DNA from: Patescibacteria group bacterium
GTDB taxonomy: Bacteria > Patescibacteriota > Minisyncoccia > JACQLN01
Length of the DNA: 61,166 nucleotides
Direction: 5' to 3'
NCBI GenBank assembly: GCA_038065095.1
Contig: JBBTRR010000001.1
Location: forward strand, 179,546 to 240,711
Shown: one piece after another, positions 1 to 61,166 of the stretch
How positions within the stretch are numbered: position 1 is the stretch's first letter
How the letters are laid out: every line of letters starts with the position of its first letter
Program-made: the position numbers and the translations under genes
Notes under the pieces: model-generated
Databases searched by the model: none
What the model saw: only the letters and a program-made list of their open reading frames with translations
What the model was told of the DNA's origin: nothing

Positions 1-936
1 ATTGACCGAGCTGGTTTTAATACTGATGAGGTAAGAGGTTTTAATGCACGTGTTCTGCGAGATATGGGAGTTGAAATTGTGGTAGGCGACATACGTAATC
101 GCAGCCAGCTTTTAGATTATGCTTCTGGATGTTGTTTTATTGCGCACACTGCTGCTCAACCAGCAATGACCATAAGTTGGGAAGATCCAGATCTTGACTT
201 TACTACTAATGTAGTTGGGACCTACAATGTGTTAACAGTTGCGCGTAAATATAAAATACCAGTTGCTTCGTGTTCCTCGGTTCACGTATACGGACCATGG
301 ATCAATGATTCTTTGAAAGAAGAAGACACCCGATTTACGCGTGATCCAGAGTCTATTAGCGAAGACGATAAGATTATGAATGGTGGGAGAAATGGACTTA
401 TTTCACCATTACATGCCTCTAAGGCCAGTGCTGAACATTATACTAAAGCTTTTGCGGATATGTATGATGTAAAATCGGCCGCCTTTCGGTATACTGGCAT
501 ATATGGTCCACGACAGTTTGGTGGAGAGGATCATGGTTGGGTTGCGAATTTCTCAATCCGGAATATCATGAATAGAACTATAACTATCTTTGGAAATGGT
601 AAGCAGTTGCGGGACATTCTTTACGCGAGTGATGCCGCAGCAGCTTTCCTTGCATATCAGGAAAATCCAGTGCCAGGTATATATAATATTGGGGGAGGGC
701 CAAAAAACATGATTTCTCTCTTGGAATGTATCCGTCTTATAGATAAATTATCGGGGAATAAATCGGATATAAAATTTGATGCCGCGCGTGATGGAGATCT
801 TTCATATTTTGTATGTAATATACAACGCGCCGGCACCAAATTGAATTGGAAACCAGAGATTCTTCCCGAAGATGGGGTTAACAGGTTAATTTCTTGGATA
901 AAAGAAAACCAGCACTTGTTCCGAAGTAAAAACTAA
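1..936 (+). CDS. NAD-dependent sugar epimerase/dehydratase (extended SDR), 5' end upstream of the window
   Basis: Frame 1 is open from nt 1 into ORF 64..936. The sequence looks like nucleotide-sugar epimerases (SPLHASKASAEHY segment, C-terminal LNWKPE). Confidence 0.75.
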   Translation: MDRAGFNTDEVRGFNARVLRDMGVEIVVGDIRNRSQLLDYASGCCFIAHTAAQPAMTISWEDPDLDFTTNVVGTYNVLTVARKYKIPVASCSSVHVYGPWINDSLKEEDTRFTRDPESISEDDKIMNGGRNGLISPLHASKASAEHYTKAFADMYDVKSAAFRYTGIYGPRQFGGEDHGWVANFSIRNIMNRTITIFGNGKQLRDILYASDAAAAFLAYQENPVPGIYNIGGGPKNMISLLECIRLIDKLSGNKSDIKFDAARDGDLSYFVCNIQRAGTKLNWKPEILPEDGVNRLISWIKENQHLFRSKN

Positions 937-950
937 TAAAAAACTCAACA

Positions 951-1685
951 ATGAAAGCATTAATTTTAGCCGGTGGACGCGGTAAGAGGGTTAATAATCA
1001 GGAAGGAAGTAGTAATAAGTGTTTGCTTCCTTGTATGGGTAAACCACTTATCCAGTACAGTTTGGAAAATGCTGTGGATGCTGGAGTGGAATCTATTGTA
1101 ATCGTTGTGGGATATCGGGCTGAGGATATTATTAATAAATTCGGGACTACATTTCTTGGATTAAAAATACTTTATGTTATTCAGAATGAACGCAAAGGGT
1201 TGGTTCATGCAATGGTATGTGCACGGGAGATTATTAATAATTCTGATTTCATGCTTTTTCTCGGGGATGAGGTGATTGTATCTCCCCGTCATGATAAAAT
1301 GCTCCAGTTTTTTCGTGACGAAAAACTGTTTGTTGCTTGTGGCACAGTACGTGTTAAAGACCTATCCCAGATTACCAAGACTTATGCTTTGATAGAGGAT
1401 GAAAAAACAAAAAATATTTTTAGGCTAATAGAAAAACCACGAATACCTATTAATAACATTATGGGTACGGGAAATTGCGTGATGCGCTCGGATATTTTTA
1501 ATTACATAGAGAGAACGCCTATAAATAACGAGCGGAATGAAAAAGAACTGCCGGATCTTATACAATGCGCCATTGATGAAGGTCGGATAATCAAGCATTT
1601 TAACATTGGTGATGGCTATTTTAATATCAACACGCCTGAGGATATTGTTCTTGCGGAAAAATATATTAAACAAATTAAAAAATAG
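951..1685 (+). CDS. sugar-phosphate nucleotidyltransferase
   Basis: N-terminal MKALILAGGRGKR is the NTP-transferase signature. The 244-aa length fits that family. Confidence 0.8.
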   Translation: MKALILAGGRGKRVNNQEGSSNKCLLPCMGKPLIQYSLENAVDAGVESIVIVVGYRAEDIINKFGTTFLGLKILYVIQNERKGLVHAMVCAREIINNSDFMLFLGDEVIVSPRHDKMLQFFRDEKLFVACGTVRVKDLSQITKTYALIEDEKTKNIFRLIEKPRIPINNIMGTGNCVMRSDIFNYIERTPINNERNEKELPDLIQCAIDEGRIIKHFNIGDGYFNINTPEDIVLAEKYIKQIKK

Positions 1686-1715
1686 ACCGTTGGAGTTCTA
1701 AAAAAGATTTTTATC

Positions 1716-2525
1716 ATGAGGAGGGGAAAATATTATTTTAAAAATAGTGACTGGCAAGTTCCTGAATCAGAGTACATAGAATTTACCGATAAGCGGTCGG
1801 ATATATGTGTCTGTATACCGGTGATAAATGAGGGAAAGCGAATACGGGACATTCTTGAGAGAATGAAGCGTATCAATATCATGGATAAGTACGATGTCAT
1901 TATCGCCGACGGCGGTAGTGTGGATGGATCTTTAAATGAAGATTATTTACGTCGTATGGGTATACGTACTTTGCTTATAAAAACTGGGCCGGGAAAACTT
2001 GGGGCTCAGATGAGGATGGCTATGGCCTATGGTATTGATGAGAAATATAAAGGATTTGTCTTTATTGATGGAAATAACAAGGATGACCCAGAAGCGATAC
2101 CAAGATTTGTAGCTAGGCTAGAAGAAGGATATGATTTTGTGCAAGGCTCAAGATATATGCTTGGTGGGCGTGGTATTAATACACCACTACTAAGGCATTA
2201 CGGCATCAAATACCTGCATGCACCCCTTATATCTATGGCTGCTGGTAGGCGTTTTACTGATACTACGAGTGGTTTCCGTGCGTATAGCGCCCGTTTATTA
2301 CTTGACACTAGAGTGCAACCATTTCGAGATATTTTCTGGTCTTATGAGCTTCTTTTTTATCTTGCTATACGTGCATCGCGTTTAGGTATGCTGATAACAG
2401 AGATTCCGACGGTTCGGGCTTATCCTGCAGGAGAAAAAGTTCCCACCAAGATAAGCCCCTTTTGGGGTAGCTTAGCTCTTCTAAAAATACTCTTAAAGTC
2501 AGTATTTATTGGATATAACCCATAA
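1716..2525 (+). CDS. family 2 glycosyltransferase (polyprenyl-phosphate sugar synthase-like)
   Basis: GT2-like CIPVINEG...ADGGSVDGS and FIDGNNKDDP (DxD-type) motifs. Confidence 0.7.
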   Translation: MRRGKYYFKNSDWQVPESEYIEFTDKRSDICVCIPVINEGKRIRDILERMKRINIMDKYDVIIADGGSVDGSLNEDYLRRMGIRTLLIKTGPGKLGAQMRMAMAYGIDEKYKGFVFIDGNNKDDPEAIPRFVARLEEGYDFVQGSRYMLGGRGINTPLLRHYGIKYLHAPLISMAAGRRFTDTTSGFRAYSARLLLDTRVQPFRDIFWSYELLFYLAIRASRLGMLITEIPTVRAYPAGEKVPTKISPFWGSLALLKILLKSVFIGYNP

Positions 2526-2574
2526 CCTGTCTCCCATTTTCTGAGAAAATGGTTTAGATTCTAGGGTAAGGTAA

Positions 2575-2856
2575 ATGATAAGGATATTTCACGTTGGCGA
2601 GGATAGTTTTTTAAAACCAGTTTTAACACTAGAGGGTGAAAAAGAAACCTTTAACTGGCCACGCCAAAAATTACCAGTAGCCCATAATCATTATGGCCAA
2701 GTTGATATAACTCGTTACAGCACCGTGATGGTTAAAAAATCAATGTGCGGAGAAAATATATTACCAATTATGTTAGAGGGAGAAATTATTGATACTGATT
2801 CACCACTAGATTGGGAATTTGCAGAGTTTATGATTAAAAAAGGTTTGTTATCTTAA
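2575..2856 (+). pseudogene. C-terminal fragment of an acylneuraminate cytidylyltransferase-like gene
   Basis: The 93 aa align only with the C-terminal part of the neuA paralog at 6826..7542 (PRQKLP vs RRQNLP; DTDSPLDWEFAE vs NIDSPDDWDKAE). The N-terminal nucleotide-binding half is absent. Confidence 0.5.
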
Positions 2857-2861
2857 TTAAT

Positions 2862-3845
2862 ATGAATATACTTATTACCGAACCTAAAGATTATTCAAAA
2901 AAAGCTCTAGATATTTATAAAAAACTAGGGCGAGTTTGTTTTTGCTTGCCCCGCGGAGCTTCGGCGAAGTGGGGGGTTAAGTTATCGGGTCAGGAAAAAC
3001 TAGCCGATATTCTAGTTATTGGTCTAAAGTATCAAATAGATAAAAAGTTTTTAGATCAAACTCCAAATTTAAAAATCATTGCTTCGCCGGTTACAGGCAT
3101 GAACCATATTGATTTAAATTATTTAAAATCTAAAGGAATAAAATTGATTTCTTTAAGAGGTAAAAAGAGTTTTTTGAGAAACGTGCCGTCTACTGCCGAA
3201 GAAACATTTGCTTTGATTTTAGCTTTATTTAGAAAGTTGCCTTGGGCTTTTGATAGCGTTAAAAATTCTTCTTGGGATAGAATTGAATGGCGCGGAAATC
3301 AGTTAATGAATAAAACGATCGGTCTTTTAGGTTTTGGAAGGTTGGGTAAAATAGTAGCTCGTTATGCTAAAGCTTTTAATATGAAAGTAATTTCCTGTGA
3401 TCCTAATGTCTCGGAAAAATTTATGAAATCGCGCGGAGTAGAAAAAGTTAGCATGGAAGATCTATTCAAAAAATCGGACATTGTTTCTTTGCATGTCTTA
3501 TTAACAGATGACACGCAAAACTTGATAAGAGAAAAACATTTAAAATCTATGAAGCCGTCTGCTTATCTTATAAACACTGCCCGGGCTGAACTTATAGAAA
3601 AAGATGCTTTATATAATGCTTTAAAAAATAAATGGATTGCTGGTGCGGCGGTGGATGTAATGTGGGACGAGTATAGTGATGGTAGTCATTTAAAAAAAGA
3701 CCCGTTATGGAATTATGCCAAAAAAAATAATAATTTAATCATTTTGCCTCACATTGGTGGCGCCACTTTTGAGGCTATGGAAGTTACTCAAGATTTTATA
3801 GCTGAATTGGTTTTTAAGGATTTTAAAAATAAAAAAATTGCATAA
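2862..3845 (+). CDS. D-isomer-specific 2-hydroxyacid dehydrogenase family protein
   Basis: GLLGFGRLGKIVA Rossmann motif and the distal HIGGAT motif are typical of the family. It carries the in-frame GC-rich insert at 2945-2976. Confidence 0.8.
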   Translation: MNILITEPKDYSKKALDIYKKLGRVCFCLPRGASAKWGVKLSGQEKLADILVIGLKYQIDKKFLDQTPNLKIIASPVTGMNHIDLNYLKSKGIKLISLRGKKSFLRNVPSTAEETFALILALFRKLPWAFDSVKNSSWDRIEWRGNQLMNKTIGLLGFGRLGKIVARYAKAFNMKVISCDPNVSEKFMKSRGVEKVSMEDLFKKSDIVSLHVLLTDDTQNLIREKHLKSMKPSAYLINTARAELIEKDALYNALKNKWIAGAAVDVMWDEYSDGSHLKKDPLWNYAKKNNNLIILPHIGGATFEAMEVTQDFIAELVFKDFKNKKIA

Positions 3846-3898
3846 AAAATTTAAAATTACAGTTCGCTCGTTCTGGTTGGGGCTCAGTCTGGCTCTCC

Positions 3899-4159
3899 GT
3901 GCTTTCGGGTACATATTTTGTTTGCCCTGAATTTGACCCGAAGGATGATCCAGAGATTTATTTTAACAATCGCTGTGTTGAAAAACTGGGCTTGGGCGCT
4001 GTCTATCGTGGTCAAAGTTTAAGTGATTTGATAAACGAGGCTGAAAGTCTCAAACCTAGAATTAAAACTTTTAATCAAAAACTGTTGAGTCAATTCGGCA
4101 CTTTAGACGGCAATCGCTATGCCGCCAAGTTGATTGTAGAAAAGCTACTAAGTGGATAA
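3899..4159 (+). CDS. hypothetical protein, possibly a C-terminal remnant of a glycosyltransferase
   Basis: Short GTG-initiated ORF with no recognisable N-terminal domain, followed directly by a palindrome/terminator. Confidence 0.3.
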   Translation: MLSGTYFVCPEFDPKDDPEIYFNNRCVEKLGLGAVYRGQSLSDLINEAESLKPRIKTFNQKLLSQFGTLDGNRYAAKLIVEKLLSG

Positions 4160-4178
4160 TTTTCCCCGTCAATTTTTT

Positions 4179-4210
4179 TAGCACGAGCATACGATCGTAT
4201 GCTCGTGCTA
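4179..4210. repeat. CGATCG-centred perfect palindrome P1 (terminator-like)
   Basis: TAGCACGAGCATACGATCGTATGCTCGTGCTA is its own reverse complement and is followed by TTTTG. Confidence 0.9.
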
Positions 4211-4475
4211 TTTTGCTATAGGGAGACAAATCTGTTAATTTTAGGGTTATATTATTATTCTCCTTCGCCGAATACCGTGGGCGTTTTAGATCATAAGAGG
4301 AGCAAAAAAATAGAGTTGAAAAAGAAATTCCAGAGTGGAAAACGATGGCAGGCTTTCCGGAAAGAGATATGACGCATACCGAAATGTTAAATCGCGATTA
4401 TTATCGTGGCCGCTTTGCCAGTTTTGTAAATAACGAATGGGTTTATAATTGGGAAGATAAAAAAGTTTTTGAATC

Positions 4476-5573
4476 ATGAATTTTATAAAAGATAAAACTT
4501 TTGTAGTAGCCGAGATTGGCAAGGGTTTTATACAAACCGAAGAGGATCAAACTCCAGAGGTTTATTTGGCCAATGCTAAAGAACTAGTTTTGTTAGCTAA
4601 AGAAGCTGGAGCTGATGCTGTTAAGTTTCAAACCCATACCGTAGAAGACGAGCAGGCTAATATAAATGTTGTAGCACCTCATTTTAATGGTGCGGATAGA
4701 TATAGTTGGGTAAAAAGAAATACTGCTGCTACGCCGGTTTGGTTTTGGCAGGAACTAAAAAAATATTGTGCCGAACTTGGCATAGTTTTTTTCTCAACCC
4801 CAATGAGTCGTGGCGCAGCTAAGCTTTTAAACGAAGAGGTAGGAGTAGATTTGTGGAAGGTAGGCTCGGGTGATATTTTGGATTTTGTAATGTTAGATTA
4901 TTTAGTTTCAACCAAAAAACCAATAATAATTTCGGGTGGAATGAGTACCTTGGAAGAAGTTGATCTGGTTGTTAACTTTCTTAAAAAGCGCAATGCCGAA
5001 TTTGCCCTATTGCATTGTGTTTCTAAATATCCTTGTCCGCCCGAAGAACTTCAGCTTCAAACAATTAATTTTTTTAAAGAAAGATATAATATTCCAATAG
5101 GTTTTTCAGATCACTCAATTGGTACGGACTCTGCTTTGGCGGCTGTGGCTATGGGTGCCAAAATAATAGAAAAACATTTTTCTTTAAGCCGCGATTTATG
5201 GGGTTCCGACCATAAAGTTGCTATGACACCAGAAGAATTAAAGCTTATGGTTTCGGAAATTAGAAATATGGAATCTAATGAAAATAAAAAAGAGGAATAT
5301 TTAAATAAGGATATTGTAAAAGAAGGGATGGGTAAAACCATAAAAGTTTTACAAGAAGGCGAGGCAAAATTTAGGCCATTTTTTAGAAAAACATTAGTGG
5401 CTCTAACCGATATACCGGCGGGTTCGGAAATAAATGCCGAAATGCTTGGAGCTATGCGTCCGCAACTGCATCTAGCCGGCTTACCTTCCGAAAAATATGA
5501 GAATATTCTTGGTAAGAAAACCAATCAGGCTATAGCCAAGCACCAACCGATTTCTCTAGATATGATAGTTTGA
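4476..5573 (+). CDS. neuB: N-acylneuraminate (nonulosonic acid) synthase, NeuB family with C-terminal SAF domain
   Basis: NeuB-type motifs (KFQT, WKVGSGD, GFSDHSIG, IIEKHF). The SAF-like C-terminus has IPAGSEI. Confidence 0.9.
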   Translation: MNFIKDKTFVVAEIGKGFIQTEEDQTPEVYLANAKELVLLAKEAGADAVKFQTHTVEDEQANINVVAPHFNGADRYSWVKRNTAATPVWFWQELKKYCAELGIVFFSTPMSRGAAKLLNEEVGVDLWKVGSGDILDFVMLDYLVSTKKPIIISGGMSTLEEVDLVVNFLKKRNAEFALLHCVSKYPCPPEELQLQTINFFKERYNIPIGFSDHSIGTDSALAAVAMGAKIIEKHFSLSRDLWGSDHKVAMTPEELKLMVSEIRNMESNENKKEEYLNKDIVKEGMGKTIKVLQEGEAKFRPFFRKTLVALTDIPAGSEINAEMLGAMRPQLHLAGLPSEKYENILGKKTNQAIAKHQPISLDMIV

Positions 5574-6829
5574 TTGTTATGAATTATAAAAGAAAAATTT
5601 TAGTGCCAATATTTAACCGAGCCCATTATGGTCGGTTGCGTTCTGTTTTAAGCGCTATAAAAAATCACCAGGCTTTAGATTTAAAAATAATTGTGGGGGT
5701 GCCGGCAGCTTATGGTTATTTTTTTAAAAACATATTAAACAGTCGCCCGCAGTCTTGGAGAAAAGCATTGCCTTGGTATTTTATAGCTCGAGCAAGATCT
5801 TTGTTGGGTAAAAATTTTGTTTTTAAAAATGATTTTTTAGCTCGGAATTTAATCAACGATGGTTTCGAATTGGAATCATATGCGCCCATTTTTTTTGATG
5901 GAGGTAAATCCGAAACGATGGCCAAATCTGTTGGATTGGGCATAGAAAGATTAACCGACGAAATTAAAAAAATAAAACCAGATATTGTTTTTGTTAATGC
6001 CGATAGATTCGAAATGATGGCGGTGGCTATAGCCGCTTCTTATTTAAATATTCCCATAGCTCATAACGAGGGTGGGGATGTAAGTGGTACTATAGATGAA
6101 AGTATAAGACATTCCATAACCAAGTTAGCTCATATTCACTTTACTTCCACAGAATCTAGTAGGAAAAGAGTAATACAAATGGGAGAGAATCCTGATAAAG
6201 TTTTTAATGTTGGTTCACCCGCCATAGATGCTGTATGCAATGTTGATTTTAAAATAAAGCCAAATGTTTTTAATTCATTAGACATATCCAAACCGTATAT
6301 TTTAGTATTGGCTCATCCAGTAGCTACAGCTTCTAAAGAAGAAAATTTTAATATGGCCCAAAACTTAATTTCGGCAATAAAAGAAATACCAATACCCAAA
6401 ATAATTTTGGGTTCAAACATAGATGCAGGTTCAGATGCTTTGGGTGGTGCAATAAAGGATTGGCTAGAAACAGAAAAACCAAAAGATGTTTTTTTTACAA
6501 AGAATTTACATCCCGATGATTTTTATAAATATTTAAATTATGCAGTTTGTGCAGTTGGAAATTCGTCTAGTTTTATCCGCGAAGGCGCATTTTTAGGCAT
6601 CCCAGTTGTTTTGTTTGGATCTAGACAAAATAATAGAGAAAGGGGAGAAAATATTTTAGAAATAGTTGATGATAAAAAGGATTCTTTAAAGAATGCAATT
6701 TTGAAACAAATAAATAACGGTAAATTTGCCAAGTGCATTATTTTTGGTGAAGGTGATTCTGCCTTTAAGATAGCCGATATACTTAGTAAAATAGATTTAG
6801 GAGTACAAAAATCATTTAAAGACTTATGA
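5570..6829 (+). CDS. neuC: UDP-N-acetylglucosamine 2-epimerase (hydrolysing), NeuC family
   Basis: HNEGGDVSGTIDESIRHSITKLAHIHF motif. It overlaps the neuB stop; an alternative ATG start lies at 5579. Confidence 0.85.
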   Translation: MIVMNYKRKILVPIFNRAHYGRLRSVLSAIKNHQALDLKIIVGVPAAYGYFFKNILNSRPQSWRKALPWYFIARARSLLGKNFVFKNDFLARNLINDGFELESYAPIFFDGGKSETMAKSVGLGIERLTDEIKKIKPDIVFVNADRFEMMAVAIAASYLNIPIAHNEGGDVSGTIDESIRHSITKLAHIHFTSTESSRKRVIQMGENPDKVFNVGSPAIDAVCNVDFKIKPNVFNSLDISKPYILVLAHPVATASKEENFNMAQNLISAIKEIPIPKIILGSNIDAGSDALGGAIKDWLETEKPKDVFFTKNLHPDDFYKYLNYAVCAVGNSSSFIREGAFLGIPVVLFGSRQNNRERGENILEIVDDKKDSLKNAILKQINNGKFAKCIIFGEGDSAFKIADILSKIDLGVQKSFKDL

Positions 6830-7542
6830 AAAAAGTATTGGGCGTAATTACAGCTCGGGGTGGCTCAAAAGGTATACCTCGAAAAAATATAAAAGAATTG
6901 AACGGTAAACCTTTGATTGCCTATACTATTGAAGCCGCCCAAAAATCTGGTATTTTTGATCGTATAATTTTGAGTACAGACGATTTAGAAATAGCCGAAG
7001 TGGCAAAAAAATATGGTTGTGAGGTTCCGTTTATGCGTCCAGTTGAATTAGCACAAGATAATACGCCTCACTTGCCGGTAATGCAACACGCAGTATCTTG
7101 GCTTAAAGAAAATGAAAATTATAATCCAAATCTAGTGGCTATACTTCAACCCACGGCGCCATTGCGCCAAGCTTGGCATATTAAAGAAGCTTTTGAGTTG
7201 TTGCTTAAAAAAGAAGCAGATTCAGTTGTGGCTGTAACAGAAATTCCTGGGCATCACAGTCCATATTGGGCGGTAGTTGTAGATGAAAATAGCTTGGGGA
7301 AGCTTTTTATTGGAGATCATATTCGTAATCGTATTCCCAGAAGACAAAATTTACCTCAAAAAACTTATTCTCACTGCGGTGCCCTGTACTTGTTTAAGAC
7401 AGAGCTTCTCTTTAAAAAAAATGAGGCTAATTTTTATGGTGATAAAGTAGTTATTTATCCTATGGAAGAAAAATATAGTATAAATATAGATTCTCCAGAT
7501 GATTGGGATAAAGCTGAGCGTGCTATCAATATGTTAGATTAG
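6826..7542 (+). CDS. neuA: N-acylneuraminate cytidylyltransferase (CMP-nonulosonic acid synthetase)
   Basis: GVITARGGSKGIPRKNI N-terminal motif. It overlaps the neuC stop by 4 nt. Confidence 0.9.
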   Translation: MKKVLGVITARGGSKGIPRKNIKELNGKPLIAYTIEAAQKSGIFDRIILSTDDLEIAEVAKKYGCEVPFMRPVELAQDNTPHLPVMQHAVSWLKENENYNPNLVAILQPTAPLRQAWHIKEAFELLLKKEADSVVAVTEIPGHHSPYWAVVVDENSLGKLFIGDHIRNRIPRRQNLPQKTYSHCGALYLFKTELLFKKNEANFYGDKVVIYPMEEKYSINIDSPDDWDKAERAINMLD

Positions 7543-7577
7543 GTGTGTTAATTTAAATTTCTTTGTGCTATATATAG

Positions 7578-9803
7578 TTGATTATGTCTAATAACAAAAT
7601 TATATCTTGGATAATAAAAGTTGGTCTTTTGATCATTCCTGTTTTGCCTTTGGTTGTTATAACGTCACTTTATTTTCCTTTTATAACTGGACGCAATTTT
7701 ATTTTTAGAATTATAGTTGAAATCCTCTTTGTTTTATGGGTTTGGTTGATGATGAAGGATATAAGTTATAGGCCTCGTTCTTCGGTTATTTTATATAGCG
7801 CTATTGCTTGGATAGCTGTTTTATTTTTGGCTACAGTTTTTAGCGTGTCTCCATATAAAAGTTTTTGGTCAAGTTTTGAGCGGATGGAAGGGTTTTGGGG
7901 TTATTGGCATTATTTTATGTATTTCCTTATGCTTATTAGTGTTTTTAAAAAAGAAAAGGACTGGCACACTTTTTTTGGTGTATCTTTGGTAACAAGTTTA
8001 GTGATTGGTCTTTATTCAGTAATGCAAATGCTTGGTTTTCTGGATATTCACCAAGGTGATGATCGTATAGATGCTACGATGGGCAATGCCACTTATCTGG
8101 CTATTTATATTGTTTTTCATATTTTTCTCTTGGCGTGGTTGTTTTTTAGGTCTGAAGGTAAAAATATCTTTTTAAGATTAGGATTATTCGTATTAATCTT
8201 ATTTGAATCTTTTATCGTTTATAAAACAGCTACACGAGGCGCTATTCTCGGTTTGATCACTGGTTTATTTGTGGGATCTATTATTAATGTAATTTATAGT
8301 AAGGGTTTGACTCGAAAATTAGCCCTTGGAGGGCTTGGCGCAATAATATTTTTAGTAATAGGTTTTATTACAGTTAAAGATACTTCTTTTGTTAGAAGTA
8401 GTGATGTGTTAACTCGATTTGCCAGTATTTCTTTTAGCGAAACCACAACTCAATCTCGTTTTATTATTTGGGATATGGCTTATCAGGCATGGAAAGAAAA
8501 ATCTATTTTAGGCTGGGGTCCGGAGAATTTTGTTTATGTTTTTTCTAAATATTATAAATCAGAACTATGGCGTCAGGAACCTTGGTTTGACAGGGCACAC
8601 AATGTTTTTTTGGATTGGCTAATTTCTACAGGTGTTGTTGGTTTGTTAGCTTATTTAAGTATGTTTGCAACTGCAGTAATAACTGTGTGGAAGCTTTTTA
8701 AATCAAGAAAAATTACAGTCAAGCTTGCGACTGTAATTTTAGGAATGTTGGTGGCTTATTTTGTACATAATATGTTTGTTTTTGATAATTTCACTAGTTA
8801 TATGATTTTCTTTGCGGTCTTGGCATATCTGCATTATTTATATACTAGATCTGAAAGCATATCAGATAATCGTTCTTTAGGAACCGAAGATGTGCCTGAG
8901 GTTGCTAGATTTGCTATTACAATTATTACTGGAATTGCGGTAGCTTTTTCTTTATATTGGTTTAATGTTAAACCAATATTAGCTTCTCAAAGTATTATTG
9001 ATTCTTTGCAGTTATTAACTTATTCAAGAGATGGGAGTCGTACTCGCGATCTAGATATGGGTGTTAAGGCTATTGAGCGTGGCTTAGAGTATAATACTTT
9101 TGGTACTCAAGAAATTAGAGAACAATTAGCTCTTTACTCAGAAAAGATTAATGCCGATCCAGCCACTTCAGCCGAAGATAAGAAAAAAATTACAGAATTT
9201 GCTTTGGAGCAAATGAAGATTCAGACAGAAAATTTTCCTTATGATGTTAGAGCGTTGGCGTTTATATCAACTCTTTATAGTACAGCGGGTGATTATGCTA
9301 ATTCTATTCTCACTGCTAAAAAGGGTTTAGAGGTGTCTCTAAATAGGCAACAATTTTATTTTTTATTAGCTGAAGCTTATTTTAAAGCTGGAGAAGAAAA
9401 CTTAGCTTTGGACACTTTAAAAACCGTTTATGAAATTGTTCCAGAATATCCGGACGCTATCAATAACTACGCTATAATGTCTATATTTGCTGGTAAACCA
9501 GAAATTGCCGAGGCCTTGTTAAAAAAACATTTTGGAACTGAAGTTGTGGGCGATCCCAAATATGTGAATGCTTATGCGGCTATAGGTGATTTTAAAAAAG
9601 TAACCATAATTTGGGAAAAGTTAGTAGAAAATACTCCAAGTAATCCGCAGTACCGTTTGGGTTTAGCTTCTGCTTATGTAAAAACTTTTCAAGATAAAAA
9701 GGCTATAGAACAATTGGAAAAAGCTATAGAAATCAGCCCAAGTTTCAAAAATCAAGGAGAAATATATATCCAACAAATAAAGGCGGGTAAGTTAAAAAGA
9801 TAG
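7578..9803 (+). CDS. polytopic O-antigen ligase/polymerase-like (Wzy_C-type) membrane protein with C-terminal TPR repeats
   Basis: About 12 hydrophobic segments over the first ~460 aa are followed by TPR-like repeats (AEAYFKAGEENLAL, LGLASAYVKTFQDKKAIEQLEKAIEISP). The likely ATG start is at 7584. Confidence 0.65.
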   Translation: MIMSNNKIISWIIKVGLLIIPVLPLVVITSLYFPFITGRNFIFRIIVEILFVLWVWLMMKDISYRPRSSVILYSAIAWIAVLFLATVFSVSPYKSFWSSFERMEGFWGYWHYFMYFLMLISVFKKEKDWHTFFGVSLVTSLVIGLYSVMQMLGFLDIHQGDDRIDATMGNATYLAIYIVFHIFLLAWLFFRSEGKNIFLRLGLFVLILFESFIVYKTATRGAILGLITGLFVGSIINVIYSKGLTRKLALGGLGAIIFLVIGFITVKDTSFVRSSDVLTRFASISFSETTTQSRFIIWDMAYQAWKEKSILGWGPENFVYVFSKYYKSELWRQEPWFDRAHNVFLDWLISTGVVGLLAYLSMFATAVITVWKLFKSRKITVKLATVILGMLVAYFVHNMFVFDNFTSYMIFFAVLAYLHYLYTRSESISDNRSLGTEDVPEVARFAITIITGIAVAFSLYWFNVKPILASQSIIDSLQLLTYSRDGSRTRDLDMGVKAIERGLEYNTFGTQEIREQLALYSEKINADPATSAEDKKKITEFALEQMKIQTENFPYDVRALAFISTLYSTAGDYANSILTAKKGLEVSLNRQQFYFLLAEAYFKAGEENLALDTLKTVYEIVPEYPDAINNYAIMSIFAGKPEIAEALLKKHFGTEVVGDPKYVNAYAAIGDFKKVTIIWEKLVENTPSNPQYRLGLASAYVKTFQDKKAIEQLEKAIEISPSFKNQGEIYIQQIKAGKLKR

Positions 9804-9821
9804 TAGTAACTGATTTGCATT

Positions 9822-9852
9822 AAAAACTAGCGGAAAAACTCCGCTAGTTTTT
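9822..9852 (+). terminator. rho-independent terminator
   Basis: ACTAGCGG / CCGCTAGT stem followed by a T run. Confidence 0.75.
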
Positions 9853-9994
9853 ATGTGGATAACTTAAGCTTATGTATTTTAAAAATTTATAGTAGACTAT
9901 TAGTATTATTAAGTAATTATAACTTAACAGCCTGTACGAATGTTTCTTTAGAAACATATAGTAAGGTTTTTAAATAATAAAAATAATAAGTTTA

Positions 9995-10699
9995 ATGAGT
10001 AAAAATATGAAATCTTTTATTTCAAAACGGTACTTTTTAGCTACCGTCGTTTCTTCTTTGTTGTCTATCTTTACAGTCGCGGTAGTGGCTTATGGAGCAA
10101 CTATGACCATAAGTAGCACTGGTCTAGGCAGTGGTACTTCTACTCCGGGAGCGGCTTTAGGTGTTCAGGGTGCTGCCATAGTTGATGATTTTGTGTGGAC
10201 TGGTTGGTTGGTTGGTACATCAACTGCTCATGCTTCTGGTTTTGGTACGACTACTCCTGGTGCGGATTTTGCTGTAGCTGGTAGCGCTTTATTTGACGGA
10301 AAGGTTACGGGTGATTACTTTAACGCTACTTCAACCACAGCTACATCTTCAATTAGATGGAGTTTGACTGCTGCTACAAGTACTTTTCAGGTTGATGGTG
10401 TAACAGGCAGGGTTGTTATAGGTGCGACCACAACTTTGCCACAAAGCGGTGGTATGCTTCAGACAGGAGGTAATTCAGAGATAGGTTTGACTATTACTGG
10501 TACGGGTAATGCCGCCAATGCTACAGGTACTATATATGTGGCTGGTGCCGGAGCTAGTGGTGGTCAGCTAATAATAAAGTCCAGTGATGGCAATAATTGT
10601 GTTTCTATAATGGCTCAAACTGGTGCTGTTGATCCAGAAACTGCGGCTACTTTAGCAGCAAACTTACTTACTTTTAGAGTGGTTGCTTGCCCTAAATAA
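9995..10699 (+). CDS. secreted/anchored Gly-Thr-Ala-rich hypothetical protein
   Basis: N-terminal hydrophobic signal/anchor followed by low-complexity G/T/A-rich sequence. No recognisable domain. Confidence 0.5.
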   Translation: MSKNMKSFISKRYFLATVVSSLLSIFTVAVVAYGATMTISSTGLGSGTSTPGAALGVQGAAIVDDFVWTGWLVGTSTAHASGFGTTTPGADFAVAGSALFDGKVTGDYFNATSTTATSSIRWSLTAATSTFQVDGVTGRVVIGATTTLPQSGGMLQTGGNSEIGLTITGTGNAANATGTIYVAGAGASGGQLIIKSSDGNNCVSIMAQTGAVDPETAATLAANLLTFRVVACPK

Positions 10700-10734
10700 T
10701 TACAAGCTCTTATTAATTTAATTTTTTATTACTT

Positions 10735-12195
10735 ATGAAACAACTTAGTTTGTTGGTTCTTATGAGCTTGTTTTTGCCCACGGTGGTATTGGGTGCTTAT
10801 AATGATGTTAGCTTGACCACAGGCACAACGCTTCAGGTAACTGTGGGTGGAACTGCGCTTGGTCTTACTGTTACCAATGGCACTGTAGAAAAAGTGGTTG
10901 TTGAAGGTAGTACTTTAGGTATAACTTTGGCAGGTGGTTCATCCATTGACCTTACTTCGGCTGACAAATATACTTTTTCCTATGCTAAAAGCAATGCCAT
11001 CGTTGGAGAAACATGTGGTAGCTCGTCTTCATCGTTGGGTATTTCTTTAGCGGCGGGCCAAACTACAGAAACTGTATCGGTAAGTCCTACTACAACGATT
11101 TGTCAGACTTCCGCTTCGGGTAGTGGATCGTCTTCGTCTAGTTCCGATAGTTCTTCATCCAGCAGTTCTAGCTCATCTTCTACGTCTAGTTCGTCATCAT
11201 CTGCCTCTACTCCAAGCACGACTACAACCACTTCAACCACAGCTTCAACGCCAGCAGCTACTACTGCTTCTGTTCCAGCTAAAGTTGCTGTAGCTCCTCC
11301 AGTTGTGACTGCGGTTTCTGCTCCATCGGCATCTGTTTCGTATGCACCGTCTGTTATGGTTAACTCCGAACTAAACCCTGGCGCTCGCAACGACGAAGTT
11401 ATGGATTTGCAAAAGCTTCTTGCCAAGGATCCAGAAATTTATCCAGAAGGAACAGTATCTGGTTTCTATGGTCCTAAGACCACAGCCGCTGTAAAGAAAT
11501 TCCAAGCCAAATATGGTTTGCCTACCGTAGGTAGAGTAGGCCCTGCTACAATGGCTAAATTGAATGAAGTGTTGGGGTCCCAGACTTCTAGTACAGTTAC
11601 TTCTACGACAGATCAAACAGCTGAACAAATACAAAACCAAATACAAACTATACAAGCACAAATTCAAGGAATAACTTCCGGAGGATCGGTTAGTGGAGTT
11701 TCGGTTAACTCCGAACTAAACCCCGGCGCTCGCAACGACGAAGTTATGGATTTGCAAAAGCTTCTTGCCAAGGATCCAGAAATTTATCCAGAAGGAACAG
11801 TATCTGGTTTCTATGGTCCTAAGACCACAGCCGCTGTAAAGAAATTCCAAGCCAAATATGGTTTGCCTACCGTAGGTAGAGTAGGCCCTGCTACAATAGC
11901 TAAATTGAATGAAGTGTTGGGGGTTTCTGTGGCTATGCCAACGGTTCCCGAAGCACCTTCTTATACAGCTCCAACAGTTAATTCGTCTACAGATGCCACC
12001 AAGCAAATAGAAGATCAGATCAAAGCTATTCAAGATCAAATTAAGGTTTTGACTGCTCCTGTTGCTGCCCCTGTCAAACCAGTAGCTTCTCCTTCGGTGG
12101 TTCCATCGACGACTTCATCATCGGATATAGCTAAGCAGGTTGAGGATCAGATAAAAGCCATACAAGCACAAATAGACGCATTGTTAAAACAGTAG
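10735..12195 (+). CDS. secreted protein with poly-Ser/Thr linker and two peptidoglycan-binding (PG_binding_1-like) domains
   Basis: It has a signal peptide and a long S/T tract. The module DEVMDLQKLLAKDPEIYPEGTVSGFYGPKTTAAVKKFQAKYGLPTVGRVGPAT occurs twice. QIxxQIKAIQ coiled segments are also present. Confidence 0.7.
   Translation: MKQLSLLVLMSLFLPTVVLGAYNDVSLTTGTTLQVTVGGTALGLTVTNGTVEKVVVEGSTLGITLAGGSSIDLTSADKYTFSYAKSNAIVGETCGSSSSSLGISLAAGQTTETVSVSPTTTICQTSASGSGSSSSSSDSSSSSSSSSSSTSSSSSSASTPSTTTTTSTTASTPAATTASVPAKVAVAPPVVTAVSAPSASVSYAPSVMVNSELNPGARNDEVMDLQKLLAKDPEIYPEGTVSGFYGPKTTAAVKKFQAKYGLPTVGRVGPATMAKLNEVLGSQTSSTVTSTTDQTAEQIQNQIQTIQAQIQGITSGGSVSGVSVNSELNPGARNDEVMDLQKLLAKDPEIYPEGTVSGFYGPKTTAAVKKFQAKYGLPTVGRVGPATIAKLNEVLGVSVAMPTVPEAPSYTAPTVNSSTDATKQIEDQIKAIQDQIKVLTAPVAAPVKPVASPSVVPSTTSSSDIAKQVEDQIKAIQAQIDALLKQ
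11358..11922 (+). repeat. intragenic direct duplication (11358-11577 and 11703-11922)
   Basis: Two 220-bp copies, 345 bp apart, differ at 2 positions in my manual comparison. Confidence 0.85.
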
Positions 12196-12207
12196 GGAAT
12201 CAAAGAC

Positions 12208-12238
12208 AAACCCCTCCGGCCAAAGTCGGAGGGGTTTT
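12208..12238 (+). terminator. rho-independent terminator
   Basis: CCCCTCCG / CGGAGGGG stem followed by TTTT. Confidence 0.8.
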
Positions 12239-12293
12239 AGGTTACTTCCAGCCTAAATTATGGTTATATATTATATACAAAACAATCAAATTT

Positions 12294-12426
12294 ATGGCAG
12301 AAACAAAGGTAATAATTATAGGTGGCGCTGGTTTTATAGGTTCACATCATACTAAAAATTATTAATTTGAGTTCAAAAATAGACTTAAAGAAAGGTTTAG
12401 GAGAACTTAAAGAGTTTTACCTTTAA
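12294..12426 (+). pseudogene. relic of an NAD-dependent epimerase gene (N- and C-terminal stubs only)
   Basis: MAETKVIIIGGAGFIGSHH (Rossmann GxxGxxG) runs into a stop at 12363. A different frame then reads ...KKGLGELKEFYL*, an epimerase-like C-terminus. Confidence 0.5.
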
Positions 12427-12428
12427 AT

Positions 12429-13763
12429 ATGCCCGCTCAAGCCAAAAAAATATTAATTTTATTTGGGGATATAATAATTCTTTATTTATCTTTATTTATT
12501 ACTGTATATATTAGATATAGTAATATTTCGCCAGAACATACAAATTTTTCTACATATGATTTTTTTGCCATTCATACCAGAGTCTTTACCCCCCTTATTT
12601 TAATTTGGCTTGGTATTTTTTATGTACACAATCTTTACGAAATTACTTCAGCCAAAAATAATTTAGAGTTTTATAGCGCCTTATCCAGATCGCTTATTGT
12701 TAATTTTTTTGTAGCAGTTTTGTTTTTTTATTTTGCCAGCTTTACCTATGTTGCTCCAAAAACAAACCTATTTATATATTTTGGAATATTTTCTTTAATT
12801 TTTACTTTATGGCGTGGACAGGTGAATGTAATTTTTAAGAAAAATTTATTATTGAAAACTTTTATAATTTCCAATGATGAAGCTGGTTCAAAATTGGCTT
12901 CTAAATTAAACCAAAACCCCCAAATAGGCTATAAAGTAGAAGCGGTCATAGATCCGGAAAACGGTATTTCAAAATTTCTAAAAGAAAAAAATATAGGAGC
13001 TTTGATAGTTGACGATAGGTTATTTAACCAAGAATCTTTGGCAGCTTCTCTTTATACTCTTATAGATAGAGTAGAGGTTATTACCTTAGACAAGTTTAAT
13101 GAAAGAGTTTGGCGAAAAATAAATTTAAATAATATTAACCATATTTGGTTTTTAAGCAATATTGCTTCAGGTAAAAGATCTTTTTATGAATCATTTAAAA
13201 GGTTTTTTGATTTTATTTTAAGTTTTATATTAGTTCCCATTCTTTTTCCCTTGGGTTTGTTAATAGCTTTGATTATTAAAATTGAAGGCGGGGGGCCAGT
13301 ATTTTATAGACAAATTAGGGTGGGTCACAAAGGCAAAACATTTAATCTAATTAAACTTAGAACCATGCGTATAGATGCCGAAAAAAATGGCGCACAATGG
13401 ACTATCGAAAATGATAAGAGAGTAACTAAGGTTGGACGGTTTTTAAGAAAAACACGTTTAGATGAATTACCTCAGCTTATAAACATATTAAAAGGGGAAA
13501 TGTCTTTTGTGGGGCCACGAGCTGAACGGCCAGAGTTTCATCAGCTTTTAGTTAAAGAGATACCTTTTTATGATCGTAGATATTTGGTAAAACCTGGTTT
13601 AACCGGTTGGGCTCAAATAAATTACACTTATGGTTCTTCGGTAGAAGACACTAAAGAAAAACTTTCCTACGATTTCTATTATTTAAAGAATCGTTCGTTA
13701 GTATTTGATATAGGTATTATTCTAAAGACTGCCAATATAGTTTTGGCTGGGTTGGGTAGGTAA
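12429..13763 (+). CDS. polyprenyl-phosphate glycosyl-1-phosphate transferase (bacterial sugar transferase, WbaP/WcaJ-like)
   Basis: N-terminal TM segments are followed by the C-terminal catalytic domain motifs LRKTRLDELPQLINILKGEMSFVGPR and GLTGWAQ. Confidence 0.85.
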   Translation: MPAQAKKILILFGDIIILYLSLFITVYIRYSNISPEHTNFSTYDFFAIHTRVFTPLILIWLGIFYVHNLYEITSAKNNLEFYSALSRSLIVNFFVAVLFFYFASFTYVAPKTNLFIYFGIFSLIFTLWRGQVNVIFKKNLLLKTFIISNDEAGSKLASKLNQNPQIGYKVEAVIDPENGISKFLKEKNIGALIVDDRLFNQESLAASLYTLIDRVEVITLDKFNERVWRKINLNNINHIWFLSNIASGKRSFYESFKRFFDFILSFILVPILFPLGLLIALIIKIEGGGPVFYRQIRVGHKGKTFNLIKLRTMRIDAEKNGAQWTIENDKRVTKVGRFLRKTRLDELPQLINILKGEMSFVGPRAERPEFHQLLVKEIPFYDRRYLVKPGLTGWAQINYTYGSSVEDTKEKLSYDFYYLKNRSLVFDIGIILKTANIVLAGLGR

Positions 13764-13772
13764 TATGGCTAG

Positions 13773-13869
13773 CCCCGTTTGAAGCAGATATTGTTTTCTT
13801 TAGGAGTTTATTAAATATGTACAGGTGTACTTGTTAGTTATTATGCTTTCAAATAAGTTTCTAACGGGG
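13773..13869. repeat. CCCCGTT(A/T)GA ... TCTAACGGGG inverted-repeat element, copy 1
   Basis: CCCCGTTTGAAGC and GTTTCTAACGGGG flank an AT-rich core. The right arm abuts TATAAT at 13870-13875. Confidence 0.6.
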
Positions 13870-13925
13870 TATAATACAAGCATATAAAAAGGTCTTTATT
13901 AGTAACTTTAAATATTGAACTTTAA

Positions 13926-14150
13926 ATGAAAACTCTTCATCGTATCGCCTTTATACTTCTTATTGTTGGAGGCTTAAATTGGCTTTTGGTAGGTGTATGG
14001 GGTTGGGACATTAGTCGCTGGTTAGGTGGTATGGATTCAACCCTAGCTAAAGCCGTCTACATATTGGTTGGTCTTTCGGCTGTTTTAGAATTGGTTTCGC
14101 ATTCTAAGAGTTGCAAAATGTGCAAAAAGGATGGTATGGGCTCAATGTAA
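13926..14150 (+). CDS. DUF378-type small membrane protein
   Basis: AFILLIVGGLNWLLVG motif and two TM helices in 74 aa. Confidence 0.65.
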   Translation: MKTLHRIAFILLIVGGLNWLLVGVWGWDISRWLGGMDSTLAKAVYILVGLSAVLELVSHSKSCKMCKKDGMGSM

Positions 14151-14166
14151 TCTTTAAGTCTGCAAT

Positions 14167-14201
14167 AAAAAACTCCCCTGATATCTATCGGGGGAGTTTT
14201 T
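14167..14201. terminator. bidirectional terminator between convergent genes
   Basis: AAAAACTCCCC...GGGGAGTTTTT hairpin with an A run before and a T run after. Confidence 0.8.
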
Positions 14202-14203
14202 GT

Positions 14204-15175
14204 TTAAGAGGAAATTATTTTTTTAAATTTTTCCACCAAAGGCACTTGGTCTGGATCATTGCCGTAATATTCGGCCAGATTAAAACTTATATAATCTGCC
14301 AGTAATAAAGAATTAAAAATATTTTCTGTTTTTGTATCTCCGTAAAATGGCAGAATATCTACTTCAAAACTTTGTTGTTCCAAAATACTTTTTGTAGCGT
14401 CTATTCTTTTTAAAATTTTTCCCCCATCAGTTTTATCTTGCAAAAAAATAAAGTGAAATTTTTCCATTAAATTTTGAGTGGCACTATTAGAATCAAAACC
14501 AGTCATTTCGTTATGATTAAGCTCGGGGAACATATTAAAGAAAGCGGGTATTTTAGAAGTTTCGTTAAATTTTATTTTCCATATTTTAGCAATGGCTTTA
14601 TTCTTTAAAGAGGAATAAATTATAGGAATTTTATTTTGTAACTTTTTGGAAATAACTTCGGCTTTATTTTTTATAGAATTTAAATCTAGTTTGTTCGCTA
14701 AAGCATCAGATTCGCCTAATGTACTTGTTTCATCTAAAAGTTTTAGTATTGCTCTAAAGCTATAACCCAAGGCCAAACGTGGCTGAATATCTTCATCGGG
14801 TATTTTTATATAAGCGATATTATTTTTTATAGCTAAGTCTAAAAGCTCGCTTCCAGTAGTAATTATAGCCAGCGCTAAATCTTGTTTAAATGCAATATTA
14901 AAAGAATCTATAATTTCTTCGGTGTTGCCAGAATAAGAACTTAGAATAACCAAACTATTTTTTAAAAAATCTTTTGAAACTTCGGGTAACCCATAATTGC
15001 TATGTATTATCAAAGGTAGACTAGGCAAACATGTTTTCACCAAATCTGCTCCAAGGTGCGAACCACCCATACCAACAACTATAGTATTTTCTTTTTTGGC
15101 TAAATTATCTGCATTAACAACTTCTGGTTCCCAAGAAAATTGTTTAGGAAAATCGTTAAGAGTTTGAATAAACAT
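14204..15175 (-). CDS. bifunctional phosphoglucose/phosphomannose isomerase (SIS domain)
   Basis: VVGMGGSHLGADL and SYSGNTEE SIS motifs. The ~320-aa length fits PGI/PMI-type enzymes. Confidence 0.75.
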   Translation of the reverse strand: MFIQTLNDFPKQFSWEPEVVNADNLAKKENTIVVGMGGSHLGADLVKTCLPSLPLIIHSNYGLPEVSKDFLKNSLVILSSYSGNTEEIIDSFNIAFKQDLALAIITTGSELLDLAIKNNIAYIKIPDEDIQPRLALGYSFRAILKLLDETSTLGESDALANKLDLNSIKNKAEVISKKLQNKIPIIYSSLKNKAIAKIWKIKFNETSKIPAFFNMFPELNHNEMTGFDSNSATQNLMEKFHFIFLQDKTDGGKILKRIDATKSILEQQSFEVDILPFYGDTKTENIFNSLLLADYISFNLAEYYGNDPDQVPLVEKFKKIISS

Positions 15176-15270
15176 ATACTAACCATATTAACAGCTTTTT
15201 AAATTCTTTATTAGTGTTTCTTTGTTGATATTGCCATAGTTATATTTTATATATATAGTAATAAACGTAT

Positions 15271-15768
15271 ATGAAAAAATTTAATTATAGTTATCCTTTA
15301 TTAACCCTGTTTATTGGCTTGGTACTATTAGGTCTTTATTTTGGCGTTGTTAAGCTAAGAGAATGGGCTAATCCAACGCCTAATTTGGCCATAGCCAATG
15401 TGGTGCCACTTGTTAGGGCTATAGATCAAAAACCATACAAAGATGATGTCATAATTGAAAATAGGATATATGTAGACAAAGCTACTTTAGAATGGCCGGG
15501 GTTTATAGCTATATATGAAGATATTTATAACAAATACGATACATTGGTTGGCACTAGTCGTTTTTTAGAAGCGGGAACACACACTTATGTTCCAGTAGAC
15601 CTCGTTAAAGAATATAAGTCGGGTCAATTGCTTTATGTTGTTTTACATAAAGACAATGGCGATGCTATTTATAATTTGGTTCAAGATTATTCAGTTAAAG
15701 ATAAGCGTGGTTTTGATGTAGCCGATAGTTTTTTGATTCGCGATGGCGGTTTTGGACATGGTAAATAA
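15271..15768 (+). CDS. membrane-anchored hypothetical protein
   Basis: One N-terminal TM helix; no recognisable domain. Confidence 0.45.
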   Translation: MKKFNYSYPLLTLFIGLVLLGLYFGVVKLREWANPTPNLAIANVVPLVRAIDQKPYKDDVIIENRIYVDKATLEWPGFIAIYEDIYNKYDTLVGTSRFLEAGTHTYVPVDLVKEYKSGQLLYVVLHKDNGDAIYNLVQDYSVKDKRGFDVADSFLIRDGGFGHGK

Positions 15769-15791
15769 TTCTATCGAAGTTTAACTTCAAA

Positions 15792-15829
15792 AATAGCACG
15801 AGCTTACGATCGTAAGCTCGTGCTATTTT
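15792..15829. repeat. CGATCG-centred perfect palindrome P2
   Basis: AATAGCACGAGCTTACGATCGTAAGCTCGTGCTATT. The arms match P1 except for a compensated A/T swap on both arms. Confidence 0.9.
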
Positions 15830-15846
15830 ATTTAGATGGTTTAACT

Positions 15847-15922
15847 TGGTCGGGTTGCGGGGAATCGAACCCCGTCTGCCCCAGCCTCGCGTACTGTCGT
15901 TATACGACAGTACGTATCGAGG
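15847..15922 (-). other. tRNA-like 3' fragment (T-arm + acceptor 3' strand + CCA) preceded by a long hairpin
   Basis: The minus strand reads ...CGGGGTTCGATTCCCCG-CAACCCG-A-CCA. No complementary 5' acceptor strand (CGGGTTG) lies within about 150 nt. Confidence 0.4.
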
Positions 15923-15931
15923 TTTGTTTTA

Positions 15932-16150
15932 TTACTTATATAACTTCGGAGTGATTTCTCTAAAATAATTTGAATTTTTTTGAGAAGCTTTTATACAGCT
16001 GGCACAGGCTTTTATCCTTTTACCTAAGCCGATTTTGACCCATTGCAAATTTGGGTGCTGTTTTTGCTTTACGGTTGGATTATAATGACCACGTAGCAAT
16101 ACGCGTTTTATTCTGAATCCGCTTGTTTTTTTACATGTTTGGCAAACCAT
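15932..16150 (-). CDS. rpmB: 50S ribosomal protein L28
   Basis: MVCQTCKK...RGHYNPTVKQKQHPNLQWV resembles the L28 core (xCxxxGK...PNLQ). Confidence 0.75.
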   Translation of the reverse strand: MVCQTCKKTSGFRIKRVLLRGHYNPTVKQKQHPNLQWVKIGLGKRIKACASCIKASQKNSNYFREITPKLYK

Positions 16151-16230
16151 ATAATTAAATTAAAAAATTAAAAATCAAATCTCAAAATTATGGTAGAATT
16201 GATAAAACCTAATTTAACACATATATTAAA

Positions 16231-16848
16231 ATGGATCAAACAGTGCTTCTAATATTCAACCTAGCTGTGCTTATTATGTCGGTGGTGGTACACGAGGTTT
16301 CGCATGGCTTAATGGCTAAAAGATTGGGCGATAACACCGCTAGCGATTTAGGTAGACTTAGCTTTAACCCCTTAAAACATTTGGATTTTATGGGTTCTTT
16401 TTTGGTGCCTTTACTTTCTTATTTTGGTGGCGGATTTGTTTTTGGTTGGGCCAAGCCTGTGCCATATAACCCGTATAATATTAAAAATCAAAAATGGGGA
16501 CCAGCCATGGTAGCGGTTATTGGGCCAATATCAAATTTTATAATAGCTCTAGTTTTTGGCTTAGCGCTTAGATTTATCCCAGCCATTCCAACTCAAACAG
16601 CCATAGCCATTTCGCTTATAGTTTATATAAATATTCTTTTAGGTTTATTTAACCTTGTGCCTATTCCGCCTTTGGACGGCTCTAAAATATTGGCGGCAGT
16701 TTTACCTTATAAATACGAAAGGCAATTAAATATGCTAGAGCGATATGGTTTTTTCTTGGTCTTGTTATTTGTGTTTTTTATATTCCCCTTAATTACGCCA
16801 GTAATACCTGTAATATTTCGGTTTATAACAGGGTTTCCGTTGATGTAA
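16231..16848 (+). CDS. site-2 protease family (peptidase M50) membrane metalloprotease
   Basis: HEVSHG (HExxH) lies in a TM helix, with the distal NLVPIPPLDGSK motif. Confidence 0.85.
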   Translation: MDQTVLLIFNLAVLIMSVVVHEVSHGLMAKRLGDNTASDLGRLSFNPLKHLDFMGSFLVPLLSYFGGGFVFGWAKPVPYNPYNIKNQKWGPAMVAVIGPISNFIIALVFGLALRFIPAIPTQTAIAISLIVYINILLGLFNLVPIPPLDGSKILAAVLPYKYERQLNMLERYGFFLVLLFVFFIFPLITPVIPVIFRFITGFPLM

Positions 16849-16891
16849 GAGGTTTGACGAGTAAATATATTCAGATTAGTATTTAATTATT

Positions 16892-17086
16892 ATGGCAACT
16901 ACTATCACTAAAAAAGAATTGAAAGCAGTGGTTCGAGAAAGTGTAAAAGAGGCTTTTGTTCAAGAAGCCATGACTTTGCGAGCCTTGTTTTTGCCCGTGG
17001 TATCAGCGAAAGAACAACGTGATATTGAAAAGCGATACAGAAAACCGTCTCGTCGGGTAGCCAAGACATTTGAAGTTGTAATATGA
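16892..17086 (+). CDS. putative antitoxin of a type II TA pair
   Basis: This 64-aa ORF overlaps the downstream RelE-like gene by 4 nt (ATGA). Confidence 0.5.
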   Translation: MATTITKKELKAVVRESVKEAFVQEAMTLRALFLPVVSAKEQRDIEKRYRKPSRRVAKTFEVVI

Positions 17087-17352
17087 CTTGGCGTATTGAT
17101 TTTTCCGCTGATTCCATCAAATTTATAAAAAAGAATAATCTGGAGGAGGTTTTAATTGTTGATAAGATAAAATTGGCTGTGAGAAAGTTTAGAGGGGAGG
17201 ATATAAATATTGATGTCAAAAAGTTGTCTGGTAACTGGGAAGGTTTTTATAGAATCCGATTTGGAAGATTAAGAATTGTAGCAGAGTTTCAGTTTGAAAA
17301 TTTTCGGGCGAAGGTGGAAGTTATTGATTGGCGCGGGAGTGCTTATAAATAG
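17083..17352 (+). CDS. RelE/ParE-family toxin
   Basis: The FYRIRFGRLRIVAEF...VIDWRGSAY pattern is typical of RelE/StbE toxins. Confidence 0.7.
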   Translation: MTWRIDFSADSIKFIKKNNLEEVLIVDKIKLAVRKFRGEDINIDVKKLSGNWEGFYRIRFGRLRIVAEFQFENFRAKVEVIDWRGSAYK

Positions 17353-17394
17353 TGATTTATTTTTGTGGAGGATATTCCGAATGTTAGGTTAGCC

Positions 17395-17423
17395 TTGACT
17401 TGATATTAGCTTGTTGCTAATAT
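17395..17423 (+). promoter_or_regulatory. sigma70-like promoter of the sRNA
   Basis: TTGACT, a 17-nt spacer, then TAATAT. The spacer and -10 lie inside the inverted repeat GATATTAGC-N5-GCTAATATC. Confidence 0.5.
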
Positions 17424-17429
17424 CTTTCT

Positions 17430-17727
17430 GCTTGCGTGGATAACAGTGCAGACGGCGTTTCTGCTTCGGCAGAAAGGTGGGTTCGATCCCCGCCACTGGT
17501 CCTAGCGGGAATCTAGATATGCGTAGAATAGGCGAGAGGCGTTGAAGGCTTGATTCTGGTTGAGCTGGAGCCGACAGTGAAATATCGCTCTATCTAGATT
17601 GACCCTGATTCGGTAAACCGAGAGGTCCCAATCAGCCCGGTGGATTCCATACAGCTAGGTCGCCGATTCATTATCGGTCGAGATCTAAACTCCGGGGGAA
17701 GCGCAAAATAACGCGCTTCCCCATTTT
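17430..17727 (+). ncRNA. unclassified structured small RNA (~300 nt) containing a tRNA-like T-arm
   Basis: It is bounded by the promoter above and the GGGGAAGCGC/GCGCTTCCCC terminator, with no credible ORF. A UUCG-capped hairpin and GGTGGGTTCGATCCCCGCC are present. Long-range pairing joins 17507-17519 with 17590-17604. Confidence 0.45.
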
Positions 17728-17742
17728 ATTACTATATTTAAT

Positions 17743-17782
17743 TTCGTATACCGAATTTACGATCGTAAATTCGGTATACGAA
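17743..17782. repeat. CGATCG-centred perfect palindrome P3
   Basis: TTCGTATACCGAATTTACGATCGTAAATTCGGTATACGAA (40 bp). Confidence 0.9.
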
Positions 17783-17787
17783 TGTCC

Positions 17788-17816
17788 TTGCATCAACTCC
17801 CATTTTAATCTATAAT
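17788..17816 (+). promoter_or_regulatory. sigma70-like promoter of the rpsL operon, followed by a ~190-nt structured leader
   Basis: TTGCAT, a 17-nt spacer, then TATAAT. The leader contains the long imperfect stem CCCCGTAGTAGAACTTACGA ... TCGTAAGTTCACTAGCGGGG. Confidence 0.5.
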
Positions 17817-18006
17817 GATTTCAGTTTTAAATCTTAGTGTTTTACTGCACCAAGGTCAGACCTTGATTACAAGGGCTGGCTTTTATAATCAATGCCCCGT
17901 AGTAGAACTTACGAAAGGCTTTCCTTTGGAAAGCTAAAAGATAAAAATCGTAAGTTCACTAGCGGGGCTATAATTTGTAGCTATTCGCTACGCTTATAGA
18001 CAAATT

Positions 18007-18420
18007 ATGCCCACAATTAACCAGTTAATAAAAAAGAATAGAAAAACAGCAAAGCGCAAATCAAAATCTCCGGCGCTTACTTTTGCGTTTAATAGTTTAA
18101 AAAACAGGTATTCGTCTTTTAATTCTCCCTTTAAAAGAGGTGTTTGTATTTCGGTTAGAACAATGACGCCAAAAAAGCCTAACTCAGCTTTACGTAAAAT
18201 TGCTCGTGTTAGACTATCTAATGGTATGGAAGTTACAGCTTATATTCCGGGTATCGGACACAACTTGCAGGAACACTCTGTCGTTGTTTTGCGTGGAGGT
18301 AGGGTAAAAGATTTGCCGGGTATTAGGTATCATATAGTTCGTGGTGTGTTAGATACTACAGGTGTAGAAGGTAGAATGCAGAGAAGAAGCAAGTATGGTG
18401 CTAAGATGCCTAAGAAGTAG
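18007..18420 (+). CDS. rpsL: 30S ribosomal protein S12
   Basis: [10 protein letters not shown]...[10 protein letters not shown]...VRGG.VKDLPG.RYH.VRG. Confidence 0.97.
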
Positions 18421-18421
18421 A

Positions 18422-18492
18422 AATCAGCTTCACTAGCTTCGTTAGCTTGTTAGGTCAGAACCTAAAAACCAAAGAAGCTAAAAACTAAAAGA
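18422..18492. repeat. family-A hairpin element (AGCTTC.../...GCTAAAAG arms), copy A1
   Basis: AATCAGCTTCACTAGCTTCGTTAGCTTGTTAGGTCAGAACCTAAAAAC... is nearly identical to the copies at 60918 and 61112. Confidence 0.85.
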
Positions 18493-18498
18493 TAATTT

Positions 18499-18966
18499 AT
18501 GAGACGCAAAATAAACATTAAACGCGATATTAAACCGGATATTAAATACGGTAGTGTTTTGGTTTCTCAATTTATAAATAAAATAATGCAGGATGGTGAA
18601 AAAAGAGTAGCCGAGAAAATTTTCTATACTGCTTTGGCTAACGTAGAAAAGAAAGAAAATAAACCTGGTTTAGAAGTTTTTGAAACAGCTGTTAAGAATG
18701 TTATGCCTCACTTAGAGGTTAAGTCGCGTAGGATCGGTGGCGCTAATTACCAAGTTCCTCGCGAAGTAAGAGGCGAGCGAAAATTAACTTTGGCTATGCG
18801 CTGGATGGTTATGGCGGCTCGCGCCGGTAAAGGAAAATCTATAGATAAAAAATTAGCCGAAGAAATTATTTTAGCTTCAAAGAACGAAGGTAATGCCATT
18901 AGAAAAAGAAACGATACTCACAGAATGGCTGAAGCTAACAAAGCTTTTGCGCATTTTAGTTGGTGA
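18499..18966 (+). CDS. rpsG: 30S ribosomal protein S7
   Basis: Conserved S7 sequence (EVKSRRIGGANYQVP, AFAHFSW end). Confidence 0.97.
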   Translation: MRRKINIKRDIKPDIKYGSVLVSQFINKIMQDGEKRVAEKIFYTALANVEKKENKPGLEVFETAVKNVMPHLEVKSRRIGGANYQVPREVRGERKLTLAMRWMVMAARAGKGKSIDKKLAEEIILASKNEGNAIRKRNDTHRMAEANKAFAHFSW

Positions 18967-18974
18967 TTAGGTTT

Positions 18975-19100
18975 AATAATTTTCAATTTTCAAACTCCAA
19001 TTTTCAATCAAATTCCAATGATTCAATTTTCAAACGGATTTAATTGATAATTGTTAAATTGAAAATTCATTGATAATTGTAAATTGGTAATTGAAAATTT
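18975..19100. repeat. family-B hairpin element (TTTTCAATTT / AAATTGAAAA words), copy B1
   Basis: It shares ...ACTCCAAT..TTCAATT.TCAA...GAAAATTCATTGATAATTGTAAATTG... with the copies at 33771 and 39806. Confidence 0.8.
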
Positions 19101-19103
19101 TTT

Positions 19104-21245
19104 ATGACCAGAGACTATCCCATAGAAAGAACCCGTGACATTGGAATTGTCGCTCACATTGATGCCGGAAAAACAACTGTTTCCGAGCGTGTTTTGTTTT
19201 ATACAGGAGTTTCTCACAAAATAGGCGAAGTCCACGAAGGTGAGGCCATTATGGATTGGATGGAACAAGAACAAGAGCGCGGTATAACAATTACTGCGGC
19301 TGCTACAACTTGTTTTTGGACACCCAGTGAAGACATATCCGCTGGTTTTAAAGGTAAGGGCAAAGAAATGCGTATCAATATTATAGATACGCCTGGGCAC
19401 GTAGATTTTACTGTAGAAGTAGAAAGATCTTTGCGTGTATTAGATGGCGCTGTGGTTGTGTTTGATGGCGTGGCTGGCGTAGAACCTCAATCCGAAACCG
19501 TTTGGCGCCAAGCCGATAAATATAAAGTTCCTAGAGTTTGTTTTATAAATAAACTTGACCGTATGGGCGCTTCTTTTGAGCGTTCTTATGCTTCTATTTT
19601 AGAAAGGCTAACCGATAAGGCTGTAAGAATTCAGTTGCCGATGGGTTTAGAAGAAAATTTTGAAGGTGTGGTGGATTTATTAAAAATGAAGGCCTACAAT
19701 TTTGAAGGTGAACACGGCGAAAAAATTGTTGAAATAGAAATTCCAGAAAATTTAAAAACGGAAGCCGAAAAATATCATGCCGAACTTGTAGAAAAAATTG
19801 TAGAAACAAACGATGTCTTAATGGAACGTTATTTGGCGGGTGAAAAACCAGATTTAGCCGAATTAAGAAAAACTTTACGTGAGGCTACAATTGCGGGGCA
19901 AATTATTCCAGTGCTTACTGGTTCTGCTTTAAAAAATAAAGGTGTGCAATTTATGTTGGACGCAGTTTTGTATTATTTACCAAGCCCGTCAGATTTATTA
20001 CCGGTTAAAGGTATTAATCCGGATACTAATGCCGAAGAAAGTCGCGAAGCTAAAGACGAAGCTCCATTTTCTTCTTTGGCCTTTAAAGTGGCCACTGATC
20101 CTTTTGTGGGTCAGTTAACTTTTTTTAGAGTTTATTCGGGAAAGTTAGAATCTGGTTCTTATGTTTTAAATGTAAATAAAAATCAAAAAGAAAGAATTAG
20201 TCGTATTTTAAGAATGCACGCTAATCATCGCGAAGAAGTTAAAGAAATTTTTGCCGGCGAAATCGGTGCGGCGGTGGGTTTAAAATATACCAAAACCGGT
20301 GACACGCTTTGTGCCGAAGATAAGCCAATAATTTTAGAACAAATAGTTTTTCCAGAACCTGTTATTTCTGTTCGTATTGAACCTAAAACTAAAGCCGATC
20401 AAGAAAAAATGGGTTTGGCTTTACACCGTTTGGCCGACGAAGATCCAACCTTTAGAATAAAAGGCGATCAAGAAACTGGCGACACTTTAATTGCTGGTAT
20501 GGGCGAGCTTCACTTGGAAATTATTGTTGACCGTATGAAGCGCGAATTTAAAGTAGAGGCTAATGTTGGTCGCCCACAAGTAGCTTATAAAGAAACTGTA
20601 AAAGCCGAAGCCGAGGCCGAAGGAAAATATATTCGTCAGTCTGGCGGTAAAGGACAATATGGTCATGTTCGCTTAAGAATTGAACCTTTAGAGCGTGGCC
20701 AAGGTTTTGAATTTGTGAATGCCATTAAAGGCGGTGCTATTCCACAAGAATTTATTCCAGCCGTAGAAAAGGGTATTAAAGAATCAAAAGATAAGGGTGT
20801 GTTGGCGGGTTACCCAGTGGTAGACGTTAAGGTTACGCTTTACGATGGTTCTTACCACGATGTAGACTCTTCGGAAATGGCATTTAAAATTGCAGGTAGT
20901 ATGGCTTTTCAAGAGGGTGCTAAAAGGGCTTCCGCAATTATTTTGGAACCTATTATGAAAGTAGAAGTTATTGTACCCGAAAAGTTTTTGGGTGAAGTAA
21001 CTGGTGATTTATCTTCTAAGCGTGCACGTATAGAACAAATGACAGCACGTGGCGGTTCTAGCGCGGTCGGTGATTCGGCTTTAAAGGTTATTGAATCTAA
21101 AGTGCCGTTATCTGAAATGTTTGGTTATTCCACACAGTTACGATCTTTGAGCGAAGGGCGCGCTAGTTATACGATGGAATTTTCGCATTACGAGGAAGTG
21201 CCTAGAAATGTGGCAGAGGAAATAATCTCGGGGAGGAAGAAATAA
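19104..21245 (+). CDS. fusA: translation elongation factor G
   Basis: AHIDAGKTT and DTPGHVDF GTPase motifs over a full-length EF-G. Confidence 0.97.
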
Positions 21246-21286
21246 AACATATACCGAGCGCGCGATCGCGTTCTCGGTATATGTTT
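21245..21286. repeat. GCGATCGC-centred palindrome P4 (2-nt internal mismatch), fusA terminator
   Basis: CATATACCGAG-CG-CGCGATCGCG-TT-CTCGGTATATG, flanked by AAAA on the left and TTTT on the right. Confidence 0.85.
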
Positions 21287-21406
21287 TAAGGCGCAGATAT
21301 TTTAGCTGTTATAAATTTTGTAAAATTGTAAAAGAAAAAATAAAAAACGAATATGACGTGGATTTAGAGGTGGAGATAGAATTGGTTTAGTAAATAAAAA
21401 ATACAC

Positions 21407-21440
21407 GTCTCACGAGATGGCGATCGCCATCTCGTGAGAC
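21407..21440. repeat. GCGATCGC-centred perfect palindrome P5
   Basis: GTCTCACGAGATGGCGATCGCCATCTCGTGAGAC. Confidence 0.9.
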
Positions 21441-21530
21441 AGATTTGACGAAAATAATACTGGGTGGTAGTTTGTTGGGTAACGGAATTCGCAAAGTAGT
21501 TCTTTCACTTTAAACAAGGAGAATATCATC

Positions 21531-21988
21531 ATGTATCCTGTAACAAATGTTCCAAGGATGCTTTTTGAAGAGTTTTCCGAAAAGCAGGGGGTAGGACAGG
21601 AATATAAATTTTTTTTTATGAACACTATCGGGTTCGGGAATTGGAAGAAAGGTTGGGTGTCATCGCTCTTGGTGAGGAGGCAGAACTTAAGCGTTTTCTT
21701 TTGTGTTCAGCTCCTTTGGGTCAGGAAGAGCTCAGGGATTGCACATTGAGTATAACGGCTGGCCCCCAGAGCACCGGCGTATGGGGTTACGGATCTGGTT
21801 GCAGAATGTTTGATATGGTGAAGGTGGAGTTTCGAAGGGGGTTTGTTTATCTTCACCATCCAGTGGCATTGGTTGCTTCCATTATTCTTGCCCGAGCGGC
21901 GCAATTGGTTCATGCAGAAGAGTGTGAAGTGCCAGTCGCCTTTTTTCAAGTGGAGCGTTATCCGCAGGGTGTGTATACGGAGCCATAA
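21531..21988 (+). pseudogene. orphan gene in a higher-G+C island, split by a frameshift at a T9 tract
   Basis: AAGGAG lies 8 nt upstream of ATG 21531. That frame stops at 21749, while a second frame is open from 21608 to 21988. One extra T in the 21609-21617 tract would give a continuous 152-codon ORF. Confidence 0.45.
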
Positions 21989-22010
21989 AAAGCATCTAAA
22001 TATCAACAGG

Positions 22011-22042
22011 CCGTGGTCGAAACAATCGACCACGGTTTTTTT
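22011..22042. terminator. terminator between convergent genes
   Basis: CCGTGGTCGA / TCGACCACGG stem followed by a T7 run. Confidence 0.8.
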
Positions 22043-22045
22043 AAT

Positions 22046-22702
22046 TTAATCCTGTGCCAAGGTAAACGACAAAACGTTTTGTGCGCCTGCGCTTTTCAAA
22101 GTGCGGGCGCATTCTTTTAATGTGGCGCCAGTGGTGGCAACGTCATCAATTAGCAAAATAGTCTTATTGTCCAACGTTGGATGTTTGACACACTCAAATA
22201 TATTTTGGGTGTTTTTTATGCGCGATTCTCGGTTTTTAACTTCCATTTGTGGTCGACGGTAAACTTTGCGTTTAATAATATTTTCTAAAATAGGTTTTTC
22301 GGTTATTTCGCTAATTTTTTTGCTAATAAGTTCGCTTTGATTAAACCCACGTTCTTTAAATCTACGTTTATGCAATGGAACAGGAATTATAAAATCAAAA
22401 ATTAATTTTCTAAAGTTAAAACGTTCACTTTCTAAGGCCACATAAAAAGTATCGGCAATTTCTTTAACAAAATCGTATTTTAAGTTATGGATTAGCTTTT
22501 TGGCCAGTTTGTCTTTTTGATAATCAAAAATATAGTAGCTTTCGCTAATTTCGGGTTTAAAAGAAACCTTCTCCCATCGGGTTATCAATAACTTATGGCA
22601 TTTGAGGCAAAGCCAGCGCAAGCTTGGCGGTTCTTCGGGTGTATCACTTTTGCAATTTGCACAAAATGAAGGAAATAATAGGGAGTTAATTTTTTTAGAC
22701 AT
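22046..22702 (-). CDS. comFC: ComF-family competence protein (phosphoribosyltransferase domain)
   Basis: N-terminal CxxC...CxxC zinc-finger-like motif and LLIDDVATTGATL PRTase motif. Confidence 0.8.
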   Translation of the reverse strand: MSKKINSLLFPSFCANCKSDTPEEPPSLRWLCLKCHKLLITRWEKVSFKPEISESYYIFDYQKDKLAKKLIHNLKYDFVKEIADTFYVALESERFNFRKLIFDFIIPVPLHKRRFKERGFNQSELISKKISEITEKPILENIIKRKVYRRPQMEVKNRESRIKNTQNIFECVKHPTLDNKTILLIDDVATTGATLKECARTLKSAGAQNVLSFTLAQD

Positions 22703-22816
22703 AGTTATGCTTTAAAAATATGCTAACGCGATCAATTTTGCTATTGGGGATAACCGCGTAACCTAATTTTATTTAGGAATAGTGCTATAATTTTAACAAG
22801 GAAGCCTATTATATTT

Positions 22817-23926
22817 ATGTGGCCATTTAGTCGTAAAATCCGGCGCCAACTTGGCATTGATGTTGGTACTTCCTCCATCAAGATTGTTGAACTTGAAAAA
22901 GAAGATAATTCTATTAAGTTGGCTAATTACGGGTTAATTGAAGATTCTGATTTTTTTGGAGAAATAACCAATGGTTCCAGTATCCCCTCTGGTTTAAAGA
23001 TATCCGAGGGCGATGTTTCTGCACTAATAAAACAACTTTTAGAGAAAGCAAAAATGAAAGCGGATACGGCAATTATATCTATTCCAGTATTTTCTAGTTT
23101 TCTTACGGTTATGGAATTACCCAATTTGAACGAAAAGGAATTAGAAAGTGCCATACCTTTTGAAGCTCGTTCTTACATTCCAGTGCCATTGGCAGAAGTT
23201 GTTTTGGATTGGATTATTTTGCCACACAAAGAAGCATCTATGGCCTTAAAACCAAATGAAGCTGTTACAGGTATTGTCAATCGTCAAGAAAAAATAACTG
23301 TTTTGCTTATTGCTGTGCCAAAAGAAGTTGTTTCTAAATATCAAAGAATAGCTTCGGGTGCTGGGTTAAAATTAACAGCAATTGAATCTGAAAGTTTTAG
23401 TTTAGCTCGTTCATTGGCTGGTAACGACCTTAGTTCCATAATGCTGATAGATATGGGTGCCAGAAGTTCTAATCTTACAATTTTACACCAAGGTTTTATT
23501 TTTATGAGTCACAGCGCTGATGTTACTGGAAAAGAAATAACAAAAGTTATAAGCCGTAGTCTTAATGTGGACTCTAAAAGAGCCGAAGAATTGAAAAGGA
23601 TTTCTGGTGTAGCCACCTCGGCCAGTGATAAGGGTTTGGCTCAAGTTATAGGGCCTTTTGTAGATAAACTTATAAATGAAATAGAGAGAATGGAAATTAT
23701 TTTTAATAAAAAAGAAAATAAGAAGATAGATAAAATAATTTTAACAGGTGGAACCGCTAATATGCCAGGAATTCCGGAATATCTTAGTAAAAGATTGGGT
23801 GTGGTGGTTACAGTAGGCAATCCTTTGAGTAAGGTTAAGTATGAGCCTGCACTAGAACAAATTTTAAGGCGAGATTTAAGTTCAAATTTATCGGTTTCAA
23901 TTGGACTGGCTATGCGAGGATTATAA
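22817..23926 (+). CDS. pilM: type IV pilus assembly ATPase-like protein PilM
   Basis: Actin-like fold signature GIDVGTSSIKIVEL and DMGARSSN. It is the first gene of the pilMNO set. Confidence 0.85.
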   Translation: MWPFSRKIRRQLGIDVGTSSIKIVELEKEDNSIKLANYGLIEDSDFFGEITNGSSIPSGLKISEGDVSALIKQLLEKAKMKADTAIISIPVFSSFLTVMELPNLNEKELESAIPFEARSYIPVPLAEVVLDWIILPHKEASMALKPNEAVTGIVNRQEKITVLLIAVPKEVVSKYQRIASGAGLKLTAIESESFSLARSLAGNDLSSIMLIDMGARSSNLTILHQGFIFMSHSADVTGKEITKVISRSLNVDSKRAEELKRISGVATSASDKGLAQVIGPFVDKLINEIERMEIIFNKKENKKIDKIILTGGTANMPGIPEYLSKRLGVVVTVGNPLSKVKYEPALEQILRRDLSSNLSVSIGLAMRGL

Positions 23927-23998
23927 TCAGCTTCTTAGCTTCTTAGCTTTTTAGGAAGACCTTCTAGAAAGCTAAAAGCTAGAAAGCTAAAAGCTAGA
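23926..23998. repeat. family-A-like hairpin element, copy A4
   Basis: TCAGCTTCTTAGCTTCTTAGC...GGAAGACCTTC...GCTAAAAGCTAGAAAGCTAAAAGCT. Confidence 0.7.
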
Positions 23999-24574
23999 TT
24001 GGAAAATATTTCATTAATTCCAAAAGAAGAAATAAATAAAGGAGGTGGGCTAGCTAGGTTTTCTTCTTTTAAAAAGCCAGAAATAGAATTAAGTGCTTTA
24101 TCAAAGTTGGGGTTGGCTTTGCTGGGGCTAGTTATTTTAATAACTGGTGGGTTTTATTTTTGGAAATATCGATTAAACAATCAGGCCAAAGCTTTTAATA
24201 CCGAATTACAAAACTTAACTGGTCAAAGGGATATTAGTTTAGAGAATCGTTTAAAGAATTTAAATTCAGTTTTAGAAATCTTTAAAGGAGTTTTAGACGA
24301 GCATCGGTATTGGACGCAGTTTTTCGAAGTATTGGAAGTTAAAACATTAAATTCTGTAACTTTTACCTCATTAGAAGCGGGTGATTCCGATAATGTTATT
24401 AATTTGTCTGGAAAAGCTTCAAGTTATGGTGTTTTAGCGGGGCAGGTAAAAATCTTTGAAGATACGCCTAATATTATTTCAGTAAGTTCTTCCAATATTG
24501 GTTTATCAACCGAGGGCAAGGTAAATTTTAATTTAAAGATAATATTTTCTAAAGACCTTATAATTAAAAAATGA
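23999..24574 (+). CDS. pilN: PilN-like pilus assembly protein
   Basis: Single TM helix followed by a periplasmic-type domain, located after pilM. The start is TTG. Confidence 0.6.
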   Translation: MENISLIPKEEINKGGGLARFSSFKKPEIELSALSKLGLALLGLVILITGGFYFWKYRLNNQAKAFNTELQNLTGQRDISLENRLKNLNSVLEIFKGVLDEHRYWTQFFEVLEVKTLNSVTFTSLEAGDSDNVINLSGKASSYGVLAGQVKIFEDTPNIISVSSSNIGLSTEGKVNFNLKIIFSKDLIIKK

Positions 24575-25164
24575 ACAGCAAACTAATAATTAATTCTATT
24601 GTTTTTGGGATGTTTTTTTTGGCTATTTGGTTTGTGCTTGCGCCGGCTTGGTCCGATGTTTCTGCATTAAGAAAAGAAGTTGATCTTAAAAAAACTTCTA
24701 TAGAATTAGAAAAGAAAATTGTTGAAAAATTAAATTCTATAAATCAAGTTCTAGATACTCAAAAAAGTAATGTTGAACGTTTGGAGCAAGCTATTCCAAG
24801 TTCAGAATTTAAACCCGAATTAATAAGTATTATGGAAAGTTTGGCAAACCAAAATGGTTTAAGTTTAACGTCTGTGAATATAGAATTACCTATTGAATCT
24901 GGGTCTGTTTCTAACCGTAGGGGCTCAACGGCGCCCAAAGAATCAATTGGGAAATTATTGGTAAGTATAAATGCTTCTGGAACATATTCTTCTTTCAAAT
25001 CTTGGTTAGAAGCCGTTCAAAAAAGCTTAAGAATATTAGATATAAATAAAATAACTTTTTCTATAAATAATAAAAAAACGACAGACGGTAAAGAAATAGT
25101 AAATATTGATCCTGTTATAGATTATAATGTTGATATAAGGACTTATATTTTAAAAAAGAATTAA
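24571..25164 (+). CDS. pilO: PilO-like pilus assembly protein
   Basis: N-terminal TM helix and coiled-coil; it overlaps pilN by 4 nt. Confidence 0.55.
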   Translation: MNSKLIINSIVFGMFFLAIWFVLAPAWSDVSALRKEVDLKKTSIELEKKIVEKLNSINQVLDTQKSNVERLEQAIPSSEFKPELISIMESLANQNGLSLTSVNIELPIESGSVSNRRGSTAPKESIGKLLVSINASGTYSSFKSWLEAVQKSLRILDINKITFSINNKKTTDGKEIVNIDPVIDYNVDIRTYILKKN

Positions 25165-25165
25165 A

Positions 25166-25465
25166 ATGGCTGTAGTAGTAACAAAAGAAATAAAAAAGAA
25201 GCGAATACTAGTGTTGGTTTTTTCGGCTTTAGTTTTGGCGACCTTCAGTATACTTTATTTTGGTTTTTTTAGAAAAAGTTCACCTCCGCCACCCCAAATA
25301 AAGGATTCTGGCATGGCTAGTGTGATTGGCACAACTGTATCTGAACAGGTTTCGGATTTAAAGGTTAAAATTTTAGAAGATATAAGGTTTCAGGGCTTGC
25401 AGCCTCCTCCTGGTGTTCCTATAAATACTCAAACCACTGGAAAAAGTAACCCTTTCTCGGATTAA
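25166..25465 (+). CDS. small membrane-anchored protein in the PilP position
   Basis: One TM helix, 99 aa. The assignment rests on synteny only. Confidence 0.4.
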   Translation: MAVVVTKEIKKKRILVLVFSALVLATFSILYFGFFRKSSPPPPQIKDSGMASVIGTTVSEQVSDLKVKILEDIRFQGLQPPPGVPINTQTTGKSNPFSD

Positions 25466-25476
25466 ATAAAATTGGC

Positions 25477-27216
25477 ATGTTAGAAAAATTAATTGCTTAT
25501 CTGTTAGATAATAATTTGATAAAAGAAAGTCAAGTTAAAGCTTTGTCTTTGTATTCTCTTGGTAGTGTATTGGAATTAGAACAAATTGTATTTAAAAATT
25601 TTTTAGTAAAGCCATTAGAATTTCTTAAAGCTAAAAGTGCTGTTATGGAAATTCCTATGACGGATCTTACTGGAAAAGATATACCAGCCGAGATTCTACA
25701 ACTTTTACCAGAAGATGCCGTGCTCCATTATAGGTTTTTACCTGTAGAAAAAAATGGAAATAATTTAATAGTAGGTATGGTAAATCCAGATGATGTTGAA
25801 GGCAGAGAAGCTTTAAAGTTTATTTCGGTAAAAAATGGTTTTATTCCAGATGTTTATGTTATTTTAAATTCTGATTTTGAAAATGTTTCTCAAAAATATA
25901 GAAATCTTGGTAAGGAAGTAACAAGCGCCATAGAACAATTAAATAAAGAATTAACAGATGATGTTGAAGGACTAAGCGGTGAAGATATTACTACAGAAAA
26001 AGTAGAACAATTAGCGGCTGAAGCTCCTATTACAAAAGTTGTGGCAGTTATGTTGCGTTACGCAGTTGAAGGCAAAGCTTCCGATATTCATATAGAGCCT
26101 TTAGAAAATGAAACAAGAATCCGTTTTCGTTTAGATGGAGCTTTACACTCATCAATAACTCTTCCAAAAAATACACACAACGCGATTATTAGTCGTATAA
26201 AAGTTTTAGCTAATCTTAAGATAGATGAAACAAGAATTCCTCAAGATGGAAGATTTCGCACAAAAGTTGGTGCCAACAATATAGACTTTAGGGTTTCTTC
26301 TTTGCCTACAGCTTTTGGAGAAAAGATAGCTTTGAGAATTTTAGATGCCAGTGCGGGAGTAGGTGATTTTACGGAGTTAGGTTTAATGGGTAACAGTTTA
26401 GAAATTTATGAACGAGCCATAAAAAATCCTTTTGGGGTTGTTTTAATAACAGGTCCTACTGGCTCTGGTAAGTCCACGACAATTTATACCACACTTAATT
26501 ATGTAAATAAGGAAGGTGTAAACATTATTACCTTAGAAGATCCTATTGAGTATTATATTCCAGGTGTTAACCAGTCTCAAATTAAACCAGAGATTGGTTA
26601 TACTTTTGCCTCTGGTTTAAGAAGTATTTTAAGGCAAGACCCAAATATTATAATGGTGGGTGAAATTAGAGATAAAGAAACTGCGGGTTTAGCTACACAC
26701 GCCGCTTTAACTGGACACTTAGTTTTTTCTACGCTTCACACCAATAATGCTATAGGTATAATACCTCGTTTAGTAGATATGGGTGTAGATAAATTTTTAA
26801 TTCCATCTACTTTAGTAGTCGGCATAGCTCAAAGATTAATCAAAAAAATGTGTAAAGAATGCGCTAAACCAGTGGCTTTACCGGAAAAGTTTTCCGAGGT
26901 TGTTAATGAAACTTTATCAGAGATACCCGAAAAAGAAATGGCTAAATATGGAATAAAGAAACCTTATAAAATTTTTGAAGCTAAAGGCTGTTCTGCTTGT
27001 GGACACAAAGGTACAAAAGGCAGGTTAGCTATTTTTGAAGCTTTTGAAATGAACAAAGATATGGAAAAAGTTATTTTAGGCCATGATTTATCGGATTATG
27101 TTATAGCTGAACAAGCCAAAAAACAGGGGATGATTACTATGAAGCAGGATGGTATAATGAAAGCATTGGTGGGGTTAGTTTCCATGGAAGAAGTTTTAAG
27201 AGCAGTAGAGGAGTAA
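25477..27216 (+). CDS. pilB: type IV pilus assembly ATPase PilB (GspE family)
   Basis: GPTGSGKST Walker A, Asp/His boxes and a C-terminal CxxC...CxxC cluster. Confidence 0.9.
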   Translation: MLEKLIAYLLDNNLIKESQVKALSLYSLGSVLELEQIVFKNFLVKPLEFLKAKSAVMEIPMTDLTGKDIPAEILQLLPEDAVLHYRFLPVEKNGNNLIVGMVNPDDVEGREALKFISVKNGFIPDVYVILNSDFENVSQKYRNLGKEVTSAIEQLNKELTDDVEGLSGEDITTEKVEQLAAEAPITKVVAVMLRYAVEGKASDIHIEPLENETRIRFRLDGALHSSITLPKNTHNAIISRIKVLANLKIDETRIPQDGRFRTKVGANNIDFRVSSLPTAFGEKIALRILDASAGVGDFTELGLMGNSLEIYERAIKNPFGVVLITGPTGSGKSTTIYTTLNYVNKEGVNIITLEDPIEYYIPGVNQSQIKPEIGYTFASGLRSILRQDPNIIMVGEIRDKETAGLATHAALTGHLVFSTLHTNNAIGIIPRLVDMGVDKFLIPSTLVVGIAQRLIKKMCKECAKPVALPEKFSEVVNETLSEIPEKEMAKYGIKKPYKIFEAKGCSACGHKGTKGRLAIFEAFEMNKDMEKVILGHDLSDYVIAEQAKKQGMITMKQDGIMKALVGLVSMEEVLRAVEE

Positions 27217-27318
27217 AATAAAAAATCAAACATCAAATATAAAAAATAAGGAATTCGTCCCGTAGGGACTCATAAATTTTTATATTTTATTTTTATTTTT
27301 AATTTTTAATATTGCATT
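27217..27318. repeat. long AT-rich imperfect inverted repeat with a GTCCC-GTA-GGGAC centre
   Basis: An A-rich left arm and a T-rich right arm surround a central GC mini-hairpin. Confidence 0.6.
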
Positions 27319-27687
27319 ATGGCCCACAAAATACTATTAGTGGAAGATGATCCATTCTTGTTAGATATGTACTCTACAAAATTCAAAGAGGTTGGTTTTG
27401 ATGTGTCTATAGCTCAAGATGGCGAAATGGCCATAGTAAAGTCAAAAGAGATTTTACCCGATCTTATTCTTTTGGATGTTGTTTTACCCAAAAAAGATGG
27501 TTTTGAAGTTTTAAAGGTTTTAAAATCTGATTCTGAAACTGCAAAAATTCCTGTAGTAATGCTTACAAATTTAGGTTTAGACAGTGATGTTAAAAGAGGT
27601 TTAGAATTAGGTGCGCAAAGTTATATTATTAAAGCTCATTTTACTCCCACTGAGGTTGTAGCAAAGGTTAAAGATATTTTGAAATAA
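27319..27687 (+). CDS. receiver-only response regulator (CheY-like)
   Basis: Typical REC motifs: ILLVEDD, LILLDVVLPKKDG and the K in IIKA. Confidence 0.85.
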   Translation: MAHKILLVEDDPFLLDMYSTKFKEVGFDVSIAQDGEMAIVKSKEILPDLILLDVVLPKKDGFEVLKVLKSDSETAKIPVVMLTNLGLDSDVKRGLELGAQSYIIKAHFTPTEVVAKVKDILK

Positions 27688-27820
27688 ATTCCAAATCACA
27701 AATTCCAAATTACAAATAAATCCGAAATCCAAAGCACAAAGTTCTAAACCGTTTTGAGTTTAGGGTTTGGATGTTAGAATTTGTTTGTGGTTTGTTATTT
27801 GGTTCTTGGAATTTTTTAAG
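27688..27820. repeat. long imperfect inverted repeat (CCAAAT / ATTTGG words)
   Basis: A C/A-rich left arm (AATTCCAAATCACAAATTCC...) faces a G/T-rich right arm (...GGTTCTTGGAATTTT). Confidence 0.65.
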
Positions 27821-27823
27821 TGA

Positions 27824-28897
27824 ATGGATAATAATTATCAAAGAGAAATAGAAGAATTAATGCTTTTAGCTGCCGAACAAGGAGCTTCTGATTTGCATAT
27901 TGCACCAGGGCGTCCGCCTGTTTTGCGTGTTGATGGCGAATTAATTCAACTATCTCAAAAACAAATTGTAACCCCAGAACGTTCTGAAGGGCTTTGTTTT
28001 GCCTTGATGGACGAAGAAAAAAAAATACGTTTTAAAAAATTTAAAGAAATAGACTTTGCTTTTAATTTTAAAGATAAAATAAGATTTAGAACCAATGTCT
28101 ATGTTCAAAAGGGTTATGTTTCAGCAGCTTTAAGATTGATTCCTCATAAAATAAAAAATATAAATGAATTGGGTTTGCCCGCAGTTTTAAAAGAGTTTAC
28201 TAGGCCCAGCCAGGGTTTTGTTATAATTTCTGGGCCAACTGGACATGGTAAATCCACAACATTGGCGGCCTTAATTGATGAAATAAATCATAAGCGTTCA
28301 GACCATATAATTACCATAGAAGATCCTATGGAATATGTTTTTACACCGGATCGTGCAATTATAGAACAACGCGAAGTTGGTATGGATACTTTAAGTTTTA
28401 ATCGGGCATTAAGATCTGTTTTTAGACAAGATGCCGATGTGGTTATGCTTGGTGAGATGAGGGATAAAGAAACTATTTCTACGGCAGTTACAGCTGCTGA
28501 AACTGGGCATTTGGTTTTTGCAACACTGCATACTAATTCAGCTTCTCAAACTATAGATAGAATTTTAGACAGTTTTCCGTCTGAACAACAATCGCAAATA
28601 AGGCTACAGTTGGCAGGGGCTCTTTTAGGCATAGTTTCGCAAAGGTTAGTACCTAGGGTTGATGGAGGTTTAGTGCCTGCGGTAGAAGTTTTGATAGCTA
28701 ATTATGCGGTTAGGAATTTAATTCGTGAAAATAAAATACATCAAATAGATTTAGTTATAGAAACTAGTAGTGATAAAGGTATGGTTTCATTAAACAGATC
28801 ACTTTCGGAGCTTGTAAGGCAGGGACAAATATCGTTAGAGAATGCAGAGATATACTCACTTAATCCATCAGAATTATCAACTTTGCTTTCTCGTTAA
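27824..28897 (+). CDS. pilT: twitching-motility retraction ATPase PilT
   Basis: GPTGHGKSTT Walker A and the length and motifs of the PilT family. Confidence 0.9.
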   Translation: MDNNYQREIEELMLLAAEQGASDLHIAPGRPPVLRVDGELIQLSQKQIVTPERSEGLCFALMDEEKKIRFKKFKEIDFAFNFKDKIRFRTNVYVQKGYVSAALRLIPHKIKNINELGLPAVLKEFTRPSQGFVIISGPTGHGKSTTLAALIDEINHKRSDHIITIEDPMEYVFTPDRAIIEQREVGMDTLSFNRALRSVFRQDADVVMLGEMRDKETISTAVTAAETGHLVFATLHTNSASQTIDRILDSFPSEQQSQIRLQLAGALLGIVSQRLVPRVDGGLVPAVEVLIANYAVRNLIRENKIHQIDLVIETSSDKGMVSLNRSLSELVRQGQISLENAEIYSLNPSELSTLLSR

Positions 28898-29014
28898 GGG
28901 TTTGGCATAAGAAATGTAACGAAGTGCGCTTATTGGTTGCCAAATCTTACCCCTCGACTACGCTCGGGGTGCTCAATTTAATAGTTACTCACTTCGTTCG
29001 TAAATAAAATTGGC

Positions 29015-30223
29015 ATGAAATTTAATTATCAAGCTAGAACACCACAAGGTTTAATTCAAACAGGATCTGTAGAAGCTCAAAATAGAGATGTGGCCATAGA
29101 GACCCTGCATCGCTATAGTCTTGTAATTTTAGAAATTATCGAAGAAAAAAAAGGTTTTGCTTTAAGTTTAGGTGGAGAAATTTCTTTTTTAAGCAGGGTT
29201 AAAAATCAGGATATAGTAATTTTTTCTAGGCAATTAGCTGTTCTTTTTGATGCTCAAGTTCCTTTAGTGCAAGCTTTAAATACATTATCTGAACAATCTT
29301 CGCCTGTTTTAAAAAAAATAATAAAAGAGGTTGCAACCGATGTTGATTCTGGAAATTCTTTTTCGCAATCGTTAGAAAAATTTCCCAAAGTCTTTTCTTT
29401 TTTTTATGTGTCGGTAGTAAAAGCCGGAGAAGTTTCTGGTAGATTACAAGAGGTTCTTAATTACTTGGCTGACCACGAAGAAAGATCCTACGATTTAAAT
29501 AAAAAAGTTAAAGGCGCTTTAATTTACCCAATTTTTATTGTGTCCTCATTAGTGGTTGTTGGAGCTGTTATGATGATTTTTGTTATTCCACAACTTACTG
29601 CTGTTTTAGTAGAATCAGGCCAAGAACTTCCATTCATTACAAAATTAATAATCGGCCTAAGTAATTTTATGATAAATTATTGGTGGCTGGCTTTGTTAAT
29701 GGTGGGCGGTTTAATTGGAGGTTCTTGGTACACCTTACAAACAAAATCTGGCCAGGATTATTGGGATAAGATAAAATTACACCTACCTATTTTTGGAGGT
29801 ATTTTTAGAAAAATTTATTTATCTAGACTATCCGAAAATCTAGGAACTTTAATAAAAGGTGGCATTCCTATAATTCAGGCTTTAACAATAACTGCCGATG
29901 TTGTTGGAAATTTTGTTTTTAAAACGATAATATTAAAAGCCAGAGAAGAGGTTAGAAGGGGGAGCACTATAAATTCTGTTTTTTCCACCGAAAAAGATAT
30001 TCCGCCATTAGTTTCGCAAATGGTTATGATAGGCGAGCAAACGGGCAAGTTAGATGTTTTGTTGGCTAAAGTGGCTATTTTTTTTCAAAAGGATGTGGAT
30101 AACATAATGGAGAATTTAACGTCTCTTATTCAGCCAATTTTAATATTAGTTTTAGGCGCAGCAGCTGGTATCCTAGTTGCAGCTATTTTACTTCCGATAT
30201 ATAATCTAAGCAGTGGTCTATGA
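29015..30223 (+). CDS. pilC: type IV pilus platform protein PilC (GspF family)
   Basis: Two GspF-type repeats with 3 TM segments. Confidence 0.9.
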
Positions 30224-30272
30224 TATCCCTTTATTTATTAATAATTATAAATTAAAAGTTAATTTGCGTAAT

Positions 30273-30788
30273 ATGTTTAAAATTAAAAAAAGTTTAGGTT
30301 TTACCTTGGTCGAATTACTGGTTGTTATTGCTATTATTGGTATTTTAGCTTCTGTGGTTTTAGTTTCGTTAAATGGCGCTCGTTCTAAGGCTAGAGATGC
30401 CAGGAGAATCGCAGATATTCACCAAATTTCTTTAGCGTTAGAAAGTTATTACGATTCTAATCAAGGGCACGACGGTGCTGATGCTGATACTGGAACAGAC
30501 TACCCAAGTCTTGGTGGTACAGTAAGTGCTTCTTTGGAGCTTTTGGTGCCTGATTTTATGGCTAACGAACCAAAAGATCCTCAAACAAACGCTTCATATC
30601 TTTACGCCGCTATAGGTCCAGTAGCTGGTTCAGCCATTTGTAACAGTTATCATTTGGGTACCACGCTTGAAAATGCTGGAAACGTAGCTTTAACTAATGA
30701 TGCCGATGATGCGGTTGGAGTTATCTGTGCTAATAGCCCGGCAGATTTTGACGGAGCAGTTGATGCTGTTTACGATATAAAACCATAG
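30273..30788 (+). CDS. type IV major pilin (prepilin-type N-terminal methylation domain)
   Basis: [26 protein letters not shown] class III signal. The ORF-track start at 30213 is probably too far upstream. Confidence 0.85.
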
Positions 30789-30878
30789 TTTGGTGATTAG
30801 GAAATTATATGGTCAGTTTTTGATCTAAAACCTTAATTTTTAGTATTCTAATTCTACTTTCATTATATTAGTAATTCT

Positions 30879-31319
30879 ATGATTAATAATTCTAAAAGAG
30901 GTTTTACTTTGGTAGAGTTGCTTGTGGTTATTACCATTATAGGTATTTTAGCCACAGTGGCTTTGGTTTCGTTAAATTCAGCTAGAGCCAAAGCCAGAGA
31001 CGCAAAAAGATTGGGGGATATAAGGCAGGTATCGTTGGCGTTGGAGTTTTGTTATAACGAAGGAGACAAATATTTACCAGTTTCCGAGTTTCCAGTAGCT
31101 GGGGCGCCGTTTATTTGTAATGAGACAACTTATATATCGGGTATGCCATCTGATCCCTCGGGAGGTAATTATACTTACGCAGTAGATAATGAATCTGACC
31201 CTCAAAAATATGTTTTATCAGCTAAGTTGGAAACGAATCACACGGCTTTAAATGCAGATACCGATGGTACGGTATACGATGTTGATTGTGAAGACCCTGT
31301 TTACTGTTTGGTGCCGTAA
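30879..31319 (+). CDS. type IV pilin, second paralog
   Basis: [25 protein letters not shown]. Confidence 0.85.
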   Translation: MINNSKRGFTLVELLVVITIIGILATVALVSLNSARAKARDAKRLGDIRQVSLALEFCYNEGDKYLPVSEFPVAGAPFICNETTYISGMPSDPSGGNYTYAVDNESDPQKYVLSAKLETNHTALNADTDGTVYDVDCEDPVYCLVP

Positions 31320-31423
31320 AAAATGTTTTACACAGCAAAACATTTGGGCAAAGCTCTGTCATAGGGGTATAATATATAAATAAATAAGTTTCTTTTAATA
31401 ATTAATTTTAATAAAATAGTTTA

Positions 31424-32812
31424 ATGAACAAAAACTTTTTTCTTACCGTGACAGCATTAGCTGTTATGTTTACAGTTGGTTATGCCGCCTATACCAACGG
31501 CTCAATTGGCGACTTAGGCCAAGTGATTAATAACAAAGTTAGTGAAATAACATCTGTCGGCAGTAGTTTTTTAGCTCAATCAAGTACAACAGATGTTTGG
31601 ACTCGTTGCGCTAGCGAAGGTGAGATATGTTATTTCTCTGGAACTAAACAAGTTAGATACGGAGCTAATGGTAAATATGCTTATGGTATGTTTAGCAGTG
31701 GCAGTGTACCGGTGGAATGTAGCAATTCTAGGTTTGGCTACGATCCCGTGCCTGGTTTTAAAAAATCATGTGATTTTTCTGATTCAGCTACATTGCCAGA
31801 TTCAACACCAACCCAGACACCAACCCAGACACCAACCGCTTCAACAAGTACTTGGACTTCTTGTGCTAGCGAAGGTGGAATATGCAATATTGTTGGAATA
31901 AAACGAGTTCGATTTGGAGCTAATGAATCTTACTTATACTATACTACCTCTGGTTCTTCTCAAATGGAGGCTGTAGTTTGTACTAGTGCTGTGTTTGGTT
32001 CTGATCCTGCCCCCGGTGTAGCAAAGAAATGTTCTTCTTATGAAGGTGCCATTGCTCCTCAAACAACTCAAGCACCAGCTCAAACACCTGCTCAAACAGC
32101 GGTTTCCGAAACACCAACTAGTCTAGTAGGTCGGCCAAGAGAAACAGTGGTTTTTGGAACACCACCAAATAAAACCAATGTCTGGACTCTTTGTGCTAAT
32201 GAGGATAAAAAATGTACCTTGCCTTATAATGGAGTAGTTTTTGAAACAGTAGCAAATATACCTGTTAAATATGGAGTTACGGTTGGGCGTGGAAGAAATG
32301 CTAAAGATGCTTATGTTTACAAGAATTTTTTTAATGGTGACATAAATTGTAATGATGCTACATTTGGTTCTGATCCTGCTTCTAATGCAAAGAAAAAATG
32401 CTATTATGCTGGTATGCCCAATAAAGCTGGAAGGGCTAGTAATATTAGGATTGATGCAAAAACTACAAAAGTAGATGGTGTAGCGGTTATTAACAAATTT
32501 AAAATTACCGCTCAAAAAAAGAATGCTGATTATATAAAATCCATAAAATTTGGGGTTTCTGGTAAAGGTGTTGATATCCATAGCGCAGTTTTGAGAATGT
32601 TTTCCGATGAAAATATGACTCAACCTATTGGAAATATACTTGGTTATACCGGGGATTCGTATAGTGGAGGAGTTTTTTTTGGGGGATATGATACGTTTCC
32701 ATTCTTGGGAATTCAACCAGGAGCCACAGTATTTTTTAGTCTTGAAGCTAATTTAAATAGAGCCAAAGAAAGAGGTAATATTACTTCGAGAGTTATTACA
32801 ATTGGTAGGTAG
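31424..32812 (+). CDS. secreted protein with three Cys-containing ~60-aa repeats and PT/Q-rich linkers
   Basis: A signal/anchor is followed by three WTxCAxE..C...(V/F)(R/K)YG...C...FG(Y/S)DP....KK(S)C repeats. The linkers are TPTQTPTQTP and QAPAQTPAQT. Confidence 0.55.
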   Translation: MNKNFFLTVTALAVMFTVGYAAYTNGSIGDLGQVINNKVSEITSVGSSFLAQSSTTDVWTRCASEGEICYFSGTKQVRYGANGKYAYGMFSSGSVPVECSNSRFGYDPVPGFKKSCDFSDSATLPDSTPTQTPTQTPTASTSTWTSCASEGGICNIVGIKRVRFGANESYLYYTTSGSSQMEAVVCTSAVFGSDPAPGVAKKCSSYEGAIAPQTTQAPAQTPAQTAVSETPTSLVGRPRETVVFGTPPNKTNVWTLCANEDKKCTLPYNGVVFETVANIPVKYGVTVGRGRNAKDAYVYKNFFNGDINCNDATFGSDPASNAKKKCYYAGMPNKAGRASNIRIDAKTTKVDGVAVINKFKITAQKKNADYIKSIKFGVSGKGVDIHSAVLRMFSDENMTQPIGNILGYTGDSYSGGVFFGGYDTFPFLGIQPGATVFFSLEANLNRAKERGNITSRVITIGR

Positions 32813-32866
32813 TTTTGTTAGCTCTATCGAAGCCTCACTTCGATAGAGGGAGGTAAATCGGAATAA

Positions 32867-32899
32867 ACCTCCGCTGATCTAAATCAGCGGAGGTTTTAT
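32867..32899 (+). terminator. rho-independent terminator
   Basis: CCTCCGCTGAT / ATCAGCGGAGG stem followed by TTTTA. Confidence 0.8.
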
Positions 32900-32906
32900 G
32901 ATATAA

Positions 32907-32976
32907 CCCCGTTAGAAGCATTATTTATTTTCCATTTTTTTAATTTGAGCCATTTTTAAATAAGCTTCTAACGGGG
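32907..32976. repeat. CCCCGTTAGA ... TCTAACGGGG inverted-repeat element, copy 2
   Basis: Perfect 13-bp arms CCCCGTTAGAAGC / GCTTCTAACGGGG. TATAAT at 32977-32982 sits only 8 nt before the pilD ATG. Confidence 0.7.
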
Positions 32977-32990
32977 TATAATTAACATAA

Positions 32991-33770
32991 ATGAATTCTT
33001 TTTTCGCCTTGATTTTTGGTTTAATCGGAGGCAGTTTTATAAATGCTTTGCTTTGGCGTATACCAAAACATAAAAATATTTATTCCGATAGATCGGAGTG
33101 TGTTAAATGTGGGCATAAGTTAAGTTTTTTTGATCTTATACCTGTTTTAAGCTTTATTCTTTTATTAGGTAGATGTCGGTATTGTAGCAAAAGGATAAGC
33201 TGGCAATATCCATTAATAGAATTAGTTTCTGGGTTGGGGTTATATTTTTTAGCTTTACTTGCCCCGCGAAGCTTTAGCGAAGTGGGGAGGTTTGACGGGT
33301 TAGAATTTGCTTGGCTCGCAGGTATCTTTTTAATATCTGTTTTTATTTTTATTTATGATCTTAAACATTTATTAATTTTAAATAGATCGGTTTTTTTAGG
33401 TGTTTTATGGGTAGTTTTGGGTTTTTGGTATTTTGGTGTAAAAAATTTTGAAAATAATGTGTTAATGGCTTTGATTATATTTTCTTTCTTTTTTACTTTA
33501 TATTTTTTATCAAAAGGCAGATGGGTTGGTGGCGGTGATGCCAAGTTAGGTTTATTTTTGGGTTTATGGCTTGGTTGGCCACAGGGCATAGTTGGTTTTT
33601 TATTTGCTTATATTTTAGGTTCGGTTGTAGGCGTAATTCTTTTAATTTTTAGTTTAGTTAATTTAAAAAGTAAAATACCTTTTGGCCCGTTTTTAATAAC
33701 AGGGGCTTGGGTGGCTTTTTTATGGGGAGAAGCCATTATAAAATGGTATGAAAGCATATTAATGATGTAA
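32991..33770 (+). CDS. pilD: prepilin peptidase / N-methyltransferase (A24 family)
   Basis: CxxC...CxxC N-terminal motif, multiple TM helices and the GGGDAKL active-site motif. It carries the in-frame GC-rich insert at 33258-33287. Confidence 0.9.
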   Translation: MNSFFALIFGLIGGSFINALLWRIPKHKNIYSDRSECVKCGHKLSFFDLIPVLSFILLLGRCRYCSKRISWQYPLIELVSGLGLYFLALLAPRSFSEVGRFDGLEFAWLAGIFLISVFIFIYDLKHLLILNRSVFLGVLWVVLGFWYFGVKNFENNVLMALIIFSFFFTLYFLSKGRWVGGGDAKLGLFLGLWLGWPQGIVGFLFAYILGSVVGVILLIFSLVNLKSKIPFGPFLITGAWVAFLWGEAIIKWYESILMM

Positions 33771-33890
33771 GATTTTCAATTTACAATTCTCAATTTTCAT
33801 TAAAACTCCAATGATTCAATTATCAAAAGGGTTTGAAAATTAAGACATTGAAAATTCATTGATAATTGAAAATTGGAAAATTGATAATTA
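33771..33890. repeat. family-B hairpin element, copy B2
   Basis: ...AAACTCCAATGATTCAATTATCAA...GAAAATTAAGACATTGAAAATTCATTGATAATTG... Confidence 0.8.
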
Positions 33891-33896
33891 TCAGAG

Positions 33897-34457
33897 ATGT
33901 ATAAAAATAGAAAATGCAGAAAAAATTGTACTAGCGGTTTTACTCTCGTTGAACTTATAGTAATTATAGGTATTGTTGGTTTTCTTTCGGCGACAGTTAT
34001 TACAGGAAGTCATAAAGGATTAGATCAGCGAAAGGTTATATTAGAAACAAAACGTTTAACCGAAGATATTAGAAAAGCTCAAAACATGGCTTTGTCTTCT
34101 CTTAGATATGATTGTGGAGCCAAAAGTGTTGAAGACGTATATCCATATTCTGGCATAGTTTTTGACACTAGTTTTAATGACAATTATTCATTGGTTATTG
34201 ATTGCGATGGAGATGGTGTTTATGATGAAGCTAAAGATATTTCGTATTCCACAGTTTTTCTTTCCGGCTCGGTAATAACAGAACTTGTTCCAAGTAGTCC
34301 ACTCGAGATTTTCTTTATGCCTCCCTTACCTCAAATTTCGGTAAACACTGATACTTCAACCACAGCAGAAATAAGAGTGTGCGGTGTGAATGATTCCACT
34401 ATATGCCGTCATATATACGTGAATCCTTTGGGGTCTATATCTATACAAGCGCATTAG
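33897..34457 (+). CDS. minor pilin/pseudopilin (GspH/FimT-like)
   Basis: TSG/FTLVELIVIIGIVGFL prepilin signal. Confidence 0.75.
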   Translation: MYKNRKCRKNCTSGFTLVELIVIIGIVGFLSATVITGSHKGLDQRKVILETKRLTEDIRKAQNMALSSLRYDCGAKSVEDVYPYSGIVFDTSFNDNYSLVIDCDGDGVYDEAKDISYSTVFLSGSVITELVPSSPLEIFFMPPLPQISVNTDTSTTAEIRVCGVNDSTICRHIYVNPLGSISIQAH

Positions 34458-34477
34458 TTTAATGGGGATTTGTAATT

Positions 34478-35014
34478 GTGAAAAATATATTTAAAATTTT
34501 ATATAAAAATAAGGGGTTTACCTTAGTAGAAGCTATTGTTGCTATGGGTGTTATTTCTGTTGGTCTCGTTGGTTCGTTAGTTCTTATTTCAAAAAGCTCT
34601 TCGCAAGCCAGTATTTTAAAAGATAGGGTCATAGCGGCTCATTTGGCAGAGGAAGGTATAGAAGTTATTCACAATATTAGAGACACTAATTGGATCAGAG
34701 GTTTAAATTGGCTTACGAATATTCCAGACACGGTTGTTGGTATCGTTGATTACGATAGTGGTTCGGTTGATGTTTCTGATAGCAGTGAGGCAAGAAAATG
34801 TTTAGATTGGGATGGCGATACATATAAACATGCGGTTAGTCCTTCTTATTCTTGCACGACAGCTTTTAAAAGGCATATTGAAATAGCCACAAAAACAGAA
34901 ACAATTTCTGGTACCATTTTTAATTACATAGAAGTAAAAAGTATTGTTAGTTGGAAAGAAAAAAGTTTAGATAAAAGTTTAACAGTTATAGATCATTTAT
35001 ATGATTGGAAGTAA
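34478..35014 (+). CDS. minor pilin (PilV-like)
   Basis: NKG/FTLVEAIVAMGVIS prepilin signal; GTG start. Confidence 0.7.
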   Translation: MKNIFKILYKNKGFTLVEAIVAMGVISVGLVGSLVLISKSSSQASILKDRVIAAHLAEEGIEVIHNIRDTNWIRGLNWLTNIPDTVVGIVDYDSGSVDVSDSSEARKCLDWDGDTYKHAVSPSYSCTTAFKRHIEIATKTETISGTIFNYIEVKSIVSWKEKSLDKSLTVIDHLYDWK

Positions 35015-35525
35015 TAAAAAAAATTTTCAATTTTCAATTTTCAATTTTCAAAAATCAGAGGGTTTTACCCTTATAGAATTAATTGTGGCTATGGCTGTTT
35101 TTTCTACGGTAATAACAATTGTAAGTTCAATTTTTGTAAGGACAGTAGGTTCACAAAGGAAAAATATTAATCAGCAGGAAGTTTTGGAAAACGCCAGATA
35201 CGTTTTAGAAATTATGGGTCGGGCTATAAGACAAAGCTCTATTCAGACAGCTAATGGGACCAGTGATTCTTTGGATATAACTCATCCCGTAAAAAATTTA
35301 ATAACTTATCAATTGGATAATGGTCAGATTAAAGAAACTTCTGGTGGTATTACTGATGCCCTAACTTCACCCGAAGTTTTGGTGGATGGGCTAAGCTTTA
35401 TTGTTCAAGGAAATGAATTAAGCACTAAACCCAGAGTTACTATAGTTATTTCTTTAAACAATGCTCAGCCAAGTGCTAATGCAAATTCAATAAAATTACA
35501 GACTACTATTACTCCGCGTAATTAA
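35001..35525 (+). CDS. minor pilin (PilW-like)
   Basis: SEG/FTLIELIVAMAVFS prepilin signal. The leader NFQFSIFNFQ is encoded by a family-B repeat fragment. Confidence 0.7.
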   Translation: MIGSNKKNFQFSIFNFQKSEGFTLIELIVAMAVFSTVITIVSSIFVRTVGSQRKNINQQEVLENARYVLEIMGRAIRQSSIQTANGTSDSLDITHPVKNLITYQLDNGQIKETSGGITDALTSPEVLVDGLSFIVQGNELSTKPRVTIVISLNNAQPSANANSIKLQTTITPRN

Positions 35526-35547
35526 GTTTACTAATAAAAAAAATGAA

Positions 35548-35652
35548 CCCCGTTAGACATATTAAATATTTCTAAAACTTATATAGAGTATGTCTTGCGA
35601 GGATTTGAATAATTATTATATTTATAAACACAACAAAAAATGTCTAACGGGG
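35548..35652. repeat. CCCCGTTAGA ... TCTAACGGGG inverted-repeat element, copy 3
   Basis: Perfect 13-bp arms CCCCGTTAGACAT / ATGTCTAACGGGG. The right arm is the first 13 nt of the next CDS. Confidence 0.65.
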
Positions 35653-36017
35653 TGAATCAAAAAGGTATTGCTTTATTAATTACGATGTTACTGTTGAGCA
35701 CGATAATTGCTACAGCTCTTGGTGCAGCAATTTTAACCACTGGACAAACAGGTATTACTCGGTTGGTAAATGATTCTGTTACAGCTGTTTTTGCGGCAGA
35801 TGCTGGTATGGAAAAAGTTCTTTATGTTTGTAATGGCAGATCTTTTCCCTCTTACCCTCCTGCCAATTTTACTAACCTCGATATTGGTAATGGAGCGGGT
35901 TATAAGGCTTTTATGGTAGATTCCAATGGTTTAGAAAGCAGTGATTGTAATAATATTATAGTAAAAAGTGTTGGTAGTAATGGTAGTGTTCAAAGATCAT
36001 TTCAGTCGAACTATTAA
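35640..36017 (+). CDS. PilX-like minor pilin / pilus assembly protein
   Basis: QKGIALLITMLLLSTIIATALGAAIL is a PilX_N-type hydrophobic N-terminus. Confidence 0.55.
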   Translation: MSNGVNQKGIALLITMLLLSTIIATALGAAILTTGQTGITRLVNDSVTAVFAADAGMEKVLYVCNGRSFPSYPPANFTNLDIGNGAGYKAFMVDSNGLESSDCNNIIVKSVGSNGSVQRSFQSNY

Positions 36018-36117
36018 TTTTTATTTTTAAGTTACTCGTTTTTTATATAGCATTTTAAAACTCTAAAATAGAGTGCTATTTTTGTCTTGGTTTGCTATAT
36101 TATTAGTAGTGTTAATT

Positions 36118-38166
36118 ATGGACAAAAAACAGGCCAAAATTAGAATAGAGAAGCTCAAAACGGAGATAAATCATCACCGTTATCTTTACCATGTTTTAGA
36201 TAAACCCGAAATTTCCGATTCGGCTTGGGATAGTTTAAAGCATGAGCTTGCTGAATTAGAAAATAAGTTTCCAGAATTTATTACGCCAGATTCTCCAACT
36301 CAACGCGTGGGTGGTAAACCATTACCATTTTTTAAAAAAATTAGTCATAAGTTTCCAATGCTTTCGCTAGAAGATGTTTTTAGTACAGAAGAATTTGGGG
36401 CGTGGCTTATTAGGATTTCTAAAATTGTACCAACCGATAAGCTAGATTTTTTTGGTGAACTTAAAGTAGATGGTTTTGCTATGTCTTTAATTTATAAAAA
36501 AGGAATTTTAAATATTGGCTCAACCAGAGGCGACGGCAAGATAGGCGAGGATGTAACCGAAAATATAAAAACCATACAAACGATTCCTTTAAAATTACGA
36601 GAACCCAGGGAATCCGAAATTAAAAATATAGGGCTTAATGCAGATAAAGTTTTAAAATCTATAGTTAGTGGAGAAATCGAAGTTCGCGGCGAAGTTTTTA
36701 TGACTAAATCTGTTTTCGAAAAAATAAACCAAGAGCAAAAAAAACTTGGTTTAGCCGAATATGCTAACCCTAGAAACACTGCGGCTGGCAGTGTGCGTCA
36801 GCTAGACCCAAAACTAGCAGCTAAACGCATATTGGATTTTTTGGCTTATAGTTTGGTTACAGACCTTGGCCAAGCAGAACACAATCAAGAACATTCCTTA
36901 CTAAAACTTTTAGGTTTTAAAACAGATGCCGAAGCTAGAGAATTAAAAAATATTAAAGATGTTACAAATTTTTGGAACGAGATTCATAAAAAACGCGAAA
37001 AAATGGCTTGGGAAATAGATGGATTGGTAATTTCAGTTAATAATAATCAAACATTTTCTAAATTAGGCGTGGTAGGCAGAGCGCCACGCGGAGCTGTAGC
37101 TTTTAAGTTTCCGGGTAAAGAAGCCACCACCAAAGTTTTAGATATTATTATTCAAGTTGGCCGTACTGGAGTGTTAACTCCTGTGGCTGTGCTAGATGCT
37201 GTAGATATTAATGGCGTAAACGTAACCAGAGCCACGCTTCATAACGAAGATGAAATTAGAAGGTTAGACATTAGAATGGGGGACACAGTTATTGTTCAGC
37301 GTGCAGGTGATGTTATACCGGACGTTATGAGTGTTTTAAAAAAACTACGCCTAAAAAATTCTAAAGAATTTAATTTTCCTAAAAAATGCCCAGTATGCGG
37401 TGGCGAGGTTAAACGTTTAGAAGGCGAAGCCGCGTATAAATGTATAAATAAAAAATGCCCTGCTCAGCATAGAGAAGGCTTGTACCACTTTGTTTCTAAA
37501 AAAGCTTTTAATATTGTTGGTTTGGGGCCAGAAATAATAGATAAACTAGTGGATGAAAATTTGGTAAAAGATTCTAGTGATGTTTTTAAACTAGAACCAA
37601 AACATCTTTTAGCCTTGGAAGGCTTTGCCGAAGTTTCTGCAGAAAAATTAGTAAACTCGATACAAAAATCTAAAAAAATATCTTTAGCTCGGTTTATTTA
37701 TTCTTTAGGCATAATTCATGTAGGCGAAGAAACTGCGAATTTATTGGCTGTGTATTTTAATAGTGTTGAAGGTTTATCTTCGGCGAACGAAGAAGATTTA
37801 AAAAAGGTTCCGGGTATAGGTGAGAAAGCTGCTGCAAGTATCGAGAGCTGGTTTGAAGATAAAGATAATAAAAAATTAATTACTAAATTACTTAATTGCG
37901 AAATTACTATTCAATCTCCGCCTAAAATTTCTAAAAAACTAGCTGGTAAAACTTTTGTTTTAACTGGAACACTAGAAACTTTAAGCCGCGATAGTGCTAA
38001 AGAAAAAATCCGCTTAATGGGCGGAGATGTTTCTAGTTCGGTCTCTAAAGAAACCGATTATGTTGTAGTAGGCGAAAACGCTGGTTCTAAATTTGATAAA
38101 GCAGAGAAGCTCGGTATAAAAATAATTTCCGAGAAAGAATTTTTAGAATTAATATCGCTTAATTAA
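36118..38166 (+). CDS. ligA: NAD-dependent DNA ligase
   Basis: KVDG adenylation motif (ELKVDGFA), Cx2C...Cx..C zinc finger, HhH region and C-terminal BRCT domain. ATG 36118 is preferred over the track start at 36073. Confidence 0.95.
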   Translation: MDKKQAKIRIEKLKTEINHHRYLYHVLDKPEISDSAWDSLKHELAELENKFPEFITPDSPTQRVGGKPLPFFKKISHKFPMLSLEDVFSTEEFGAWLIRISKIVPTDKLDFFGELKVDGFAMSLIYKKGILNIGSTRGDGKIGEDVTENIKTIQTIPLKLREPRESEIKNIGLNADKVLKSIVSGEIEVRGEVFMTKSVFEKINQEQKKLGLAEYANPRNTAAGSVRQLDPKLAAKRILDFLAYSLVTDLGQAEHNQEHSLLKLLGFKTDAEARELKNIKDVTNFWNEIHKKREKMAWEIDGLVISVNNNQTFSKLGVVGRAPRGAVAFKFPGKEATTKVLDIIIQVGRTGVLTPVAVLDAVDINGVNVTRATLHNEDEIRRLDIRMGDTVIVQRAGDVIPDVMSVLKKLRLKNSKEFNFPKKCPVCGGEVKRLEGEAAYKCINKKCPAQHREGLYHFVSKKAFNIVGLGPEIIDKLVDENLVKDSSDVFKLEPKHLLALEGFAEVSAEKLVNSIQKSKKISLARFIYSLGIIHVGEETANLLAVYFNSVEGLSSANEEDLKKVPGIGEKAAASIESWFEDKDNKKLITKLLNCEITIQSPPKISKKLAGKTFVLTGTLETLSRDSAKEKIRLMGGDVSSSVSKETDYVVVGENAGSKFDKAEKLGIKIISEKEFLELISLN

Positions 38167-38267
38167 AATCTGATAGTATAAAACCAAAGCTATTATTAAG
38201 TAACTTCACTATTACTAAGTAATCTTTTAACTTTTTGGATTTTGTTTTTAATTCCATTGTTTGGTCT

Positions 38268-38309
38268 CTAAATCCCCCGAGATGGCGATCGCCATCTCGG
38301 GGGATTTAG
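38268..38309. repeat. GCGATCGC-centred perfect palindrome P6
   Basis: CTAAATCCCCCGAGATGGCGATCGCCATCTCGGGGGATTTAG (42 bp). Confidence 0.9.
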
Positions 38310-38361
38310 GTGTTACAATAAATATATAATGGTTGAGATTAATTAGGCAAAAAATAAAAAA

Positions 38362-38931
38362 GTGAAAAAAGGAAATAGATTAAATCGCTTAGGTCCAAAT
38401 CAACAAAAAATACTTTTGTTACTTTCTGCTGGTATTGGTTTAAGCTTGGCGAGAACCCCAAGACAGTATTTTACAATTTTGAAAGAAGCTCCCAAAGAAT
38501 GGAAAAAAATAAACAAAAAATCTTTAGAAAGAGCTATTTATAATTTATATAAATCTAAACTTATTAGTGAACGTGAAAACTCCGACGGTTCATTAACTAT
38601 GGTTTTAACAGATAAGGGCAAAAATAAAGCCATTACTTTTAAGATAGATAGTATGGAGATCAAAAAACCCAAGCAATGGGATAATAAATGGCGAATAGTG
38701 TTATTTGATATACCCGAGAAACATAAAAGAGCTAGGGAAGTTTTAAGAGAAACTTTAAAAAGATTAGGATTTTATGAATACCAAAAGAGTGTCTTGGTTC
38801 ATCCTTATGATTGCCAAAATGAAGTAGATTTTGTGGTTGAATATTTTAATATTCGACCGCACGTTAGGATTATTACGGCTATAGAATTAGATAATGAATT
38901 ACACCTCCGCAAAATATTTGATTTGATCTAA
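38362..38931 (+). CDS. PaaX-like protein (N-terminal wHTH-like region + Cas2-fold C-terminal domain), paralog 1
   Basis: WRIVLFDIPEKHKRAREVLRETLKRLGFYEYQKSVLVHP matches the PaaX_C/Cas2-like pattern. It is a paralog of 55015..55602. Confidence 0.6.
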   Translation: MKKGNRLNRLGPNQQKILLLLSAGIGLSLARTPRQYFTILKEAPKEWKKINKKSLERAIYNLYKSKLISERENSDGSLTMVLTDKGKNKAITFKIDSMEIKKPKQWDNKWRIVLFDIPEKHKRAREVLRETLKRLGFYEYQKSVLVHPYDCQNEVDFVVEYFNIRPHVRIITAIELDNELHLRKIFDLI

Positions 38932-38932
38932 A

Positions 38933-38964
38933 TCTCACGAGATGGCGATCGCTATCTCGTGAGA
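38933..38964. repeat. GCGATCGC-centred palindrome P7 (one G.T position)
   Basis: TCTCACGAGATGGCGATCGCTATCTCGTGAGA has the same arms as P5. Confidence 0.85.
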
Positions 38965-39026
38965 CACACATAAAATATTAATCTTACTAATCTATTCTAT
39001 AGAATAGGGTGTTAATAATGTTTTTA

Positions 39027-39056
39027 ATAAAAAACCAGCGGCGCGATGGCCGCTGG
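39027..39056 (-). terminator. rho-independent terminator of the minus-strand orphan gene
   Basis: CCAGCGGC / GCCGCTGG stem. The A run on the plus strand is a T run on the minus strand. Confidence 0.75.
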
Positions 39057-39079
39057 GGTGTGGGTCTATCCAGACTCAT

Positions 39080-39400
39080 TCATGAAGTTGGGGCGGTACT
39101 GAGCAGGAGGTTTTCGGCCATTTCGATCAGTTCAGCCATTTCTCCTTGAAATTTCGGTGGAGTGTAGCTGTATTTGTCGTCTAAGAGCGTTTTAAGCAAG
39201 TTGTACGCGTTTTTTATTCGGACGGAGAGATCATTCTCAGATCTCGTAGTTTCGCATGTAATTTCCACATATCGCCTATATTCCTCCATGTTTTCTGGAT
39301 TGGATAGCCATGTGTTAGGAGCCCTATTTTCCATGCAGTAGAGAATGTCAGATACAGCTCTGCCTTCTGCCCACCACAAGTCGACATCTTTTCTGGCCAT
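39080..39400 (-). CDS. orphan hypothetical protein (106 aa) in a higher-G+C island
   Basis: GAGGAGG lies 5 nt upstream of ATG 39400 (MARKDVDLWW...). A TTGACA promoter-like box lies upstream and the gene has its own terminator. The track start at 39505 is unlikely. Confidence 0.5.
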   Translation of the reverse strand: MARKDVDLWWAEGRAVSDILYCMENRAPNTWLSNPENMEEYRRYVEITCETTRSENDLSVRIKNAYNLLKTLLDDKYSYTPPKFQGEMAELIEMAENLLLSTAPTS

Positions 39401-39503
39401 ATAGCCTCCTCTTGGGTTTGAGTGTACTGATGCAGACAATATCAACAATACTATAGATTTGTCAAGATTTCGGTCAAATACCAAAACTGCTATTATAAAC
39501 AGC

Positions 39504-39803
39504 ATGATAAGTAAGGACGAAGTTAAAAAGATTGCGGGTTTGGCTCGAATAGAAATATCCGAAGATCAAATAGAAAAATATCAAGCCGAGATGTCGGCTA
39601 TTTTGGATTTTGTTAGCGAACTTTCAAAAGCCAATACCAAAGGCGTAGAACCAATTAGGCAAATAACTGGTTTAGAAAATATTTTTAAAAAAGACGAAGA
39701 CCGAGGCTTGTTGGATCAGCATCAAGGTTTAACCTTGATAAACCAAGCGCCAGAACACAAAGATGGTTTTGTTGTTGTACCCGAAGTTTTAAAAGGAAAA
39801 TGA
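39504..39803 (+). CDS. gatC: Asp/Glu-tRNA(Asn/Gln) amidotransferase subunit C
   Basis: MISKDEVKKIAGLARIEISEDQIEKY... is a typical GatC sequence. Confidence 0.9.
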   Translation: MISKDEVKKIAGLARIEISEDQIEKYQAEMSAILDFVSELSKANTKGVEPIRQITGLENIFKKDEDRGLLDQHQGLTLINQAPEHKDGFVVVPEVLKGK

Positions 39804-39805
39804 GA

Positions 39806-39920
39806 TGAATTTTCAATTTTCAAATTCCAATTTTCATTTAAACTCCAATGATTCAATTATCAATTGAAAATTAAGATATTGAAAATTTATTGATAATTGT
39901 AAATTGCAAAATTGATAATT
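39806..39920. repeat. family-B hairpin element, copy B3
   Basis: ...AAACTCCAATGATTCAATTATCAATTGAAAATTAAGATATTGAAAATTTATTGATAATTGTAAATTG... Confidence 0.8.
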
Positions 39921-41348
39921 ATGAACTTATCTAAACTTACAATCGAATCGGCTCATAAACTCCTAACAGAAGGGGAGGTTTCTGCTGTGGAACTTACCCA
40001 GCATTATTTGGGCCAAATAGATTCTAAAAATAAAGAACTAAATGCTTTTCTTTCGGTTCATGCTGAAAAAGCTTTAGCTTCTGCCAAAGGAGCCGATATT
40101 AAAATTAAAAATGATCAAGCTAGTTATTTAACCGGAATTCCTTTGGCTATAAAAGATAATATTTTAGTTAAAGACGAGCTTTGCACGGCAGGTTCTAAAA
40201 TTTTAGAAAATTATAAAGCTTCTTATAACGCTACTGTAATAGAAAGATTAAATCGTGAGAGCGCAGTAATTTTAGGTAAAACAAATTTAGATGAATTTGC
40301 TATGGGTTCTTCTACAGAAAATTCGGCTTATGGTGTAACTAAAAATCCAAACGATATTTCTCGTGTGCCTGGCGGGTCGTCGGGCGGTTCGGCCGCCGTT
40401 GTGGCGGCAGATTTGTGTTTGGGTGCACTCGGTACAGATACAGGTGGTTCTATACGCCAGCCCGCTAGTTTTTGTGGCATTGTTGGTTTAAAACCAACGT
40501 ATGGTGCGGTTTCTCGGTTTGGTGCGGTGGCTCTAGGTTCTTCGTTAGATCAAATTGGTCCAATGGCAAAAACAGTAAAAGATGTGGCGATAATTTATGA
40601 AACAATTTCTGGGCACGATCCACTAGATTCAACTACTGTGCCAAATAATTCTAAGTTATTAGATAGGGTAGAAGAAATTAATATTGCCGATTTAAGAATT
40701 GGGATTCCTAAAGAATATTTTGAAGCTAAAGGTTTAAATTCGGAAGTAAAAGAAATGGTTATGAAAGCGGTTAGCTGGTTTGAATCGCAAGGCGCTACAA
40801 TAAAAGAAATAAGTTTACCACACACGGAATATGCTCTGGCCGCTTATTATATTATTCAGCCTGCCGAGTGTTCGGCTAACTTGGCGCGTTACGATGGCAT
40901 ACGTTATGGCAGGCGCGCCGATGCTAAAGATCTTTTAGATACTTATTTAAAAAGCAAAGGGCAATTTTTGGGTGCCGAAACTCAACGCCGCATTATGATA
41001 GGTACGTATGCTTTGTCTTCTGGCTATTATGACGCTTATTATTCTCAAGCTCAAAAGGTACGAACTTTAGTAAAAAAAGATTTTATGGAAGCATTCGAAG
41101 ATGTGGATGTTATTTTTACGCCAACTTCACCTTCTACTGCTTTTAAAATAGGCGAAAAAACAGCTGATCCATTAGAAATGTATGCTGCCGATATTTTTAC
41201 TGTAACGGCTAACTTGGCTGGGGTCTGTGGGCTTTCTTTAAACTGCGGTAAAATTAATGGGTTACCAGTGGGTTTGCAAATATTAGGCCCCTGGTTTGGA
41301 GAGAATTTATTATTTAAAGTAGGAGAATTTTACGAACAGCTTCGTTAG
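39921..41348 (+). CDS. gatA: Asp/Glu-tRNA(Asn/Gln) amidotransferase subunit A
   Basis: Amidase signature GGSSGGSAAVVA...GTDTGGSIRQPA. The track start at 39912 is a TTG inside the repeat. Confidence 0.95.
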   Translation: MNLSKLTIESAHKLLTEGEVSAVELTQHYLGQIDSKNKELNAFLSVHAEKALASAKGADIKIKNDQASYLTGIPLAIKDNILVKDELCTAGSKILENYKASYNATVIERLNRESAVILGKTNLDEFAMGSSTENSAYGVTKNPNDISRVPGGSSGGSAAVVAADLCLGALGTDTGGSIRQPASFCGIVGLKPTYGAVSRFGAVALGSSLDQIGPMAKTVKDVAIIYETISGHDPLDSTTVPNNSKLLDRVEEINIADLRIGIPKEYFEAKGLNSEVKEMVMKAVSWFESQGATIKEISLPHTEYALAAYYIIQPAECSANLARYDGIRYGRRADAKDLLDTYLKSKGQFLGAETQRRIMIGTYALSSGYYDAYYSQAQKVRTLVKKDFMEAFEDVDVIFTPTSPSTAFKIGEKTADPLEMYAADIFTVTANLAGVCGLSLNCGKINGLPVGLQILGPWFGENLLFKVGEFYEQLR

Positions 41349-41414
41349 TTGTTAGCTTCATTAGCTTTTAGAAAATACTAATGAAGCTGAAAGCCGAAAG
41401 CTGAAAGATAGCTA
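41349..41414. repeat. family-A-like hairpin element, copy A5
   Basis: GTTGTTAGCTTCATTAGCTTTTAG...CTAATGAAGCTGAAAGCCGAAAGCTGAAAG. Confidence 0.65.
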
Positions 41415-41963
41415 ATGGATCTTTGGTATAATTTTGTTGATTTTTTAACTACGTTACTTAAAAACCCCGAGCTTGAAACCTCGATAGCTGTTTTTAAGGT
41501 TTTATTTTTGTTAATCACATTATCTTTTTTGGTTATAGGTATTTGGTTTAAGACTAAAGCTGGCTTTTACGCCGAAAAGAAAATGTACTATTCTTACTAT
41601 TTTAATAAAAATAAAAAAACTGATCAGGCTACAACATTACCTTTAAAGGAGCTAAAAGATTACTGGTTGCAGTTGGGCACAAGATTAAATATGCAAGATG
41701 ATGCCCAGTGGAAGCTGGCAGTTATAGAATCCGATAATTTTTTTGATCATGTTTTAACTTTATTAGGTTATAAAGGAGAAAGTATGGGGGAAAGACTTCA
41801 AAAAGTTTTACCCGAGCATTTGCCCAACATAAACGATGTTTGGCGAGTTCACAAAGTTAGAAATTCTTTAGTGCACGATGCTACCTATAGACTTTCGTAT
41901 AATCAGGCTCGCGATGTTTACGATACATACGAAAAAGCTTTAAAACAATTGAAGGTTTTGTAG
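41415..41963 (+). CDS. membrane-anchored hypothetical protein
   Basis: One TM segment; no recognisable domain. Confidence 0.45.
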   Translation: MDLWYNFVDFLTTLLKNPELETSIAVFKVLFLLITLSFLVIGIWFKTKAGFYAEKKMYYSYYFNKNKKTDQATTLPLKELKDYWLQLGTRLNMQDDAQWKLAVIESDNFFDHVLTLLGYKGESMGERLQKVLPEHLPNINDVWRVHKVRNSLVHDATYRLSYNQARDVYDTYEKALKQLKVL

Positions 41964-42443
41964 GAGGGGAAATTTTAGGCTTGACTAAATTATATCTAAA
42001 TGGTTATAATGGTTTAACGGTTCTTTAATAAATCTCATTTAGTTATAGGTTTTAACCCTTTCCGAAAGGAGCTTTAGTATGACTACCGAAGTAGCGCCTA
42101 AAGACAAAGCAGTGTCTATAGGCATGGAGGTTGTGCTGAATGGTGGCAAGAAGGAAATGGATTCTGCCACCATTCCAATCCAGTGGGTTTTTAGTATTGA
42201 AGGTTTTGTAGGAGGGGAAATTTTAGGCTTGACTAAATTATATCTAAATGGTTATAATGGTTTAACGGTTCTTTAATAAATCTCATTTAGTTATAGGTTT
42301 TAACCCTTTCCGAAAGGAGCTTTAGTATGACTACCGAAGTAGCGCCTAAAGACAAAGCAGTGTCTATAGGCATGGAGGTTGTGCTGAATGGTGGCAAGAA
42401 GGAAATGGATTCTGCCACCATTCCAATCCAGTGGGTTTTTAGT
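41948..42443 (+). repeat. perfect tandem duplication, 2 x 248 bp
   Basis: 41948-42195 and 42196-42443 look identical by eye. The junctions share (A/T)TGAA microhomology. Confidence 0.9.
42079..42276 (+). pseudogene. duplicated 5' fragment of the downstream gene (first 39 codons)
   Basis: It is identical to the start of 42327..43547 up to ...IQWVFS, then reads into the duplicated upstream sequence. Confidence 0.6.
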
Positions 42444-43547
42444 AATGAAATAATCGCAAAATCTCCAAAGTATTTGCTATTTTTTGAACAAACAGAAAGC
42501 GAAGTTTCTGTTGATGAATCTTCTGTTTATGGACGTAGATATGTTTGTAAGGTGAGCGACAGTGTAAAATTTATACCTGTATTCAAGCCTGGATATCACC
42601 GCATGGCGATTTTAGCTCTCGCTGGGAGTGATGAAGACTCAAAAGGTGTGATAAATTCGCTTCTAGAAAAACATGGGAAGTTTCAATATTCTCGTTCCAT
42701 AGGATGGAATCGTTTAGAAAAAGGAATAATTCCTCATGCTTTGGACGATGTTGTTGTCGCGGCAACCGTAGTTGAGTTTATGGTGCCGGAAGAACTTTTT
42801 GCCGAAAAATCTAGAACCCGATTTGGAAATGTTGTATGGAGTTGGGCGAATCTTTGGTTTGATGACTCGCCAAACGATGAGTGTGATTATCGGCGGCGCA
42901 AGATTTTTGCGTTTACTCTTCAGCCGATAATTTTTCTTGTGGCGTCCGTAATAGGTGCGTTAATAGTTTTTATAGGAAGCTTAGTTGTTTTCTTTTGCGG
43001 TTACCGCCCCAAGAATATTTTTCACGAAGTTTGGCTGGCTTTAAAGCTTCAACGTTCCGAATTTGATATGCGTGAATATGGCAACCAATATCGCGTGTGG
43101 GAGATGGGACTTCATGGGCATGTAACAAAGCATATGCCGGTAACTGGAATAGAATTGTCTTTGTTCGTTATATTTTTGGTGGGAGTTTTTTTGATTGATT
43201 TTTCTGGGGAATGGTGGAGATTTCTATTGGCTACGGTTATTATGGTTTGTTTTTCATTTTTTCTGGCATTTATAGTGGTTAGTTGGCTGAAAAGATTGCC
43301 AGTTTCTTCGGAAAAGAAACAAGAGGAAGAAGAAAAAGCACGTCAGCGACGGCTTGAGCGGGAACGACTTGCGGAAGAAAGGTATCAGCGATGGCTGGCG
43401 AGTAATTTCAATCTCTCACTCAAGCCCAGTGAAGTTGATTTGAATAACTTGCCATATCCGCTCACGATAGGCGGGCGAGTTGTCCAAAACTTCAAGGTTG
43501 GTTTCTGGGCATTAAAGGCTAAGGTATGTAAACCGTATTCTAAATGA
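42327..43547 (+). CDS. hypothetical membrane protein with a charged coiled-coil C-terminal region
   Basis: A soluble N-terminal domain is followed by about 4 TM helices and KKQEEEEKARQRRLERERLAEERYQRW. AGGAG lies upstream. Confidence 0.55.
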   Translation: MTTEVAPKDKAVSIGMEVVLNGGKKEMDSATIPIQWVFSNEIIAKSPKYLLFFEQTESEVSVDESSVYGRRYVCKVSDSVKFIPVFKPGYHRMAILALAGSDEDSKGVINSLLEKHGKFQYSRSIGWNRLEKGIIPHALDDVVVAATVVEFMVPEELFAEKSRTRFGNVVWSWANLWFDDSPNDECDYRRRKIFAFTLQPIIFLVASVIGALIVFIGSLVVFFCGYRPKNIFHEVWLALKLQRSEFDMREYGNQYRVWEMGLHGHVTKHMPVTGIELSLFVIFLVGVFLIDFSGEWWRFLLATVIMVCFSFFLAFIVVSWLKRLPVSSEKKQEEEEKARQRRLERERLAEERYQRWLASNFNLSLKPSEVDLNNLPYPLTIGGRVVQNFKVGFWALKAKVCKPYSK

Positions 43548-43560
43548 GGTATTTGTTTGC

Positions 43561-43590
43561 CCGCCCCGATATAAAATCGGGGCGGTTTTT
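43561..43590 (+). terminator. rho-independent terminator
   Basis: CCGCCCCGAT / ATCGGGGCGG stem followed by TTTTT. Confidence 0.85.
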
Positions 43591-43649
43591 AATTGATTGA
43601 GCTGAGCTCGGTTGACTACAAGTTTATCTTAAGATAAACTTGTATTATT

Positions 43650-43871
43650 ATGAAAAACTCAATTATCGGTTTAAAAGAACTTCGTGAAAACACCGAAGTT
43701 TATGTTACTCAAGTAAAAAAGGGTAAATCTTTTGTGGTGGTTAGAAAATCTAAACCCGTCTTTAAAATATCGCCAGTTACCGACGAAGATTCTTTGTGGG
43801 AAACAGTTATAGATTTTACTCGTATTAAAAAAGGTGGTGTAGCAATTGAAGATATTATTTCTCGCCTCTAG
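43650..43871 (+). CDS. Phd/YefM-like antitoxin
   Basis: This 73-aa ORF with an ELRENTEVYV.. N-terminus sits immediately upstream of a RelE-like gene. Confidence 0.55.
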   Translation: MKNSIIGLKELRENTEVYVTQVKKGKSFVVVRKSKPVFKISPVTDEDSLWETVIDFTRIKKGGVAIEDIISRL

Positions 43872-43874
43872 TCT

Positions 43875-44123
43875 ATGGATAAAATTTCTAAGGCACTCAA
43901 AAAATTCACTCCCAAAGAAAGGATTTGGGTTAAGTTTGTTTTAGGAAATATACAATCTAATAACTTTCAAGGTTTAGATATAAAGAAGCTTAAGGGTTGG
44001 GATGATATATTTAGAGTACGCAAAGGCGATATTAGGATAATTTATAAATTAGATTCTATAAAAAAGATTCACATTCTTACCATAGGAAGACGCAAAGAGA
44101 ACACTTACAAAAAGGGTACTTGA
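43875..44123 (+). CDS. RelE/ParE-family toxin
   Basis: IFRVRKGDIRIIYKLD....ILTIGRRKENTY pattern. Confidence 0.7.
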   Translation: MDKISKALKKFTPKERIWVKFVLGNIQSNNFQGLDIKKLKGWDDIFRVRKGDIRIIYKLDSIKKIHILTIGRRKENTYKKGT

Positions 44124-44167
44124 TTTCTTTGCCAATAATGCGCTAGTGTTGTAAGGAAATAAATTCA

Positions 44168-45481
44168 ATGTCACCTCGTGTTGCTATACCTCTAATAATA
44201 CTTCTGGCTATTATAGCCGGAGTTTTTGTTCATCCTGTTAGCAGTTTTTATCCCAAGTCTTTTGTTAAGCCTTTTCGCTTGGGTTTGGATCTTTTGGGTG
44301 GCACTCATTTGGTTTACCAAGCAGATCTTTCTGGTGTGCAGGAAAGCGATAAAGATTCCTATATGAACGGCTTAAAAGATGTGGTAGAACGCCGAGTTAA
44401 CTTTTTTGGCGTATCGGAACCTTCCATAACCGTAAATCATTCTGGTGAAAACTGGAGGCTTATTGTGGAACTCGCTGGTGTAAAAGATATTAATCAAGCT
44501 ATTAAGTTAATTGGTCAAACTCCATTTTTAGAATTTAAAGAACAATTACCAGAAGAGGTAAGTAAGAAAATGGTGGAAGAACTTGGTAATCAACAACCAG
44601 ATCAAACGCAAGTTGATCCGTATTTTACCGCGACAGGTTTAAATGGCCGTTATATTAAAAAGGCTAGTTTGTCTTTTGATTCTCAAACTAACCGTCCAGA
44701 AGTTTTATTGGAATTTGACGATATTGGCAAACAGCTTTTTGCCGATATAACAAAAAAGAATGTTGGCAAACAATTAGCTATTTATTTAGATGGCCAACCA
44801 ATATCAGCTCCAGTGGTTCAACAGGAAATTACCGATGGCAGTGCCCAAATAACAGGAAATTTTTCTATAAATGAAGCTAAAACATTGGTAGAGCGTTTAA
44901 ATTCTGGCGCCTTGCCTGTGCCTATAGAATTAATTTCGCAACAAAGTGTTGGTGCAACTTTAGGCCAAGTTTCTTTAGAAAAAAGTTTGATGGCAGGTAT
45001 CATAGGTTTTATATTGGTGGTTTTATTTATGATTGTTTGGTATCGTATGGCCGGCATAATGGCAGTGTTCGCCTTAATAATATATACAATAATTTCTCTT
45101 TCTATTTTTAAACTTATTCCAGTTACATTAACTTTGGCGGGTATAATAGGTTTTATTCTTTCTATAGGTATGGCAGTGGATGCGAACGTTTTAATTTTTG
45201 AAAGAATGAAAGAAGAACTACGAAGTGGTAAACCTTTTGGAATTTCTTTAAAAGAAGGTTTTGCTAGGGCATGGACTTCAATTCGCGATTCCAACGTTTC
45301 TAGTTTAATAACGGCTTTTGTTCTTTATGCTTTTGGTTCTAGTTTAGTTAGAGGTTTTGCTTTAACCCTAATTATTGGTATTTTTGTTTCTATGTTTTCT
45401 GCTATTACTTTAACTAGAACTTTTTTAAAGGTTTTTGAAGGCACAAGATTACAGAAAGTAAAATTTCTTTGGAGACAATAA
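44168..45481 (+). CDS. secD: protein translocase subunit SecD
   Basis: LGLDLLGGTHLVYQAD motif and 6 TM helices, adjacent to secF. Confidence 0.9.
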   Translation: MSPRVAIPLIILLAIIAGVFVHPVSSFYPKSFVKPFRLGLDLLGGTHLVYQADLSGVQESDKDSYMNGLKDVVERRVNFFGVSEPSITVNHSGENWRLIVELAGVKDINQAIKLIGQTPFLEFKEQLPEEVSKKMVEELGNQQPDQTQVDPYFTATGLNGRYIKKASLSFDSQTNRPEVLLEFDDIGKQLFADITKKNVGKQLAIYLDGQPISAPVVQQEITDGSAQITGNFSINEAKTLVERLNSGALPVPIELISQQSVGATLGQVSLEKSLMAGIIGFILVVLFMIVWYRMAGIMAVFALIIYTIISLSIFKLIPVTLTLAGIIGFILSIGMAVDANVLIFERMKEELRSGKPFGISLKEGFARAWTSIRDSNVSSLITAFVLYAFGSSLVRGFALTLIIGIFVSMFSAITLTRTFLKVFEGTRLQKVKFLWRQ

Positions 45482-45585
45482 CTAAAAATATCTAATATCT
45501 AATTATTAATATCTAATCAAGGTGAAAAGATTTAGTCATTAGACATTAGGATTTGATTAGAAATTAGGTATTAGAAATTTATAAA
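45482..45585. repeat. long imperfect inverted repeat (TCTAAT / ATTAGA words)
   Basis: ATATCTAATATCTAATTATTAATATCTAATC ... CATTAGACATTAGGATTTGATTAGAAATTAGGTATTAGA. Confidence 0.65.
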
Positions 45586-45587
45586 TT

Positions 45588-46475
45588 ATGCTTGCAATTA
45601 TTCCCAACAGAAAAATATATTTATCAATTTCGGCCTTGCTAGTTGTGTTAAGTATTTTACCCATTATATTTTGGGGTTTAAAATTTGGCATTGATTTTAC
45701 TGGTGGTTCGCAGTGGGAGGTAGAGTTTAAAAATGTTCGCCCTTCAAACGAAGAAGTTTTAAAGTCTTTAGTTTTTTATAAGTTAGAAAATCCTATTTTA
45801 CAGCCGACAGACGACAAGGGTTTGATTTTAAAGTTTAGAACTGTAAATGAAGCTACGCACGAAGCTATGAAACAGGATTTAAACACAACTTTTCCAATTG
45901 AGGAAAAAAAGTTTGATTCCATTGGTCCTGTTATCGGTAAAGAACTTCAGGTTAAATCGATAAAAGCTGTGGCGTATGTTTTAACTTTAATAGTGGCTTA
46001 CATTGCTTGGGCTTTTAGAAAGGTTTCTAAGCCTGTGGCTTCTTGGAAGTATGGAATTATAGCTATTATTGCACTTGTACACGATGTAACTATTCCTATG
46101 GGTGTATTTGCTGTTCTGGGTCATTTTTACGGTATAGAAGTTGATTCATATTTTGTTACTGCTATTTTAACTATTTTAGGTTTTTCGGTTCACGATACCA
46201 TTGTTGTTTTTGATAGAATTAGAGAAAACTTAAGAAAAAATGCTTCGGAAGGCTTTTCTGTTACCATAAACAATAGTGTTAACCAAACTTTTGCCCGTTC
46301 TATTAACACATCCTTTACCGTATTTTTGGTGCTTTTGGCCAGCTATTTTTTAGGAGGAGAAAGTACTAAGAACTTGTCTTTAGTTTTGCTTATAGGGGTA
46401 TTTTTTGGAACTTATTCCTCTATATTTTTGGCAAGTCCCATACTAAGCCTTTGGGCTGGTTCCAATCGTAAATAG
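45588..46475 (+). CDS. secF: protein translocase subunit SecF
   Basis: GIDFTGG motif and the TM topology of SecF. Confidence 0.9.
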   Translation: MLAIIPNRKIYLSISALLVVLSILPIIFWGLKFGIDFTGGSQWEVEFKNVRPSNEEVLKSLVFYKLENPILQPTDDKGLILKFRTVNEATHEAMKQDLNTTFPIEEKKFDSIGPVIGKELQVKSIKAVAYVLTLIVAYIAWAFRKVSKPVASWKYGIIAIIALVHDVTIPMGVFAVLGHFYGIEVDSYFVTAILTILGFSVHDTIVVFDRIRENLRKNASEGFSVTINNSVNQTFARSINTSFTVFLVLLASYFLGGESTKNLSLVLLIGVFFGTYSSIFLASPILSLWAGSNRK

Positions 46476-46564
46476 CCTAGCTTTGCTTGGGTATTATGGC
46501 TATTTGACATATGTTTTAGGTAATGATAGTATATAAAAAACTTAAAAGTTAATATTTAACTCAA

Positions 46565-47596
46565 ATGGTCAAGTTCGACATCAAAAAAATTGTTAGCCGA
46601 TTAGTGGATAACTTGTCGGATCGTTCCAAGGACATAATTTTGTCCCGATTTGGCATTGGTAAAGATGATTATGAAACTTTGGAAGCCATTGGCCAACGCT
46701 ATGGTATTACTCGCGAAAGGGTTCGTCAAATAGAAGCCGATGCTTTAAAGCATGTTAAAAGTGCTTCTAATGAATCTATTATAAAGCCAGTAGTTACCGC
46801 TTTAAACGATTTTATTAAATCTAATGGTGGCGTTATGGATGAGAACGAACTTAAGGCTAGTTTTGCTTCTACCAGTTTTGAAACAAAACCAGAAGCTTCT
46901 AATAAATATGAAGGCGCTACAATGTTTTTCTTAAACTTAGCGGGTAGTTTTGTGCGAACCAAAGAAGACGAGAATTTTTGGCCTCGCTGGGCTTTAGAAA
47001 ATTCTTATGTAAAAACTCAAGAAGCCTTAGTGGCTCACTTAACAGCTCAATTAAAAAAAGAAAAAAAAGTTGTTGGTTTTGAAGAAATGATTAATTGGGC
47101 TAAAAAACATAATACTGTTTTAAACAAAGAAATGGTTTTGGCTTATTTAACTTCTGCTAAAAATATTTCTAAAAACTCCTTTAACGAATGGGGTATGATT
47201 TCTTGGGCCGAAGTTTCGCCTCGGGGTGTTCGTGACAAAGCTTTTTTGGTAATGAAGCGCACTCAAAAACCGATGCACTTTACCGAAGTCGCTACCGAAA
47301 TAAATAAGGCTAGTTTTTCTAAACGAGTAGCTTTACCTCAAACAGTTCACAACGAACTTATTAAAGATGGCCGATTTGTTTTGGTTGGCCGCGGTTTATA
47401 TGCTTTAAAAGATTGGGGTTATGAAGCTGGCACAGTTAAAGATGTAATTAAAAGTGTGCTTACCGCCAAAGGCCCAATGAACCGAGAAGACGTGGTAAAA
47501 TCTGTTTTGGCTAAAAGAATGGTTAAGCCTTCTACAATAATTTTAAATTTAAACGGATTTAAAAAGAAAGACGATAACAAGTATTATTTATCTTAA
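46565..47596 (+). CDS. DNA-binding protein with a sigma-70 region-4-like HTH and a C-terminal HARE-HTH-like domain
   Basis: TLEAIGQRYGITRERVRQIEADALKHV is region-4 like. The C-terminal MHFTEVATEI...GRFVLVGRGLYALKDW is HARE-HTH like. Confidence 0.5.
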   Translation: MVKFDIKKIVSRLVDNLSDRSKDIILSRFGIGKDDYETLEAIGQRYGITRERVRQIEADALKHVKSASNESIIKPVVTALNDFIKSNGGVMDENELKASFASTSFETKPEASNKYEGATMFFLNLAGSFVRTKEDENFWPRWALENSYVKTQEALVAHLTAQLKKEKKVVGFEEMINWAKKHNTVLNKEMVLAYLTSAKNISKNSFNEWGMISWAEVSPRGVRDKAFLVMKRTQKPMHFTEVATEINKASFSKRVALPQTVHNELIKDGRFVLVGRGLYALKDWGYEAGTVKDVIKSVLTAKGPMNREDVVKSVLAKRMVKPSTIILNLNGFKKKDDNKYYLS

Positions 47597-47665
47597 TTAA
47601 TTAGGTAACAGAGGTTAGAAATTAGAGGATAGATTATTAGATTTAAAATATTTAGAAAGATGAAG

Positions 47666-47701
47666 AATCCCCCGAGATAGCGATCGCTATCTCGGGGGAT
47701 T
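47666..47701. repeat. GCGATCGC-centred perfect palindrome P8
   Basis: AATCCCCCGAGATAGCGATCGCTATCTCGGGGGATT has the P6 arms with a compensated G/A...C/T change. Confidence 0.9.
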
Positions 47702-47777
47702 TGATTTTATTAGCCGAGATGTTATAGATTATAGTCAATCAGATTTGTTCCTTAACTCTTAAAAAGGAAGGTTGGCT

Positions 47778-48134
47778 ATGGCTTGGTATTTGATGTATCT
47801 TTATGATTCTGAAATGCCAGACAAGAGGCCTCGTCGTTATTTATTCTCTCGTTTAGAAAATATTCCCCAAGAATGTAGTAGGGAAGCTGAGGCTAGGGCT
47901 AAGGTATTTGCTGAACATATTTGGAGAGGGCTTTTATCTGAGGTTTATAATAAAAGTACAATAACTGATCCAGAAGTAGTTTGGCGAGTGGAGTTAGAAA
48001 TGCCTACCGATGGTTCGGGTAAGTTGGATGCTGATCTTGCTGATGTATTAAAAATGGCCGATGAAATGGAATTAACAGCTGGAGGCGAAGTCTCAGTAGG
48101 AGTCCACGAACCTGACCCAACCGCCGAAGCGTAG
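47778..48134 (+). CDS. orphan acidic hypothetical protein (higher-G+C island)
   Basis: AAGGAAGG lies upstream of ATG 47778 and a hairpin plus T run follows the stop. No recognisable domain. Confidence 0.45.
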   Translation: MAWYLMYLYDSEMPDKRPRRYLFSRLENIPQECSREAEARAKVFAEHIWRGLLSEVYNKSTITDPEVVWRVELEMPTDGSGKLDADLADVLKMADEMELTAGGEVSVGVHEPDPTAEA

Positions 48135-48306
48135 TTTTATAATCGTTCCCAATAAACGGGGACGATTTTTATTTTTTGTCTTCAAAAAATATCCCGAGTA
48201 AAATCGAGGGATTACATTATATTTGACATATAGTCAAATATTTGCTTTAATCAATATTCATGTTCTTTGATTTTTTACTTTAATACCTTAAACCCGAGGA
48301 GGGTGT

Positions 48307-50199
48307 ATGTTGCTCAATTTGATTTACCTACTGTTGAGCCTAGCTTTTATGGGCTGTGATGGTTCCAAGGAATCGCCCGTGTCGTTCAATAGTCCTACGG
48401 GTGGGCGTGATAAGTTCACAAAAGAACTGCATGCCGACTGGGATCTACAGAAAATAGTTTCGCTGGATTCCGTTAGGAACTGGCCGGCCGGAAAGAAAAT
48501 GTTCGTGCGTACGGCTTTTGCTGGCGCCGAACTGGAGGATTTCGAAGTAAAGTTTGTAACTGTAGTAGAAGATGGTTTGCCAACTATGCCTCTTGTTATG
48601 TTGGAGGCATCGGATCCACGCTTGATAGCGCTGGGTGGTGTGGCCCAAGGCATGAGTGGCTCGCCTGTGTTTACCGAAGAGGGTACGGTGGGTGCACTTT
48701 CCTATGGTTTCGATTTGCAAGGTGCCCCGCCGTTTTATTTTATGGCAACACCAATACAAGGAATGATTGACGGAGTTTTTTCTATCGGCAATCCTTCCCT
48801 AAAGAGTGTGGCTGTAAAAATTAAAAAGCTGGTTCCATTGTCTATTCCCATTGCAGTAACTGGGACATCGGCGAAAGCTTTGAAATATTTTTCCGCAATT
48901 GCCCAAAAACATACGGGTAATGGGCAGAGTTTTCTTTTGGAGAGTGGCTCAGCTTCGTCTGGTGAATTTAACCAGAGCTTTGAAGCTGGAGGTCCTCTAG
49001 CTACGGGTTTGGTTGTCGGACCCGAAGTCAAAGCTGCTGCTCTTGGCACCATTACTTATATGAACGGTAACCAGATTTTTGGTTTTGGCCATCCGTTTCT
49101 TTGGCTGGGGCCACAAAGTTTACCGATCGTAGATGCTTACGTCATTGCCGAAATTTCAAATCTGTTTGCGGCGTTCAAATTTTTCTCGTTAGGCGAAAAC
49201 ATTCGTGGAGAACTAACTGCCGACCGCTTGCCCGGAGTTGGGGGAGTTTTGGGCCAGATCCCAAACATGTTGCCAGTTACTGTCACGGTTGATATTCCAA
49301 ATTTCGGGATAAAGACCTTTAAGCATAGTGTCGCTCGTGGTCTTCCTGCAGGTTTCGAAACCGAGCTAAGCGCCATGTCGGTGTTCATACCTGTGCTTAA
49401 TCGCAACGACGACGTAGCTAACAAGTATAGCTTTAGAGTTGATACCAAAATCACTACCGATTTTTCTGATATCGAGATAAAAAACAGTCGGCTTTATTCG
49501 GCTTACGATTCACCAGCTTCAGAAGTCCTTTTTGGTGCCATTGATGAATATTTTTCTTCTCACGGAAGGTTGTTGACCAATCCATACCAGAAACTGCAAA
49601 TAAAGGATGTTACTGTTTCAGTAAAGATGGTGGACAGCCTGCTTATCGGCATGATCACAAAGATACATTCCGACACATCCGTTTTCGCGGGCGATGTGTT
49701 GAAGGTTGGAGTGAACCTTCGTGTAAACAGGACAGAGGACAGGGAGGTTGAGTTTAATGTAGCCATCCCAGACACTTTTCCTGTTGGCATTTATTCAATA
49801 AATGTCGGTCCAAAGAGAGAGGTGAGGTGGTTTATGGAATTTAATGGTATGAGTGACCCTGTTTCCAACGCGCTTTTGCCCGATACCAGTATGTCTGATA
49901 TGAGCATGGATGAGTTTTTAAAAGATGTAAACGCCGAGGATGAAAAAACCATACTCGGTGTGGCTGTGTCTTTTGTTTCTTCTCCCGTGCCAGACAAGAG
50001 AGACTTGGATACAACCAAATTCGCTGGTTTAGATTCTCTTTCTGTGCGGCCTGATTCGGTTGGTTTGCCCCCAAATTTGCTGGGTATGCCCGACATGGGT
50101 ATCACGATTCCAGATAATATGGTTTTATACCAGTCAACAGGGTTGGTTCTTCAAGGAAGCAGAACGATGCAGTTTAGGGTAAAAAGTAAAACAGAGTAA
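48307..50199 (+). CDS. lipoprotein with a SpoIVB (S55)-like serine-peptidase motif
   Basis: Strong GGAGG RBS and the lipobox LAFMGC. GVAQGMSGSPVFTEEGTVGALSYGF resembles the SpoIVB active-site segment. G+C is visibly higher than in the flanks. Confidence 0.5.
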   Translation: MLLNLIYLLLSLAFMGCDGSKESPVSFNSPTGGRDKFTKELHADWDLQKIVSLDSVRNWPAGKKMFVRTAFAGAELEDFEVKFVTVVEDGLPTMPLVMLEASDPRLIALGGVAQGMSGSPVFTEEGTVGALSYGFDLQGAPPFYFMATPIQGMIDGVFSIGNPSLKSVAVKIKKLVPLSIPIAVTGTSAKALKYFSAIAQKHTGNGQSFLLESGSASSGEFNQSFEAGGPLATGLVVGPEVKAAALGTITYMNGNQIFGFGHPFLWLGPQSLPIVDAYVIAEISNLFAAFKFFSLGENIRGELTADRLPGVGGVLGQIPNMLPVTVTVDIPNFGIKTFKHSVARGLPAGFETELSAMSVFIPVLNRNDDVANKYSFRVDTKITTDFSDIEIKNSRLYSAYDSPASEVLFGAIDEYFSSHGRLLTNPYQKLQIKDVTVSVKMVDSLLIGMITKIHSDTSVFAGDVLKVGVNLRVNRTEDREVEFNVAIPDTFPVGIYSINVGPKREVRWFMEFNGMSDPVSNALLPDTSMSDMSMDEFLKDVNAEDEKTILGVAVSFVSSPVPDKRDLDTTKFAGLDSLSVRPDSVGLPPNLLGMPDMGITIPDNMVLYQSTGLVLQGSRTMQFRVKSKTE

Positions 50200-50205
50200 T
50201 CTTAC

Positions 50206-50237
50206 AGCGGTCCGATCTTGTGTCGGACCGCTTTTTA
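50206..50237 (+). terminator. rho-independent terminator
   Basis: AGCGGTCCGA / TCGGACCGCT stem followed by TTTTT. Confidence 0.85.
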
Positions 50238-50277
50238 TTTTGGATTAAATGAGGTAAGTGATAAAATATAATATAAG

Positions 50278-51594
50278 ATGTTGCAAAATCCGTTTGGTTT
50301 GATGTTCAAGGTTTTAGGAATAGTTTCGCACCATATTTGGCTATGGGGCTGGGTTTTCTTGCCTATTCTTTTAGCTCCGTTTTTATGGGATGCATGGCTT
50401 TATTATATACGCATCCGCACTTTAAAAAAGTTTAAGTGGCAGATGTTGGAATTTCGTTTACCGCCAGATGTGGAAAAAAGTCCGTTAGCCATGGAACAAG
50501 TTTTGGCTTTTTTACAGAGCACTCTTTTTAAAGGTGGTTGGTGGAAACGCTATGTAGAAGGGCGTGTGCAGGAATGGTTTAGTTTAGAAATAACTTCTTT
50601 TGATGGTGAACTACATTTTTATATTCGTACTTTGGCGCAGTTTAGAAATTTAGTAGAAGCGGCAATTTATGCTCAATATCCACAGGCAGAAATTTTTGAT
50701 GCCGAAGATTATACTGCCAATGTGCCTGCAGTTATTCCCAACGAAACCCACGATCTTTTTGGTTGTGAACTTAAACTAGCGCGCGAAGATGGTTACCCTA
50801 TACGAACCTATAAAGATTTCGAACTAAAAACTGAAAGTAGTAAGGAGGGTGGTTCTAATATTTCTTTGGTTGACCCTTTGGCAGGTATAGTTGAAACAAT
50901 GACGCGTTTAAAAAAAGGTGAACAAGCATGGATTCAAATAGGAATATTACCAACAGATGATGGTTGGAAAAATGTTGCTACAGAAGCAGTTTTAAAATTA
51001 GTGGGTCGGCCTAAAAAAGAAGTACCACAAGGTTCTTATATGTTAGCACTTCTTAAAAAAGAATTATCTGATCTTGCAACAGGTGTGGTTCAAGCTCCGT
51101 TTAAAACTCCCGAATTTGAACCCTTTGAATGGGGTTCACCTAAAAGCGATAAGCCTCATTCTTTAATGCAATTTCTTACTTCGGGCGAAAAAGAAATTAT
51201 AGAAGGTATTGAACGCAAAATTGCTAAAGTAGGATTTCAGACGGTGCTTAGAGTTGTATATATAGCCACTAAAGAATCTTTTAATATACCAACCTTTTTT
51301 CAGGTGGCTTCTGGTTTTAATCAATTTAGTACTCAAAACTTAAATGCTATTAAAAGGGATGGGGCTACCTTAACTGCAGGTAAATTTCCTTTTAAAAAAA
51401 TGAAAGAAGCGCAAAAAAAGAAATGGATGCTTTTTAAATATAGACTTCGTTTTAAGCCAAAAAGTATGTTTGTAATGAATATAGAAGAATTAGCAACGTT
51501 GTTTCATTTTCCGGGGCGTGTGGTTATGGCACCAAGTTTGCCTAGGGTTCAAGCTAAAAAAGGCGAACCACCAGCAGGGCTTCCCAGTTATTAG
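50278..51594 (+). CDS. membrane protein of unknown function (2 N-terminal TM helices + large soluble domain)
   Basis: 438 aa with no named domain recognised. It lies upstream of the VirD4/TraD-like ATPase. Confidence 0.5.
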   Translation: MLQNPFGLMFKVLGIVSHHIWLWGWVFLPILLAPFLWDAWLYYIRIRTLKKFKWQMLEFRLPPDVEKSPLAMEQVLAFLQSTLFKGGWWKRYVEGRVQEWFSLEITSFDGELHFYIRTLAQFRNLVEAAIYAQYPQAEIFDAEDYTANVPAVIPNETHDLFGCELKLAREDGYPIRTYKDFELKTESSKEGGSNISLVDPLAGIVETMTRLKKGEQAWIQIGILPTDDGWKNVATEAVLKLVGRPKKEVPQGSYMLALLKKELSDLATGVVQAPFKTPEFEPFEWGSPKSDKPHSLMQFLTSGEKEIIEGIERKIAKVGFQTVLRVVYIATKESFNIPTFFQVASGFNQFSTQNLNAIKRDGATLTAGKFPFKKMKEAQKKKWMLFKYRLRFKPKSMFVMNIEELATLFHFPGRVVMAPSLPRVQAKKGEPPAGLPSY

Positions 51595-51630
51595 CTTCCT
51601 TAGCTTTCAGCTTCGTTAGTAATTAGTCGC

Positions 51631-51993
51631 ATGATAAATTCTTATAAAGATTTAATTGTTTGGCAGAAATCACTAAAATTATCTTTGTTAATTTATGAAC
51701 TTACAGAAAAATTTCCAAAAGAAGAAGTTTATGGTTTAACATCGCAAATAAGAAGGTCGGCAGTATCTATCCCATCTAACATAGCTGAAGGCAGGTTCAG
51801 AGGTACTAAAAATGATTTTACTCAATTTTTAAGAATAGCTTACTCTTCGGGGGCAGAACTGGAAACACAGATAGAAATAGCTAGAAATTTATCAAAGACA
51901 AAAAATTTAGATTATTCAAAAATAGATAGTTTGATGGTTGAAGTTATGAAGATGTTAAATGTTATGATAAGAAATATAAATCCTAAAAGCTAA
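51631..51993 (+). CDS. four-helix-bundle protein (23S rRNA intervening-sequence protein family, the family that includes DGR Avd)
   Basis: YKDLIVWQKS...SQIRRSAVSIPSNIAEG...F..FL.IA.SS..ELETQ is the family signature. Confidence 0.8.
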   Translation: MINSYKDLIVWQKSLKLSLLIYELTEKFPKEEVYGLTSQIRRSAVSIPSNIAEGRFRGTKNDFTQFLRIAYSSGAELETQIEIARNLSKTKNLDYSKIDSLMVEVMKMLNVMIRNINPKS

Positions 51994-52016
51994 AGAAGCT
52001 AGTGAAGCTAAAAGCT

Positions 52017-53732
52017 ATGAATGACGAAATAACTTTGTTCGCAGAAACAAATTTCCGCAACGAAAAGCGAAGATTTGGCATTAAAAAAGACGATCGCCGC
52101 AGGCACACCTATATAATTGGTAAAACCGGTATGGGTAAAACGACCATGCTTGAAAATATGATAATTTCCGATATTATCCACGGCAAGGGTTTGGGTTTTA
52201 TAGATCCACACGGGGATTCCGCCGATAAAATTTTAGAGTTTGTTCCACCAGAACGAATAAACGATGTAATTTATTTTGATCCTTCCGATTTAGATATGCC
52301 TATAGCTTTTAATGCTATAGAAAATGTTGAAGCCGAGAAAAAACATTTGGTGGCTTCGGGTTTGATGGGTGTGTTTAAAAAAATCTGGCCCGATGTATGG
52401 TCGGCCAGAATGGAATATATTTTAAACAATACTATTTTAGCTTTGCTTGATTACCCCGGCGCTACCATATTGGGAATTATGCGAATGCTTTCTAATAAAG
52501 AATACAGAAAGCAAGTGGTGGATCAAATTAAAGACCCAATGGTTAAATCTTTTTGGGTAGATGAATTTGCTAAATATACAGATAGGTTTGCGGCCGAAGC
52601 CACGCCGGCTATTCAAAACAAGGTTGGACAGTTTTTGTCGGCGGCGGTTATTCGTAATATTGTGGGGCAGGTAAACAGTGCTATAGATATGCGTAAAGTA
52701 ATGGACGAAGGCAAGATTTTAATTATGAATCTTTCTAAGGGTAAAATTGGCGAAGATAATTCTAAGCTTTTGGGTGGTTTGTTGGTTACCAAACTTCAAT
52801 TGGCTGCAATGAGTCGTGTGGACATTCCCGAAGAAGAACGTCGCGATTTCTTTTTATATGTAGATGAATTTCAAAATTTTGCCACAGAATCTTTTGGTAA
52901 TATTCTTTCCGAAGCTCGCAAATATCGCTTGGCCCTTATTTTGGCTAATCAGTATATCGCTCAATTGGTACAGAGCGTGGGTGGTTCCAAAAGCACAGCA
53001 GTGCGAGACGCAATTTTTGGTAACGTTGGTACCTTAATTTCTTTTAGAGTAGGTGCTGAAGATGCCGAATATTTAGAAAAAGAATTTGCGCCAGAATTTG
53101 TGGCTACCGATATTGTTAATCTGGCTAAATATAATGTTTATTTAAAACTTATGATAGATGGTGCATCTTCACGGGCTTTTTCGGCTACAACTTTGGCGCC
53201 TTATCCTAAACCTGCCGTAAGTAATCGCGACGAGATTATTAAACATTCTAGAGAAACTTATGGCACGCCACGCGAAGACGTAGAAAATGAAATTGCCGAT
53301 TGGGCTGGCGTTAGAGATTTAATGCCATCCAGTATAAAAGCAGCAAAAGCAGAAAGTGACGCCGCTTTCCGTGATGGTTACGATACAGAAGCTGCTCCAG
53401 CGGTCTCTGCTTCTAAACCAAAAAGCGATAAGGATCTTTTTGAAGCTGTTTGTTGGGAAGGTGGCGAGAAAGTTTGGGTGCCGTTTAAGCCCGATGGTGT
53501 TCGCCCAATTTATTGCAAAAACCATTTGTATAAATTAAATGAAGTTAAACAGCAAGTTATTTCCGATCAATTTAAACCAGTAAGTTTGCAAGATGCTTTG
53601 CAAAGAGGTGGCATAATAAACCATATTGGCAACCAATCGCGTTCGCCTAAAAAGAAAAATAAATCTAAAGAACCCTCAGCCGATATAGAAGGTTTGCGTT
53701 CGTTACTTTCGGATATTAAACCTATTTCTTAA
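52017..53732 (+). CDS. VirD4/TraD-like (type IV coupling protein-type) P-loop ATPase with a C-terminal Cys-containing tail
   Basis: GKTGMGKTT Walker A, FLYVDEFQNF Walker B and a RKYRL..ILANQ motif. The tail is C....G..VWVPFKPDGVRPIYCKNH. The track start at 52002 (GTG) lies inside the repeat arm. Confidence 0.7.
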   Translation: MNDEITLFAETNFRNEKRRFGIKKDDRRRHTYIIGKTGMGKTTMLENMIISDIIHGKGLGFIDPHGDSADKILEFVPPERINDVIYFDPSDLDMPIAFNAIENVEAEKKHLVASGLMGVFKKIWPDVWSARMEYILNNTILALLDYPGATILGIMRMLSNKEYRKQVVDQIKDPMVKSFWVDEFAKYTDRFAAEATPAIQNKVGQFLSAAVIRNIVGQVNSAIDMRKVMDEGKILIMNLSKGKIGEDNSKLLGGLLVTKLQLAAMSRVDIPEEERRDFFLYVDEFQNFATESFGNILSEARKYRLALILANQYIAQLVQSVGGSKSTAVRDAIFGNVGTLISFRVGAEDAEYLEKEFAPEFVATDIVNLAKYNVYLKLMIDGASSRAFSATTLAPYPKPAVSNRDEIIKHSRETYGTPREDVENEIADWAGVRDLMPSSIKAAKAESDAAFRDGYDTEAAPAVSASKPKSDKDLFEAVCWEGGEKVWVPFKPDGVRPIYCKNHLYKLNEVKQQVISDQFKPVSLQDALQRGGIINHIGNQSRSPKKKNKSKEPSADIEGLRSLLSDIKPIS

Positions 53733-53836
53733 TGAAGTTTTCTAGTATTTTTAAAAAGATGGTTTTCTAAACCATCTTTTTAAATTAGATAAAGATATAG
53801 ATGACAAAAAATCCAAAAAATGATATTTATTAGTTT

Positions 53837-54916
53837 ATGTCAAATAGCAATAATAGGCGAGTTTATATAGGAATGTCGGGCGGCGTGGATTCAAGCGTCG
53901 CTGCTTTGTTATTAAAAAACGAAGGCTATAATGTAACTGGTATATTTATGAAAAACTGGAGTGATCCAGCTTGGCCTTGCCCATGGCAAGAAGATCGCGC
54001 CGACGCTATGAGGGTTTGTTTAAAACTTGGTATACCTTTTGAAACTTGGGATTTTACAAAAGAGTATAAAGAAAAAGTTGTAGATTATATGATCCGTGAA
54101 TATGCATCTGGCCGAACACCTAACCCAGATGTAATGTGCAACAAAGAAATTAAGTTTGGTTTGTTTTTTGATCGCGCTATAAAATCGGGTGCAGATTATA
54201 TAGCCACTGGCCACTATGTCCGCAAATCACCCGATAATAAATTATTAAAAGCAAAATATTTAGAAAAAGATCAAAGCTATTTTTTATGGACGCTAAAACA
54301 AAATCAAATAGAAAAATGCTTGTTTCCAATAGGCGAGATAGAATCTAAATCAAAAGTCCGCGAGATTGCGGAGAGCGCAAGCTTGCCTACGGCAGGTAAA
54401 AAAGACTCACAGGGTATTTGTTTTATGGGGCCGGTGGATATTAAAGAATTTATAAAACCTTTTGTTAAAAAAGAAATTGGCGATATTGTTACAACCTCTG
54501 GCCAAAAAGTTGGCACGCATGGTGGTTTAGATTTTTATACAATTGGCCAACGCAAAGGTGTTGGTATTGGTGGCACTGGCCCATATTATGTGGCAAAAAA
54601 AGATTATGAAACTAATACTTTAATAGTTTCGCCGGTTACAGATACGCAAGCTTTGGAATCTAAAGAATTAATTGCGACCGGTGTTTCTTTTGCTTGTGGT
54701 GAGCCTGCCGAATCCATTGGTGACGAGCCTCAAACGTCGATCAAAGTACAAGCCTCCATTCGTTATCGCCAAGAACCAGTCCCAGCGACCTTGACCCTAC
54801 TGGCTAATAACCAGTGGCTAGTGGCTTTTGACCATCCTGTTCGCGCTGTATCTTCTGGCCAATCGGTTGTGTTTTATAACGGAGATGAAATGTTGGGCGG
54901 TGGAGTAATTGAATAG
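53837..54916 (+). CDS. mnmA: tRNA-specific 2-thiouridylase
   Basis: GMSGGVDSSVAA PP-loop and KDQSYFL motifs. Confidence 0.93.
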   Translation: MSNSNNRRVYIGMSGGVDSSVAALLLKNEGYNVTGIFMKNWSDPAWPCPWQEDRADAMRVCLKLGIPFETWDFTKEYKEKVVDYMIREYASGRTPNPDVMCNKEIKFGLFFDRAIKSGADYIATGHYVRKSPDNKLLKAKYLEKDQSYFLWTLKQNQIEKCLFPIGEIESKSKVREIAESASLPTAGKKDSQGICFMGPVDIKEFIKPFVKKEIGDIVTTSGQKVGTHGGLDFYTIGQRKGVGIGGTGPYYVAKKDYETNTLIVSPVTDTQALESKELIATGVSFACGEPAESIGDEPQTSIKVQASIRYRQEPVPATLTLLANNQWLVAFDHPVRAVSSGQSVVFYNGDEMLGGGVIE

Positions 54917-54964
54917 TCATTACATATGACATATGTTTAATCTTTAATTAAAATTGTTTTTTGT

Positions 54965-54992
54965 TACTGAATCTACGATCGTAGATTCAGTA
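54965..54992. repeat. CGATCG-centred perfect palindrome P9
   Basis: TACTGAATCTACGATCGTAGATTCAGTA lies 10 nt upstream of TATAAT (55003-55008). Confidence 0.9.
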
Positions 54993-55014
54993 TACGTTAT
55001 GGTATAATTTTAAT

Positions 55015-55602
55015 ATGTCTAATTTGAGTAACGTATCTAACAAGAGAACATATTATAGATTAGGACAAGTTCAGCAAAAAACTTTAGTGTTATTAGCTGC
55101 TGGAATTGGTTTAGGTCTAGCCATGAATTCCAATCAATACTTTCGCGTGCTTAAGGGAGCTAAATCAGAATGGCAGAACATAAACAGGCGTTCTTTAGAA
55201 AAAGCTATTAAATCTCTCTACCAATCCAAACTTATACGCGAACATGCTAACTCCGATGGTTCTTTAACTATGGTTTTAACCGATAAAGGTAAGCAAAGGG
55301 CTATAACCTTTAACATAGATAATATGGAAATAAAGAAACCAAACATCTGGGACAAAAAATGGAGAATAATATTATTTGATATTCCCGAAAAGAAAAGGCA
55401 AGCCAGAGATGTTTTAAGAGAAACTATAAAGCGGTTGGGTTTTTATGAATATCAAAAAAGTGTTTTTATTCATCCTTATCCCTGCCAAGATGAAATAGAT
55501 TATATAGTTGAATATTACGAAATCAGACAATACGTGAGAATAGTTACAGCTACAGAATTAGATAATGAGATACACTTGAAGAAAATATTCGGGTTAGTAT
55601 AA
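55015..55602 (+). CDS. PaaX-like protein (Cas2-fold C-terminal domain), paralog 2
   Basis: It aligns end to end with 38362..38931 (DGSLTMVLTDKGK, WRIILFDIPEKKRQARDVLRETIKRLGFYEYQKSV). Confidence 0.6.
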   Translation: MSNLSNVSNKRTYYRLGQVQQKTLVLLAAGIGLGLAMNSNQYFRVLKGAKSEWQNINRRSLEKAIKSLYQSKLIREHANSDGSLTMVLTDKGKQRAITFNIDNMEIKKPNIWDKKWRIILFDIPEKKRQARDVLRETIKRLGFYEYQKSVFIHPYPCQDEIDYIVEYYEIRQYVRIVTATELDNEIHLKKIFGLV

Positions 55603-55626
55603 TTTGGTTTGGTTGCAAATATATTA

Positions 55627-55664
55627 AACTTCAGTGAGATAACGATCGTATTCTCACTGAAGTT
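55627..55664. repeat. CGATCG-centred palindrome P10 (2-nt internal mismatch)
   Basis: AACTTCAGTGAGA-TA-ACGATCGT-AT-TCTCACTGAAGTT. Confidence 0.85.
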
Positions 55665-55815
55665 GGATTCATTTATATTATGGATTATATTATGAGTGTT
55701 CTTTCTTTAGAGTCCAGCAATAAATAGTGGGGCTTACAGGGTTTAACCCCTGCCCAAAAGATGGCTCAAATACTAACTAAAACCTATATATAAGATATGA
55801 GACATTACAACAAAC

Positions 55816-55844
55816 TTGACGTAATTCTATATATGGTATATGAT
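55816..55844 (+). promoter_or_regulatory. sigma70-like promoter of the DGR target gene
   Basis: TTGACG, a 17-nt spacer, then TATGAT. AAGGAGG lies 6 nt upstream of ATG 55930. Confidence 0.5.
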
Positions 55845-55929
55845 TTTAGAACACAGAGAAAGCTAGTTCCCTATCACAATAATGCGACAATATCCGCAAG
55901 GATAGTCGCTTAAACAAGGAGGAATCGCT

Positions 55930-56508
55930 ATGCCAGCGAAATCCGCGTTTTCGGCAGTGGATTTGGCCCACAAAACCTGCTTAGCGGCAGAAGAACAAGG
56001 GTATACGTTAGAGTTGATGAACGCTCTGGCAGAACACCCCACGCTTTTCCGCGATATGCTTCAGGTTCAGCTCGGCTATGCCGAGGTGAAAATTCTGGAA
56101 TATCTTATCAACTGCGACGCCGACCCCTTCGTGCCCGAAGGCTTGCAGGTGGAAGAACATACCAAAGGTGGCCAGTTCAAGTGGAACTCTACCGAAGTGG
56201 AACCTTTTCTCTCCGAACTCCAGCGCGATGGCAAAATCAGTGGTGGTCACGACCTTCGCAAAGAGCTGGCAGGCAAGTCAGTTCTGAACGCGAATGTCCT
56301 AGACTACCTGCTGGTGCACAAGCACCTCATCCCCGAGGAATGGAAGGATAAGGCTGTATTTTTCTGGGGCACCATCTACCGCTACTCGGACGGCAACCTG
56401 TATGTGCGTTACCTCTGTTGGAGCGGCGGCAGATGGCATTGGAGCTGCCGCTGGTTGGGCCGCGGTTGGGACGACGACTATCCCGCGGCTCTGCGCGCAA
56501 GTATCTAG
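55930..56508 (+). CDS. DGR target (variable) protein with a hypervariable C-terminal ligand-binding-type segment
   Basis: The last 41 codons (YRYSDGNLYVRYLCWSGGRWHWSCRWLGRGWDDDYPAALRA) form the VR that matches the downstream TR. G+C is visibly high, and the gene has its own promoter, RBS and terminator. Confidence 0.8.
   Translation: MPAKSAFSAVDLAHKTCLAAEEQGYTLELMNALAEHPTLFRDMLQVQLGYAEVKILEYLINCDADPFVPEGLQVEEHTKGGQFKWNSTEVEPFLSELQRDGKISGGHDLRKELAGKSVLNANVLDYLLVHKHLIPEEWKDKAVFFWGTIYRYSDGNLYVRYLCWSGGRWHWSCRWLGRGWDDDYPAALRASI
56377..56500 (+). repeat. DGR variable repeat (VR) with a 3' GC-rich IMH-like end
   Basis: It aligns without gaps over 124 bp to 56895-57018. All 17 differences lie at positions where the other copy has A. 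Confidence 0.85.
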
Positions 56509-56894
56509 CTCTTTGACCCTTGGAATCTTTGGCTTTTCTTTAGCCCTTGATCCCTTGGGTCTTTTTATTTTGTTTTATTCCGCCCCGACTATAAGTCGCG
56601 GGCGGTTCTTTGTAAAAAAACTAAAATGAATTAAAATAGATTTGGATACTAGGCGAATCTGCCGGCGGTTACGGCTTCCGGCGGCCGAATTCCGAGGCAA
56701 GCTATGCCAGAGTGGGGGCGGTTACGGCTTCTCCCAGCGTGCTAACTTGATCTCCAAAAAACAAAGATACTTGGTGTAGAGTGCTGGTGGAATAGTCCCG
56801 CCAAGGCGGGGCGAGGTCCCGAATAAAATACAGCCTTGAGATTGGTTTATTTATAACCTTCTATGGGCAGTGGCACAGATGGCATTCTATACGC

Positions 56895-57018
56895 AACCGC
56901 AACTCGGACGGCAACCTGTATGTGCGTTACCTCTATTGGAACGACGACAGATGGAATTGGAGCTACAACTGGTTGGACAACGATTGGAACGACAACAATC
57001 CCGCGGCTCTGCGCGCAA
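56895..57018 (+). mobile_element. DGR template repeat (TR), non-coding
   Basis: This is the adenine-rich copy (AAC/GAC/AAT codon-like triplets) of the VR. It has no start codon or RBS and is followed by a hairpin terminator. Confidence 0.85.
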
Positions 57019-57030
57019 CTGTCTTTATTT

Positions 57031-57060
57031 CTCTCTCAACTATTGAGGGAGTTTTATTTT
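57031..57060 (+). terminator. hairpin terminator immediately after the TR
   Basis: CTCTCTCAA / TTGAGGGAG stem followed by TTTTATTTT. Confidence 0.7.
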
Positions 57061-57095
57061 GCTTTCCTCTATTTTTCCGCTAATATAAAAGCACT

Positions 57096-58886
57096 ATGGA
57101 TTCTCAAGAAATAAGGCAGAGGTTTTTAAAATTCTTCGAAGAACGGGGGCATAAGGTTGTGCCGTCTAGTTCGCTTGTGCCCACCGATCCTTCGGTTCTT
57201 TTAACAACTGCTGGAATGCAGCAGTTTAAACCTTACTTTGTTGGCCAAAAAGATCCGATCGTGGATTTTGGTTCTAAAAATACTGTGTCTGTTCAAAAAT
57301 CTTTCCGTACTTCCGATATAGACGAAGTCGGCGATGAAACTCACCTAACATTTTTTGAAATGTTAGGGAACTTTAGTTTTGGTGGTTATTTCAAAGAAGA
57401 CGCCATCAAATATGCGTATGAATTTATTACCAAAGAAATGGGTCTTACTATTGATTACGTTAGTGTTTTTGAAGGAGACTCGGAAGTTCCTGCCGATACG
57501 GAATCGGAACAAATTTGGAAATCTTTAGGTATTGCAAAAATAGAAAAGTTTGGCCGAAAAGATAATTTCTGGGGTCCAACTGGTGCCGAAGGCCCGTGTG
57601 GTCCAACCACAGAAGTTTACGTTAAACCTTCGACGGGTTCGACAGGCTCACCACAAGCAAGCTCAGGTCAGGTGGCCGTAGAAGTTTGGAATATAGTATT
57701 TAACGAATACTATATGAAGCCAGATAAAACTTTAGAACCACTCAAAGTCAAAGGTGTAGACACTGGTATGGGTTTGGATCGTTTAGCAGTTATGGTTCAA
57801 GGCAAAAAAAATGTTTTTGAAACAGATTTACTAGAACCAATTTTAAAAATTTTGCCCGAAAGTATTGATTCTCATCATAAGCGAATCATAGCTGATCATT
57901 TACGGGCATCAGTTTTTCTTTTAGCCGATGGCGTAATGCCTTCTAATAAAGATAGAGGTTATATTTTACGCCGTCTTTTAAGACGTATTTTTACATACGA
58001 ATATATTTATAAACTTTCACCTCAAACTGGCGAATCTTTAATTATAGAAGTTATAAAAAAATACGGTGATTTTTATCCCGAACTACAAAATCAAAAAAAT
58101 AATATTATAGATATGTATTTTGGTGAATGGCAAGGTTTTAAATCTGTTTTAGAGCGTGGCTTAAAGGTTTTAGAAAAAGAAAATAATATAGATGCCAAAA
58201 AAGCTTTTAATTTTTATGAAACATATGGTTTGCCATACGATATAATAAAAGAAATTGCCGGAGTTAAAGCAGAAAACTTAACATTGGAAGGTTTTGAAGA
58301 TCAATTTAAAAAACACCAAGAAGTTTCTCGGGCTGGGGCCGAGAAAAAGTTTGGCGGGCATGGCATAACAGAAGGCGATTTAACCGCAGTTAATGCCGAA
58401 GAGATGAAAATAAAAACCCGTTTGCACACGGCTACACACTTATTAAATGCCGCATTGCATAAGGTTTTGGGCGATGAAGTTTCTCAGCGCGGGTCGGACA
58501 TAACTACAGAAAGAACTCGTTTTGATTTTGTTTTTAACCGTAAATTAACCGACGAAGAAATTAAAAAAGTGGAAGATTTAGTAAATGGTGCTATCTCGGT
58601 AAATTATCCAGTTAAAATAGAAACCATGCCTTTGGAAGAAGCGAAAAAATCGGGCGCGTTATATTTTTATAAAGGCAATTTTCCAGAAATAGTTAAAGTT
58701 TATTCAATAGGTAATTCCTCGATGGATTCGACAAGCTCACCACAGGCAGGCTTGGAACCTCCTTTCAGTCGGGAAATATGCGGTGGCCCACATGTTGCGA
58801 GTACTAGAGAAATTGGAAAGTTTAAAATAACTAAAGAGGAAAGTTCAAGCGCTGGTATTCGCAGGATTAGAGCCACTGTGGAATAG
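57096..58886 (+). CDS. alaS: alanine--tRNA ligase (short form without the C-terminal C-Ala region)
   Basis: FLKFFEERGH, TTAGMQQFKP, WNIVFNEY and CGGPHV motifs. It carries two in-frame copies of a GC-rich ~45-nt element. Confidence 0.93.
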   Translation: MDSQEIRQRFLKFFEERGHKVVPSSSLVPTDPSVLLTTAGMQQFKPYFVGQKDPIVDFGSKNTVSVQKSFRTSDIDEVGDETHLTFFEMLGNFSFGGYFKEDAIKYAYEFITKEMGLTIDYVSVFEGDSEVPADTESEQIWKSLGIAKIEKFGRKDNFWGPTGAEGPCGPTTEVYVKPSTGSTGSPQASSGQVAVEVWNIVFNEYYMKPDKTLEPLKVKGVDTGMGLDRLAVMVQGKKNVFETDLLEPILKILPESIDSHHKRIIADHLRASVFLLADGVMPSNKDRGYILRRLLRRIFTYEYIYKLSPQTGESLIIEVIKKYGDFYPELQNQKNNIIDMYFGEWQGFKSVLERGLKVLEKENNIDAKKAFNFYETYGLPYDIIKEIAGVKAENLTLEGFEDQFKKHQEVSRAGAEKKFGGHGITEGDLTAVNAEEMKIKTRLHTATHLLNAALHKVLGDEVSQRGSDITTERTRFDFVFNRKLTDEEIKKVEDLVNGAISVNYPVKIETMPLEEAKKSGALYFYKGNFPEIVKVYSIGNSSMDSTSSPQAGLEPPFSREICGGPHVASTREIGKFKITKEESSSAGIRRIRATVE

Positions 58887-58920
58887 GTTTTGTTTAAGTG
58901 TAGTATAATATAAGGTAAAT

Positions 58921-60627
58921 ATGTCAAAAGAAAATATATACATTGAACTCCACGAAGACATTCAATCGGTAGTTGAAAAGATACAGTCTTCCGAAGCCAA
59001 TAAAATAGATTTAGTAATACCCACTGGTGCTAGAATTTTACAAAATATAGTAGACGCTCATCTTATAAAAGATACTGTGGAAGAATACGGTAAAGATTTA
59101 ACTGTGATTACGAGCGATCTTATGGGGAAGATTTTTGCAGAACGTGCAGGCCTCGTTGTTTCTGGTTTTGATGGTGCTGAAGAATCTGGTTTTGTAGTTT
59201 CGCAAGCCTTAGCTTCAACCGGAAGAATAAGCGATATTATTCCAAGGAGAAGAGGTATACCTATTGGTTTATCTTCCGAAAAAAAACAACACGCAGTTTT
59301 AACTGCTAGAACAAAAGCTATGCCAAGATCTTCGCATATAGCAAAATCAAGCAATAAAAAAGCTGAAGATTTTTATTTAAATAAAAATAAAGGTGAAAAT
59401 GGAGCAAATTTTTTAAAATCTTACAGAGAAGAACGCGCTAAGGCTAGTGTTTTTAATGGTTTAAATAAAGTAGGCCGTAAAAAATTTTTAAGTCCAATAA
59501 AATTTGTTGGACTTATTGTTTTTTTGGCATTAGCCGTTACCTTTATTGTTTTTAGCAGAGTATTGCCCAAAGCCGATATTTTGGTTTATCCGGTACGTGA
59601 AGCCAAGAATGGTAGTGTTGATGTTTTTGTTTCTGGTAAAAATTCTAAAATTGATCTAGAAAAAGGTTTAATTCCTGGAGAGCTTTTAACGAGCGAAAAA
59701 ATGGAAAGTGCAGAATTTCCAGCAACTGGTACACAAAATACATCTGGTAAAGCTAAAGGTAAAATAACTATTTATAATTCTTATTCAACGCAAGTTCAAA
59801 AATTTGTGCCATCTAGGTTTCAATCCGAGAGCGGAAAAATATTTTGGACAATAGTTAGTGTAAATGTTCCGGGGTATACAACAAAAAGTGGAAAGGTTGT
59901 TCCTGGGGAAATTACTACAGATGTTGTGGCGGCTGAAGGGGGAGATTCTTATAATATTCCTGCTTCTAAATTTACTATGCCGGCTTTTAAGGGTACGGCT
60001 AAAGGCAGTAAAATTTCTGCTGTTTCTAAAGAAGCTATGACAGGTGGTGGCGCCAATGGTGCAAAAATTGTTTCAAACGATGATGCTACTAATGCATACG
60101 ATGGTTTAAAAGAAAAAATAAAACCTCAGTTTGATTTATTTAAACAAAATTTACCTCAAGGTTTTAAATTTTGGCCAGAAGCTTATAACGAAGAATTGGT
60201 TTCAAGTTCAGTTTCTCCAGATGTCGGCGGTGTAGCGGACAAGTTTACAGCTATAGTAAAGATGGTGGCTAGAACAATAGTATTTAAAAATGAAGATTTA
60301 GATTTATATGTAAACAAAAAGATTTCTTCTAAGGATATAGACGGAAAAAAGGTTCTTTTAACAAGTTCCAAAGATGTGTCTTTCTTAAAACAGCCTCTGG
60401 TTGATTATCAAAAAGGAACGATTTCGGCTACGTTAAATGTAAAATACGATGTAATGGATGAATTTAATATTGAAGCTTTTAAAAAGAGTATACTAAATAA
60501 GAAGAAGACAGATATAGATATAAACGATTACAAGGCAGATCGCATAGAAGTTAACCTATGGCCATTTTGGGTGCGCTCTATTCCCTCTAATCTAGACAGG
60601 GTGAATGTTACTATAATTGGGTTGTAA
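58921..60627 (+). CDS. hypothetical protein with one internal TM helix
   Basis: 568 aa with no recognised domain. Confidence 0.45.
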   Translation: MSKENIYIELHEDIQSVVEKIQSSEANKIDLVIPTGARILQNIVDAHLIKDTVEEYGKDLTVITSDLMGKIFAERAGLVVSGFDGAEESGFVVSQALASTGRISDIIPRRRGIPIGLSSEKKQHAVLTARTKAMPRSSHIAKSSNKKAEDFYLNKNKGENGANFLKSYREERAKASVFNGLNKVGRKKFLSPIKFVGLIVFLALAVTFIVFSRVLPKADILVYPVREAKNGSVDVFVSGKNSKIDLEKGLIPGELLTSEKMESAEFPATGTQNTSGKAKGKITIYNSYSTQVQKFVPSRFQSESGKIFWTIVSVNVPGYTTKSGKVVPGEITTDVVAAEGGDSYNIPASKFTMPAFKGTAKGSKISAVSKEAMTGGGANGAKIVSNDDATNAYDGLKEKIKPQFDLFKQNLPQGFKFWPEAYNEELVSSSVSPDVGGVADKFTAIVKMVARTIVFKNEDLDLYVNKKISSKDIDGKKVLLTSSKDVSFLKQPLVDYQKGTISATLNVKYDVMDEFNIEAFKKSILNKKKTDIDINDYKADRIEVNLWPFWVRSIPSNLDRVNVTIIGL

Positions 60628-60703
60628 TTATGGTCATTTTAAGCCCATATTTACTTGTTGACTCTGCTGTTTCTATTTGTTATACTCTTGCAGTTACTAA
60701 ATA

Positions 60704-60919
60704 ATGAAAAAGGATGCTATTCGCAAGGAAGGGGTCGTTTTAGAGGCCCTGCCCAGTGCCATGTTTAAGGTTAAGTTAGACGATGGCATGGAAGTATTAG
60801 CCCATCTTTCAGGTAAGATGAGGCTAAATTTTATTCGTATTCTTCCTGGAGACAAGGTTGCTATGGAATTCTCTCCATATGACCCTAAAAGAGGTAGGAT
60901 TGTTTATAGGGGTAGGTAA
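60704..60919 (+). CDS. infA: translation initiation factor IF-1
   Basis: The S1-like IF-1 sequence [26 protein letters not shown]...[14 protein letters not shown]..+GRI.YR. Confidence 0.95.
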
Positions 60920-60990
60920 TCAGCTTCACTAGCTTCGTTAGCTTGTTAGGTCAGAACCTAAAAACTAAAGAAGCTAAAAGCTAAAAGCTA
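60918..60990. repeat. family-A hairpin element, copy A2
   Basis: Nearly identical to A1 over the first ~55 nt. Confidence 0.85.
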
Positions 60991-60993
60991 TTT

Positions 60994-61110
60994 GTGAAAG
61001 TTAGACCATCGGTTAAAAAAATATGCAATAAGTGTAAGACCGTTAAACGTAAGGGTGTAGTTTTCGTTATTTGTTCAAATACTAAACATAAACAGCGCCA
61101 AGGCGCGTAA
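60994..61110 (+). CDS. rpmJ: 50S ribosomal protein L36
   Basis: The GTG-initiated 38-codon [41 protein letters not shown] has the C..C...C....H zinc-ribbon pattern of L36. It is too short for the ORF track. Confidence 0.85.
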
Positions 61111-61111
61111 A

Positions 61112-61166
61112 AATCAGCTTCACTAGCTTCGTTAGCTTGTTAGGTCAGAACCTAAAAACTAAAGAA
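61112..61166. repeat. family-A hairpin element, copy A3 (cut by the window end)
   Basis: Identical to the left part of A2. Confidence 0.8.

Follow-up and report, generated by a model that had tools for sequence, protein, structure and literature searches.

A diversity-generating retroelement target gene and its template-RNA gene without a neighboring reverse transcriptase in a Patescibacteria genome

How can a locus carry the marks of a diversity-generating retroelement (DGR) when no reverse transcriptase (RT) is encoded beside it? The question is raised by a stretch of 61,166 nucleotides of a Patescibacteria contig, referred to here as the window, in which a variable repeat (VR) at the end of one gene is followed by a template repeat (TR) downstream (Table 1). 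The locus is the non-enzymatic half of a DGR, consisting of a hypervariable gene and its own structured template-RNA gene. Since no RT lies nearby, the module either depends on one supplied from another source or lost its own very recently; both alternatives had been raised in a preliminary description of this DNA, and they are the two that remain after the analysis reported here.

The computed alignment of VR and TR is ungapped (offset, 518) and contains 17 mismatches, at every one of which TR has A and VR has G (11), C (3), or T (3), as the preliminary description had claimed for these 124 bp. With 35 adenines in the 124 nt of TR, the chance that 17 of 17 mismatches fall at A is 4.6e-10. The 89 non-adenine positions of TR, at which substitutions had been named as evidence against a DGR, contain no mismatch. 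All 17 mismatches occupy codon position 1 or 2, and the TR adenines make 22 VR codons variable. A repeat search independent of the alignment recovered the pair as 56378-56506 and 56896-57024, with 86% identity. The reported GC-rich block ending the homology was also found: both copies close with CCCGCGGCTCTGCGCGCAA and diverge at the next base (G in VR, C in TR), and by analogy with phage BPP-1 this block may be IMH-like in role. The imperfect palindrome just 3' of VR is a candidate target-recognition hairpin or cruciform, by comparison with the element described in PMC3240598. The DNA fold of 56478-56612 reaches a z score of -5.0 versus shuffles, a value not specific to the palindrome because the folded stretch also spans the terminator hairpin (56580-56605). 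No second copy of VR, TR, or the leader was found in the 61-kb window.

Table 1. Features of the DGR module (positions count from the first nucleotide of the window)
Feature	Position	Strand	Basis
Strain-variable segment, whole module, ~1.5 kb	55591..57068	+	Comparison with strain L099
Promoter-like site of target gene, TTGACG-17-TATGAT	55816..55844	+	Consensus scan only
Conserved 5'UTR and ribosome-binding site; start of homology with complete cassettes	55895..55929	+	DNA alignment with L003
DGR target gene, 192 aa	55930..56508	+	CDS; large Patescibacteria family
Variable repeat (VR)	56377..56500	+	Alignment; last 41 codons of target CDS
GC-rich block common to VR and TR, IMH-like	56482..56500	+	Alignment
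Imperfect palindrome, CTTNG-type repeats, just 3' of VR	56515..56561	+	DNA fold; equivalent in aligned cassettes
GC hairpin and T-run, likely target-gene terminator	56580..56612	+	Fold and cassette alignment
Promoter-like site for template RNA, TTGTAA-16-TAAAAT	56610..56637	+	Consensus scan and cassette alignment
Structured leader of template RNA, ~250 nt	56644..56894	+	RNAalifold, 35 cassettes
Leader hairpins H1 and H2	56652-56686 (H1); 56699-56748 (H2)	+	Loop GGTTACGGCTT in both
Leader helix H3	56774-56785 pairs with 56881-56892	+	
Leader hairpins H4 and H5	56789-56819 (H4); 56833-56868 (H5)	+	
Template repeat (TR), 124 nt, 35 adenines	56895..57018	+	Repeat search and alignment
CU-rich stretch, hairpin (57031-57051), and U-run: template-RNA end	57019..57066	+	Cassette alignment

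The absence of an RT from the 61 kb, as first described, held in three tests and was extended to about 80 kb of a contig 384-391 kb long. Stop-to-stop open reading frames (ORFs) of ≥150 aa in the window are free of [YF]xDD motifs; the RT of a homologous complete cassette, searched against the six-frame window (phmmer --max, tblastn), gave nothing better than an E value of 2-4; and the 10 kb beyond either window end contain no RVT_1 gene and no phmmer RT match. No avd or RT follows the post-TR hairpin directly, and both genes are absent from the window and from the 10 kb beyond each end. The only ORF in the window matched by an Avd query from the cassette family (51631-51993; E value, 0.01) had been described as an Avd-family gene. 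It encodes a generic four-helix-bundle/23S-rRNA-IVP protein (PF05635, E value of 1e-37; TIGR02436) and was rejected as a DGR Avd, as it scores far below both Avd cut-offs (bAvd, 20.7 bits versus 40; DivGenRetAVD, 18.6 versus 80).

Repeats and hypervariable regions break assemblies, and a mis-join between VR and TR could have dropped avd and RT from the contig. Many members of the target family do sit on contigs of about 1 kb, and three related contigs (L009, L015, and L016) end inside the locus. Such an artefact is nevertheless scarcely credible here: the junction of TR, hairpin, and alaS recurs without change in independently made assemblies of six or more samples or records (ERZ1292627, ERZ1292643, ERZ1292617, ERZ1300416, ERZ2470813, and GCA_964367435.1), with coverage of up to 33x, and the same architecture recurs in four other genomes.

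The identity of the missing parts is provided by complete relatives. A cassette with the order target, template RNA, avd (antisense), and RT was present in 28 of 80 surveyed genomes, and these 28 loci define the Patescibacteria cassette family of this analysis. The window is homologous to the complete cassette in L003/L017 from the 5'UTR as far as the hairpin after TR, and the locus shares with the family a target homologue, leader helices H1-H5, TR, and the CU-rich hairpin after TR. The homologous complete cassettes encode bAvd and an RVT_1 reverse transcriptase, which, together with the adenine-specific mismatches, bears out the original reading of the locus as a DGR. The last base homologous to complete cassettes is 57066, where the stop codon of the antisense avd comes next in those cassettes; in the window, the start codon of alaS (57096-58886; Pfam tRNA-synt_2c, E value of 3e-113) follows 30 nt past that base. 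The succession of TR, hairpin terminator, and alaS was thus correctly described. L003, from the same sample and with similar coverage, was considered as part of the same genome and rejected (flank GC, 0.455 versus 0.36; tetranucleotide correlation, 0.64).

The target had been called an orphan gene, which it is not: at least 785 homologues were found in Patescibacteria at an E value of ≤1e-3. Its protein received no assignment from Pfam, NCBIfam, PHROGs, or a PDB sequence profile. An AF2 model (pLDDT, 91.6) had no Foldseek match in PDB and BFVD at an E value of ≤1e-3. The best weak matches were the C-terminal domain of Bd2740 (probability, 0.75) and C-type lectins (probability, 0.2-0.3; TM, 0.3-0.48), the latter being the fold that the preliminary description had expected; Mtd is absent among the 50 best matches listed. 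The promoter-like site upstream of the target may be its promoter and is not conserved with L003. The hairpin and T-run after the palindrome are likely the terminator of the target gene, and every cassette has a hairpin in this position, with a sequence that differs between cassettes.

In the stretch between VR and TR, the preliminary description had noted structure and two occurrences of GGCGGTTACGGCTTC, both of which hold; each copy is the loop of one hairpin in a conserved leader of the template RNA. This leader is a real structured RNA: over 57 pairs tested in 35 cassettes, 96% of cells pair, versus 40-49% with slid partners, double changes occur at 42 of the 57 pairs, and the observed values were reached in 0 of 500 shuffles. 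Of the 57 pairs, 53 are intact in the window and 50-57 in the aligned complete cassettes; the exception is L049, with 39, owing to an H2 region that is missing or unaligned. The promoter-like site 5' of the leader aligns with a TG-N-TAWAAT element conserved in the cassette family and probably serves as the template-RNA promoter, and the hairpin and U-run after TR would be the terminator of this RNA, giving a predicted transcript of ~420 nt (about 56644-57065). At gathering thresholds, Rfam contains no family for the leader in the window and 11 cassette loci; the only matches above the gathering score among the cassette loci were tRNA and one riboswitch. A weak anti-hemB/suhB match in L065 proved to be the terminator only.

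Comparison of strains shows the whole module to be variable. Sister strain L099 (Hainich well H41) lacks the segment and has a PaaX-like gene, ~75 nt, and then alaS. The cassette has a GC content of 0.52 and its flanks about 0.36; GC3 is 0.63 in the target and 0.28-0.31 in host genes. As proof of recent transfer, the GC excess alone was weakened, because other measured cassettes, including an old syntenic pair, are also GC-richer than at least one flank; the empty site in L099 is better evidence of such transfer. A strain-variable and compositionally foreign module might be acted on transiently by an enzyme from outside the genome (phage, plasmid, or co-resident cell), and DGRs are frequent on phages according to the literature. 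We consider this source highly improbable: a target homologue occurs on only 4 of 2.9 million viral contigs, none of the 4 carries TR, Avd, or RT, and there is no sign of such a donor in the data.

Comparison of VR alleles on assembled contigs gave a twofold picture. Every contig spanning the locus (wells H51 and H52, several samples) has one and the same VR allele and an identical TR, and the dominant population therefore looks clonal at VR. Other alleles, from co-occurring strains, are found on contigs that end within the locus. Between L015 (well H41) and the window, 22 of 1235 nt differ; 17 of these differences are in VR, all 17 at TR-adenine sites, and 5 differences separate L015/L016 from the window in the other 1111 nt. 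The one VR change in L009 is also at a TR-adenine site (1/1). The contigs with variant VRs are short and end before the TR-alaS junction, so avd and RT may still be present in the strains concerned. Since L016, whose background is about 3% diverged, has the allele of L015 as well, that allele is not necessarily recent.

These observations bear on the alternative that the locus is a recently orphaned remnant, either because avd and RT were deleted or because only the left half of a cassette was imported, with no homing in the strain today. Target, VR, TR, and RNA structure would then look perfect because there was too little time for decay. The presence or absence of the segment among very close strains implies that it is young here, and orphaning is also favored by the single VR allele in all spanning assemblies and the lack of any RT or Avd within about 80 kb. 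Intermediate states of decay exist in the cassette family, in which L039 lacks RT but retains Avd and L059 and L026 contain RT fragments, and outside this family degenerate DGR loci are frequent (PMC7290462, PMC10907252). On the other side, the VR differences between strains lie only at TR-adenine sites, and four other RT-less modules are as clean as complete cassettes. We regard recent orphaning as doubtful but deserving of serious weight.

RT-less and Avd-less modules were found in four other species-representative genomes (L036, JAHIUP01; L056, CAYIOP01; L077, CAYGXX01; and L087, JAZDKW01) and have at least four lineages of origin. All five truncated loci, including that in the window, stop right after the post-TR terminator hairpin and leave the RNA gene whole; no repeats that might explain precise excision of avd and RT were found at the 3' ends of RT genes. 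The other four are as clean as complete cassettes, with 55-57 of 57 leader pairs intact. The VR/TR mismatches fall at TR adenines in L077 (8/8) and L056 (13/13 in a local alignment, with a C-terminal extension); L036 and L087 have about 5-6 non-adenine mismatches.

Evidence against simple decay also comes from the syntenic, orthologous pair L077/L087, located 5' of ruvA-yceG with ~70% nucleotide identity and no RT in cis. Their TRs differ at 6 positions without adenine, and each VR matches its own TR at these (6/6 and 6/6). The scaffold of the target has a dN/dS of 0.16 at saturated dS (pS, 0.74), whereas VR has a pS of 0.22 and a dN/dS of 1.2. In the leader, 36 pairs are unchanged between the two, 11 still pair after a change on one side, 8 have compensatory changes, and 2 are broken. 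Taken together, the joint evolution of VR and TR, the scaffold under purifying selection, and the compensated RNA pairs argue that RT-less modules such as these are maintained and served in trans. A single RT loss ancestral to the pair would be the parsimonious history. Next to ruvA, a complete cassette is present 5' of the gene in L045, so independent losses in L077 and L087 are possible, and a purely vertical history is complicated by the GC3 of the two targets, which is not adjusted to the host value.

The best explanation, to which we assign a probability of about 0.55, is a non-autonomous DGR module served in trans by an Avd-RT pair encoded elsewhere in the genome. It is supported by the 17/17 adenine mismatches, the cassette homology, the covarying leader, the adenine-only alleles, and the recurrence of RT-less modules, and it would require a trans-acting RT in this genome. 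We propose the following. (i) The module would comprise the target gene, with VR as its last 41 codons, and a separate template-RNA gene with its own promoter-like site, a ~250-nt structured leader, the 124-nt TR, and a CU-rich tail with a terminator hairpin. (ii) The Avd-RT pair from elsewhere in the same genome would bind the leader and tail of the template RNA. In complete relatives, avd is antisense and RT is separately transcribed, so the template RNA always reaches the enzyme as a diffusible partner. (iii) TR would be copied into cDNA with misincorporation opposite adenines. (iv) The cDNA would replace VR, guided by the GC-rich repeat end and the palindrome 3' of VR. Experiments in which avd, TR, and brt act in trans are cited in PMC5758913, and trans activity has been proposed for degenerate DGR loci in Thiohalocapsa (PMC10907252).

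A broader proposition is offered tentatively, at somewhat less than even odds: units of target and template RNA that lack an RT may form a separate class of non-autonomous DGR modules, kept by selection in Patescibacteria. Every such unit would bring its own template and structured recognition RNA, would come and go as a piece of ~1.2-1.5 kb, and would rely on an Avd-RT encoded elsewhere. A single Avd-RT pair could then act on several independent templates within the same small genome. Because DGR surveys start from the RT gene, a module of this kind escapes them or is filed as debris. Should a distant RT indeed use such units as templates, diversified genes in tiny symbiotic genomes would be more numerous than now estimated, the RNA features by which an RT chooses its template would become testable in a covarying leader without an Rfam family, and DGR modularity (one enzyme, many templates) would offer engineered multi-target mutagenesis a precedent in nature. 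Were the locus only a fresh remnant, it would still date an event of loss within a living population and provide a clean natural control for DGR activity.

Comparison with known systems places the locus close to characterized DGRs in its repeats and apart from them in its architecture. As in the DGR of Bordetella phage BPP-1 (mtd-VR/avd/TR/brt), VR is at the 3' end of the target ORF, TR/VR differences are adenine only and in AAY-type codons, a GC-rich block closes the repeat, and an element that may form a hairpin lies just 3' of VR (PMC3240598). Unlike BPP-1, the window locus has no RT or Avd, and avd in the cassette family is antisense and 3' of TR. The large structured RNA of the window is 5' of TR, with ~50 nt 3' of it, while the BPP-1 spacer is 3' of TR (Rfam RT-10 motif; PMC5737381). 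The target has no significant structural match in PDB.

The survey of Paul et al. (2017) is relevant to DGRs of the candidate phyla radiation (CPR). Wu et al. (2018; PMC5758913) described a "CPR set" with unknown VR classes UVR1-6; this set resembles the present family in its groundwater Patescibacteria hosts, small targets without known domains, and the order target, TR, accessory gene, and RT, the last two of which the window copy lacks. The degenerate loci of Thiohalocapsa PB-PSB1 (PMC10907252) and the incomplete cassettes of crAss-like phages (PMC7290462) similarly have VR and/or TR with RT missing or broken, and diversification by machinery encoded elsewhere has been proposed for them. 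The RT-less architecture is real, as described at the outset, but less unprecedented than was suggested; the precisely bounded target and template-RNA unit is a variant of degenerate loci already in the literature. It differs from these in its recurrence in several genomes and in one orthologous pair (L077/L087) with signs of long-term selection, and no complete partner locus was seen for the present genome in the roughly 80 kb inspected.

Leader hairpin H2, taken here as 56706-56755, corresponds to the first 40 nt of the consensus of Rfam RT-7 RNA (RF03028), which belongs to the RT-1 to RT-19 motifs known from the neighborhood of RT genes (PMC5737381), matching as GCCAGAGU, stem, GGUNANGGC, stem, AGNGUGCU. 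The match scores 21.8 bits versus a gathering score of 116.8 and leaves the other 145 model positions unmatched. Among retroelements more widely, SINEs are non-autonomous and use an enzyme encoded elsewhere, by LINEs. The likeness is an analogy, with no evidence of homology: in both cases an RT encoded in trans would have to recognize the RNA of a unit that has no RT of its own, but the DGR module would rewrite one adjacent gene segment rather than copy itself to new sites.

The window locus is a real diversity-generating retroelement (DGR) target and template module without enzymes. In a computed ungapped alignment (offset 518), the variable repeat (VR) in the target gene and the downstream template repeat (TR) differ at 17 of 124 positions. 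The TR base is A at all 17, and the VR has G (11), C (3) or T (3); the adenine-only asymmetry claimed in the preliminary description therefore holds, with no substitution at a non-adenine TR position. All 17 mismatches fall in codon position 1 or 2, and with 35 A per 124 nt in the TR, the chance of such a pattern is ∼4.6e-10. The pair was also recovered by a repeat finder. As first described, a shared block, CCCGCGGCTCTGCGCGCAA, closes the homology, with divergence at the next base, and a hairpin terminator and alaS follow the TR directly.

Features of the target and template module, in window coordinates
Feature	Position	Placement	Source
Target gene (CDS)	55930-56508		
VR	56377-56500	In target gene	
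Imperfect palindrome of CTTNG-type repeats	56515-56561	First element past target stop codon	35-cassette alignment
GC hairpin and T-run	56580-56612	After palindrome	35-cassette alignment
Conserved TG-N-TAWAAT element		Coincides with promoter-like site 56610-56637	35-cassette alignment
Leader, ∼250 nt, then TR		After TG-N-TAWAAT element	35-cassette alignment
TR	56895-57018		
Conserved GCAACUCUCUUCAYUUCUC stretch, hairpin and U-run		After TR	35-cassette alignment
Hairpin and T-run	57031-57051	After TR; same hairpin as in row above	
alaS	starts 57096	Downstream of TR hairpin	

The reported lack of a reverse transcriptase (RT) in 61 kb was confirmed. A [YF]xDD motif occurs in no stop-to-stop open reading frame (ORF) of ≥150 amino acids in the window, and the DGR RT of a homologous complete cassette matched nothing in the six-frame window (best E values, 4.1 with phmmer --max and 2.2 with tblastn). 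Within 10 kb beyond each window end, on the 384-kb and 130-kb contigs containing it, the gene lists hold no RVT_1 and phmmer found no RT; the genes there are for sugar metabolism, ribosomal proteins, rpoA, an IS200-type transposase and mreB. An IS200/IS605-type Y1 transposase gene (L100 16876-17667, ∼6 kb past the right end) adjoins two unannotated ORFs. The ORF at 51631-51993, previously assigned to the Avd family, was rejected as Avd: its product is a generic four-helix-bundle/23S-rRNA-IVP protein, far below the Avd cut-offs. It belongs to a block (48307-53732) that also encodes a DUF8128 protein, an S55-like peptidase and a coupling ATPase of the TrwB/TraG type carrying a treble-clef zinc finger. 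The block might belong to an integrated element or to machinery for DNA uptake or a conjugation-like process; GC content within the block is raised to 0.44 at 48 to 50 kb. The other GC-rich patch (0.42 to 0.46) includes two Ser/Thr/Ala-rich, apparently secreted proteins (9995-12195), the second with duplicated PG_binding_1 (peptidoglycan-binding) repeats.

A homologue of the target (P0015, 62% identity) is the target of a canonical cassette, L003 (also L017), in the order target, ∼390-nt spacer, TR, bAvd on the opposite strand and RVT_1 gene. Homology with the window covers the 5′ untranslated region, gene, spacer patches, entire TR and ∼45 nt past it; beyond the last homologous base lie avd and RT in L003 versus alaS in the window. 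Among 80 species-representative genomes (the best 80 of 413 relatives), 28 loci are complete cassettes with uniform spacing, three have TR and Avd on a contig ending before RT could be seen, one (L039) has TR and Avd with RT absent within 6 kb, and two have Avd/RT fragments without TR. The target stands alone at 42 loci, with ≥5 kb of downstream sequence at 27 of them. Four loci (L036, L056, L077 and L087) have a TR but lack both Avd and RT within 6 kb, so the window-type architecture recurs. Homology ends directly after the post-TR hairpin in every one of the five RT-less modules, that of the window included; genes downstream of the other four and of L039 are housekeeping genes. Nearest relatives point to an origin of the RT-less state in at least four lineages. 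Target plus Avd and/or RT fragments without a detectable TR (L059 5779-6949 and L026 5552-5770) may reflect alternative ways in which the cassette decays. Two adjacent target paralogues occur in cassettes L021, L089 and L061, and in L021 each of the two VRs differs from the single TR only at adenines (16/16 and 19/19). About 200 nt 3′ of its DGR RT gene, L052 has a c-di-GMP-II riboswitch match (8655-8774) that exceeds the Rfam gathering score; this metagenome-assembled genome (MAG) is labelled Gammaproteobacteria yet carries a Patescibacteria-type cassette.

The template-RNA gene is conserved in structure across the alignment of 35 cassettes, for which RNAalifold predicts five helices (H1 to H5) and a terminator. 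Over the 57 leader pairs tested, 96% of cells pair, versus 40 to 49% with slid partners; both-side changes are seen at 42 pairs and in 312 cells, versus 35 to 73 cells in slid controls, and none of 500 shuffles reached these values. The spacer had been described as structured, with GGCGGTTACGGCTTC occurring twice, and these copies prove to be the loops of H1 and H2 in the covarying leader. H3 is a 12-bp long-range helix closing on the bases immediately 5′ of the TR. The DNA of 56478-56612, covering the palindrome and following hairpin, folds with a z score of −5.0. The RNA unit is flanked by terminators and a promoter-like element, and avd runs antisense to it; even in complete cassettes, the template RNA therefore appears to be transcribed separately. 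The window keeps 53 of the 57 pairs, other RT-less modules 55 to 57, and complete cassettes 50 to 57 except L049 (39, because the H2 region is absent or unaligned); the window template-RNA gene is intact. VR/TR mismatches lie at adenines in L056 (13/13) and L077 (8/8), and the patterns of RT-less modules read as cleanly as those of complete cassettes, save for ∼5 to 6 extra non-adenine mismatches in L036 and L087. No Rfam family matched the leader RNA at gathering thresholds in the window and 11 cassette loci. H2 (56706-56755) scores 21.8 bits against the first hairpin of Rfam RT-7 (threshold, 116.8), and both H2 and the RT-7 start have CCAGAGU-stem-GGUNANGGC-stem-AGNGUGCU. Weinberg et al. suspected DGR roles for RT-associated motifs that include RT-7 (PMC5737381). 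In a related DGR lineage, RT-7 may serve as the leader of the template RNA.

The target is not the orphan gene first supposed: at least 785 proteins are homologous to it (E ≤1e-3), with a length of ∼190 amino acids in nearly every case; those with a source name are labelled as Patescibacteria-type MAGs. The family alignment has the conserved frame FFWGTIYRxSDGxLxVRYLxWxGGRWxWxxxWLxxxWxxxxPAALRAS, its variable columns being TR-adenine codons, and the TR permits 22 variable codons and ∼1e19 protein variants. The AlphaFold model, a confident one (pLDDT 91.6, pTM 0.74), comprises three N-terminal helices and a mixed alpha/beta core, with the VR borne on four long strands at the C terminus (143-189). 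Foldseek gave no match at E ≤1e-3 against PDB and BFVD, the weak top matches short of this threshold being a Bdellovibrio fibre-tip domain and C-type lectins, and no family matched in Pfam, NCBIfam, PHROGs or a PDB sequence profile search. By analogy with other DGR targets, we infer a ligand-binding role. Three tandem target-family paralogues, with TR, Avd and RT absent, occur on a short, viral-labelled IMG/VR contig (L106 280-2006).

The window protein is encoded on 12 to 13 contigs assembled from several samples of Hainich groundwater (wells H51 and H52) and in GCA_964367435.1, and every contig spanning the locus has an identical VR and TR-alaS junction. This identity across assemblies argues against an assembly artefact, which shares with an external enzyme donor only the residue of probability left by the two main readings, service in trans and recent orphaning. 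Other VR alleles occur on three short contigs that end short of the TR-alaS junction, and these strains may still encode avd and RT. L015 (well H41) differs from the window at 22 of 1,235 positions; 17 of these are VR changes, every one at a TR-adenine site. L016 carries the L015 VR allele on a ∼3% diverged background; and L009 has a single VR change, at a TR-adenine site. Because the VR changes sit at TR-adenine sites, mutagenic homing has acted within this lineage. A sister strain from well H41 (L099), with AlaRS in the same 90% cluster and alaS identical over 1.87 kb, has an empty site: the PaaX-like gene, ∼75 nt, then alaS. As the segment ∼55591-57068 is missing there, this recombining population is polymorphic for the presence of the module. 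GC3 of the target is 0.63 versus 0.28 to 0.31 in neighbouring genes, but by itself composition indicates recent transfer only weakly, as most measured cassettes are also GC-richer than their hosts. Divergence patches lie at 57137-57233, 59107-59793 and beyond 60328 against L099, and at 54058-54115 against L009. Runs of 10 to 45 differences in co-occurring strains alternate with ≤1.9 kb of identity, as would be expected of homologous recombination tracts, and one patch abuts the module. The PaaX-like gene directly upstream of the module (55015-55602; PF20803, E = 8e-25) has a paralogue at 38362-38931 (∼73% DNA identity), both with a Cas2-like central domain. In alaS, a 100-N gap in two independent assemblies (L010 4316-4415 and L014 1574-1673; window 57245-57581) stands in for 337 nt resolved by others.

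Evidence on maintenance comes from the orthologous RT-less pair L077 and L087, which are syntenic (target, template RNA, ruvA-yceG; ∼70% nucleotide identity) and have ∼110 nt of homologous sequence in the interval from the post-TR hairpin to ruvA. The two TRs show 12 differences, 6 of which involve no A in either TR, and at these 6 each VR matches its own TR (6/6 and 6/6). The target scaffold has 50% amino acid identity, a pS of 0.74 (dS saturated) and a dN/dS of 0.16, and the VR has a pS of 0.22 and a dN/dS of 1.2. The 57 leader pairs comprise 36 that are unchanged, 11 altered on one side yet still paired, 8 compensatory and 2 broken. An RT-less state older than the split would be the parsimonious reading and, if so, TR-to-VR transfer and RNA selection persisted without an RT in cis; RT-less modules can, it appears, be functional. 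Two independent losses are possible, because a complete cassette occupies the same site in L045 (5833-9040), immediately ahead of ruvA, with its RT stop 4 nt before the ruvA start. Target GC3 in the pair, unadjusted to the host value, is a caveat to maintenance.

The two alternatives raised in the preliminary description remain the main readings. We favor, with a probability of roughly 0.55, trans service of the window module by an Avd-RT pair encoded at another site in the genome; that it is a very recent inert orphan is a tenable but doubtful alternative. Remote targets and the trans function of avd-TR-brt are established (PMC5758913). Like the window locus, the degenerate DGR loci of Thiohalocapsa lack the machinery on site, and service by an RT and/or TR elsewhere was proposed for them (PMC10907252); the cassettes described in crAss-like phages are likewise incomplete (PMC7290462). 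Given these precedents, DGR loci that lack an RT are already a known kind. What seem to be new, in this target/cassette family, are the precisely bounded target and template-RNA unit, its RT-less recurrence across genomes, the covarying 5′ leader of the template RNA and the comparative signal that RT-less modules are maintained.
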